Below are positions 1 through 64,000 of a stretch of 64,000 nt of DNA, in pieces (within the stretch, counting starts at the first letter, position 1; every line of letters starts with the position of its first letter). Under the pieces are notes generated by a model. The model was not told the origin of the DNA. It did no database searches and saw only the letters and a list, made by a program, of their open reading frames with translations. The translations under genes were made by a program, and so were the position numbers. Source of the DNA: Trichoplax adhaerens (Eukaryota; Animalia; Placozoa); NCBI RefSeq assembly GCF_000150275.1, contig NW_002060960.1, positions 944,469 to 1,008,468 on the forward strand. Reading direction: 5' to 3'.

Positions 1-473
1 TCTTCCAGAGGTAAAATTTAATTGAAGGAAATACTGATATAATTGATATTGCAAGTTTACATAACACGTTACTACATTAAAAATACTTTACTCTGTTTCG
101 CTGGGCAGATGGAAACTGGTGAATGGGTCTACTATGACGGTAAAAACAGCTAAACTAGTTCTTTATCCTTAATAATATACGGTAAAAGCAATACCGGTGC
201 TGAAATGAAATTGCTTTATTTAATAAAAGATTTAGGAGCATACACATCGAGTACCGCTACTAATTTTAATGGGTTCAAGAAGGCTAAGAGTAGCTATTTC
301 ATAAGTGAAGATTACTGGTACGACATATTTTTGCAAAAGCTGTAGAAAATTTGATTTCATCCTCTTTACATGCAATCATATAGAGAAAATTCAAATTAAT
401 AAATTTTTAATTTATTTTCTATTGCGATAGGAATCAGTTCAAAAAAGAACTGTCGCCCATTTTCAATGTTTAA
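1..473 (+). CDS. ODC1: ODC-like (group IV PLP decarboxylase) gene, copy 1, 3' end only
   Basis: Exons <1-10, 109-139, 230-317 and 431-473 splice to ...LPE/METGEWVYYD/DLGAYTSSTATNFNGFKKAKSSYFISEDYW/NQFKKELSPIFNV*. Contains the ODC GAY and FNGF motifs, with exon boundaries identical to copies 2-4. The symbol denotes the family, not proven orthology. Confidence 0.9.
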
Positions 474-3400
474 CGCATCGCATAACCATAACCTAAATTG
501 TAGTAGAAACCGTAATCGCTATCTAGAGCACAGACTGTGCCTTGTTTGATATTTAGCAACATAATATCACTTTTTTAGGTTACATTAGCACCTACTTTAG
601 TTCAATAATTTTAGTTTACGTGGTCTTGATAATCAAAAGGAGTCAGTGAAAGAAACTGAAATTCGAAAATCAACGTATAACATTAGTTTCCAATACTGAA
701 TCTACTACCAATCTTGAACATTGGAAGAATTTTCCAATCCCAAACCCATTTGATGCTACTCTCGTAATTAAATTTTTACCCTGTCTGAACTAAAAATAAA
801 AATTTCAAACAATCTATTTACTTTTATTTTTGTGTATTTATCACCGAAGTATGCAGCGTAATCATACAGCATAGAGAATTGTCGCAGTCAGCCCCAATTA
901 TGTATAAATGTACTTTGATGACCACTTTTCAGTATTGCGGCGTAATGCATGAGTTATAAAAATTGGAATGATCGATCAATGATTTGCTTACTAAGTAATA
1001 TTTAAGGCTAAGATATCCAACTCTTATTATAAACTAGCATACACAGACCTTTTTAAATATTGTAATAAAAGCAGATTTTTATTTTAAGTTTGTAGGCCTA
1101 ACTTTATTGTGGCGTAGTAAACTTATACAGAATAAGATATAGTTTGCCGTATTACAGTATTAAAATCATAATCGCCATTTAGAATATAGATTGTGCCTCA
1201 TTTGATATTTGGCCATACAATTTTTTTTCATCGGTTATACTAGTACCAGATAATGTTAGGGTTAGGGTTAAGCTTAGTAACTTTATTTGCCTGTTTTTGA
1301 TAATTAAACGCAGTTCGTGAAAGGAATCTAAATTCGAAATCGACTTATAATATCAATTACTGACACTTTCAACTACTGCAAATGTTGAATCTTTTAATAG
1401 ATTTTGTAAATCTCAAGACAACTTTTATTCTTCATTCGTATATTAAATCCTTGCTCCGTTTCAAAGTTATCAGAAATAGTGATATTATCTTAGTAGACTA
1501 TGAACTAACAATAAAAATTATGATATTGGAAATTTGTTTATGTTAGTGCTTTATATTTAGTACCATAGTGTGCAGTGTAATAGCAGACCAGAGGGAATTG
1601 AAACATTAAGTCTCAATTATATATGCGTGCACGTTGACAACTTTGTTTCAGTAATGTGTTGTAGTAAATAACTTAAAAATTTGGACTATTCAATATATGA
1701 TTTGCTTATCACGTAATATTTGGCGAAAGTTATTACTTGCATGGACCGTGGTGTAACAGCATTACATTTTCATTTATAAATAGGGCTAATGTGGTAAATC
1801 TTCAGTTGGTTTCAATTGGTGAGAAAGATCAAAATTCATTAACCCAATTTTAGTAGGGTATGCAGTATGTTGGAAATCTGAATTTCCAATATAGATTCCC
1901 ATAGCTTTGAAATCAAAGTAATAGCTATACAGGGTGTTTACTACAGTCTTTGTATTGACTAGCGGAATATTTATGGCATTGATAAATAGAAATTATAATA
2001 CACTAAATGCGATTACGGTGCAAAAAAATGTATGGAAATGATTGCTTGTAAAAATAATCTATGTCCGTTTATCCGGTTTATCTTAGTCGTTTTCGACAGA
2101 TTATATGAGAGGTGAAAATTGAATTCACTCTCACGGACAGAAGGAATAATAAACGTAATTTTAAAACTACTCTCTCGGTTGTAACGGTTTATTGCATATC
2201 ATATGGATTTGATCAACTTAAATAACTCAGATTAAGAGTTAGAGGTCGAGAACCGATAGTAATAGTAAGAGATTATTACTAGGTCATTACAACCCTACTT
2301 AACCTATGCTATAATATTCCTTACGCTACTTAATACTTAATATGGCTCCTGCAAGTGAAAGACCCCTAACTAAGTATGATTGTCATAACTTACTCGAAGC
2401 CAATCATACCTAATTTACTGAGATTTGCTGATACCACTTACCGAAGCACCCTGTAGTCTCGCTTAATATTACGACTAATATATCTAACATCATTTACTAA
2501 CCATATGCGATGATTATAACACTTAATAGGGTGATTCTAACTCCGCTGGTCTACCATCTTATTTATTGCTATTATGGCCTTACTATAACCGAGTTTCCTA
2601 CATAGATTACCAGTATTTTTTAGCAATAAGGCAATACATTGCATTGCGAAATAATTATTAAAATCAAATACAATATTAAACAATTTATCTGTAACAGAAC
2701 TACTTTAAATTCGATCTTTAAGTAACTGCAATTGCTTCTGGTATACTAGTTTGCATGTAAACAGCGTAGAATAATACTGTAAAAGCCATCTTACTTTCTT
2801 TCGAATTTTCTTGATTGCCTTAAAGCAGGTTATTACTGGAAGATTTCTATGAACTACTGTTTGGCAACACAATATTATTACTCATGCCACAGCATCACTC
2901 TTCTTTACAGTTAACATTGTATCCAAGTAGGATTTAATTCCTTCACTTCAGCCTGCAGTTTTCTGTGCTTCGTCACAAATTTCGCTCTCAGTAAATTCAA
3001 CAACTTCCGATTATAATCCCAGTGATTCAGTATTTCTATCGGATGATACTAAGTATTCTAAAGGAAACCATAATAAGACTCGTAATTTTATCGTCAAATT
3101 GCTCCGAATCAACGACAGCTGTTTTTTAAATTTATTATTTAAAGACAACAGGCGATTATACTATTTCATAGAGACAAATATTATTAGAGCGAGAAAAATA
3201 TGTGATGACACCATTTAATCCTTTTTCTGCTGTGGACTAGATGAAAAGGATATAAAATGAAATTTGAACTTATTAGAACGTCAAAGTATGTTGATCCAAT
3301 ATGAATTTTGATATCGATAAAAGAAAAATGCATTGAATTTGACGCTAAATTTATTAATAATTCATGCAAATGCATATTTAATAAAGGTTGTGTCACGAAA

Positions 3401-3722
3401 AGTGCCCTACTGAAAGAGTAATTACTACTAAGCCAAGTAATTTTAAACTTTATGATAAGAGTAACGATGATGATTCACGCTTAATTTAATTAAAGCTATA
3501 GAATTGTGTTTTATCAAACTTCTTTGCATTGGATTTATTCACCCAATTGGTATAGAATTTGTAAGTATTCGCTTTTCTTCTTTTCTCTCCAATACGTAAT
3601 ACTTTTCAATATTTTATTTAGTGATATTAAAAGAGTTATAACAATAATTACTGTAATTGAAAAATCCGTACCTAATGCATGTTCGCGTAAATCGCATTGA
3701 AGGATCTAGTAAACTCAGCAAT

Positions 3723-6700
3723 ATGGCGTGCCCTCATCAGGTATCAATAGATGTTATTCGATCGAAATCTCTGCAAGAAATAATAACAGAAAAAACGAAT
3801 GCAGCTAATATAGAGGTCAGCTTATCACAAAACTTTACATATAGATTTGAACTGGGTCAGTATTTGAGCATTAAATTCTCAAATATATGCAGGTTTTTTG
3901 ATTAATTTCAAGCCTACTTTGCACTTTTATGGTTTTAAGATAATGGCTCCATTTTGAAGTTTTTTCTTATTAATGTATTGCATTTTAATTAAAGAATGAG
4001 GACGATCCATTCTATTTAGTGGATATCAGCGATGTCATAAACAAGTATAAAACTGTAAGTAATGATACTCAAATGCGCTCTTAATATCTATATTTGAGAT
4101 TTACATTGCAATATCCTACTTTATATCTTTTAAATGTTATAACTGCCTAATTTAACACTTAATAATAAGTATCATTCTGTTTAAAGTACTTATTAATATA
4201 TTGGTTCCAAACCGTATCATGCTATACCACATTAAGTGCAAAAGTATTTTACTAGCGAATATTTTTAGATTCTAATGAAATACAGAGCATAAAAAATATA
4301 TTAGACTCTACCGATCATCAAAATCTTTTTGTAACTCCTGCATTTAAACTTGAAAGAGAATTTGCAATAAGCTCATATTGTTTAGCCAATTTGTATCAAC
4401 TTAAGAAATTGCCCAAACTAAGATATTATCTATTAAATTGGCCTTATTTGGTCTTAGCATTAAGCGTTTCCTTTATATCATTTCTCGTAGCTAAATAGTG
4501 GTATCTGCACACTATTTCTTCAATGAGTCACGCCAATTATTGTATTTTTCTCATTATGATGAAATAAATTTTCTGATCATACTTCATTTTCTTACTGTCT
4601 CCATTGAAAAAAAGTGGATTTCCATGATACCACGTGTTAAGCCATTTTACGGTACATTTCCACTATCAAATATATTGCAACTTTAAAATTTGCTGCAGCT
4701 ATTTTTCAAAGTTTTCTTTATTACTCACATTTTCCTTACAGCAATGAAATCAAATCCAGATTTTCAGATAGCAGCTACATTATGTGGTTTAGGTACTGGT
4801 TTGGATGTTGCAAGTGCTGTAAGTTGTACTTATAATCTTCTATATTCAAAATATAGTTTCAGTTTAAATCATTGAAAATATTGAAAATAGGGAGAAATTG
4901 AAACCGCTGTAGCAGTAGGTCTCAAAGATGAGGATGTTATATACTCTAATACTTGCAAAGGAATTTCTCATTTAAAGTAAGTAAAAGATTAATTGCTTTC
5001 ATTTTGGTACAGAAATATGCTAGCTAAATGTACGTTGTTATCGATGTGATGGTGTTTGGTCAGAATTCTTTTCATTATTCTATTCTAGACTTGAAATTTA
5101 GAGTAGTACGACATTTAGTACAGTTAAATTTTTAAATTTGTAACAAAGATAAGTCTATTGATTTGTTTAAATTGAAATTATTAGGGTAGCTGCTAAAGAG
5201 AATTTAACGCAGATGACATTTGACAGTGAAGTCGAACTGCATAGAATTAAACGTTTATATCCTAGTGCCAGGTATATATTTTAAATATGATTGGATAAGT
5301 AAATGTGATGTTAATGTTTTTAACTCTTATAAAAATAACTTTGAGGATATTTAATAAACATATGTAGACTAGTATTACGCTTACTTGTGGATGATTCCCA
5401 TTCTGAGCTTAAGGTAGAGCTTTCAATATATTGTTATATCGACTCTCCTTTCGCCTTATTTAACTTGTTGTTACTACTTCATGTGTTTCCTAGCTTGGAG
5501 TAAAAGCTGGAGCTTCTTTCAGTAGAGTGCCGCATCTATTGAAAGTTGCTAAAGAATTAGGTTTAAATGTGATAGGAACAAGGTAAGTGATTATTCTAAT
5601 ACATGAATCGGCGATAAAGTTCTATGTAGTAGATTAACACAAACATTTGCGTTAGTTTTCATAATTCGGAAGATACAGTAAGCGCATAACTATCATTATC
5701 TATTTCGTAATCCAATATTAACCTAAAATTTAATTCGAGTTAATACATTTTTACGGCTTTAACGCTTCATAATAGTTTCCACGTTGGTTCTGAATGCGGT
5801 AGCCCTGATGCTTATGCCAAGGCAATAGAAAAAAGCAGAAGGGTTTTTGATATCGCGGTTTGTTTAAAAATTATCCTATAATGTTGCTCAATTGTTATAA
5901 TTTTGGTTGAGTATGGAGGCTTATTTACATTTATGCAATAGAAAGGGCTCGGTATGAAATTTAATCTGTTAGATATCGGTGGTGGATATCCGGGGCAAAT
6001 AAACGAATTGTTCACAAATGTAAGTCATCGTTATCTCCCAAGGTATATAACAACCTTTTGCTAACTATGACAGCCAAACTGCTATACTTTTAGATATCTC
6101 GTATTATAAATAAAGCATTAGACATCCATTTTCCTTCAGATAGTGGAGTCCGAATAATTTCTGAACCAGGTAATTCTCTGTGGCTATCTTATGAACGTTT
6201 AAAGTCAATTTAATTTCTATTAAATATCCAGTTCGTTCACTGCAAGACAAAAATACTATGAATATATTAATATATATTTACATTAAAATTGAACACAAGG
6301 CCAATACTTCTCTTGTTCTTCATCAATTCTGGTGGCAAATATTATCAGTAAGCGCATAAGATTTGAGGATGACGACACCCAAATTGAAGGTACGAGAGCT
6401 AAAATTTAGTACTGCATATTAGCAATAAGATGAGAGTCAAATTGTTGCCCCTTTTGCATCAATTTATATAATTTATTAGTTAATACATGAAAACTGATAG
6501 TATTTCAAATTTAAATTTTTTATTGCTAGGCTATCCAAGTGATAAGGAAAATATGGTGATGATTGTGTTTAAATTTTGTAACCTTTTCAATTGATTCTAC
6601 TTTAATCATTGAATGCTGTTATTTTTATAGGAAATAACGTATCATATTAATGAAGGTGTAATAGGCGCATTCATTAGTAAATTGATTATAAATTTGCTGT

Positions 6701-7273
6701 ATATTCCGAAAAAATTGATAAAAAGCAACGAAAAATGCTATCGCAGTAGTATGTGGGGCCCAACATGCACTCCAGTAGATCAAATTTTAAGCGATTATAA
6801 TCTACCTGAGGTATATCTTCATTTTTGAAGAAATGCAATATTAGAAACTTTAAATTTCCTAAGCCCGCAATTAATATATACTTTTTTTCCATTTCGATGG
6901 ACAGATGGAAGTTGGCGAATGGGTCTATTATGAAAGTGAGTGCATTTATTATTTCTTAAAATGTATAAGATAATTCTATCGTAAACAGAAAATCGTATAA
7001 CGAAGCTATTTTATTGCAAGATCTGGGGGCATATTCATCCGGTTTAGCCACAGATTTTAATGGATTCAAATGCAAAAAAAAATATTATTTTATAAATGAA
7101 AAAGATTGGTATGATACATTTATTGCAATACCCTCTTGTATGTGAAACTGTTATTTTTGAAATTCACTCCTCAGCAGAAATGCAGTTGCTTAACCGATAA
7201 TAATAACGCAATTTGCTCTAATTTCGATAGGGATCAATACAAGAAAGAATTATCTCCTTATTTCAAAAATTAA
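3723..7273 (+). CDS. ODC1: ODC-like decarboxylase, copy 2 (17 coding exons, ~422 aa)
   Basis: Exons 3723-3815, 3995-4054, 4615-4651, 4742-4818, 4891-4976, 5185-5271, 5368-5413, 5494-5582, 5776-5857, 5942-6019, 6094-6169, 6300-6389, 6530-6555, 6631-6810, 6905-6935, 7021-7108, 7231-7273 give one open frame. Motifs: PFYAMKSN (PLP Lys), MTFDS, SFHVGS, DIGGGYPG, SEPGQYF, WGPTCTPVD, GAY, FNGF. Family-level symbol. Confidence 0.93.
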
Positions 7274-7598
7274 CAAATTGCAGTATATGATCATCAGCTG
7301 AGCAGTACTAGTACAAAACCCATAGATTTAAGAGCACACGTATACATTATTGAATACCCTGTAAGATTTATAATTTTAAGCCTTAAATATTTCTGCAGTC
7401 GAGCTTTAGTCGACCAATTTTAGAAATTAAGATTAAAAATTAACAAATTGCAGTATATGATCATCCGCCGAGCAGTACTAATACAAAACCCATAGATTTA
7501 AAAGCACATGGATACATTATTGAATACTCTGTAAGATTTATGATTTAAAGCCTTAAATATTTCTGCAGTCGAGCTTTAGTCGACCAATTTTAGAAATT
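7265..7598. repeat. 170-bp tandem duplication beginning at the stop codon of ODC-like copy 2
   Basis: 7265-7434 and 7435-7598 are near-identical (aaaaattaacaaattgcagtatatgatcatc...gtcgagctttagtcgaccaattttagaaatt). Confidence 0.95.
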
Positions 7599-8440
7599 TG
7601 ATAATTTCGTGTATAAGTAATCTCTTTTCTTCATACATACAGTTTTTAAATGTGTAACACGATCAGAAAATGTTTGTTGAATTCATGTTTAATATTTAAA
7701 TTAACTGCTGATACTAAAACTATTACGTTATTCATCAAGGATAAAGTGAAGTTATGCTGAAGATCAGAGTTCATTTCTATTATGATCCTACTACTTTTTC
7801 GTTATTTCAAAGTATGATTAGTAATCATAACAGGACTTCAATGCACTTTAATTTGCTCCTAATAAAATTTGCATTATTCGCGTGAGTTTTAGAAAATTGC
7901 TCTGAACCACTGAAAGGTATTAGCCATTAAAATCCTAAGATAATGTTAAATGTGCACATACATTATAAGGTTTGCCATTGCTAGATAAAGTAGAAATTAC
8001 TAACTTAATGGCGAATAAATATGCAGCATTAATACTCTAATGCTATTACTAAGCTCTACATAGCTATAGGGTTGGCTAAATATTTCATTTGAAAGCAATT
8101 GGCATTAGTACTACTACATTGCATTCATCTATTTACTACCCAAAATTTGTTATTCTAAGGTTTGTTTAATTTATATTGGCCAACTGACTAAATTACACTA
8201 AATAAAATTACGCAGCGTGTGATTGCTAGGTCTGCCGGGATAAATAGAGTTTCTGGATACTGTGCTTAACCACTAGTATTTATTTTGATGCTTCCTACTA
8301 CAGTCTTGACCTATCAATATCTAAATTTATTTTTATATTCTGTTATCATAGATTTTTTGAAACAAAGTACAGTACTAAACCAAATAATATAGATTGAACA
8401 CTCAATGGTGCTGTAGCAATAACTTTAAACAGTTTAACGT

Positions 8441-9865
8441 ACTAGCTTAACGTCTGATCACTTTGCTGACAGAGATACCGTAGCCTATTCCATTCTTTTA
8501 ATCCATAAAAACCAGAATAGGTTAACGCTCGAATTCGCTTTAACTTACTCGTTTAACGTCCTGTTACTTCGCTGATAGAGATGCTACAGTTTTATCCATT
8601 ATTTCAATCCATAAAGAGAGAGTATGCTTATATCGCACAGTAATTAACTAGCTTAACGTATTGCCACTTGGCTGACAGAGATACTAAAGTCTTTTCCATG
8701 CATAAAAAGAGAGTAGGCTTAAAACTTAATACTACTCAGTAATCAGTTAGCTTAACGTTTTGCCACTTCCCTGGCAGAGATAGATACTATAGTCTTTTCC
8801 GTTATTTCAATCCATAAAGAGAGAGTATGCTTATGTTGCACAGTAATCAACTAGCTTAACGTCTTACCACTTCGCTGATAGAGATACTACAATTTTTTCC
8901 ACTATTTCAATCCATGAAACGAGAGTAGACTTAAACTTAGTACTGCTCAGTCATAAACTAGCTTTAACGTACTAACTTAACGTCTTATTACTTCGCTGAT
9001 AGAGATCCTACAGTCTTTTCCATCATTTCAATCCATAAAGAGAGTGCTGACTTATATTTAATAGTTAATATTTAATATTGCTCTGTAATCAACTAGCTTA
9101 ACGTTTTGCCACTTCGCTGACAGAGATACTAAAGTCTTTTCCATGCATAAAAAGAGAGTAGGCTTAAAACTTATTACTACTCAGTAATCAGTTAGCTTAA
9201 CGTTTTGCCACTTCCCTGGCAGAGATAGGTACTATAGTCTTTTCCGTTATTTCAATCCATAAAGAGAGAGTATGCTTATGTTGCACAGTAATCAACTAGC
9301 TTAACGTCTTGCCACATCGCTGACAGAGATGTTAACGTCCTTTCAATCACTAAAAAGAGAGTAAGCTTAAGCTTAACACTGTTCAGTAATCAGCTAGCTT
9401 AATGGCGTGCCACTTTACTGGCAGAGATAGATACTACAGACTTTTCCATTATTTTAATCCATCAAAAGAGTATAGGCTTACACTTAATATTGCACAGTAC
9501 TCAACTAGCTTAACGTCTGCACTCGTCGCTGTCAGAAATACTACCGTTTTTTCCATCATTTCTGTGCATAAAACGGAAGTAACTTACGCTTAATATTGCA
9601 CAGTAATCAACTAGCTTAGCGTCTTGCCATTTCGCTGTCAGAAATACTACCGTCTTTTCCATTATTTCCAAGCATAAAACGAGAGTAGGCTTAAGCTTAA
9701 GACTGCTTAGTAATCAACTAATTGAACGTCTTGCCATTTCGCTGGCAGAAATACTACCGTTTTTGCTATCCTTTGCATGCATAAAACGAGAGAAGGCTTA
9801 AGTTGAACACTGCTTAGTAATCAACTGGCTTAACGTCTTGCTACAAATCAATAAAGAGAGAGTAA
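8441..9865. repeat. Minisatellite, ~13-14 diverged units of ~100-110 bp
   Basis: Recurring core aactagcttaacgtcttgccacttcgctgacagagatactacagtcttttcc...gagagtaggctta...cagtaatc, with unit starts near 8441, 8548, 8648, 8746, 8851, 8958, 9093, 9191, 9296, 9393, 9505, 9611, 9717 and 9824. Confidence 0.93.
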
Positions 9866-10596
9866 GTTGAGGCAATTGGTTTTACAATAATTCTCAACTA
9901 CTTGTTCTATTTCCTGTCTCCCTTGCTCATCCAGAGTTTAATTGCAGGAAATTTTCACCAAGGTCGTTAGTTCAATTCGCTCTTCTAGACATGAATATTC
10001 AACACCTCGTAAACTAGTGTATCATGTACTCCATTGAGCCAAATAATCTGTATGGCATTCGAGCAAAGTACAACACAGTAAAGAGCAAAGTTCAAGGTGC
10101 TCGTTGAGCATCAATTGCACTAGACTCTACGATATAGGCAAGCAATTAGCCATTTTTTTCCAGTCAAGCATTAGGAGTTTGCCTTATCCTGCTCATCATA
10201 GCCACTACAAGTACGATACTTGATGCAGCCATTTGTCATGCAAATTATCTTATTCTTCATTTCCAATGCAATTTGTGTTAGCTGATGTAATTGTTGATGA
10301 ACGTATACTTATTCAGTATGATTAATTAATTCTTCATACTATGGTGTTGTTGTTAGCTTAAGGAATAGACTTTCCGATCGATCCTTCTGAATACATTTCA
10401 AGTTGGACTGGTAGCAGTCTTCATTTTCCTTCCGTTTTGATTTGTATTTTTTGGTGCAGAAATTGTAAGTATCTACTTGTTTCTTTCCTTGTACAAAGAT
10501 ATGATCTTGCTTGTAAGCAATCTTGAAAGGGATTTTACTAAGTGTACTATAACAACATCGATCTTGTAGCGTAGAAAAACCTACAGACTCAGCAAG

Positions 10597-13500
10597 ATGG
10601 CGTGTCATCGTGCTGCGCCAATAGACATTATACAATCACAATCATTGCAAGAATTAATTCTGGAAAGAACAAACGCAGCGAAATTAAAAGTAAGTCAACT
10701 TCTCCAGCATGCACATTTCAATTTATCCTGATTTGCCACTAGAAATTCTATTCAAAGGATCATTTGCAAGTCGGTTTGTAGAATGTTCAACATTTCCACT
10801 TGGGTGATTTTACTTGAAAATGTTTCTGTTTTAATTTATATTATGGCGTTAATCAACACGTTGCAAAAAAAGAATGATGATGAACCATTTTATTTAGTGG
10901 ATATTGGCGACGTTATATACAAGTACGTAACTGTAAGTAAGCGGAATGGGATGTTTTTTTACTGTCCTTACTTAAGATTGACGTTATGCCACGGTACTAT
11001 GTCTTTCTTCACATCTTTAAAATGTTTAACTGGCTAAATCGAAGCAGCTACAATGTAAAAAGATGACCATAACTGACATTGCATTTCACTTACATTTCTT
11101 GTTCAACTCCGAAAAGTACTCTACCTTAGAACACTAAAGAGGTTTAGATACTTTTTACCAGACAAAATACAAATGGCCAAAATAATTTTAGAACAAACTC
11201 ACAGTTACAGCTATTCTAGCCTCTGTACACCACGATTAGATTTGAGCAATCTTAAATAGCAAGTTCATGTTGTTACACTGTCTAGGCTTTTTATTTTAAC
11301 TTATTGGTGCTCTATCTTTCATATCTATTATCGTACTTAGATTGAATGTTAAGTTGCTAACTTTACCTATAACTACAATGTTGTTATTGATCACTAGTAT
11401 AATTCTTTTTCTTATTTTCTGATCATGACGCTATTCTTTTTCACATCTCACGACTGAAATTAGTGGACGTCCATGATGCCTGGTATCAGGCCTTATTTTG
11501 GTATGTTTCTTCTACTAGACTTATGACAGCTGTAGTACTTACCTTTCAGGTACGACTAGCAACTGAAGGTTTATTCGATAATTAATTTTTCCCTTCAAGC
11601 TTTGAAATGCCACCCGGATTTCCAGATTATAGCCACTTTATGTAGTTTAGGTGCTGGTTTGGACGTAGCAAGTGCTGTAAGTTCTGATGTACAATAGTGA
11701 TGAACAGGCAGAACTTGAGTTATAAAAATATCATTTTGATATTAGGGAGAAATAGAAATAGCTAGAGCATTAGGTCTCCAAGATGAAGATGTAGTCTACT
11801 CCAATACTTGCAAGGGAATTTCTCATATAAGGTATGCTTGCCTAAAATTAGAGTCGTGATTACGTATCGTCTATTGCTAATCGCTGTGAATAGAATAAAC
11901 TTTTATTTCTGAAAGTATCAATGCATAAGAACACTTCATGATCTGATATAAATAACATCCATCTTTATACGGGATGATTCAATGGAATTCAAAATTGCTG
12001 ACGAATTTATTACCTCGTGTTAATTTTAATCTATTAGGGCAGCAGCTAAAGAAGGTCTGACGCAGATGTCCTTTGATAGCGAGGTAGAACTACAAAGAAT
12101 TAAGCTTACATTTCCAAATGCGAAGTAAGTAATTGAATGTGAATCCTACGAGTGGATTAGATGCCACTCTTTTCCGATGAATTAATAAATGATTTGGCTT
12201 TTACATTATGCAGACTGCTAATACGTTTGCTTGTGGATGACTCACATTCCATCCTTAAGGTATAGTAGAGCAATAAGAGAGTTTAATGAGCTCTATTTTT
12301 ACCCTATTTTTATGCATTTAATACGGTGCTATTAAAATAATAGACAGGTGCAAAAGCTGGAACTCCGTTCAGTAGAGTATCGCACCTGTTTAAGGTTGCT
12401 AAAGAATTAGGTTTAAATGTAGTCGGTACAAGGTAATCGAATGATTCACATAGCAATCACCTTAACATGTTCAACTTATAATCAGTAAAATTCGACTTTG
12501 ATATATTGCTAGCAGTAAACACGGTATGCATGTATGTTCTCCTCTTTATTAGAATTTATGCTAGAAAGAGATGGTACTGCCATTAATCAGTACTTAATAG
12601 GCTTTCTTTTTGTTCTCTATTCAATATTATTTCAAATACATCACCCATTGTTAATACTGTGGACAATTTGAACTATTCCAATAAGTTTTCACATCGGTTC
12701 CGGTTGTCATGACCCTAGTGCTTTTACGAAGGCCATAGAAAAGTCTAAAAAGGCCTTTGATATCGCGGTTAGTCCACTAGTTGTAGTGAAGTAGAACCCT
12801 TTAGCCTAACTTAACTACTTAAAATTTAATTTGATTGTTACAACAGAAAGAGCAAGGCTTGGAACTCAAGGTGCTAGATATTGGAGGTGGATTTCCTGGA
12901 CATGCAAACACATTATTCGAAAATGTCAGTCCTGATGAATTATTTCAGTAAATTCAATGCTGCTTTTAAACGTAGAGCTTTTGATTTTCAGATGTGCCAT
13001 GCTGTCAATCAAGCTATAGACATTCATTTTCCAGCAGATAGTGGAGTGAAAATAATTGCTGAGCCAGGTAATAGTCTAGATGTTGATACTGATCTCATGA
13101 AATCTGCCACATGAAATGATATCTTACAAAGCGTCAGAGATTCTAAGATGAAATATCATTAAATGACCTAGTTTGCTCATAATTTGAACATAGGCAGGTT
13201 CTTTGCCCATACTTCTTCAACTTTGGTTGCCAATATTATCGGTAAACGACTTAGATATAGTGATGACGACGTTCAGATTGAAGGTACGGTATTAAGTGCA
13301 ATGAAACAGCTTCTAAAATTCGATAAAATAACAAGAATAAGATGGGCACGCGTTACTAAATAGCCAAATAACTACACAGAGATACAAAACTGACATATAC
13401 TCCAATTTTTAATATTCATTTTAGGGCACCCTAATGATACGGAAAATATGGTGATATTTTTTTTAGTTTTAATTACCACCATGCATTAAGTTAATTTTAA

Positions 13501-14148
13501 CACTTCTTATTCATATGATATCTTTTCAGGAAATGCTATATCACATCAATGATGGCTTAATCGGCTCTTTTCTTGGAACAATATTAGCACGTCAAAAATA
13601 TCTTCCACAGCAATTGATACCTACTAAAGGAAAATCTTACCGCAGTAGTTTATGGGGACCATCATGTGGAGCAATGGATTGCCTTTTAAGTGACTGTAAT
13701 CTCCCAGAGGTATGATATATATTAATTTGTGGTTATAATGATAGCCTTTAAAGTTTACGGGCATCTTACTTGAAGTCACATATTTAATCGAGCAGATGGA
13801 AGCCGGCGAATGGGTCTACTATGAAGGTACCGTATAAATAACTTTGATCTTAAAATACCATTGCGATAATAATTAAAGAGTAAGAGAATTATTTTATTAA
13901 TAGATATGGGAGCGTATACATCGTGTTTAACCACTAATTTCAATGGATTCAAGAACACAACTAGATACTATTACATAAATGAAAAATATTGGTACGACTT
14001 GCCATTTTCATCAATGTTGTAGCTTATCTTATTTACAAATTAACTTATCAGTTTATGATTAATGAATATCTAACAGATATTTTTTTATTCCAATTGCGAT
14101 AGGAATCAATACAGGAAAGAATTATCTCCGTATTTTAGTATTGAATAA
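10597..14148 (+). CDS. ODC1: ODC-like decarboxylase, copy 3 (17 coding exons, ~423 aa)
   Basis: Exons 10597-10689, 10873-10932, 11464-11500, 11600-11676, 11746-11831, 12038-12124, 12214-12259, 12344-12432, 12686-12767, 12847-12924, 12992-13067, 13194-13283, 13425-13450, 13530-13709, 13796-13826, 13904-13991, 14103-14148. Motifs: PYFALKCH, SFHIGSGC, DIGGGFPG, AEPGRFF, WGPSCGAMD, GAY, FNGF. Family-level symbol. Confidence 0.93.
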
Positions 14149-17100
14149 TGAGATAAATAATCAACTGCTGGTTTGTTGTAGTGTGGGGTTCGATGTTTAA
14201 AATAACGATACTTCTTTTATATGATGTTAGTTTATATGGCAGGATAATAATAATTCAGATTTGCTTTTCCATTCTATAAAATGTTCTTTCAAAATTCGGT
14301 CATAGGATCTTAAACTTATTATTTAATCATATCAAAATAAAAAATTCTACTGTTGGTCATAAGATCATGATGTGAGCAAGTATGATTGCTGCACTTTGCT
14401 TCACTCTATCTGCAAATTAGCTTTACGGCTACGGTGCTCTGACAGATTATGTTCAAATACGACTTCAGATTACCGTGAAACAAGACAATATTAATCCTAA
14501 TTAAAGTCGCTCACAACTGCTATTCTGATTCAAGTGCCAACTAACTTGCTTACTTACCAATTAACTCCTTAATAACTAGGTGAAAATTTTCTGATAATAC
14601 CAATTTAAGCATTGATCAATATGGCGTTGAGCTACATAATTTTACGGCTGCATGATTCGTTCGTAGACTGGGTGATATGTAACAAGAACTGATGCATCCA
14701 ATTATAATTATTTTACTTTGTTGACTAATATGAAACTGTTACAACGACTATTATATATACGTATTAACCATGCCGCAATTTTACACACTAATTGTTATAC
14801 TTTACGGAGTAGAAAGGTTACAATGATTGCAAATTTCAGGAAAAAAGTTCGAAATTAGTATTATTGAATATCGTACTAAATGTAGCTTATTCAATAAGCA
14901 ACGCTATGCAGACACAGATCCTTTAAGAATTTCTCTACCTCTTTCAGGCACAGCTTTGCAAGTTGCAATGGTGCTCTTACAGTTTTATGTGACAACTTTA
15001 TTGCCATTCGTCACGGACTACTTCCTGACAAGTACAATTCTAACGTAAAGCATTTACATTAAGTTGCTTCTACAGATTCTACCCTAACCTGTCGAAAGAT
15101 CTAGTAAGAATAAAGTGCTGATACTATAACGCCTAAGAACTACACTTCTAAAAGGCTCGCAACCAATAGACACACTGTACTATAATCTACAAAATAGCTT
15201 TATACTATAATACTGAAATACTCTCTGCAACAATACCATCTAAACTCTATAATTTAGGCAACGTAGTGCCGCAATACCGTTTTAAAGTGACTTTCTAAAG
15301 TCTAGACACATTTAATAAGACACCAGGAATTAAGATTAAGACATTACTAGCAAAGGCTAGCTCAGATTACTCGGTGAGCATTTTAATAAATTTTCATGCC
15401 TTTGCAAGGAAAATGCGGCCAAGGTTCTGACTATAATGAGTGCACTCGAAAAACTTGCATTATGCAAATGTTAAATGAAGAAAAATCTCCTACTTATATA
15501 TTTTTATTGAACATAATTGTTTTACGTGCGAAAGATGCACGTAAGAACTGAACCAATTTAATTAGATGGCAGTGTGAGATTCTTACTGCCAGAGCAAACT
15601 AAACTATTAATCTCGATAAATCTACCGTCATGACGTACAATGGAATAGAAATAACGCAAACATACGAGTATATTAATTAAAAATGCGTTTTGCTACATAT
15701 TTAGAATATAGCTCCTACGTATTAGGGCAATGGTTTTACAAATTGCAGGTTACTTTATCTCTGTCTTAAATGAACTAGCTTTCAATGCTTGTAGCAAATC
15801 TTTGTCGAAACCTTGATAAATTTCAGGTACGTTGCTTTGAATTCAGGTTTAACCAAAAGTACAGCTAGTGAATAATATCAGTAAAATTGATATATGATAT
15901 GATACACGAAACAGTATATGGCATTTTAATTTCACCATTAATCTATCAATTTGCTAATTTCTGGTATTATACTGTAAGATCAGTGAAAGTGATCACGGTT
16001 TTATATACATGATAATTAATTCTATTGCAAAAGGATGCTTAAAAGTTCAATCGTACTTGAAATTAATCTATTGAATCTAATTTATTGCAGTAGAAGTTAG
16101 TATAAAGTAAATCTAGTTAACGTTCGTAAAAATTTTAATTCATTTCAACTGGTGGTCATGCAATAAAATAAAGTGTTAAAAAAATTCATTCATTCTTTTT
16201 AAAGATAGTAATGTGTGATGATGGTATATTTAAGCCAGAGAGATTAAACTTAAAATATTTTCATTTAAATCCAATTAGATTTATTTTAAATTAAATTTAT
16301 GCACCATATGGCACAATATAGTGCTTTTTAATACTGTCTGCTTCAATCAGTTACAACTAGTCTGCTACCAGCTAATTCTCCTTTATTACCTAATTGATTC
16401 AATAAAATTTCAATAACGTCAACATTTAGAGGATATATGTCCTGTAAGGACTAAAAATTGCGGCTTAAAGTCTACGATAGCCTGTATGTTAATTTAGTTA
16501 GCTGTTGTAGTGCAGCCCCTAATAAGTTTAAGAATAAGATGATTGCAATTAGATAGTCTAGAGATAGTCCTTATTAGTAGTTAGATGAACCTAACTTATG
16601 CATCAAAGGGAAGTTTATAAGGAACTGTAGTTCTTGCTTCAATTTTAAGAAGACACTTTATCACAGCAGTTTATCATATATTATCCCTATAGTTCTTAAT
16701 GCTATTTCTAGACCGATTTGACCTTGTTATCGTTGCCTTCTTGTGACAGATTTTGTTCATTAGAGATTACTGTAGGCACTATAACTGTTGTCGTCGCAAA
16801 TAAATAAGAAGGTAAATAAGCATCAATTATCTTCGAATCGAGGTAGTTATCTTTACTGTACAGTAGGTATCTGTACTTCTCTCGAATTAAAACAACTTTG
16901 TACTTTTACAGATTCAGGCGCCTAACGAGATTAACCGAAAACCTCTTTATACTTCTGAATGATCTTCTCGTTATATGATGTTGTAGCCCTGAATTATTAC
17001 TGAATCTACTCACTGTAAATACTTGTATGCTAGGTAACAGAAAGACAAATTTAACTATGGGCTGCTATTATGCAGGACCATGGTACTACTCAACGAAAAT

Positions 17101-17763
17101 TTTATCATGATCTAAATACCTTGATTGGCCTCCTTTCACCTATTATTTTTGATTGTGCTATCCAAACTATTGCTCATAATTAATAAATGTTCATACAGGA
17201 ACATAATACTGCTCGAAGCATATGTTGGCTTTGATCTAAAAGCCTTGATTAGATTCTTTTCACTTACTGTCATTGATCATGCAATCTAAACATTCTGGTA
17301 ATAATTGGTATTCATATATCATACATTGACAGAAATACAAATGGAAATGTAAGCTTTATGTTTTCTATAACCGGCTAAAATGTATACATTTTGTTCCCTA
17401 TGATTACATAAACACAGAAAAATGTAATCATATTAACTTGTTTTCTTAATTTTAAGCTAAATTAATTGGTAATAGAAATGTTAGCTCTTAGCGAGCAGTT
17501 CTTTGCTTCCACGACTGGATTATTTTAATTACATTAACGGAGGTATGTTCAATTTAAGTGTGGTAAAGATTTTGCTCTCGAATTTTTCAGTCTATAGACT
17601 TGTTTTAAAATCTCAGTTGGTGGTAAGATTGAAAGTAATTTGCTGTAATTCACGATAGGTATACAATTTTTACTAAATTCTATACCTAAAAATAGGCTTA
17701 CTAACGCAACAGTTCTTGACAAGAATATTCAGATGGTTTGTTAAATTAAGTCTATATCCAAGA

Positions 17764-20700
17764 ATGGCTTCCCATCATGTTGTACCATTAGAAGTCACCG
17801 AGTCGCAGTCTTTACAAGAAATCATTACTCAAAAAGCGAATGCAGTAAACTTAAATGTAAGTTTGATTTTTTATTGGATATTATTGGCCAAATGTCCGAA
17901 TCTATCATTACTTCCTTGATTGCTGCATTATTTTACTTTGCTCGCTGATTCAAGCCATAAGCTACTATTGCTTAAATATGGAAATTTATATATAATTTTT
18001 TTTGTTTTACCGAATGTCAAAGAATGAAGATGAAGCATTTTATTTGGTGAATATTGGTGATATTATATACAAGTTTAACACTGTAAGCAAGCTGTAGCTA
18101 ATATAAAAGACTTAATAAATAATATCGTTACCTAGAAAATATCAGACCTATATCAAATTTACCACTTTCTCGATTTATAGATGCAATGAATAGGTTTTAT
18201 AACTCCTTAGGCTCGCTATCCATTAACTTGAAATTTGAGATTAAAATTGAGCAAACCTCTAGTCTCACACAACTTGTGTTACTGTTATTACTAAAATTAA
18301 CTAAAATTACTACTGTAGATTACCATGCAATCAATCATCGTTGAATTAACGATAGAATATGTAGCAATGAAAATAAACCAACGTAAATTGACGAAGAAGT
18401 GTTCTCGTTTAATCGTAAAACTATCTTAAAATTATCGACAGTAGTAAGTTTGATAAGTTTACCTAACTTTCCTATGTAAAAGAAATATTTACTATCTCTA
18501 TCTCCTTAAGACACCAGTCTTATAACCCCTTATTTCTAGTCTCTGTTAATCTGCCTAAATGCTATTTGAATATCATTTTGGTAGCGATAGAATTTTAAAA
18601 TAATATGATATTCTGATATTTCTTTTTGCTTATAATAAAATTAGTGGTTGTCCGCACTACCTCGTGTAAAGCCCTTTTACGGTAATTTCATGCTAGCGTT
18701 TGTTACAGTAGATGTAGAGTCGAGTTTAAATAAAAAGAAGCTTTCTAATATTTTATGTAATTTCGTCCTTAAGCTATACAATGCAATCCAGACTTTCATC
18801 TAGTAGCAGCTTTATGTAGTCTAGGTGCCAGTTTCAGCGTCACAAGTGCTGTAAGTGATAGAAGTCTAAGAGAAGTGTTTAAATCCTTTAGCGGCATTAA
18901 ATCAAATTTAATGTTATTGAGATAGGCTGATATACGGTTAACGACTGCGTTGGATGTCAAAAATGACAATATCATCTATTCAAATCCGTGCAAAGGATTG
19001 TCTCATTTAAAGTAAGTGGGACAGAGTATTCTCGATCATTTTAATGATGAAATACCAAGCTAATTCCTTCATAAACTGTTAAGATTGTAACGATGTTTTA
19101 TCTAATATTTAGTTCAAACTATAGAGTTCAGGTATTAAAAGTTAAAGATTTTTCTATGCAAAATCTGATGACGAATATTCACCATGACTTATTGAGAAGC
19201 CAGTTTTGTTGCAGCGTTTTTGATTTTGGATACTTCATATTTAGGGTGGCTCTGAAAAAAGGAATAACTCTGATGACTTTCGATAGCGAAGGAGAACTAC
19301 AGCGAATAAAGCGTATGGTTCCACATGCAAAGTAAATAGTAGGGTTTAATTTTGAAATGATACTCATATTGGATAGATCGACAATTTTTTGAAATTATTG
19401 ACTGGAATAGATTGCTGTTACGACTGAAAGTTGATGATTCTAAAGCGGCTTTTCCGGTATGTACGGTCAAAAAAATTTGAAATAAACTTTCATTTTTCTC
19501 TGCTTAGATTTCATGATACAAACTAATCTACGTCCACTTTAGTTAGGGGCGAAGTATGGAGTACCATTCTCTAGAGTGTTGCACTTATTTAAAGTTGCTA
19601 GAAAATTAAGTTTAAATGTAATAGGAATAAGGTAAGAAAACTAGTAATTAACCATAATTTATTACTTGAAGTTGGACCGACGATGATTAGTTTGTTCTTA
19701 TTTAAAATAATAAAAAAATATACTTGACAAATATGGTAAATAAATTTAAAATACAGGAATAAGTCCTTGTGTTAAAAGATAATTATGCTGATTTAGTTTC
19801 CATGTTGGTTCTGGCTGTGATGACCCCGATTCTTTTACTAAAGCTATTGAAAAGTCCAAAAAAGCGTTCAATCTAGCAGTTAGCTTCCGAGTTGCTTTTT
19901 AAGATTATATATAGTAAGACTGAATTAAAATAACGACTTTTTAATGCGAGTCGCAATATTTAATTACTTTAACAGAAAGAGATTGGCTTGGATCTCACAT
20001 TACTAGATATCGGTGGCGGATATCCGGGGATTGAAGATACGTTATTTGAAAATGTAAAAAGAGATTTACTTATTCCACGATTAATTATACTTATTTGTAT
20101 GTCGGATTTGATGGCCAAAGCACTTTATTTTCAGGTTTGTGGAGCCATTACTGAAGCACTTGACAAATATTTTCCTACAGAATGTGGAGTTGAGATAATA
20201 GCAGAGCCAGGTAGAACCTTTTTGACTAAGGATAAATGTTACATAAAATTTGGCCGTCCTTATCACGGCAATGGATTAAAAGTCTAGATGAATCTTAGTC
20301 TATGATCGATGCTAAAGGTTTAACGTTATTACTTGTATTTTGGTGGCTAGGAAAATATTTTACTACCTCTTCAATGATTTTAGTCACGAATGTCATTGGT
20401 AAACGTCTGAGATACGATGATAATGTGAAAACTGAACGTATGTAATCTATTAATAGAAAGACCATTTTTTCTGATACTATGCTTTCGATAGAGTCATTAT
20501 GATCATTTAATATTGATGTAAAACTTGAACTCTAATAATACCAGAAAAAATTAAAAAATTGCTTTTCATCGTAATTGATAATTTCAGAGAATCAATCCCA
20601 TAAGGAAAGCATGGTTAGGGCATATTATTTGCATTACATTTTCGAAAATACTGGTTTCATTCTTTTTGTTTGCATGATTACTTTTATAGGAATGCATGTA

Positions 20701-21333
20701 TCATATTAATGATGGCTTGCATGGATCTTTCCTTCGAAGATTATTCACAAAAGAGCCATTCATACCTAATGTACTGAAATCGAAAAGTGGTCAATTCCAT
20801 CGTAGCAGCATATGGGGGCCTACATGTAATGGACTGGATTGTATTGCAAGTGGCCAAACTATTCCAGAGGTATACCATAGTATAGATTTTACATTTTAAT
20901 GCAGAATGCTAAGGTTTACTTACAATAAATATGAATGAACGCGGTAATACTTTATTTGATTAGATGGAAGCTGGTGATTGGACTTACTTTGAAAGTGAGT
21001 ATATAGGTGATCTCGAAAGTACTTGAATTTATACATTTGATGAAACTGTTCTTGTTTATAAGATCTAGGAGCATATGCATCAGCTGCGTCCTCCAATTTT
21101 AACGGATTTGCAAGTAAAGAAAGGCATTATTACATAAGCAAAGAACATTGGTGAGCCAAATTTGTTCTTGGACTATTTGCGCTAGTAACTGTATGATTCA
21201 ATTCGCTCCTACTTTTAAAGCTAGATTAATTTTACCAATCAATAATTTATTCCAATTTAATAGGAGTATGACTAATAAAGAAGTCAAGCAAGAGTTATCT
21301 CGATATTTTGATATTCATTTTAATACACAATAG
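17764..21333 (+). CDS. ODC-like pseudoenzyme / antizyme-inhibitor-like protein, copy 4 (17 coding exons, ~430 aa)
   Basis: Exons 17764-17856, 18023-18082, 18645-18681, 18774-18850, 18926-19011, 19245-19331, 19411-19456, 19543-19631, 19797-19878, 19976-20053, 20135-20210, 20351-20437, 20588-20613, 20690-20869, 20964-20994, 21063-21150, 21264-21333 form an intact frame. Motifs: PFYAIQCN (PLP Lys->Gln), FSVTS (for FDCAS), SFHVGSGC, DIGGGYPG, AEPGKYF, WGPTCNGLD. Confidence 0.92.
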
Positions 21334-23869
21334 CTAAGAAGATAATCGTACTTGATAAGAATTGACACCATTACGTAAAATACTGATTGTTGAGTGAATA
21401 AGTTAGTCTGCGTATTTTTGCTAAAGAGACGTTCAAGTATTCATAGTTAGTTTATGTTTTACCGAACGTTAATTAAAATATTTAGGATGATTATCGCAAA
21501 TACTTTAGCCGATATTTTTAACTAAAATATTCTGTTATCATATACAAGATTGCTATAATATGATACTGCTCGTTGCACAATGCTGCTGAACTCTAAATTA
21601 TAACTGTTAAGACTTATAATCACTAGAGGTAAAAATATTATTATTGAAAAAGTTAAATTTCTTCAGTTAACGCCTAAAGCAGAAATTATCAAGAAATACA
21701 CTTTTAGCTTGATAAAAAATCTTACGTATGGTGGCCACAATCATTTTACATGTTAGCAACAAAATCAATAACCATCTTTGGATATTGATGTTTGGAATAA
21801 GATTATGATCTTTTACTGTTGTTGTTTACAAATTAGACGGTTCCTGTAGAAACGGGAACATTTGAGTTGAGTGGTGTGGTAAAAAGTTGTAGATGTATCT
21901 TTGCTAATAAAAGTTTATCTTTACAGTATTTTGCTGTGTGTGTTTAACGTTAAGTAAAAGGGCTTTTAAGTCAGTAGCTAATTATAGACCTTTACTGTAC
22001 GTCACCTTGTCGCAGAAGTGAAATTGTGACACAAAATTACTGACAATAGCAATGCAAAAGAGTATAGAACTTATCTATTTGTGATGCCAGGATGTTATGA
22101 AATGGAGGATTAGTTTCGGAAATATTTCAAATCCATGTCCCACCTTGAAAAAGATTTATACGGTAAGGAGATAATGATATAGTTCAAATTTTCTTAACCG
22201 AGTTGAAATCGTGAAGACAGCGTTCATGCATCCATAAATGTTGAATTTTAGCTACTATTATACTGTGTTTTATTTCTAATCGAATTTATCACGAAAATAC
22301 TATATTTAATATGCAATTGCGATAGGAAAGTAGAAAATTCGAAAAGCTTTTTATAGTTCACACGTATTTGGATTTACTACAGAAGCTAATATAAAATATA
22401 AAATAAAAGCACAGCACGCGAAGTATAACGAACGGGGATCGTCGAGTTCTTTACAATAGTACATATTCCAAAAATATGTAGTACAATATGTCAGTTACGA
22501 GTTAAAATTTGTAGCGAGAAAACTTGAACCAGATGAAAACCCAGAGTCTTCTGTTAGGTCTGTCTGCCCAACTTAGTCTACAAGACAACTCTAAATACTA
22601 ACAATATCATCATCGACAGAAAGTTACGATAAACTACACGACTAAATGAGAAAAAAGAGCAAAATAATCTATATTCCGAAAAGAGAGAAATTTTTGATGA
22701 GGTACTACACTTTTTTAGTATTACCATTATAGTGTTACCATCATAGTGTTGTATATATACAAATGATAAAGAATTATTTCGTTCTAAATTGCTAATTACC
22801 GCTAAATCTAAAAATGCACATGGCGAAATGAAATAAATGCGCATCTCATCTTCAAATTTTCAAGAAAATACCTAACTTGTATCTAAAAGAAACTAGTCTA
22901 CTATTTTTATTTATGTAGTGAATTAATTAATTTGCCTCAGCTAAAAAGATGATTAAATTACAAAGATGACTAAGGCCCTAGCGAGCTTAAAGTGGTAGAT
23001 AAATGGCTTCGAAAGAAGCCAGAATGCTATGAAAGAAGAGGCGAGATATATAGAATCCTTATCAATTACATATCTTTAGAGATGAAAGTGGTTTCTTGAG
23101 GATAGGAAAAACTATCTGAAAATAGGGATATAAAGTCCGATGAATAATCATTAAAGCTAGAATCAAAAAGTTAAACAGAAAACAAAAGATAATAATGTAG
23201 TCTACTTAGTGTACACATGTTTTGTAAGATATGACAATAATCTGCGTTATAAAGTTAGATCCATGGTGCAATAGAAATATACAAGACGATTTCTAGCCCA
23301 GACACCAGGTAGTAAGAGTATTTTGTGTAGCAAATTTAATATTTTTTTCAAGCAGTGACACATCGTAAGGTTAACCGTCTGCATCAACTAGATTTCGGGT
23401 ATATCTCCCAGCCTAAAGTGTAGATCAATTACAATATAGTAGTAATTAGGTCGCAAAACACCTTTGTTCCATGTCAGTAATGGAGATTGTGATAACAGCA
23501 GTCTCGATATGCTATTTTTTATCGCCTTTACAGCGTCGTACAGGAATTGAATTATTAAGTCTTTAAACTGCATTCGTTTTTACTATTAAGTTTCAAAATT
23601 GTTCGATATGACTTCGTACCGGGTCTGCTTGCTCATGAAAATTGAGTAGATGGTCAGCAAAGCAGTAAGTAGTTGATTGACGTACCATATTACCGTCTAA
23701 TTTTTCATAAATTACTCTACATCTGCATTTCGGGCAATTATTCATTTCACGCTAATTTAGCATGCAAGTTACGAATTAGAAAAATATCAGTAAAGCAAGA
23801 ATACAAGTACAATTTCTTACTCTTTCATTCAAAGTGCCGCATCAATCCTAAACTTCGCGTTATATACGG

Positions 23870-24060
23870 TTTGATGCTCTCACAGATTGCAATCCTAATA
23901 CGCAGCAGGATCACGCAAGAGCATTACTGTCAGGTCTAAGATCTCGTTTCTAAAAGACTTCTAATTAGAATTTATTTTGTGCAGTTGTCTTTAAAGGACT
24001 TCATTCAGTGATTTTTCTATTCGATATTCTTCTCAAAAATCAGCTGAATTATGATAATGA
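23870..24060. repeat. Dispersed duplicated non-coding segment (homologous to 30903-31092)
   Basis: Shared blocks tgctctcacagatt...gtcttt[a/g]aa[g]gacttcattc[a/t]gtgat...ctat[t/c][c/g]gatattcttc, located upstream of each receptor paralog. Confidence 0.75.
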
Positions 24061-25318
24061 ATCTAATCTTAAATCAGATATAATTAACAATGGCCCAAAA
24101 TGTATCTAGTGTAAAACACTATATCGTATTCTTACTCGACATTTGTAGATATTTTCAATGCTTCTATTTATATGAACCTTTGGTAAGTTGGTTTTACGAT
24201 ACCGATAGTTACTTAGTTATCTGCAAGCCTTATATAACTAACTCAAAGACGTCTAGAAGACTTATATCAGATGTTAATTTATATTTTTGTAATTGCTATT
24301 TCATCCCTGTTCTAACACAGTCTCTCCAGGAATTATTTCCGTACTTAACTATACTAAAGAAACTTTTGTAATATTTTATGTCGAAAAGCTTTACTACAGG
24401 TAAAAATTTTCTGTTGTTATAATCCTATGTACGTGTATATGAAAATAGTTATGTCCATACGTTCGAGCAGACGTATAATTTTCGGTAAATATGGGAGCGA
24501 TATACTAGATTATATAAATGAAATTTTTTATCTCAGTCTATATACTGTAAATAGCTTTTCTATAATAATCTATATCAGGGACGCCTATAGTTAAAGTTTT
24601 ACCGCAAGAAGCCAAAAAGTTATCACAGTGTCAAAATTAGCATGAAGTCGTATGCGCGTGCAGATATATATATATACATTTTAGTATATCCGGAGCGATA
24701 TACTGGTTTATTTAAAGAAAACTTTAATATAGTAATCTACGTAAACCCAGCGATCAAAACGAAGATAAGATGGCAAAGTATCATCATCACGACAGGCTAA
24801 GATAACGATTGCGATTATTTTCTATGCTTTTGTATCTTAAAGTAACCTTGTTTTCACACAAAATGACCATATAGGACTTTATCTTTAGTCCTTCATAATA
24901 TATGTATTTGGAAGCGATCGTTTCAAGAGAAAATTAATTTGGAGTTTTCTTCATGGACGAGTATAATTAATTCTACCACAAGCAATTGTTTATCAATTCA
25001 TTAAAAATACAAACACAAAAATTTATGCTTTAACTTGCTGTTAACATTCATAGCTTATAATACGTAAGAGTACGCCCTAAAGTCGATAATAAACAATAAC
25101 AGCTTGAATATACCGTTATTCCGGTTGATTATCGTTATTTAGGTTTTTTTTGTGTAATCATATCGCTATTGAAATCTATATTATTTAGGCTTAAATATGC
25201 GCATGGTCATCGAATGATTAACGTAATTTTTGCAGTTGTAATTGTTCTTATTTAGACAATTGCACTACAAGAGGCTTATTTCATAAATCAGAAGTAGTTT
25301 ACGTCTATACTAAACAAA

Positions 25319-28300
25319 ATGGCAGTCGTCAACCAGGCTTTGGTTGTCTTGTTGGTCTGTATCTTTCTTACTCATTGCTTGGCATCTGAAATATCCATCT
25401 ATCAAAAATCTGATATCAAGAAAGATTGTCCAAAGAACTGCTTGTGTAGAAGCTCTGAAATTATCTGCACTCGACTAGAAGAGAAATTTGCTGTTATCCC
25501 GAATGATGTACATCGAATGTAAGTTAACTTAGTCTCTAGCATTCTTGGAAGGTAAGGTAAAGTAAATTAAGACTGTTTTGATGTTCTAGCTTATTCTTAA
25601 ATTCTTAAGTACTAGTTCAACATACAGTTCTAATTCGCGTTTGGTATGGACTTGTAATTTTTGCTTTACAATTAGACACTATTTACCGTGTTCCTTATTA
25701 TATATTGATTATTTTAGATTGTCTGGTTTAATATTGATTAAGCTCATCTAATGCTCTTTCTACTGCCTGAAATCATTTACTAGTTTTTAGACGATGATTA
25801 TGGGGTCTGAATTTGATTCCATCGCATCTTTTCCGACATACGATGTTCAAAAAGCTATTGATTTCTTCCTTATATTTCAAACGTTACAGCTAGGATAGTG
25901 ATAATCGTTCTTGAGATAATTTACAATAGTTTACAGAAGCTTACACATCCCTCTATAGTAGTTACCAATATTTCAATAGTAAAAATCACAGCTTAAGACA
26001 AAGATGAGATTTCTAAGAATCTCTTGTTTCAAAAGCTTAAAATAGCAGCTGACTCAACTGATTCCAAATTATTGGGTTTTCGTTCACAATTATGAACATA
26101 AAAGCTTCCATATGACATAGTAGTTTGGAAGCACTTAGCTTACTAAAGAACTAGATTTCATTAAGTTAAGTCTTCTCAAGTAGTCTTTATAAATTAGAAG
26201 AAATGATTGAATTTTATGTTCATTGAAGGAAGCTACAAGGATGACCAAATCTATTAAATGCTAGATATTTTTAAAGTATTTACAAACTTCACTAACATTA
26301 AATTGTTGATTAAAGCTGTTTAAACAAGTGTGAATGCGTAAATTCACGCATTCGTATTTGCACACCGAGCAGTATTTACGATATTAACGTACTGCAACAA
26401 AACCTGTTTATTACTGCTATGATCACGATGGTGTTGCTCTTTATTTAATTGTTTACTGTAAAAAAAATTATTCTATAGAGAATTTTAATAAGCTTTTGCT
26501 GACGTCTAAAAGCAGACTATGATACGATAATTCAAACTTGCTAAAAATTTTTAAATTGTAACTGCGGTTATTTGGTTTATTTATGGGCCACATCTCAGAG
26601 TTAATTTAGGCTGCATAGGTCCTACTTATCGCTTTCAAGTTACATTAAGAATTAAAGATATGCTTAGAAGATTAGTGCCGATTATGCAATCAAGATTATT
26701 AATTGAGAACTATCATCCCACTATAAACAATTTAAAATTGTAAATACTTTACTTTCTTTCCAAATTCCAATTTGATTAGGTTTTTATATACCAATAAGTG
26801 CGATAATTCTCATGAAGATATTAGAGTTCTCCTTTAAATAACGCATCTAATTTGTAATTAGTTTGTGACAATAATTATGAAATCAAGGGTACTAAGGCGT
26901 CAAGGTCTGTTTGATAGAATAGGCAATCTACAAAGTATAGTACGATATAATAAGACATTATGCAAAATTTTAGACGCTATGGCGTTAAATTTAAACATTC
27001 CATAAATAAATTTATGATGTCTCATAAAATACTTTTTGAAATAACGACAACGATTCACACCGAGCTTAATTTTTTTTTCCAAAATTGATACTCAGGATTA
27101 GTTTCAAGATTTTAACTGTACTACGTTCAAATCTGTCATTTTAGAATTTTAGAGCAAGAGTTGGAATGTAGCAACCAGAACATAAAGCAGCTGGCCAAAT
27201 TATCTAATCAAAGACATATTCAACTTATCGGATATTGTATTCAAAACGATCTGAGAAATAAAATACCTTTAAATAAAGTACTAACAGTATCAAACAGAGA
27301 TCGACGAGGTACAATAAATAGGACTTTTGGATAGTATGTAAACAATAATTTTTCACACTCTCATATTACAAGTCAGTGTCTTCTTTGCAAAGATTCATAT
27401 ATTAAAGAGATCGAATGTTATAGATCATATAAGAAGGAATTCGATTCAATATTTTATAATTATATGTAACTGTACTGACGGAAAATTATCAATTCCATTA
27501 CTTGATCTTAGCTCTTCAAACTCGTAGCACCAGTAAAACAGGTATCGGAAAAGATTAAACCTTAGCTTTACACGGTTGTTGACACCGGATTAATATTGAA
27601 ACCTTTTAAAAGTTTCTTTCACTAGTTGATTTTAAAATTTAGCCTAATTGCATGCATAATTCTGCTATTGCAAACTTACAGTTGTTGGTGATTCGTTTAT
27701 TGGCTGCTATTTCACTGATGGATTTTGTTCTTGGACACAAAGTGGTAATAGACCGTTTCAAAGGCAAATTACAAGTGTTGGCAACTTTCCATTATATGGT
27801 ATAATCAGTTTAATTATTTCAGCTTATTATTTCGCTAAACTTTTATTATACTGGAATTTTATATCAATTTTTGTATTATGCAGCTGGTCCATATATATAT
27901 TTTTTTAAAAGCTCATCAGATGGTTTAAGAACGTATGAGGCTATTCTGACCACTCCATCGCTAATATTGAAAAAAAATGCCAATTTTTCATATGTAAGTT
28001 CCAGCAATCTTAGATCTAACTATAAAAAAATATTCTAGAGCATTGAATCTTATCGCATAATAATTTTTATACTACGTAAATATTCATCTACTCGTACAAG
28101 AATACTATCAAATTTAGCTTATGTTCTGTAATTTATAATAACGAATGTTTAATAAAGTTAATTTAGCTATCATTTTTGACGTAGATAGAATGATATTATT
28201 TTGTTAAAATAAAAATTGGGAAATAAGTTTGCCATAGCGTTTTCATAGTAGAATAAGACTCAAACTATTAGTACAGTATCTGTCGAGCTAAAAATATATT

Positions 28301-30566
28301 GATTAATGTATTTTGCTTAATGAAGTAGATTAATTTATACAAGAGATAATCTTACTGGGAAATGATACTACTGAACTATAGAATCCAACATCAGTAGAAG
28401 GAATATGACTAAAGATCAACCGAAATTTTAACTTCGTGTTCTGCTGTACTTAGCTATTACAAAATCTACGTGTACATGATTTTCTTAAAATAGGAAGTGT
28501 GTTTTTGCCCTTTATTAGCATGTATGTAATTTCTTTAGTAGTCTTTATTTCAATTCTCAAATAGGTCAACTTCGATTTATTTTATATGCGCAACTTGTAA
28601 TGGAAAATATCATATATTACTTGATTAATAGTACTATCATAGTTATTATAGCTATCAGCTGAATGTTTCATACTTTCCTATAATTTATAAATCTCTGGCT
28701 GTGAAAAGTCTTCATTTATTTTACATTTAAACATTTGCGAATGCTGACTGTTTTACTTTAATAGGTGACATACACAGCAATAGCTCGGACCAATTTCTTG
28801 AACTCCTTTTCATTTAGCTATGCGAAAGGGAATAGCTATTTCGTGTTGAGGACACCTTCACTAATGCTTGATGGATGGTGGCATGGTTATCGATCCTCTG
28901 ATTTCTATGAAACATCTGCATTTCGAGTAAGTGCATTACAGATATGTAATATGAGTGTTAATTTATCAATTACATACGTTACATTTAAATCTAACTGTAG
29001 TATTTTGATGTATCAAAAATGGTATTTTAAAATTTTGGGCCTGGTAAGTATTCTGTAAATTTTAGAGCAATACAAGTAGAGCTGTTCTCAATCATTTAGT
29101 ATTGGATAACTAGGTTTAATTACCAATTTGATACATATTTTCTGATGTTAGACTTTTAGTAATGTCTTCATTTGCGTAGCAGTATGTAATTTAGCAATAT
29201 GCTACGTGGAGTCTGGTTAAAAGCGATGTTTAGAAACTTTAACGAAATGCCATCTACTACCTGACCTTACGTATTTTTATTCATTAACTTAGTACACATT
29301 AAAAATTTATTGAATACAAGTACAATTATTCAATCTTACAGCTGAGAATATATGCAGAAACAAGATGGCAGTCGCATTCTAACGGAAATTTTGGACTGGA
29401 TAACATATTAATCCACAACGTTGAATTAGCTGGAAGTACGTAGCAAAAATGTCAATAATCAGGTTTTACTGGCTAAGTATTTAACCTTATCGGTGAGGTA
29501 ATTGAAATTGCAGTAATCCCGCTTCTTATAAGATGATGATCAGTAAACATTTTTTATAAATTTTAGATTCGACTTTCGCTACGGTCGGTCCCATCGTTGC
29601 GGTATTAAGCGCTGTCTTCGTTGTAATAGTAATCATTTACAAGCGTCAGATATGGCGTCGATTGAGGAATACTTCACAAGTTCAACAGCAAAATAATAAT
29701 GTTGCTCTAAAGAATGTCGACAATCATAATTATCCGCTTACAAATTCAACATTTAATATGGGTTCGCAAGCGACGCATGGTCAGAATTCAATTTCTATGC
29801 CAAATCCATCTTTACCGTCTCAAATTCCGAGTGGTACCTCAACGGAAGTAGTAAGTTCACAATTTAAAGAGAAAAATAGCTGTGATTATTCAACAAATGT
29901 CGATAATTACACTTTTCCACTAACAAACCCTACATTTAATACTGCTTCGCAGGCTACCTACAGCCAGAATTTAATTCCTATGCCAAATCCATCTTTATCG
30001 TCTCAAACTCTAAGTACTTTTTCAACTGGGCCTATAACTTCACGATTTGATGACAAAAATGACAACTTTACTTCAATGAAAGTCGATAATCATAATTATC
30101 TATCTACAAGCTCAGCATTTAATGCGGATTCGCAAGCTACTTATAATCAAAATTCAATTCCTATGCCAAGTCCGTCTTTCACGAGCCCAGCTCTGAGCGG
30201 TACCTTAGAGGGAGGAGTAACTTCACAAGCTGGTATATTCGTATTAAAATAATTACAGTTATCTTGTTAATACATAAAATTTTATAAGAGAACTAACTCA
30301 CATTTACAAAAGCAGAACGTTATTAATGTAAATTACTTAAATGTGTACCGAATCAAACATTTCATAAAATTCGGTAATCCAACTCATACGCCGTATAGTT
30401 GTCAGCCAGTTTTAAGTCTGCTGCACCATTTCACTTTAATTTAAATAGAAAATCGCTTGTACGGGCATTTCAATCTAATAATACAGTATCTTTATCAATT
30501 TTTGCGTATATTTTAGGTCATTCAGATATCCCACCAGATTATGCAAAAGTGGTTTCAACATCTTAA
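25319..30566 (+). CDS. Single-pass membrane protein A: signal peptide, LRRNT-like Cys pro-region, RDRR site, degenerate MAM domain, TM, repeat-containing tail (~520 aa)
   Basis: Exons 25319-25518, 27145-27308, 27682-27798, 27884-27993, 28765-28926, 29342-29435, 29567-30232, 30517-30566 splice in frame. Signal MAVVNQALVVLLVCIFLTHCLA; CPKNCLCRSSEIIC; MAM-type CYFTDGFCSWTQ...AILTTP...GLDNILI; TM VGPIVAVLSAVFVVIVIIY then KRQIWRR; ends PPDYAKVVSTS*. Confidence 0.82.
29710..30232 (+). repeat. Three 183-nt (61-aa) coding repeats in the cytoplasmic tail of protein A
   Basis: aatgtcgacaat at 29713, aatgtcgataat at 29896 and aaagtcgataat at 30079. Each unit reads VDNxxxxxTxxxFNxxSQATxxQNxIxMPxPS. Confidence 0.9.
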
Positions 30567-30902
30567 AGGCCAACAAATTCTAAATATACCAAGTGCACCA
30601 TAAATTTTAATAATAAGATTTCATTTCTGTACGGAAAGACAATGAATAATGACACGGGTATTTTAAAAAAATTTTATATAAGTCATCAGTGAGGTGTAAC
30701 AGTTCCTGAACTTAAAGACTAGTATGCTGATAAGACATGATTGACTCTCCATATAAAAGTTTTATTATTATGTTGTATTAGTTTAAGTTTTTCAATAGTT
30801 GCTTCGGCAAATGTCTAGATCATTAGAGCATTAAATCCTACTGTTGTGGACTACCATACTTCCTTAAAAATTAACTAAACTAGCATAAAACTTCTACTTT
30901 CG

Positions 30903-31092
30903 GTTGCTCTCACAGATTATAACGCTAATATGTAGTAGCATCTTGTAAAAGTATCTTACTACTATGATACCCAGGTCATTTTTTCTGTAAGGCTTGAAAT
31001 TGAATATTTAATTTGCAAAATAGTCTTTGAAGACTTCATTCTGTGATCTTACTATCGGATATTCTTCCTAAATCAACTGCTTATGCTAATAA
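30903..31092. repeat. Dispersed duplicated non-coding segment (homologous to 23870-24060)
   Basis: Same blocks as at 23870-24060, in the same orientation. Confidence 0.75.
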
Positions 31093-33123
31093 AATGTAAT
31101 TATAAATTACGAATAGTTAACAATGAATGATCCAAGATATTTCTTGAAAATTCTGCATCAATTCTTTCTCGATATTTGAAAGTCTTTACAGCGTTAGTAT
31201 TGATGTAAATGTTATGATTTTGTATTTGATATACTGTATCACCGAAATTACGATTGTTATTGTCGGTTAGTTTGCAGCTAATCATCCAAAGTAGCAGAGA
31301 TAGGATATATACAAGATTGTACTCGTTGCAATTATAAAGTATCTCTCTTAGCCGTGGGTTACTACAACTCAATAAAGCTAAATCGCAGGTGCATCTTAGA
31401 ACTGTAGTAGGAGTACCTCAAGGAATTAATCAGCAAGTTCTGTAGTAGATCTTCAGTTTTCGCACTTGCTGGCTCATGCATGCTCACTGAGTATAAAATT
31501 GTAATAGCGAATTCTATATTCGTTGGAAATAGCTTAGTTAATAAATTATCAGTAAGCCTTCATATAGCTAATAAAATTGCAGTGTATCTAGATCTCATTT
31601 TAAGTTCTTAACATATTCTTAATGATAGGCATTTTCCATTCTTCATATAGATATTTTTACAGTCTGTTACTGCTATATGCAAATATAGCTATTAATAATT
31701 AGTTATTTATAGCACCTACAGTCTTTGCTATTTTTCATAATTATTTACTGTTACATAGTCTATTATGTTATATCTTGGATCAAATTCTACAATCCGGTTT
31801 TCTGCATACGTTCTATCTCAAACGCTATAAATACTTATGATTTCTGTTTCAGATTTGTTAGTACAACTATTCTTCAGTTCACTATATTATTATAATTAAC
31901 AACAAAATATTATATGCACCAATAATTCGCCGTGTAGTAACGTTATGTAAATTTTGAAGCGTATAATTGTGCTATGGCTGTGTTGTAGGCACTAGTGTCT
32001 GACGAATAACACTGATACAATGTGGAATGTATCGGAATGGGAATACTAGAGAAACATACTATATATAAGACGTCGAGATTAGAAATAAAGAGCAAATTAT
32101 ACAAGTGCATTCAAATGAAGTCTAAACGTCTTGACAATTAGTTGTATTTACTATTATTAGTATCTGCGCTCGTTACTTCATAACAGCTTAATTATGCCGA
32201 TCTAGTAGTAACTACCACACTGTACCTAATAATATCATTAATGGAGTATCTATTTTTGTCGTAAAACCTATCGTGTAAAGAATGGTGGAGTACAGTAATG
32301 TCAAGTGATATGTAATTAAAACGATTGAAATATTTTCTCTATACTGTACGTTTGTTTTGGAGGTTCTGTACGAATCAAGTCAGAAGTCATCGTTGAAGAG
32401 ATTTTCAGGACTCTGCTTAACCGTAGGGCACGGCACAGCATATTCTATACCTGTGTCATCCTAGAAGAAAGTTATTATAGTCACCGTCTTAACATATTCT
32501 GCGATGCTGCGTTTACAGCGTTAAAATTCAACGTAGATATCATTTTATCACGAGTTATGTTATTATTAAGTAAAGTCTTAAAATAATAGCTATTGGTAAT
32601 TGTCAATTTAAATGTCAAATCATGTAAAATATTCCTTCTAATGATGGATTATCAAGACGTTCTTGAGGGCAATATTCCCTAGAGTTCTATCTATGATTTT
32701 CTTATTCTTTTACTTATTCACATTACCGTAGTCAACGAAAAATATAACGGATAACCTTACTTTGGTACCCTTAGTCATGATATGCTTATTAAAAATTGAA
32801 AACTGACATTACGAATCTACTATCAGTCTTTTCCTCTCTAACGTCTACATACAGTCAAAAACTACTCGACTTATATTCAGTCATTGTAGTGTGACCTAGC
32901 TGGGACTACGGGGTAGTCGTGAGTGAATATTTTATTGCAAAATCATTCAATTTATAGCAAATCTAGATAAGTAATCATTATCAGTTTATTGATAATACTA
33001 TGTATGCAAGTATGCATTTGTCTATTATAAAGATGTAAAACATCGTAGATAAATTAATATATAAGCATTCCTTGATAAGTTATCGTATAGACAACTATGC
33101 ATAAGTTACTACTAACAATGCTA

Positions 33124-33600
33124 TACAGTAAATAGTGTTAGAGAATAGGAAAAATATTTCCAGTTCTTTTGGCAACGACTATTGTGTAAGTATAGAGACC
33201 AGGATAAGAAATGGAATTTATTATTATAACAGCTATTGCTAAAATTTTCTCTACATAATAGTACTCGTATATAAGTACTTTTATCAGCGCTACTATGAGC
33301 AGGGTGTTCCGTAATTTTTACTGGTAATAATATATAATCATTAGACCCCCCCCCCCCCCCCATCCCTTATCGGTACTTTACGGTAAATAGTGTTAGCAGA
33401 TTGAGCGAAAAGACCGATTTGATTTGATAGAGACATAAATCTAAGTAAATAGACCACGATAAGAAATGGAATTTATTATGACAACAGTCACTGCTAAAAT
33501 TTACCCCATATTATGTATATTAGTACTTTTACGAGAGGGTAATAGGAGCAGGGCATTCTTCATTTCTAATAGTAACAATAATCATCAGACCCCTCCTCTC
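33124..33600. repeat. Diverged ~255-bp tandem duplication upstream of receptor B, containing a C16 run
   Basis: tac[a/g]gtaaatagtgttag...gataagaaatggaatttattat...gctaaaattt...agtactttta...gagcaggg...taatcat[t/c]agacccc occurs at 33124 and 33379. C16 homopolymer at 33346-33361. Confidence 0.85.
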
Positions 33601-33708
33601 TTTGTTTGCATTACTGACTTTCTTGAATATTTATAAGTCTTATTAGCTATAAAAGAACAATTATTAATCATGTGACCCGACTGCCATAAATACAAAACTA
33701 CATCCAAA

Positions 33709-36700
33709 ATGGCGAAATCTTCCAAAGTGCTGCTATATGTAGCACTTTTATACATTTTATGCAATAAGGTGGTAGTTAATGGCGATCACATAAAGCAACT
33801 ATCATACGTAGACTGTCTCAATGGCTGTTCCTGTAATCATACAGATGCTGTATGCTCTAATTTCGAAGAGGCTTTAGCTTCTGTAGCACTCCAAAAACGA
33901 ACAGTGTAAGTCCTTTAACTAGTCTTAAAATGGTGTGAATTTACAGTTTAAAAATAGCATCCGACGTTCAAGTTATTTATTACTTTATTCTTGTACGAGT
34001 ACAAGCAGCAGATGATTTAAAAGTACAGAAGTCAATCTTCAACAAGCAAATATCATTTTTTCAACTCTATTGCACTTACAGCCGTATACTTTACTGAATT
34101 ATTACGAATAATATCGTTACAAATCGAAATTTGCAACAAGGAAAAACTTATAACTGTTATAGAAAATAGCACCACGATCCTACTATCAGGTTTAACCTTC
34201 CTGATATTTTCCTTACTACACGAAGATCTGCTATCTCCAGGAGGAACAGTAGTTATCGCCAGTTTCGAAGCTGAATCGAAACTTTATTAAAAAGCTAGTC
34301 AATTTAAAGTAAATCCCCATAAATATTAGTTGTCAGTACTTAGATAATATTATGAAACTATGCAGTTATCTACTTAAAGTATGTATACTGTCATGGATAA
34401 TGGTATGCTATCTAACGTAAATAAAATAGGCATTTTGTTGGAAAGTTCACTTCGTGACAAGCAATGATAACAAGTAAAAGGGGATTTTTGTAATTTAATT
34501 TAATCGGTAGTTAGCAGCCTTTTAATTTAGAGTAGAGGATTGATTATTATAATCAGCAAAATAGAGAGCAGTATACTGCAGAGTTTTTCTAACAAGTATA
34601 ATTCAAAAGCTTTAGATCATGCAGCTGATGAATACATCAACATTAAACTATTTTTATATTGAGTTCCTATAGGAGCGATGTCTACTTTAACGAATGAATT
34701 TATATATGTGCTAGCCCTCATCATTATTTTGTTGATAGGTATAATGTTTAATTGTACAGTAGATAAGCTAGAAAGAGGCTGCACTTGTTAATGTGCTATT
34801 CAGCGTGTAAATGAAAGCGTAACATGAGTATTGGGCTAATGACAGTAATCACATAAAATTGTCTTGAAACTGAAAGACAGAATTTAAAGTTTTTATGTAC
34901 CTAATTTTGATAAATTCTTTCTCATATATAGCACTTTATTACAAAAATTGCCTTGTCGAGATCGTAGCTTAAGAGAACTCATCCAGCTCTCAAACAAGAG
35001 AGATGTTACGGTAGTTTTTAGATGCTACGGATCGAAAGAGTACATGAATCCAAAACGTAAGAATGGAATGGAACTGAAATCTAATATTGAAACAGCAAGA
35101 AGAGGTAAGATCCACTAGCGGAACGGCACTTAAATATCTCTTATACTACTGGCTAACAGAATCATAATAAGATCAAATTTAATTCAATTTCAATATATTA
35201 AGACTTGCTAAAAATGTGCAAATTTGTTTTCTTTAAATTTTTATTTAAACTTTGCGTAACTGTAGCAGAGATGAGACTTTTTACTATCTTGTTTTGCATT
35301 AATTTTAAACTTTTCATACTATTTGGAAGTTATGAGAGTAGAAAGAAATTCCAGATCACAAAATAGCAATTATACAATTAGCTTGATAAATGGACAAAAT
35401 TCTAGTGAAGGTACTGTTATCATTGAAAATCGAATAAATGGCCAGCGTGGAGCAGTTTGTGGCACTGCATGGCATGCCAGTGATGCCTCAGTCGTCTGTC
35501 GACAACTTGGTTTCCTTAGTTATAGGTCCAAAGCAAGTATGATATAGCTAATAGTACGACATCCTTCTTTGATCGTAGGTAGTTACCTAGATATTTCCAG
35601 CTTAATTAAATCTGTTTTACTAATTGGATTGAATTTGGCATTTATTCCAGCTGTAGCTAAACCAGGAAATTTAAGTATTATTGCAAGAGCATTGTTATGC
35701 TTGGGAAAAGAGCAAGTTATAGATAGCTGTAAAATAGTATCTTGGAATGAACCATTTAGTTCTAATAATCTTTGTAATCAAGCAAGGACTGTAGCAACAG
35801 TGAACTGCGTATCGGAAGATAATAACCCAAATCGTAAGATTATGGAATCGGGTTTATTCCTACTGATATTTAAAACTATTTCTGTTACAAGTTTTCCCTA
35901 AATTTTCAACTATTTTTTTTGTTTTATCACTAGTTCCAGGTAATTCCCCAGAAAGTTGCACCTTCAAATATGGATTCTGCAATTGGCAACGGAGTGGAAA
36001 TTATCTAATGCAATGGAATAATTATAATGGTTAATTGCTCTAGTCTATGTAACAGAAAGTATAATATTTTCATAAAGATATTATTTATCAGAATTTAATT
36101 AATACTGCGCCTTATTCGTAGAGTTCAATCAATCTGCTCGGATTAATCTGCAATTATTTATTACATTCTCAAATCATCAACAATTCTAATATTATTTTTC
36201 TAATTTTATTTCTTCAAGGGGATTCGTATGCTTTTATATCTGTTCGTAGATTTGAAATACCCGCAACTGCTATATTAACCAGTCCGTTTTTGCGCTTGAA
36301 ATCCTCAGACAAATCTGCTTTTGTATGCATTGACATTTATAGATGTTTATAGCAATTCATTAAAAAATTTATCATAACTTTGGATATAACCTAGGATACA
36401 CTTGTGATGAATAATGTTCTTATGATCATATATTGATTTCAATTACAATATTTCGATTCAGATTAAATTTAAAATAAAGCTAGGTAGACTAGGGTATTTC
36501 GACGATACTTCATTCTTTCGATACAAATATCGTGACTCTTCTTCTACGATTAAAATCGGCTTGCCAACGATCCCTTATACAGAATCTTGGGATGTATATA
36601 CCTCAGAAGATTTCAAACCTCGAGATCCATTTCAAGTAAGTTTCACCTTGTTAAATACCGTATGTTAAGATACCGTGGAAATACATTTTACAGTTTTAAT

Positions 36701-38187
36701 TAAACAGATGCCATAAGGCTAACAAAAGCCTATGAAGGAATTGTAAATCAGAATTAAATGTTTATGCCTTTCAAAGTGTAATATTCTCCCCACAACATCA
36801 ATACAAATCTTGTCACGAATTCTTCCTCAATTAATTTCAAGTAATTTCAAATCTCACCGGAAAATTTTTGTACAATTTACAATTTTAATCTACATTCGTG
36901 GTCAAGCATTAAAAATAGTTAAAGTTACCAAAATGTGATGTAAAGCTAGAAAAATTGTGTTACTTTGCATCAAGATAGATATTAGTTACAATGTACATCA
37001 TGACTAGAAAAATGACTGTAGTAAGCTAATCATAAAATTTCCTTCTAATAATTACGTTGACATCACAAGTTTATTTGAGAACTCATTACAGGCCTGGTTG
37101 AACCTCAAAATTCTTAGTAATATAAGAAATATCTTAAAGTGTTTGGAAAGTATTATAATAAGCTGCTAATAGTTAAAGTTAGTGAGATGTATTATGTAAA
37201 GAGAGAAAAATGGAATACATAAATGTTGTATAAAAGTCGTAGTTAGTCTTCGTAGCTGGTACAGGATGAGGGAGAAAGAAATTAATGCCTACGGAATTTT
37301 AAAGGCTCGTATGTTCATATAGATCAAGACTAAGCTCCTTTTCCATGTTGCGTTTATTGCAAATTGTAGCGAATCGCGAAATTTTAATATATTTACGCCA
37401 ATGCAATTGAAATCCCTATATTTATTAGATAGTATAAATTAATTTCACTTTACAATAGCTGCTGCTATAAATATAAGTGATTGTTTGCTATCACATGGTA
37501 CTTCAATTTATATGCATTATTATAACGTAGATTCCTTATTTATCTAGGTTGTGTTCATAGCCACGGCAAGCAATCGTAGGCAAATTGATATTAGTTTGAG
37601 CTTGGATCAAGTTTTTATTAATAATGCAGAACCGAATATAGGTTAGCCATGACTTAAAATTATAGTAATAGCAATGTATATGTTATACAAAAAATTATCA
37701 TAAAATCAAATCTATTTAAATTCGGATGTTCAGATACATTATGGGTGCGAGTTACAATACCTAATATTTATTAAAGTCCTATTACATAGCAGTTCTAACA
37801 GATATTCGACTATAACATGATTGTCTCATTCTCTGAGTAAATCCGTCTTATCTATTAACTCCAGGGCTCACTCAAGCGTCTCAATTAGCAGTGATCCTTT
37901 CTGTTACCATAATTGCCAGTCTCAGCCTTATATTTGGTATAGCTTATTATTGCCATTATCACAATAGGGAGGGTTGTAAAACATGTTGCGAAATTTGGTT
38001 AAACTCAGGCACCAATCCAGCAGTAACTGGGACATCAACAACTAGTAAACTGAGTTTGGGCTCTGGAACATCTGCCGATGTACTTCGAAGGGCAATACGT
38101 GACCACCCTTACATACTTAATGAAATTAATACTCATTATCCAGGCAATTCAAGGGCACTTGAAACGGGATGTGACGAAGGCTGTTAG
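33709..38187 (+). CDS. Single-pass membrane protein B: signal peptide, LRRNT-like Cys pro-region, basic site, SRCR domain, degenerate MAM domain, TM, Cys-rich tail (~516 aa)
   Basis: Exons 33709-33905, 34932-35104, 35330-35536, 35651-35833, 35934-36029, 36219-36322, 36462-36635, 37548-37641, 37865-38187. SRCR motifs LINGQNSSEGTV...GAVCGTAW...ASVVCRQLGF...LLCLGKEQVIDSC...ATVNC; MAM-type SCTFKYGFCNWQ...AILTSP...SLDQVFI; TM AVILSVTIIASLSLIFGIAYYC. Confidence 0.87.
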
Positions 38188-38603
38188 GAGAAAGATTATT
38201 CTCGTGATGAGGTATAAAATATAACTTCAATGTAATATCTTACCATGATAATCATGAAACTTAAAATTCAGGCTTTAATCTGAAATTGTATCGATTTAAA
38301 AAAACATCTATTTTACGTATATTTAAACTAATTTCTAAAGTACGATAACGCTAGAGAATCAATTTTAAACATTTTACTGCTTAAAATGAAGTATCAGTAA
38401 AATTATTTTCTTAGAATACTTTTAAAGCAAGTTAAAATTTAAAATTAATCTGATTTTTTAATCTGATTTATTGGTTTTCAGAAATCTCAAATACCTAACA
38501 TACAAAATTCAAAAAGCTACGTTTACTGGAATGAATTTACGGCCATGCAATCTTTTTAAAAATAATCTATTACTCATTATAAAATCATAATAATTTAATA
38601 AAG

Positions 38604-39230
38604 TGTGACAGTGTTATATACTACATTAGAGTAGAAATATCTATGTTAGGATAATTCTGTTAGCCTATCCTTATTTAGTTAACTTCTAATTTGGATATAC
38701 TGTGTTTTAATATAGCACTGACTTTTTATGACAATGAAACATATACACATACTGAAATTAATAGTTATAATAGGGAATACAAATCATCTACTTACAGTTC
38801 GAATCATTGTGATTATAACTTAATACTAGATTGTAAATTATCGAGGAAATATTCCGTGATAGAACATATCGTAATCTGATTATTCTGTATTAGCCATCAG
38901 ATGTCTATGTTCGTAAATACTGTTGTCTGCATTAAGGAACCAGTAGCTAAAATTAATATCTAATTCAGTAAATGATTCCAAAGTTAATCGTACTAACTAT
39001 GATTCATGACCTATTGAGGAAGAGTACATAAATGCAGCATAATATGTAATAAAGTGAATTCTTAAACTTAGTGTTTAACGTAAAATACGAGCCGTCTAAG
39101 TCTTTGTGTAGTCTGCTAGTAGAGCAAAAGTGTTTGTGATAGTGCAGATATCGTTCCTTGATACGTGGTTCAAGGAATTGACTTATTGATCGTACCTTAC
39201 GTTATCTTGTTGCAAAGCTGTTTTGTGACA
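38604..39230 (+). repeat. Left arm of a long inverted repeat
   Basis: Highly similar to the reverse complement of 41229-41780. The same spurious ORF start MDILCFNIALTFYD is seen at 38691(+) and 41693(-). Confidence 0.92.
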
Positions 39231-39544
39231 TAAAGTAACATCCATATTTCAAGACCAAAATATAAGAATCCATAGCATCGAGCCTTATTAACTCTTAGAG
39301 ATGTTTAGTTATTGCATTAGCATGACATAAACTAAGGTGATTTGACATATTCTCTAAAAGTAGCAACTACTAAGGCTGTTGAAAGAATAACGATTAGGTT
39401 AATTAATTAATTAATCTACAAGATTCCAACTCAATAAAGTAAAAACTACAGATCGGTATAATAAAAATTATTGAAAAAATATTGAAATAATGTGCGTCAA
39501 GATAATATTTAAAGTCAACTCTAATAAAGGATTTAGTAAAATAT

Positions 39545-39771
39545 NNNNNNNNNNNNNNNNNNNNNNNNNNNNNNNNNNNNNNNNNNNNNNNNNNNNNNNN
39601 NNNNNNNNNNNNNNNNNNNNNNNNNNNNNNNNNNNNNNNNNNNNNNNNNNNNNNNNNNNNNNNNNNNNNNNNNNNNNNNNNNNNNNNNNNNNNNNNNNNN
39701 NNNNNNNNNNNNNNNNNNNNNNNNNNNNNNNNNNNNNNNNNNNNNNNNNNNNNNNNNNNNNNNNNNNNNNN
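39545..39771. other. Assembly gap (N run)
   Basis: 227 consecutive N. Confidence 0.99.
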
Positions 39772-40035
39772 TAGAACGCATGTAGAGAACAGGATTATAG
39801 AATTCGATATGACATCTACCGTAAACAGACAGAGTAATAGCAAATGATTGTAGAAAACAGCAAAGACCGTAGGTGCTATAAATAACTAAACATAATGAGC
39901 TATGTTAGAGCTACGTTAGAGCTATATTAGAGTATAGTAGAAATAGACTCTAAAACTATTTACACTCGGTAAAATACAAAATATCTATATTTAAGAATAT
40001 GCTAAGGACTATAGTGAAGTCTAAATATACTACAA
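39772..40035 (-). repeat. Inverted, diverged copy of 31576-31814
   Basis: The reverse complement reads ttagttatttatagcacctacggtctttgct...aattctataatcc...gcgttcta, matching ttagttatttatagcacctacagtctttgct...aattctacaatcc...acgttcta at ~31700-31814. Confidence 0.8.
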
Positions 40036-41228
40036 TGAGTATGTAAAACGATCTTTCCGACTTATCAGTGGATGTGAATTTTGTAGCTTAGTTTAGATAA
40101 ATTTTAAATTTTTCTTTGGATTTATAGAAAAAATATACGTACTAAAGTCATTTATGGATTCCATGATGGTGGTCTTCATACAAAGTCATTTGATATCAGC
40201 AGCTAAGTGTAATAAATTAAAATGAAGGTTTTCTTACTGGAAAGAATATGAATGATTAATAAGTATTTAATATTTGCAAAATAATTATTCGAACATACCG
40301 TCTCGTAATATATATTAATGTACTACTTGCTTAGCACCGAAAAACTTGATGTGAGTATTTAAGGAGCTCAAACCATCAAGTAAAATCGTTGGACATTCTA
40401 GTTGTATGGGAGGGATAGTAGCTGTTTAGAGGTTTATGGATATCTTATAGACAGTATTTATCTCAGATTAAAATCGCTAAAGATGTTGTCAGATCTTAAC
40501 TTTTTCTGTGTAGGGTAATTCTGATGTCACTAATACAACTATTAATTTCAACTAGTGAAACTCTCTAAACTCTAGTAAATAGAATGCATAATGTTGTAGT
40601 CTTCTTAACTATGTAGTTTTCTAAAGCAATATCTGTCAATTTCTTATTCTTTTACTACTCCAAGAATACTATAGTTAACGAACAATGTAACTTATAATCT
40701 TTATCTTGTTATCCTTAATCGTAATATGCTGAACGATAAATAGTTTTATTAGATTGGGTAGATGATCGAACCACTTTGATGACAACGATTGCGTAGTAAA
40801 GAGACCGTGATAAGAAAAGTAATTAATTTATTATTGTAATAGTCATAGACTGCTAAACTTTAACCCATGCAATAGTATTCTAGTCGATCCCTCGCTCATT
40901 ATACTTTCTTACTGTTAATAGTAGAAATTTTAAACGCTCTACTCGTAATACCCATCATAAAGGCGCTATGCCTTTAGGCTATCGTTACTTTAACTTTCCT
41001 TTATTTTTCTGCTAATAACCAATGCAGTATGTTTTTTCGTGCACTAAAAAGTCCGAGGACTACGTGTGTTGGTTTAGGATTAGGGACGAGTTCGGAAGCA
41101 GGTTGTGGAAAATTTAAGATTTAGTTTCAGTCAGGATATTACTGCTTGTTTTAGCATCAGAGAGGCCATTTGCATTCTCTACATTGTGCACTGGCAGCGT
41201 ATAAATTGCCCATTTCTCATTAGATAGT

Positions 41229-41780
41229 TGCCACAAAACAGATTTGCAACAAGATAACGTCATGTATGATCTATAAGTCAATTCCTTGAACCATGTATCA
41301 AGGAACGATATCTGTACTATCAGAAACACTTTTGCTCTACTAGCAGACTACACAAAGACTTAGACGGCTCGTATTTTACGTTAAACACTAAGTTTAAGAA
41401 TTCACTTTATTACACGATGTACTGCATTAATATACTCTTCCTCAATAGTTCGTGAGTCATAGTTAGTACGATTAACTTTGGAATCATTTACTGAATTAGA
41501 TATTAATTTTAGCTACTGGTTCCTTAATGCAGACAACAGTATTTACGAGCATAGATATCTGATCGCTAATAATCACAATGATTCGAACTGTAAGTAGGTG
41601 ATTTGTATTTCTATTGTAACTATTAATTTCAGTATGTGTATATGTTTCACTATCATAAAAAGTCAGTGCTATATTAAAACACAGTATATCCACATTAGAA
41701 GTTAACTAAATAAGGATAGGATGACAGAATTATCCTAACATAGATATTTCTACTCTAATACAGTATATAACACTGTTACA
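41229..41780 (-). repeat. Right arm of the long inverted repeat
   Basis: Reverse complement of 38604-39230, lacking roughly 70 bp present at about 38820-38895. Confidence 0.92.
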
Positions 41781-41966
41781 ATGGTATGTCAATAAAGCCT
41801 CTGTCATTTGTTGACAACTTGATTTTCTCAGTTATAAGTCTAAAACAAGTATGAGACAGCTAATAGCACGATGTCCTTCTTTAAGCCAGGAAATTTAAGT
41901 ATAATCGCAAGAGCTTTATTATGCGTAGGAAATGAGCCCGTTATTAACAATTGTAGAATGGTGTCT
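41781..41966 (+). pseudogene. Relic of a third SRCR-MAM receptor paralog (SRCR exon fragments)
   Basis: Translates ASVIC*QLDFLSYKSKT (TGA at 41812-41814 for CGA), then part of the homologous intron, then KPGNLSIIARALLCVGNEPVINNCRMVS. Receptor B reads ASVVCRQLGFLSYRSKA and KPGNLSIIARALLCLGKEQVIDSCKIVS. The 3' splice site has been deleted. Confidence 0.88.
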
Positions 41967-43269
41967 TTAAATTAATTTAGAAAATAACTATCTTTTGGAA
42001 CTGCATAAATAGTTGGATATTGAATATCAGAAACACTGGCAATAAAAAAAATTAATTACTTATTTGTATAAAATTTTATATAAAATTAAATACTTAATTT
42101 GACAAATTATAATATTTATCTTTGATAGACTTGAATAACCTATTAGCGTGACGAGTAAGGTGATTATTATTACTTAGCTATGGATGTCAATTTCGTTAAT
42201 TAATCTGAGACTGAATATTAACATGTTTTGGATTCAAAATCATAATTTTTTATAACTGATTTAAATTGAATTGGCTAAAGCTGAAGTAAAAATTTTGTTT
42301 GTACAACTTAATATCATGTAACCTATTCTAAGAATTAAGTACAATCTTAAAATTATTCTCAAAGTTTCTTACTGTAAATATCCTTCCATAACAGTTATAA
42401 CTTCTAACTAACTCTAGTTTCCTATCTGTTCCGCGACGAGTAATATTGTGCTATGCTATATGAAATAAGAGTCTCATTAATGCTGTGCCATATGCTATAA
42501 GTTCTCTAGTACCGTAAGTAGATATTTCGTGCAAAAAATTGCAAAGGGTTAGCAGCTATTATGCTAGGGTACTTTGAAAATAAGCTTATTGTGAACTCAC
42601 GGGCTAATAGATATAATTTAGCAGTCCTTTGGAAACTAATCTGTCCACAGCAATGATAAGAGAATCAAAGCTTTGATCATTAGAGCTTAGCCGAATACTT
42701 ATGAACTATGGCAGCGCTTAAATTTTCATATTTATTAGTCTCTGTCTTTGGCAGTCATTTTAGAAATAAATTCGATTGCTATTAATACAAGTCTGTAATA
42801 AATATTCTTAAACAACTTAAGCTACCGTTAACTTTTAAATATACTTAAAAAGAGAAACTATGGTCTTCTAACTATTAATTATTCGTGGTAATTCAGTCAC
42901 ATTAGATTTGCTTGCATTACATATTACCAATATGGGTTTCGATCGAAGAATCTTACTATCCCAAAATCTGATATAAAAATTAATTTGTATCTTATATACT
43001 AAGAACTTTGAAGACACGATTTTAGTATTCTCCTTCTAAAATTCTTTCGAGATAATTTATATTCTTACATTTTAATCTCTTCTATGATTTAATTGTGATA
43101 AATGGTACAAGCATAGGTGTTTAGTTTCAAATTCGTTCACAAAGCAATTACTTTCAAAATCAGAAAGAAGTGTATTAATTTCGAACGTACTTAATTTTTA
43201 TCTTTTTGTATTCTAAGAAGAATCATTACTGTACACTCTTTGCCAACATGCTCACTTTCGGTTTAACAT

Positions 43270-46200
43270 CTAACCTTGTGCATTAATTGAAACATGATCA
43301 CCTTTCTTCTTCACTATCACTTTTTCTCCATTATTGCTTTGATATTGAACAGAATTTCTTGTTAATTCGGGCGATTTCCCCCGTTTATCAGCTTTTGCGA
43401 ATAAGCCGCGACTTTCAGAGACGGGTGCCAATCTAATTAAAGCAAACTAATACTTAAAGGAAGCATAATCATTTTGAATTTTAGAAAGAATTCCCTAACT
43501 GAGTATAAAACTCAGATAATCGTTAAAATATGCAAATAAGATATCTCTTTACTGTCAAAAATTAGTGATAAACAAAAACGGCTTACAATAACAAACAATA
43601 TACAGCCTGTTTTTATAGATTTACTGTAGAACAGATCTACAATTGAGCTAAATCGCTACATCTTTCCTAATTTATTTTAAAAACATAAACAGCAGACAAT
43701 CCAGCTGATATTTTTTTCTAACCCTGCACATACTTAATATTCATAAATAGATATATGGTAACTTTTAAGGAATAGTATTTCGTCGGCTTTATTACAATCC
43801 ACCCATGAATGTATATGTCATTTACTGTAAAGATAATCGGGCATTTTGCAAAGTGATCATTATTATAGATACATGATAAACTATGTGTAGCAAAGTCAAT
43901 TCTTAAGGGTCTTCAATAAATCAGACTATCTGGGTTTAAAACCCGAATTAAGCATTATTATAATAAAACCAACCGTAACTGTAGATACAACAAGCTACGA
44001 ACAAGAAGACTCCTGATCTACTCGTTACATACGCTTATAAATCCTAGCGCATGGCCTATTTAGTTATGGTAGTAACATTATTACGCTTCCAGGCACTAAG
44101 TACGGGCACTGAAATACAATATTTTGCCGCGTCATGAGCAACCAATCGCATTAAATTGCGCAAGGTTTATAGCCTACGATAGTGCATATTAGCAATTCCG
44201 TACTTAATTAAGAATTTAGCTCAAGCACTAAACTCACTGCACTACACTGTGGTATTGGATTTATCATTATAAAGAGTATGTGCCTAATTTATTTCAGTGA
44301 CTCAAGCTTAGATAATATCTTTGAGTTGCTATTTTGTCTAGTAGAAAATGATTATATACGATTTCGTACAAGTTTTTGGTCATTACTTTACTATATTTTT
44401 AAATTTTAATTAACTTACGATGACTTTGTCTGGGATTTAGGAAAATCTTGTGAAGTACTAGGTTCGTAAACCTTCCTATAAAATTCAAAAGTGAACAAAA
44501 ATTTTAATATGGCAACCACGTGCCTTTGAATGACAATATTATTGAAGGAACATAAAGTTTTTATATTTGATTCTCTGGTTAAAATTTAATTTTAGAATTA
44601 ATAAACTAAAACCCGCCCAAAAACTGATTCATACCTTCCAGTATCAATTTTTAATTTTATTTGTTTGGCTCTCCGTCTTTCCCAAGCTTTTTTAACCTTT
44701 GCAAATGAAAATAAGTTTTCACAGCAACGGTCAGTACATTTAACGACATTAGGATAACTCTCCACAATTCTATATAGAGTTCAGTTCACAAGAAGGGCTC
44801 AGATTTAATTGAAGGACATGATAATTAATGAAGTGGTTAAGCTATCAAGTTTACTCATATTTTTATATACTGTACCTGAGTATGTTATGGGAAATAAATA
44901 GAATATATATGTAAATAATAATTTTTAAAATAACAATTAAATTTACTAAGATTACAATACAGTGCACAGCCGTATAGTAAACATCGTATACTATAGTATT
45001 TATTCTATATATCCAGCGTTAAATTCATTAATATGAATACTAAATAAGATAATTTATGATTATAATGACCTCGCTTAATTAAATAATTAAGCTACAAACC
45101 TTTTCACTTCTTACTCCATGAAATATAAAAAGGAAAAAACCCTAAAGATATAGCAGAGATATTACCCGGTAAGTAAATTTACTTATTTTTATATAAATTA
45201 TACCAATCCTACAGACGCTAACCTGCAAAGAATTAGCAATTGCAAAAGGAAATTGTAAAACCGGAGAATCAGTTATAAACAACAGGCAGCCCAGTATCCA
45301 ACCGGAACCAAGCAAGGGTAATAGGATTAACATGTCTTTAAGTACAATTCTAAGCAATCATGTATATGCATTGCCGTTAATCTAAATTGCTATAAACCTT
45401 TACGCGAGCAAAAATGTTACCATAATATTGCTATATATGATTTAATATCATTTTTTCTTTAAGAAAAGTACTATACCTAAATAGATTGGATTCTTTTTCA
45501 GTAGATTTTCTGGGGGCATTCTTAACTGTGGTAATATGACCTCGTAAAACCAAAATTAGGAAATTGATGTTCAGCTAATAAGTAAAACAGTTTTGAAAGT
45601 ATTTAGTTGCTAATAACTAAAAGTTGTTGGAAGTATATCTTTATTGCTGAACTATGAAACTTTGCAAACCAAAATCATAAATGAAAACGAACTTGATTCG
45701 AATGGTAATAAATCTAGAAAAGTTTATTTTTAAGTATCTGAAGATAATATAGCTTAGGTAGGATACTTTTGCTCAAAATATAATATACCAAAATCATCAC
45801 TAAAACAGGAATTATAAATCCTAAAATAATAGGAGGATTGGTAGCCAGCCAACATCTACAAAAAAATTAAAATCTAATATGAAAAGCTTGATATGAGTTA
45901 GCGATGCTTATGCTATCATTGGAATACGATTACAAGATTCTTATTTACTAACTTTATAACAAAATATGAATATTTACTTTGTTGATGTACAAAATCTGTG
46001 TATTTAATAAATAAATTTTCTGATATCCTATTCAATTTCAACGTAAAATTTATCTCGCTATTACGTACGCTTGCATGCCAATGTAATTCTCTATTCCCAC
46101 GGAAAATATTACTGCAGTTAATGTGCCAACAGCAATGACAATAGATAAGCCTAAGTAGAAGAATGATAGCTAAAGATCAGCATATTGGTATTTCAAGGTG

Positions 46201-49200
46201 TTATCATCTTGAGATAGAGTAAATATAGCATTTCTTGTGATTGTACCGTAAGCGAATACGCAGTATACCCAAGGCTTAACTTCAGAACTGAAAACTCGAA
46301 CGATTTTGATGTAAGCATGCAAACCCTCTACAAGCATCCAAGAGAATGATGATAGCAACGTAATATGTAGAACAAAGGTTGAGACGACGCAAACTATCTA
46401 AATTAAAATAAAGAAACCGCCGAAGTAAGATTTATAAAATAATTGTATGATAGTTCAAATTTACTAACTTTGAATCAGGTGTATGTAATTATCACAAGAT
46501 TATGAAGGTGCGCCATACAGAATTTACTTTTAAGATTGAGTAATTGTGGTAATTACTTGCAAATAATTCTCATGGCATTATACTGCCCTAGTTATTCGGC
46601 ATATGCATTGCTGCACTGTTCAAACAAGCTAGTTTTAACAACTTACAAAGTAATTAGACAATCCAAATGTCGTAATTATTAATATATCTGATATCAACAG
46701 ATTTAGCATTACGTTGAAATGGATAAATATTACTACTTTTCCTTCGAAATACCTAATTAAATGAATTTTAATTTTTAAATTAGTATACTAGATATGAATA
46801 TATATGAACGTATTTTTATTTAGGAAAACATCTTAAAAATGATTTTGTACTTTAAGCTGGTCGTCTATACCTCCATAATACGATATAAAAGATCAAAGTA
46901 ATGGCGAGACTTATTACCGATAAACCACAGCCGATATAGGTTATAAGTTGCAATGATAATAATGTAGGTTCATCAGGCTAGAAAATAAGTTGAGTTATGA
47001 TTATATTTACACGTGTCTACAATTTTGATGCGTTGGAAATTCTTGAACATAGTCAAGATGTCCCCTCAAGATCAGAGTTATTATTCACAGCCTACCGTGC
47101 TATTTGTTAACTGTACCAATAAAGCAAAATGTGTTAAATGATTGCAGTGGCAAATTGTTGTTGTTGCATTTGAAAAATTTTTAGTACACCCATAGTTAGA
47201 CCAGTCACCAGTCGATTTATAGCTATACAATTAATACGTAAAATTACTATCTGATTCATTAAGTTATTTATCATCCTATATGGTTTTAATGTAGATGAGA
47301 AGACTCTATAGTACACTTCTATAGATTCTGTAGCTTATCCTTACACAATGGTATTATGAACTATTTACGACGCTAGAATCCTAATATCTACTTAATTATA
47401 TGGCATGAAATACTCGCAAAATCCATCTTATATCGATCCGCACTTATCGTAAAATTCCCAAAATACACATTCATTCGTTGTATTCCTACTACTCGTTTCC
47501 TATAAAGTATAAATTTTTCACTCATATTACAAAGTATTCCGATATTGACTTATAGTTTTGTTTAAAAAAGTGATATAAGATTGTGGAAATAAGTTTTTGC
47601 AAGTTTTATAAACATTTGATCCTGACATTAGAATTTTGAGATATTAATTGGATACGCTCTATATTTGGCAATGCAAAGAAGCTAATTCTATACTCTGATC
47701 AATTATAATAAGTAGTACTAGTATTAATTGATTTCTGATCTTAAATTCAACTCTAATATTGCCCCTAAATTGCGAAGATGATATCGCGTTGAAATACTCC
47801 TGCAATTCTGCTATATACGCTTCGACTGAATAAATCCTTAGTAACGTGATAGGTCCATCAATTCATGTAATGATGTCAAGTTTAAATATAGTTGTTATTA
47901 ACATATTAGAGATGTTTTGCCATACGATGATTCCTCATTCCAAAATGAAGGCTTGATGATCAAAGGGTGTAGCACTGTTATATGAACTTAGAACAAGTAG
48001 GAAAAATGTTCTTCTTACCTGAATACGATTAAGAATAATTTCTATCGGCTGAATTAAATTAGAAACAGATCTATTACGAATGGCACTGGATAGAACTTGC
48101 GAGTTTATTCCAATCCTTGTATTACCACCACTTGAGGTATAGTAAGATAGATATAATAACTTAATATTTTTAAATCTCTTCACAACTAATATAATTTCTG
48201 GTGATAGTACTTTCATGATAAGTGTACTATTCTAATTCTTAAATAATAATTTGCAAATCTCAATATAATCTTAAAAAAGTATGACAGCAACGGCTTGATC
48301 ATCTTAAATAGCTTTTAAACTAAGACATACGTATTATAAAGCCGACTTACATAGCGGAATTTGCGTTTCCTGAATCTTGAGAATAAGGTAAGAACTCATT
48401 TAGAGACTTGTATATGAAGTTTGTTACACGAACATCGCTATCTTGACCTAAAAGTAGCAATTTCGAAAAAAATTGTATAAATTAACTAAACTGTTGTCAT
48501 ATAAGTACAACGATAATAGGAAATTATATCAAACCGGAAAATATTTCCGCCGGCAATTTTATCTTATTTCCTGTCCACCATGAAGCTTGGTTTTGAGTGG
48601 AATTTGAAGGAAAAGTAATTCCGTCGAGGTTACCAGGCGGAATATTAGCCAATGTCATTACTTCCAAGTTACCATAAAAATTGATTATAACCATCATCAT
48701 GAGCTATATTATTTATCTTTAATCCTTTGGCGAATGGTATATCGCTTCCGTTTAGTTATTACTGTTATACAGTATCACTTATGTTCATGCGTACTTATAA
48801 TTAGCTAAGAAATAGGGGTCTCTTACCAATGTTGGGTAGAGTTAGTGTTAATTCAGGTTCATCTTGTAACTCAAATTTACTGGCAAATAAGTCTAAGTTT
48901 TGCATAGTCTGAGCTGCTCCTGGTTCTTTCTATGTATCAAATTATATTAAAATTAAAAATATTTAACGATAGTTAAATTAATTTAATTTTGGCTCATGTA
49001 GAAATTAAACCATCAATACTAAACAAGTGAGTGATCCATTACAACTAATTTTATACATAAAGTTTTACCGCTGAGATTGCTTCCCATTGTTCTTTATTTC
49101 TGTTATCTAGCAAATTATTACTGGTGGCAAGAAAGTTCTGTTGAAAGTAAAGTTATAAACCTGTAAAATATTGTTTTTACTACGTTGCACGTATGTTTTT

Positions 49201-52200
49201 ATGAGGGCTACAAAAATAGAGTGGAGTAATATGATATAGTTGCTATTCCTTATAATCCTGTAAATTTTGTTATTAAAGTAAATACGTTTCAATTTTAACT
49301 TAATCAACTAAGAATATTTTTTATTTATTGGAAGTAGTAAAACAGATACATGATATCTGATTCATACAGTCCGGAGCATACCTCTAGCTGATTAATACTC
49401 TTAACCACTGTTGATTCTCTGGCTATTTTTTCTAATATGTTATTAGCAATCATCATATCTCCAGCTTGAATCGGCTTCGTAGTGTTTATAACAGTAACAT
49501 TAGCAAGCTCTTGTAAAACTTCAGACTTCACTTCTTCATTCTGTAAAGATACATTCTTAACCTAGAAATTGAGAAGTTGTAGTGAAATTCAGAGCTGTAA
49601 AATTAAAAAGTTATAATATCCGCTAAACGGCCGGCTCATTAACAGTAATAATAGATATATTCACATTATAGAACCTTAATTTAAAATCTATATTTAGGAT
49701 ATTGCAAATAATCAAATTATCATACCATGGAGTCCAGTTGCACAAATACTGCCGTTCTACACTGAGTAGTATCAACAATACCCCAGGTTGCGAGTTCACT
49801 TGATGACTTTAGACATTGGCGATAAGCATTTCCTAAATAGCAAAGAATTTTTGTGAGTATTTTAACTTCCATAACGATATAAGATTATAAATAGCCGCTG
49901 TTCAAATTATTTATTAGTATATATGTAAGGATCTTATTTTACTCTCGGTTTTACCTTGCGCAGGAGCAACGCATTTAGCTGTAGTAGTAGATCCTGCGAT
50001 TGTTGCAGTCCATAAGATACCTTCCCTTAATTCTTTAGAACAAAATGATGGGTGTTGTGAGGTTGCTTTAGGTCTAGTAGGAGTTATTGTTGTTCTAAAA
50101 GTTGTAGTAGGCCGAGTAGTATCAGTAGTTGGTGTAATCATCATTGTCTGACCAGCAAGAGTAGAAGGCAATGGTATCGTTGGTAACTTTTTTTGGTAAG
50201 AAAGACTGAGATTTACTTGAATCGATTGGATGGCTGTTGAGATTTTGCAAGAATAGATTCCGCCATTCTCAGATTTCATACTATTAATAGTCAAAATTGA
50301 GGCTGTAGCATTAGATAAGATACTAATCTGCGACTCATTAAATCCCGAAGACGTAGATAGAGGTAATGGTTTATCATTGTGTAACCACAAGAAAGATATT
50401 TCGTCCAAAGCAACCAATGTGTGACATACCATACTTATTCTAGTGCCATTCAAAGCCAGGTAACTATTTTCACTACCATCTCTTAATTTTTCTCTTGCAA
50501 ATAATTTGACTGATTCAAATCCTAGCTCTAAAATATGAGATAGCATTCCAGTTAATATCAGCAATTTATTACGATATTAATATATGAAAATAACATTTGC
50601 CCTAAGATAGCGTTAAGAATATTAGTTTCATGGCCTCAATACTAATTCTGATGAGATAGCATTATTTCAAGCAATGCACATAGAAATTTTTTAATTTTTA
50701 ATGAAGATTTCATTAAACTAAACTACTTGTAAATGCTTAAAAAATATTAATCGCAAACAGTTATAAAGTCGTCTAACCAATCAAACAAAGATTTATAGTA
50801 GATAAAGTATTCATAACTTGCAAAGTTTCTTCTCTTTTAATAATATTTTATGAGAAGATTATCAAAATTGGAAACTACAAAAGTATTCGGAATGAACCTA
50901 CCTCCTTCGTAACCTAACTGATAACCGTTGCTACCATCACGAACATCATCACTACGAAAATAAATCAAAACGACATTGCTCTGTATAGAGAATGGTTTGG
51001 GTAATGTTTTTCCACATTGCGGTGGAGTCGAAGCGCTAACTATGGCATCATTGCACTCTTGATTAGCAGCTTTTCCAGGTAAAACAAATATATAATCGTA
51101 CGAACATGAACTTTCATATTCAATATTAAAGGAATTGAACCACAAAAAGATTACTTTGGTGTCATTTAGGATGATTCTTGAACAGCATCTTACTGATTCT
51201 GGATATGCATTTGGATAGTTTGGAGAGGTGATATTGGCGGAAAATTTCGTATAAATTTTTGAGCAAGAATTTGTATCTAAATTTTTAAAAATGAAGAAAT
51301 CATTGTATTAATCTAGCAATTGAAAATTAAATCTGACTAAATCTAATTTTAAAAATTATTGAGAGATTGGAAATTTATATGGATTACATTTAAGTCAAAG
51401 GTTAGAAAATACAAATACACTAACACTTAAGATTAGTTTTACTTTAACTACTAACTGTATTTAAGGCATAAATTAAGAATATTTCATACTGCATGGCTAT
51501 CATGGTTATATTTATTCAAGAATTAACTCACCTCGTGTAATTCGTGAGTTAATACGTGCCGATATGATTGGAAATGTCGCCTAGGTGAAAAAAATTAATA
51601 TATACCTATGAATTCTTGATAGTCAATAACCAATAATATTTTATGCTTTAGATCAGTTTAAATAAGGATCTAGTTGTAGGGTTATTTTGGGATATTTATG
51701 CCTTAAAAGATTAATTTTATGCCATTATAATGCTACTGCAGATGCAAAAAAGACTTTGGTGGAATTTTTATATTGGACTAATTAGGCTTCCTGCTACATA
51801 AAATCAAATTATCGCTTAAAATCTTTAAAAAGATAAGTGCTATTGATTTCATAAAGTCTCTAAAAACTCTGTTGGAGTCTAGTAAAATATCGACAGATAA
51901 ATTTGGCATTGCTATTTTTCAACAAGCTATGATTTTTAAGAGTTTTAGGTATCTTTGACCATATTGTATCTCAATACTAAATTTTAAAAGTTTTACAATA
52001 CAAATTTCTCCAATATTATTTAAAAATTTAAATGATACTAATTCATGACATGTTACAAGTTAAAGTAATGAATGTTCACTAATAAACCCTTTGAAATATC
52101 TAAAAAATCAGTCTCTTGAGTGCTCAAGTGACTTCTCTATGAGCTAATGACACGTATCATCACTGGCTGCTTAAAAACTTTAAGTATTTTATTTTGTAAA

Positions 52201-52271
52201 CTTAGAAATTTCTTTCGCACCAATAATGCTGCTGCCAATATGATGACATTTAGACAAGTACAAGTTTTCAT
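43270..52271 (-). CDS. Adhesion G-protein-coupled receptor (SP-CUB-Ig-Thr-rich stalk-HRM-GAIN/GPS-7TM)
   Basis: Signal exon 52271-52221 (MKTCTCLNVIILAAALL); 51580-51532 (..RITR); CUB 51276-50902 (ITSPNYPNAYP..FNIEYESSCSYDY); Ig/stalk/HRM 50521-49955 and 49832-49726; GAIN exons 49561-47444 (NFLATSNNLLD..W, NSQVLSS, CVFW); GPS 47222-47096 (WSNYGC..CHCNHL/THFALLV); 7TM exons 46977-45101 (ITYIGCGLS, FSWMLVEGLH, CWL, LLPLLGSGW, NSLQG); tail ends ...VSINAQG* at 43270. The last exon is less certain. Confidence 0.9.
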
Positions 52272-55200
52272 GATTGCTGTGAAAATTTCTACCGACTTAA
52301 GTAATGCTCTCTATCCAATTTCAGAAGGCTACCAAATATTTCGCTCTTTACGTGACTTGGTCAGTTTAGAAAATGTTGAATGAAGATTTGATTATATAAT
52401 TATATACCGGCACTTTTATAATCTCTAGCCTAGATATGAATTTTTGACACATATTTTATTTTGCATAAATTATCTCTGTTTGCTGTTAAATAATTACTAT
52501 TGCATACCGATTTCATGTTTTAAGAGAATAAGATTGGTGTAATAATTGGTCATTTCTTTAATGTAAAGGAAATGGGAAAATTTCTATTATCCATTTATTT
52601 ACAAACTAATGTAAATTCCTACATAGTCTTCCGCGTTATAAAGTTATCGTTCATTTCACTGGCAAATAACAAATATATATTTATGAGAAAAAACTTAAGG
52701 TATTACAGAGGTTCATATCCAGATAAATCTTGCATATGCATTAATTTTCAGGCGATTTATTATATCTTATTAGATAAACGAGTCCTCTTGTCTATCTTCT
52801 GTTCGAATCAGCAGTATCTGATGATTTTCAGATATGACGTAGATCATGTTTACTTCGCGCACAGAAGGTATAATAAGTCAACAGGCTTACTCTAAACCAC
52901 TCATGCTAATAGTAAATTTATGGGCAATACGTTGATGATTGATCAAAGGCTTCATACTCTCAGTTTGAATCATACTAAATCAATCTACTCTCAACAAACG
53001 CATTATGTACACATAGCAATATTCTGCCATTGTTAATGGATAATATATGATTTGATAAAGCATATGTACAAATAAAAATTTTCAAAGTAATTCTGAACAT
53101 ATTTGCTGGTAAACATAGGCTATTACGTGAGATAGAAATTGAAGTGACTATCTCATTATAATAATTTGCTAGCATTGAGGCACGATCTTAAACAGTATTT
53201 GTAATAATCTAAATGTATCTACTTTAACCAGTTACGCAAGTGATCTTTTTTTACCAAAATGGCATAGTTGTTGCTTAAGGTGGTGCAATATGAACGTTTA
53301 ACAAATTCTAGCGAAAAGTTTAGGTTTATTAACAAATCAGCTCCTGGAGGGTTGTTACAAGTCTAGTTAAATTACCTCGACTGCTAACAAAACCGTTTAT
53401 ATTGATGAAATTTACTGGTAATCTTACGTTGTAGTATGAGAATTATTAAATGTTAAATTCCAAGAATTGAAGATCAGCGTCAAAAGTTCTTAGAATTTAT
53501 TGGATTTAATGATGTCATTTATCGGTGCTATGAGGTATACGTAATACATATTCATGAACATTTTCTTAGAACTCAGAAGCAATACAGTATATCATTCTAA
53601 GAATTGAAATATGTTTTGATGACTTAGCTATATGTAATGAAATGAAATATGTAGAGATCAAGCTACAAAACTTTAACAAACTTTGATTCTACTTTCGTTG
53701 CACTCCGGTCGACGTAACGTAACTTTCACACAAAATAAAATTTGGGGAAATAATCGAACAACAATTTATTACAAAACAAAAATGGAGAGAAGTATAAACC
53801 GAACAACCGCACAAATACTTAGCTTTAAGTATTAATAAAATAAGTCACAGACTTAAAAACTGTCGACGACCAAACAACATTTCAAAAAGAAGAACGTTTT
53901 AACTTACGACAATTCGTCCCCGAAGGCCTTTTAAATTCAACAAGTTCTTCAAATAAAATTTTCTTCTACTCTCTCTCTAAATTTTCTAATTGCACTATCA
54001 TTTATAGGCTTCGTAGAGCCGTCAGAGGTATTTAAAAACTAAACATTTGCTAACCAATCGCTCTTAAGATCCGTTTTAGAAAACTACTTTGCACCATTTA
54101 AGAAAACCAAAATCTTTCAAAGTTCAGACACAATTTACACTACGATTCCCTTACAAAACACTATAGAACCAACAAGTTAACTATGAAAATACATCAAACT
54201 TCACTTCTAACATAATTTCTATCATTAATGCACTATAAAAGTCTAAAAATTAACCTTTAAATATCAAGATTTAGTCATAAAAATAACATTCTAACTACTT
54301 AACAATTCACAACCTCTGCCAACTTCCACCTTATTTTCTGTTTTCCTCACTAAATTTTCCTAATGTGACTTTCATTTACCCTTTCATGTCACGTCATAAA
54401 ATTCCAAAGTTTCAAATTCATAACAAATAGTTCAAATTTCAAAAATAAACTCTTATGATATTTTCCATGAACAGAAATCCAAAAATTAAAACATGAAAAT
54501 TATATCGGACATAAATCCGATCGGTTCCGGAATCCGAAAAAAAATCCGGATTTTATAAAGATCACAGTAATTGCTATATCGCTTATCAAAAAATTGTAAA
54601 TGACTATTACGACTACTTTTCAGACATTAGTATCGCTGAGTATTGACAGTTGATGTTTTAGCGACAGACTGTACGCTAACTGTACGATTATAGACTACAT
54701 TACAGTACTTTACTGTCATGTTATAAATCCCTTTTCTCTAAGGATAGGGTTTTGTTACTAAGTCAAATTCCTTTACAATTTGAATAGACGATCAAACGTC
54801 CTTTCTTTAGATTAGGCAATTGCTCTAGGGCTATTTCTATAGTAATGTATATATAATACCTTGTAAAATAATGAAGAAGAAGAGATGGCGACATGATGAT
54901 TTGGCAGGGTAAAACTTAAAGACACTATCACTTTCTAGGTATTTTCTAAAGTAAAATAATACTAGTTACATACTAAAAGCTATAAAGGGCTCTACTTTTA
55001 GTCCTTTACTACATATAATTTGCATTGCTAAATAATATTATACTGAACACCCTTAAAAATTTTAAATACTAAATGGTATAATCTAGTCCCAAAATCTGAA
55101 AATTTCCTATTTGGGCATAATCAACCCAGATATATAACCGACCATCTTGCAAAAGGCAAAGCTGAAACATATGGATTATATACGAAATGATCATTGGTTT

Positions 55201-58200
55201 ATACAAGATCGAAATTTGCTAGTAGAAATGTTGCATACGAAAAGTATGTGTTTTAGATCTATAAAATCGTTCTAGTCTATTGATGTACCCATTAAAATAT
55301 TTTTAACTTCGAACTATCTTATCAAGCATCTTTAATATGTTAAGCGAAAATTATGATTTTATATTCCATTGATCACATTTAAGCAATACACAGTTTGTAT
55401 CTACGAATCAGCGTAATATTTATTAGCTAAATTTCACAGTTGATGATAATCGGTAAGATAAATTTCATTGTAAGTTACGGAAAAAAATTAAAAACTACTG
55501 CTACAATTAGATGAGATCTTTACAGCTAGTTTTATACTTGATTAGAAGGTACCTTCCTCCATCATGGCTTTCGTGATCTTGAAATGGTTGTTACGCATTT
55601 GTGAAGCTCTCCAGATATCTGATAGTCGTCTGAAGACAGCTTTATTTCTACTTATTTATCTACTAAAAGCGCTTACTGACTATTAATTAAATTTTATTTA
55701 TTCTAGTCTAATCTCAACTGAACTGACATGCTTGTGTTTAATAATCTAGACAAATATTCGGTCATATGAATAGGAATGCTTATGAGTGCTAATTATATTC
55801 TTTTTACGAGCCTATTACAATCTCAAGATTTTCAAAGTTTCTTGCATTGTATACGAAATATTAATATTTGATTTTGATATTTTTTACCAAACATTAGAAA
55901 CTTTATCAACATGCTGCAGTTAAAGCGTTCATTATTATTCCGGTACTAGACATAAATTATATTTCGCACCCTTTTTACCGTAAATACCGTGTACAGGTTC
56001 GGTAATTTCAGCAACTATCATCTAGAAATTTTAACTGATTTAGGTAATAACATGTTTTTATAAAATGTACTGGCTATTTAAAGTAAAGCACTATGACGTA
56101 GAATAGTTGCTATGCTTAATAAAGTAATATTAGATAATTGCTGTTATGATAAATCGATATACTTTGATGGCTCAAATTTTAAGTTTCCAAATTGTGAAGC
56201 TATCGAGATTAAGAACATATTCACTACAACAGTATATTATACAATTCGCTTTAGCCGTATTGGCTAAAATATTCCAGTAATTATTCAGGGTTTCATAGAT
56301 ACAGTAAATGGCTCATGAATACTTCTGTTATAAGTTTATTAATTATAATGAAAGTGCTACTAGATGAAATTCCTGAGCCAGGAACTTGAAATCTTCTTAC
56401 TGTAAGGTACTTTGCAACTGGCATTTATTAGACTATACTGTATCCCTTCATTATAAGTCTAATTTGCTTGAATTGGAAGTTTAAACTTGTTGCTCGTAAA
56501 CGCATATATTTTCTAACTGTAATCCTTTACATTTAAATAGTTATGAAATTGGCACTAACCAAACACCATATGATTCATGTACTATCTGCAACAGAATGAC
56601 AACATTAACGTTGAATATCATGGAAAATCACTATCAGGATTCTCCCTACGGTCTCTTTAGAAACTTTAGCCAAAGCCTTCACAGAAATCTGAACAGTCTT
56701 GCAGTTGAATTGATAAATACATTTATAGAGAAGTAACGTTAAGTCACTTTAACGCTAACACTGAGATTGCTAAAGAGTAATAATCAAATGAGCATATCAT
56801 GATAAGATCAATCAGTAGGTGCGATGTGTTGCATATTACTATGTAGAGTTAATGCTAACAACCGTATTGAAAGCTCGTGCTACTCTCAATTAGTGTGGAG
56901 ACAAGGATTTGAACACGAAGTTGAAGTTATTGTAAAACTAACTACTAACTTTAACTCTCTCTTTGTATTAAAAGAATTGTGGCTTATATACCTGGGCCGT
57001 TCACACTTATAAAGCAATGTGATCGCAAGTTTGTGTAACAGTAGATTCACTAGTGCACGCAGCACAATCCATGATTAACACTTAGAATTAATAAGTGCAA
57101 AATATCACATTTGTATAATACTATAAATAATTAATAAATGTGTTAATGCTATATATAGAAATATATCGTATTAAATGTATAATTTAATAAATATAGCGTA
57201 GCATCGTAGATAATACGATGTATTTAGTATTACTGATTTGAACTATAAAATTGAATCTGATTCAATATCAGTATCCTTTTATACGATATGTTTCAACTAC
57301 TGCACTTTTAGGACGATAAAAAATGTAATAATTATTAAACCGGTAAAAAATATTCAGTATCATTGATGAAGTTAACATTGCCAATATAGCTAATTTTGAT
57401 AATTAAAAATTGGCTACACTTGCTTATTCTTAAATTAGTAAGAAGTGATGAAAAACTTATTCTTGGCCAATCAGATTATTAAATGTTCGATGTTCAAGAT
57501 ATTAACAGAAAAAAACTGTACAATGTGACGTATTCGATAGATAAATTGTCATTATAAAGCTTGATGCTGATTTTATTTAAGAAATTACAACCGATATTGT
57601 CTTTGCAGAAATTAACTGGCTTCTCGTGTAGCCTCATCAGCACAAGGCCATGAAAAACATCATGTCAATAGGTTGTTAACCATTCGTATAACTGGTCTAT
57701 TAGCTGTGCACGTGTCGCTGTTGTGGTATTCCGCAGGGAATATGAATAAATACACAAATGAAGCGGAGGACTAGTAGTGAGTCAAAGTCTTGAAATTTTA
57801 TTGCCAGATCATACGTCAGATAGAGCATATTGAAATTCTTTAGTTGACTTGACTGGTGCAATCTACATTAAAGTTTATCATCAAAAGTTTAAATTTAATT
57901 GTAGGAAAAATAATTGTTACTACTTTATCTAAATCTTTAAGGTTAATATGAAATATCCTGACAAAGAATGTATTGACTACGAATAAATCTGCGAGGATTC
58001 ACTTAAATGGTTCAATCTAAGTGCTAAATAGACGAAATATATTTACAGATTACAACATATTCCTGCAATAAATAAGGCTATTGATCTTAAGATTAAGTTC
58101 ACGGAACGTAAACACCGTTTACTATAATGTGCGAGTACGACTGTAATTTTAACTCCTATTCAACAGGTTTACCAAAACGCTCCGCAGCTTCGCCACACCC

Positions 58201-60540
58201 AAAAATTTAAATATTATGATAAATTATTGAGTCTACGGATGAATCATAGGAATGATTGCAGTTGTAGCATTGGCCGTGACCAATCTTTAAGGACAAAATC
58301 ATTCTTAGGAATGGCCGTAACATATATGCTACTGTAAGGCAAGTGTACGAGTACACTGATAATAGCGATCTTGGCCTAGACTGTAACTTGATTATTGAGG
58401 GAGAGAAGAAGGATCTGTGAAAGTGGGCGATTAGTTGTTTTCTAGCAGAATTTTAATAGAATTCGTAGAATTTACGATGCATATTTTTTAACATTATGGT
58501 AATGGCTAAATTTTTGTAAAGGAATACATGTAGTGGGTATAAAAATGCATCTATTTCGCTTAAAGTTCAAACTAGTGAAAGTAGCATAATATAAAATTAT
58601 GCTACTTTGAAATAACGTACAATAATTCGAACTGTAAGATTAAACGCTTATAAAACTGTTATACGTAACTGCCAAAAATTAATCATCCTTTCTTCATACT
58701 GTTTTATACACGTACAGAATAATTTAATTGCATTGTATGATATGCAAATGAGCGGCTCAATAAAGTACATAAAAACTACCCGTTTGTTACTTAGGCCAAT
58801 AAAAGAGAGGAAAATAATGAAGAAGATGATTTGAACGTAAAACTATGGCGGCCTCTTGGGATTACTTTTCAATTGTATGATGTAACCGTGGCCAATCTTA
58901 CAACCACGAAAACGGCAATCCATCAAGATTAAGCAACCTATTCTAGCAATTTCGCCGTTGGAGTCGTGTTTGAGTCAAGCTAAAGACCATACTTATTGCA
59001 TCCTTACTTCATGATTTATGTTTCTGAAGATGAATTAATGTCATTGCCTTAAGTAAACTTACGACCTTTAACTAAAGAATATTTATTCAGAGGTTATTCA
59101 GAGGTTATCTCCAAGAATAGTTGTACGAATTTAGGTAGCATTAATTCCTTTACAGAACGAAAATTAAATTTATTCTTCGCTTTTTGTACTGTAGTTTAGA
59201 ATTTTATTAAAGATAAACTTAGATAATCGATTAATTATGGATTTTTCAGGGCAATTTAGCGATATCTACTGTATCGATAGATTATAGAAATTAAAATATA
59301 GATATACTAATGGAATTTTCTATCCTAAATTCATCACTATGTTAACTATATCTAGAATCTGTACTGCACGACATCTCTCTGATGCAAGCCGACGTATCTG
59401 CTCTAGTACGAATTTTTCTGGTGCAAAATTCTACAGTTTTTAAATTTATTCTAAGCACTTTGATTGACGGAACGAAAAATTTTCCTCTTTAAAGTCAATG
59501 AACAGACGGTATTTGCACTGGGATACTCATGTAAGTAAATGTTTTCGTAAATTGTATTTGATTTAAACCCGCTAATCACTGTTATTACATTAAGATAAAC
59601 TTTTTATAGTCGCTGGGCAACAATTATATAGTAATCTTACTTCCGAACGATATCATATGTTGTGATATTAGCTAGTTCAGACTGTAAAATTAATGTCTGT
59701 TTACTTGCTTGCTGTGTACATCTTTACCAATCTGTATAAAGTTATACTGATTTCGGTTATGATATTTAATAGTAAGAATCAAGTTATAAAGCTGGTCTTG
59801 TATGTGAATTTATAAGAGATAGGATACCATGACTACCTTTTATTCCACTTTTAGCAGTAAATAATTACTTTTAGTCTTGGTTTAAATACGATACTTCTAC
59901 TGATTTAATTAATATACCTAAGAAAGGTATCGCATAAGCAATCTAAATTATTCTATTTTTCTTTATTTGAAAACGTTCCGATTTAATTAATACCGTGTCT
60001 CATAGCATCATTTATTTTAACATAAATATATATTTACGACTTTTCTACTAATTGGATAAGACGAAAATAAATTAGTTATCATTCTAAACTCTAACATTCG
60101 AAAATGTAGTTATTCCCAGTCAGTCTATCAGAAGATCTTTCCCCTTAGCAATCAAGTACTATAAAATTATAGAGACCGATATATTTAAGGTCATCTTTAT
60201 AGGCAAATTAATGGTTTCTGAATGATAATTACTCTTCCAATGAACCGATTTCTTCTCATGAAAATAATTAATTCAAGGGAAGTAGAATGTGCGCCCGTTA
60301 CCTTATTCAACGCTCATTTTCCTATAGGGATATTGCATAGTAATTGCGTTTAAGATTTATAGCTTCTACATTCGACTTACAGCTGCTATGCTTTAATCAC
60401 TTCTTCTACGTACGATATTTCGATGTATATAACTCTTTAACATTAGATTAACACTACTTGTATAATAAACTGCGTTACCTGTTTATTCAGTTCAGTAGAC
60501 TATGAACTATAAGAAAAGAGAAAATATTTCCGAAACTAGA

Positions 60541-63531
60541 ATGAAAGCTATTTTGACTACACTAATTCTGGTTATTGGTCTATTTCATGAATGTTCCTCA
60601 CTCGCTCTAATAGACAATAAACTTCCCCATCATATTTCCTCAACTTACGATCTTATGATTAATGGTTTAGAAAGTCTACTCCAGTTCTATAAAAGAAATT
60701 TCAAGGAAATAACTGTAGACGGATATATTGGACTACTGAAAGCTAAGGGTAAGTCATTGTGCTACGGTTTCACTACAGAATTGTGTAGAGCTTTCCTTAA
60801 AGAAAAAATGACTAATTAAATTCGAAATAACGAATAAAAATACACGTATACCTGTATCATGCAAATTAGAGATGGAAATCGAACAGCTACTCTAGCCTGT
60901 AGCTAAGAAATAGTTTATTTCATAAAACCGCTGCAAAACTACCTATAATAGAGCATTTACTATCCAAGTTCTTTAATATTGACGTTGAATAACTTCGAAT
61001 ATTCTGAACCGTAATCACAATCCATTATAGATAACTGAAAATCTACCCTTGAGTCTTTTGTAAAAAATAAGTTGCACTAGTTTACATCACATCTCATTGA
61101 TCTAGAATTAATCCTAATGTAAAAAATCAAGGAATGATGGTATCAAGTATTGCAATTAATGCCTTTTAAATCTAGTGTTAGTAATATTGGCCTTTGACTT
61201 ACTAGAAAGACTCAATTGAAGATTAATGAAGAAAGCTAGCTAAAATTGAAATGAAAAAGAATTACTTGCGCAACAAACTTTACCCTAACGTATTGAAAAT
61301 ATTCATTAGAGCCTTTGGAGTGTCTAAGATTAGGGTCAAGTGACCCGCACTTTTATAGCAAGCAGTAGCAATGTTCAAAATTGTTTGTAAATATTTGAAA
61401 TCTAATTTTAATTTGATTTTATCTAAGCGTTTTCAAATCTTACGTAACTTATGTAAAATATTAAATTTAATAAAATTAATTCGCGTCAGCTAGTAACCAA
61501 TTATAGCTTGGTGATGATACCAAAATCAGTAAATAAATTCATTCTTTTATCTCATATCAAGATAAAGAAGCTAATATTTTATTAATTATCAGTTATATAT
61601 CCTACCAAAATTACATTTACAAGTTGAAAATGAAGTAAACTTTAGTTTCTAATTCTAAAACTGACTTGGAATAGCTTAAAACATTTAATATTTATTTCTT
61701 AATAAAGAATATTTAGGAGCAACGGTTGAGAATATTGACAAAGGTTTATCCCCATTAAGTACTCAGCAAGCTAATCAAGTAAAGCAAATTTTCGAAAACT
61801 GTAGCGTGTTGCTAATTCATATAGAGGCAGTCTTGGTCAATAGTAGTTCTTCCAAGCAGTATGATTTATTTAAAATGGTCCATACTCCGCATCCAATCCC
61901 GAATCAGTTGATTAGTCTAAGACTTTCGAATGTACACTCCGGTGCCTTAGATAAGGATTCAACGGCCGGCGTTAAATTTGCTAATATTTCCGATATGTGC
62001 CTAATGGACATAATCGGCACGAGAAAGCGTCACCAACCTGCGTGTACATTTAGCGGTAAATAACTTAAGGAAACCTGTTACTGTCTCAGTTCGAGTAGAT
62101 TTATAAGTAGTTTTAACAAGAGGATAGCGTAAATTGATCCGTTTAATGCTATTGATATAAGATGATGATTATAACAAGATATTGAAGTGCATAACTAAGT
62201 TGCCGTCCAGGTAATTTTTAGATTTTTATTTTTGTCTAGATATCTGCTGGAAAGGTATTACAAACTATCATGCGAGGAACTTTGATATCATTCATCAGTT
62301 ATTCGCCATATTTGTTGGTCAAAAGTTGAATTGTACGAACAAAATGAACGTGCTTGCCCAAAAATTAGGAGGAATAGAAAATGTAAAAGCTGCGTTATGC
62401 AGCCGAATTTATCGTCAAATGTATACTAACCTCAATAATGCACTTAACAAGATGCAATCTTGGGAACTATTCTTAGCACAAATTTACATATGTGGCGGTC
62501 CTGCTGGCTTTCAAAAGTTTGTTGATGCTCAGTTTCTATCAGCCATTCTACATTGGCAAAGCAATACAGGATGTCTTAAGTCAAGTCATAGCATTTTTAG
62601 CAGTTTAGGTTCTGAATTACTTCCACAGTAAGTAGTATTGCTCAATTAGTTAAGAAATTAAATTCATATTGCATGTGACACAGAAAATAATCAGAAATAT
62701 CGGTCAGATTATGTAGCTGCTTCTCAATTTAGTTATATTATTTAACTTTTAAATTCGTTCATTAATTGGTAGAAATACACTCGTTACATCATCAGACCAT
62801 CCTATAGGTGGGATAGATAAAGGTAAGCTTAACGTTTTAGCCTATTTGTATTGGAGAAAATGGTAGTTATACGTATATTTTACGATTCGATAGTTTTCTT
62901 TAGCTAGACTGCTCCAATATCTTAACACAATCCAATCAATTTTTTGCATTTGGATCAAATTATATATATATAGATATATCTTGTAGTTGATACCGTAATG
63001 GAAATCGTTAGTAAGTACTAAAATAGATTTAAGTAACGACAATCGTGCAATATCATCATGCAATCTTAGCAGCATAATATCTGATGAATAAAACTGTATC
63101 TTGATTTCTTACCATAACTGTTCCTCACTTCGAAGTTTCTTTGCATTAGCAGCTTCGTAATTTATAATTCGTAACAGTAATAGTCATTTTCTGAGACTGT
63201 AGTAGTTTTAAATCATTTACTGTTTTATTGCTTTTAAGCCTGTTATAGTCGTCGTTCTGCTGCAGCTACAAGTGTTCTATCAATGTACTTACATTGGTTC
63301 TCCAGTAAAAAAGAAATCTTTATTTTACCAACTCCAACGAATTCTACAGCAGCTAATAGAATGGAATCAAATGAATTTCTTACTATTATTGGACTTATCG
63401 CTATTGGCGCAGCTCTTATTGCTGCCTTTTTATCAATTTCTGTAGTGTATTGTATTTGTCCTCTTGGCCGCAAAGGTCATGAATATCAGAAATTACAATC
63501 GAAAGAGCCGAGCAAGAATGCTGACGAATAA
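60541..63531 (+). CDS. C16orf89: UPF0764/DUF4735 (C16orf89-family) protein with signal peptide and C-terminal TM (~425 aa)
   Basis: Exons 60541-60748, 61717-62055, 62240-62627, 62773-62822, 63239-63531. Family-like motifs recognised from memory: EITVDGYIGL, SDMCLMDIIGT...C..SDICW, IIHQLF, LFLAQIYICG..GF...LSAILHWQ..GCL, CYSRRSAAATSVL. There is an alternative upstream in-frame ATG at 60502. Confidence 0.82.
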
Positions 63532-64000
63532 TAATGAGGCCTATTTTAATTCCCGTGTTGTTCGGATACTAATTTAGGCCAGCATATTTCAGCCAGCGTA
63601 AACCAATCTTTTGACGATTTTAAAGCCACTATAGTCTAAGTCATTGGCAATATCGCTGTGCCATATAATTTCGAGTCATTAGAAATCATACTGATTATAG
63701 CGTCGATACTTTTATAAACTCATAAATTATTAACTTACGAAGATACATGTTGAAAATTGTTATTATGATGTAATATATGTACATTTACAAACTACAGTAA
63801 ATTTTCTCTTCATACTTTGGTAAAACAAAATAAAACCTCAGCTTAAGCGATAAGATCAATTTCCTTTCTGAACGTATAGATAACCTAAGATGAAGCAAAT
63901 CTATTCAATAAAAGTTGCAGACATTTTCGTAACCATATGCATGGAATGTATCGCGTTTGGCATTTGATAATTAAAATTCAAGAACATCAATAGGCTGTTA

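What the first reader, a model, noticed from the sequence alone, without database searches (positions are those of the whole stretch)
1..21333. Tandem ODC-fold array whose members have all lost the ornithine-binding acids: candidate new amine-producing decarboxylases
Seen: at least four head-to-tail copies about 7 kb apart with identical exon phases. In all three complete copies the specificity helix (human ODC NDGVYGSFNCILYD, Y323/D332) is rewritten as NEGVIGAFISKLII, NDGLIGSFLGTILA and NDGLHGSFLRRLFT. The WGPTCD motif (C360-D361) becomes CT, CG and CN. Established: D332 and D361 bind the delta-amino group of ornithine, and an ODC paralog in mouse (Gm853) was reported to be a leucine decarboxylase. 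Inference: copies 2 and 3, which keep the PLP Lys, H197, E274, C360 and Y389 equivalents, have hydrophobic pockets. They probably decarboxylate neutral or hydrophobic amino acids to monoamines rather than making putrescine, each with a different preference, giving a lineage-specific small-amine signalling or defence chemistry.
Basis: partly seen in the sequence, partly recalled or inferred. Interest (0 to 1): 0.82.

Follow-up and report, generated by a model that had tools for sequence, protein, structure and literature searches.

The report
Tandem re-pocketed ODC paralogs, Trichoplax
Four neighbouring copies of the ornithine decarboxylase gene in the simple animal Trichoplax are intact and kept by selection. 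Three keep the full catalytic machinery but have lost every residue that holds ornithine, so they probably decarboxylate something else, and the fourth is a conserved dead copy; none has been tested at the bench.

Summary
The window lies in Trichoplax adhaerens. It carries a head-to-tail array of four annotated but uncharacterised ODC-fold genes: TRIADDRAFT_31473, 60902, 31500 and 60904. They sit 6.9-7.2 kb apart and share one 15-exon structure and the same exon phases.

- **Integrity:** all four have open reading frames with canonical splice sites.
- **Pocket residues:** all four lack D332, D361, Y323, N327 and Y331.
- **Catalytic residues:** three copies keep 17 of 18 other critical ODC residues, including K69, H197, E274, C360 and Y389. 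The fourth has K69Q, D88S and E94D, so it is a conserved pseudoenzyme.
- **Canonical ODC:** a canonical ODC exists on another scaffold.
- **Origin:** the array is a placozoan-specific clade derived from that ODC. At least three orthologues occur in a second, divergent placozoan-like read set. The clade is unrelated to the vertebrate leucine decarboxylase clade.
- **Selection:** pairwise dN/dS is about 0.2, and only exons remain alignable between copies.

"Not ornithine decarboxylases" is well supported. "Active decarboxylases of neutral amino acids" is the best-supported reading but is untested. An antizyme-inhibitor-like or heterodimer-regulator role is the main rival, and it is the default in the literature. 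The scan has noted similar ODC paralogues elsewhere in this genome.

The parts
1..345 (+). Contains the last 10 nt of exon 13, exon 14 (109-139) and exon 15 (230-345, stop included). The rest of the gene lies upstream of the window, at window -3154 to 0 (= L018 4315-7469).
   Evidence: P0001 maps exactly onto the DNA. The full open 413/414-aa model has AG/GT at every junction. Residues: K69 kept (AMKCN), D332T, D361T, Y323G, R277K.
3723..7145 (+). The homology-guided model has 16 exons (15 conserved plus a 26-nt micro-exon at 6530-6555) and encodes 420 aa.
   Evidence: The frame is open and all internal junctions are AG/GT. The JGI model replaces exons 3, 4 and 15 with non-homologous choices, although the conserved exons are intact.
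4742..4818 (+). c1 exon 4, carrying the PLP-lysine motif AMKSN (K69 kept, C70S) and GLDVAS (D88 kept).
6631..6810 (+). c1 exon 13: specificity helix NEGVIGAFISKLII (Y323I, N327I, Y331I, D332I) and WGPTCT (C360 kept, D361T).
10597..14022 (+). 15 exons, 411 aa. This is the cleanest candidate enzyme: all 18 non-substrate critical residues are kept, including R277.
   Evidence: The AF2 model of P0151 has pLDDT 94.4. The best structural match is human ODC 2oo0, with TM 0.94 and rmsd 1.7-1.9 A.
11600..11676 (+). c2 exon 4: ALKCH (K69 kept) and GLDVAS (D88 kept).
13530..13709 (+). c2 exon 13: NDGLIGSFLGTILA (Y323I, N327L, C328G, Y331L, D332A) and WGPSCG (C360 kept, D361G).
17764..21154 (+). 16 exons, 408 aa, intact but lacking the PLP lysine. 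An alternative last exon would extend the gene to 21333.
   Evidence: The frame is open and all junctions are AG/GT. It is also intact in H2, with 3 synonymous and 3 non-synonymous differences.
18774..18850 (+). c3 exon 4: AIQCN (K69Q, codon CAA) and SFSVTS (G86S, D88S, A90T). The deposited models skip this exon, but it has canonical AG/GT sites and the conserved phase.
20690..20869 (+). c3 exon 13: NDGLHGSFLRRLFT (Y323H, C328R, Y331F, D332T) and WGPTCN (C360 kept, D361N).

Best explanation
The array is a placozoan-specific subfamily of ornithine decarboxylase paralogues. It arose by duplication of the animal's own ODC and was later amplified in tandem.

**Copies c0-c2.** These fold as ODC and are expected to form the usual head-to-tail dimer. 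They keep the PLP-binding and proton-transfer machinery: K69 Schiff base, D88, E94, R154, H197, S200, G235-237, E274, C360, Y389 and F397. They have replaced every residue that holds the distal ammonium of ornithine (D332, D361, Y323, Y331, N327) with small or hydrophobic residues, and the replacements differ in each copy.
- Shown: they are not ornithine decarboxylases in the canonical sense, and they are under purifying selection.
- Inferred: they are PLP-dependent alpha-decarboxylases of amino acids with uncharged side chains and make monoamines. c2 is the most likely active one, because c0 and c1 carry R277K and R277Q.

**Copy c3.** This copy has specifically lost the barrel-domain half of the site (K69Q, G86S, D88S, E94D). 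It keeps the half that a subunit donates to its partner (C360, F397, N398), and it evolves no faster than the others.
- Inferred: it is a conserved pseudoenzyme that acts through dimerisation, either as a regulatory partner or as a half-site donor.
For: **Identity and fold**
- The genome and genes are identified.
- Pfam domains hit.

**Intactness**
- All four frames are open, with AG/GT junctions and conserved phases.

**Residues**
- Of 106 positions invariant in 7 canonical ODCs, each copy keeps 77-79%.
- The changes unique to c3 cluster at K69, G86, D88, A90 and E94.
- Within c0, c1, c2 and L022, 17 of 18 non-substrate critical residues are invariant, against 45% of other columns (Fisher p = 3e-5). 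By contrast, 0 of 6 pocket positions are invariant.

**Selection**
- Pairwise dN/dS is 0.17-0.26.
- DNA similarity between copies survives only in exons.
- Between T. adhaerens and strain H2, exon divergence is 0.3-0.5% against 0.78% in introns.

**Conservation elsewhere**
- At least 3 orthologous paralogues occur in Logan assemblies SRR30664515-17. They have the same exon boundaries, K69 kept, D332 changed to T/T/I and D361 changed to A/S/A.

**Phylogeny**
- The window clade has 100/100 support.
- It is nested with the canonical Trichoplax ODC (96/95).
- The c3 branch is 0.29, against 0.40-0.47 root-to-tip for c0-c2.

**Other context**
- A canonical ODC with every residue lies on C1408.
- An ODC paralogue acting on a neutral substrate has a precedent in Gm853, a leucine decarboxylase (PMC6313458, PMC7671201).
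- The roles of D332 and D361 are described in PMC5518511 and PMC3543441.
Against: - No activity, PLP binding or transcript evidence was obtained.
- The critical residues are also largely kept in AZIN2, which is inactive (turtle AZIN2 differs only at R154 and E274). Conservation of the set therefore does not prove catalysis.
- R277, the PLP-phosphate ligand, is K in c0 and Q in c1 and L020.
- Variable pocket residues could mean relaxed constraint rather than diversified specificity.
- dS is near saturation (1.0-1.7), so the dN/dS values are rough.
- H1/H2 counts are tiny: 2 synonymous/2 non-synonymous for c2 and 3/3 for c3.
- The antizyme-binding segment resembles that of the genome's own ODC, so antizyme binding is not excluded.
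- Gm853 does not use the D332/D361 route.
- The organism behind SRR30664515-17 is not named in my data.
Confidence: 0.5

Rival explanations
1. All four are catalytically inactive regulatory ODC homologues. They would act as antizyme inhibitors that sequester antizyme, or as subunits that heterodimerise with the true ODC and modulate it. This is the 'recurrent emergence of inactive ODC homologues' scenario.
For: - By the 18/20-residue criterion, loss of D332 and D361 classes them as non-ODC. Ivanov et al. 2010 proposed such paralogues act as AZIN-like proteins or heterodimer inhibitors (summarised in PMC5574924 and PMC5518511).
- c3 certainly lacks the PLP lysine.
- AZIN2 keeps most critical residues yet is inactive.
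- The dimer-contact residues K169, D134 and D364 are kept, and K294 is R.
- The 117-140 segment is similar to that of the genome's ODC.
- A supplement of PMC10580291 lists 'ornithine decarboxylase inhibitor activity' as gained at the placozoan-cnidarian-bilaterian node. This hints that an antizyme is present.
Against: - 17 of 18 catalytic and PLP residues are frozen in c0-c2 and L022, while the rest of the protein is 45% invariant.
- Where constraint was lifted, in c3, exactly these residues changed.
- A regulator has no need for four-plus paralogues with different pocket linings.
- The clade is not related to vertebrate AZINs.
- An exon-wise search for the antizyme family found nothing, but that search is uninformative.
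Confidence: 0.3
2. They are still low-efficiency ornithine, lysine or other diamine-forming decarboxylases that bind the distal amine differently, as Entamoeba histolytica ODC does.
For: E. histolytica ODC has Y323H, Y331F, D332E and D361N and still decarboxylates ornithine, though weakly (PMC3543441). c3 shows the similar pattern H, F, T, N.
Against: - EhODC keeps one acid (Glu at position 332). The Trichoplax copies have no acidic residue at either position in any of seven clade members.
- The copy most like EhODC (c3) lacks K69.
- A canonical ODC is present in the genome.
Confidence: 0.08
3. The copies are decaying duplicates (pseudogenes or neutral drift), and the motif changes are noise.
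For: - The deposited gene models for 60902 and 60904 skip or replace exons.
- H1/H2 differences are half non-synonymous.
Against: - No stop or frameshift occurs in about 1.2 kb of coding sequence in any copy, and every splice site is canonical.
- Introns and spacers are diverged beyond alignment while exons stay 67-83% identical.
- dN/dS is about 0.2.
- Orthologues are kept in a divergent placozoan-like data set.
- The AF2 model has pLDDT 94.
Confidence: 0.03

Closest known systems
Eukaryotic ornithine decarboxylase (human ODC1, PDB 2OO0/1D7K; Trichoplax's own ODC on scaffold C1408)
   Same: - Same two-domain fold: TM 0.94 and 39% identity to human ODC, with Pfam PF02784 and PF00278.
- Same exon structure as the Trichoplax ODC.
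- Same PLP and catalytic residues in c0-c2.
- Same clade as the Trichoplax ODC.
   Different: - D332, D361, Y323, Y331 and N327 are all replaced.
- Clade signatures are YH(I)N(D/E)G in place of YYVNDG, KAG in place of KFG, and F87L, C89V and P113T.
- There is a long stem branch of 0.47-0.53.
- c3 lacks K69 and D88.
Mouse leucine decarboxylase (Gm853/Ldc, P0308) and its vertebrate 'AZIN2-like' clade
   Same: Both are ODC paralogues with an intact catalytic set that do not use ornithine. This shows the fold can accept a neutral side chain (PMC6313458, PMC7671201).
   Different: - It is an independent vertebrate clade with 99/99 support.
- Gm853 keeps D332, D361 and Y323, and changes N327R, C328L and Y331R.
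- Some fish members of that clade (P0363, P0379) have, like the Trichoplax genes, lost both acids.
Antizyme inhibitors AZIN1/2 and the 'catalytically inactive ODC homologues' of Ivanov, Firth and Atkins 2010
   Same: Both are lineage-specific ODC duplicates with substitutions in the key residue set. c3, as a dead copy, fits this class in principle.
   Different: - They are not orthologous to AZINs.
- c0-c2 lose only the substrate-holding residues and keep PLP ligands that AZIN1-type proteins lose.
- Antizyme binding was not tested.
Entamoeba histolytica ODC (PDB 4AIB)
   Same: It also carries substitutions at Y323, Y331, D332 and D361 (H, F, E, N) with K69 and C360 kept (PMC3543441).
   Different: It keeps an acidic residue at 332 and retains weak ODC activity. 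The Trichoplax copies have no acid at either site.
Dead-paralogue partners in polyamine enzymes (trypanosomatid deoxyhypusine synthase/AdoMetDC 'prozymes')
   Same: c3 is a conserved, catalytically dead paralogue encoded beside live-looking paralogues of an obligate dimer with shared active sites. The paradigm is described in PMC3663545.
   Different: No interaction or activation has been shown here. The resemblance is a lead only.

Membership tests
Fold-type III (group IV) PLP decarboxylases, ODC/DAPDC/ADC superfamily | An N-terminal TIM-barrel PLP-binding domain (PF02784) plus a C-terminal beta-sheet domain (PF00278) | tested here: met
   Exon-wise Pfam hits are above the cut-offs. Both domains are precomputed for P0001, P0151, P0152 and P0153. 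The AF2 model matches human ODC at TM 0.94.
Functional ornithine decarboxylase (EC 4.1.1.17) | Complete set of critical residues, including the substrate ligands D332 and D361 (with Y323 and Y331) | tested here: not met
   D332 is T/I/A/T, D361 is T/T/G/N, Y323 is G/I/I/H and Y331 is A/I/L/F in c0-c3. The defining residues are listed in PMC5518511 and PMC3543441.
Functional ornithine decarboxylase (EC 4.1.1.17) | PLP Schiff-base lysine K69 and catalytic C360, H197 and E274 | tested here: met
   All are kept in c0, c1 and c2. The feature is not met in c3 (K69Q, D88S).
Functional ornithine decarboxylase (EC 4.1.1.17) | Decarboxylation of L-ornithine to putrescine | not testable with these tools
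   An enzyme assay is needed.
Antizyme inhibitor (AZIN1/AZIN2) | Orthology with the vertebrate AZIN clade | tested here: not met
   The window clade is nested with the Trichoplax ODC (96/95). AZIN2 sits in a separate vertebrate clade (99/99).
Antizyme inhibitor (AZIN1/AZIN2) | Binds antizyme, has no catalysis, and has lost PLP binding | tested here: inconclusive
   PLP ligands are kept in c0-c2 and lost in c3. The antizyme-binding segment is similar to that of the genome's ODC. The antizyme family search of the genome was blank but uninformative.
Leucine decarboxylase (mouse Gm853/Ldc) | Membership of the vertebrate Ldc clade and its pocket pattern (R327, L328, R331, with D332 and D361 kept) | tested here: not met
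   Tree; residues.
Diaminopimelate decarboxylase (LysA) | Score above the TIGR01048 equivalog cut-off | tested here: not met
   P0151 scores 127.7 bits and P0153 scores 89.6 bits against a cut-off of 297.9. The genome's intronless lysA-like ORF scores 368 bits.

The most novel reading that the evidence does not exclude
The array encodes a combinatorial heterodimer system. The dead copy c3 keeps the half-site that a subunit donates to its partner (C360, F397, N398, plus its own H323, R328 and N361 pocket residues). It would pair with the K69-bearing copies c0-c2, so hybrid active sites with several different pockets would make a palette of aliphatic or aromatic trace amines. These amines could feed the recently described placozoan amine GPCRs independently of the single AADC.
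Probability: 0.1. Interest if true: 0.8.

Novelty: new variant of a known kind. Interest (0 to 1): 0.5.

Why it matters
Placozoans have no neurons, yet they respond to small molecules. A 2025 preprint (10.1101/2025.04.18.649542) reports Trichoplax GPCRs for tryptamine, phenethylamine and tyramine and attributes their synthesis to a single AADC. It does not mention ODC or ODC-like genes.

If some of this ODC-derived family make monoamines from neutral amino acids, the repertoire of possible transmitters in an early-branching animal would be larger than assumed. This genome has at least 12 ODC-like loci, and only one is canonical. It would also be a second, independent case, after mouse leucine decarboxylase, of ODC being re-tooled for a neutral substrate.

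The family offers natural pocket variants on one scaffold for studying specificity in fold-type III decarboxylases. If the genes turn out to be regulators instead, they are one more instance of the known recurrent birth of ODC-like regulators.

Tried and rejected
**Searches that gave little**
- Word search with a single exon found no candidates. It is uninformative because of the length and word limits.
It delivered the deposited models and the Logan exon ORFs P0003-5.
- The exon-wise antizyme family search (PF02100) of the genome was blank and rang in no control, so it is no evidence of absence.
- Literature searches for the four locus tags and for Trichoplax plus ODC found nothing on these genes. 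The main texts of PMC10580291 and PMC12013895 have no mention of them, and the held supplements gave only a GO line. Ivanov et al. 2010 is not held, so I could not check whether Trichoplax was in their survey.

**Analyses with limited power**
- dN/dS between T. adhaerens and strain H2 rests on only 4 and 6 substitutions.
- The careful PMSF tree did not finish in two runs. I report the quick PMSF tree and a finished LG+G4 tree with bootstraps.

**Readings considered and rejected**
- DAPDC, ADC or carboxynorspermidine decarboxylase membership (trees).
- Bacterial contamination: the genes are intron-rich and lie on a 1.23-Mb scaffold.
- Recent duplication or gene conversion: introns are unalignable.

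- No joined spliced model was handed to any search or fold tool. Database and fold steps used exon references or the deposited proteins P0001, P0151, P0152 and P0153.
- My homology-guided joined CDSs were used only inside scripts, for translation, alignment, trees and dN/dS.
- No human contig was met.
Full report
**What and where.** The window is scaffold C1397:944469-1008468 of a 105.6-Mb, 1414-contig, roughly 31% GC assembly. Protein hits name it as Trichoplax adhaerens. The finding covers four annotated but uncharacterised genes on the + strand:
Only its last exons lie in the window, at 1-345.
- TRIADDRAFT_60902 (P0152; c1, copy 2; 3723-7145).
- TRIADDRAFT_31500 (P0151; c2, copy 3; 10597-14022).
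- TRIADDRAFT_60904 (P0153; c3, copy 4; 17764-21154, or to 21333 with an alternative last exon).

**Observation.** The deposited proteins map onto the DNA without a mismatch. Start-to-start spacing is 6877, 6874 and 7167 bp. All copies share one structure of 15 exons, and c1 and c3 have an extra 26-nt micro-exon in a variable loop. Exon lengths and phases are identical, including 37, 77, 86, 87, 46, 89, 180 and 31 nt. The same boundaries are found in the genome's canonical ODC and in a homologue from another data set.

The JGI models are imperfect:
- Models 60902 and 60904 skip or replace the exons that carry the PLP-lysine motif.
- Model 60904 retains an 81-nt in-frame intron.
- Models 31473 and 31500 lack exon 1.

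In every case the conserved exon is present with AG/GT sites in the right phase. With those exons, all four reading frames are open, at 413/414, 420, 411 and 408 aa. HMMER aligns them column for column with human ODC 315-376. Pfam PF02784 and PF00278 hit the exons.

**Residues.** I aligned the four models with frog ODC1, whose numbering is the same as human up to residue 294 and one higher from 316 on. I also included AZIN2, mouse Gm853 and canonical ODCs.
- c0, c1 and c2 keep K69, D88, E94, R154, K169, G171, H197, S200, G235-237, E274, C360, D364, G387, Y389, F397 and N398.
- R277 is K in c0, Q in c1 and R in c2.
- All four copies lack Y323 (G/I/I/H), N327 (L/I/L/L), Y331 (A/I/L/F), D332 (T/I/A/T) and D361 (T/T/G/N).
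- c3 additionally has K69Q (codon CAA), G86S, D88S, A90T and E94D. Its unique losses among 106 ODC-invariant positions cluster almost entirely in the barrel-domain half of the active site.
- Mouse Gm853 (P0308, named 'Gene model 853') keeps Y323, D332 and D361, and differs at N327R, C328L and Y331R.

**A canonical ODC exists.** Exon-wise searches of the whole genome find at least 12 ODC-fold loci. Only the one on C1408 (L004) carries YVNDGVYGSFNCLLYD and WGPTCDG together with every critical residue. The other loci differ:
- C1414a and b have C360V, D361S and D332S.
- C1397:113xxxx a and b have D361S, with or without D332K.
- The C1413/C1373/C1362 group has FGQTCD.

**Phylogeny.** A finished LG+G4 tree with ultrafast bootstrap and SH-aLRT agrees with a quick LG+C20 PMSF tree.
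- c0-c3, together with two homologues from Logan assemblies, form a clade with 100/100 support on a long stem (0.47-0.53).
- This clade groups with the C1414 and C1397:113 paralogues and the canonical Trichoplax ODC (96/95). The family therefore arose from ODC within the placozoan lineage.
- c3 is sister to all the others. c0-c2 group together (95/79), apart from the Logan pair (100/99).
- The vertebrate ODC, AZIN2 and Gm853 sequences form a separate clade (99/99). Any neutral-substrate activity would be convergent with leucine decarboxylase.

**Relatives elsewhere.** The profile search with the four exon-13 translations returned three exon-sized ORFs, P0003-5. They carry MYHINDG and WGPTC(A/S) motifs and come from runs SRR30664515-17. 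Their contigs (L020-L022) carry the same exons with the same AG/GT boundaries. K69 is kept in L022 (LAVKCN). D332 is T, T or I, and D361 is A, S or A. Its position inside the placozoan clade and its 50-67% exon identity indicate a divergent placozoan. No c3-type orthologue was found there, but the search could easily have missed one.

**Selection.**
- Pairwise dN/dS among the four copies is 0.17-0.26 by NG86, LWL85 and most ML estimates, with dS of 1.0-1.7, so the ratio is rough.
- DNA similarity between copies is confined to exons (67-83%). Introns and the 3.5-kb spacers no longer align.
- Against strain H2 (L019, about 99% identical), both c2 and c3 are intact. Exon divergence is 0.3-0.5% against 0.78% in introns, but there are only 2 synonymous/2 non-synonymous and 3/3 changes.
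- c3's amino-acid branch (0.29) is shorter than the root-to-tip paths of c0-c2 (0.40-0.47). It keeps 78% of ODC-invariant positions, like the others. It is therefore a maintained protein and not a decaying one.
- Within c0, c1, c2 and L022, 17 of 18 non-substrate critical residues are invariant and identical to ODC, against 45% of the remaining columns (Fisher p = 3e-5). None of the six pocket positions is invariant (p = 0.04).

**Structure.** AlphaFold2 on P0151 with a 94-sequence alignment gives pLDDT 94.4 and pTM 0.92. Foldseek's best matches are human ODC chains (2oo0: TM 0.94, rmsd 1.7-1.9 A, 39% identity). These are followed by T. brucei ODC and the chlorella-virus arginine decarboxylase.

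**Interpretation.** The literature lists D332 and D361 as the substrate ligands, and Y323, Y331, D332, C360 and D361 as the ornithine-contacting residues (PMC5518511, PMC3543441). Losing both acids and both tyrosines makes canonical ornithine binding very unlikely. E. histolytica ODC still works weakly with H, F, E and N at these positions, but it keeps one acid (PMC3543441).

The pattern is a frozen catalytic set with a variable, uncharged pocket. The catalytic set has decayed only in the one copy that lost the lysine. This is what one expects of active PLP decarboxylases that have changed and diversified their substrate, with c3 as a dimer partner. It is not proof, for three reasons:
- AZIN2 also keeps most of the set.
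- R277 is altered in c0 and c1.
- The standard reading of such paralogues is an inactive regulator (Ivanov et al. 2010, as summarised in PMC5574924).

From my own knowledge, not tested here: K69, D88, E94, H197, E274 and D332 come from one subunit of the ODC dimer, and Y323, C360, D361 and F397 come from the other. This is why c3 could still donate a half-site to a partner.

Double loss of D332 and D361 with K69 and C360 kept also occurs in a few fish ODC-like proteins (P0363, P0379). The theme therefore recurs in animals.

**Verdict.** These are known, annotated genes of unknown function and a new variant within the known phenomenon of re-specified or inactivated ODC paralogues. The scan has already flagged other ODC-like genes of this genome on other scaffolds.

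**Method notes.** No joined spliced sequence was given to any search or fold tool. Exon references and deposited protein ids were used instead. No human contig was encountered.

Noticed in passing
L001 2845-4056 (-) = G000:C1405:1987844-1989055: An intronless 403-aa ORF scores 368 bits against the lysA (diaminopimelate decarboxylase) equivalog TIGR01048, above the 297.9 cut-off. It lies on a 2.47-Mb scaffold, and its GC (36-37%) matches its flanks. It is a bacterial-type gene in an animal assembly, either by horizontal transfer or as a symbiont insert.
   Followed up: partly
L002 (G000:C701, whole 2247-bp contig): The contig carries a bacterial-looking aspartokinase ORF (323 aa) followed by the start of a DAPDC domain. 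It is probably a symbiont or contaminant contig.
   Followed up: no
window 8566-9841 and 7265-7598: The spacer between copies c1 and c2 holds a minisatellite of about 106-bp units (about 11 copies, 63-78% matches) and a 170-bp unit repeated twice (94% matches). This coincides with a local GC rise to 35%.
   Followed up: partly
window 4615-4818, 18645-18850, 20054-20134, 21150-21333: The deposited models are mis-spliced. Models 60902 and 60904 omit the exons with the PLP-lysine motif, and model 60904 and its H2 counterpart retain an 81-nt intron with good GTAAAA...TTTTCAG sites. The H2 model also splices over the TGA stop (donor TG|GTGAGC) to a 22-codon last exon ending at 21333.
   Followed up: partly
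L004-L017 (C1408, C1414 x2, C1397:1126000-1146000, C1413, C1373, C1362, C1278, C829, C1397:1195000-1205000): The genome has at least 12 ODC-fold loci with the same exon structure, and only C1408 is canonical. C1414a and b have C360V. C1373 and C1362 carry tandem, partly fragmentary copies with FGQTCD, and the two scaffolds look like duplicates of one another.
   Followed up: partly
window 25319-38187: Downstream of the array lie genes for secreted or membrane proteins. One has a signal peptide and a Cys-rich N-terminus at 25319, and a Ser/Pro/Asn-rich repeat ORF lies at 29662-30252. The H2 annotation calls a 530-aa product with no Pfam hit here. There is no obvious functional link to the decarboxylases.
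   Followed up: no
proteins P0363, P0281 (Acipenser) and P0379 (Clarias); P0201 (Hydra): The fish 'ODC-like' proteins also lack acidic residues at both 332 and 361 while keeping K69 and C360. A Hydra 'AZIN2-like' protein has D332A with D361 kept. Re-pocketed ODC paralogues therefore recur across animals.
   Followed up: partly
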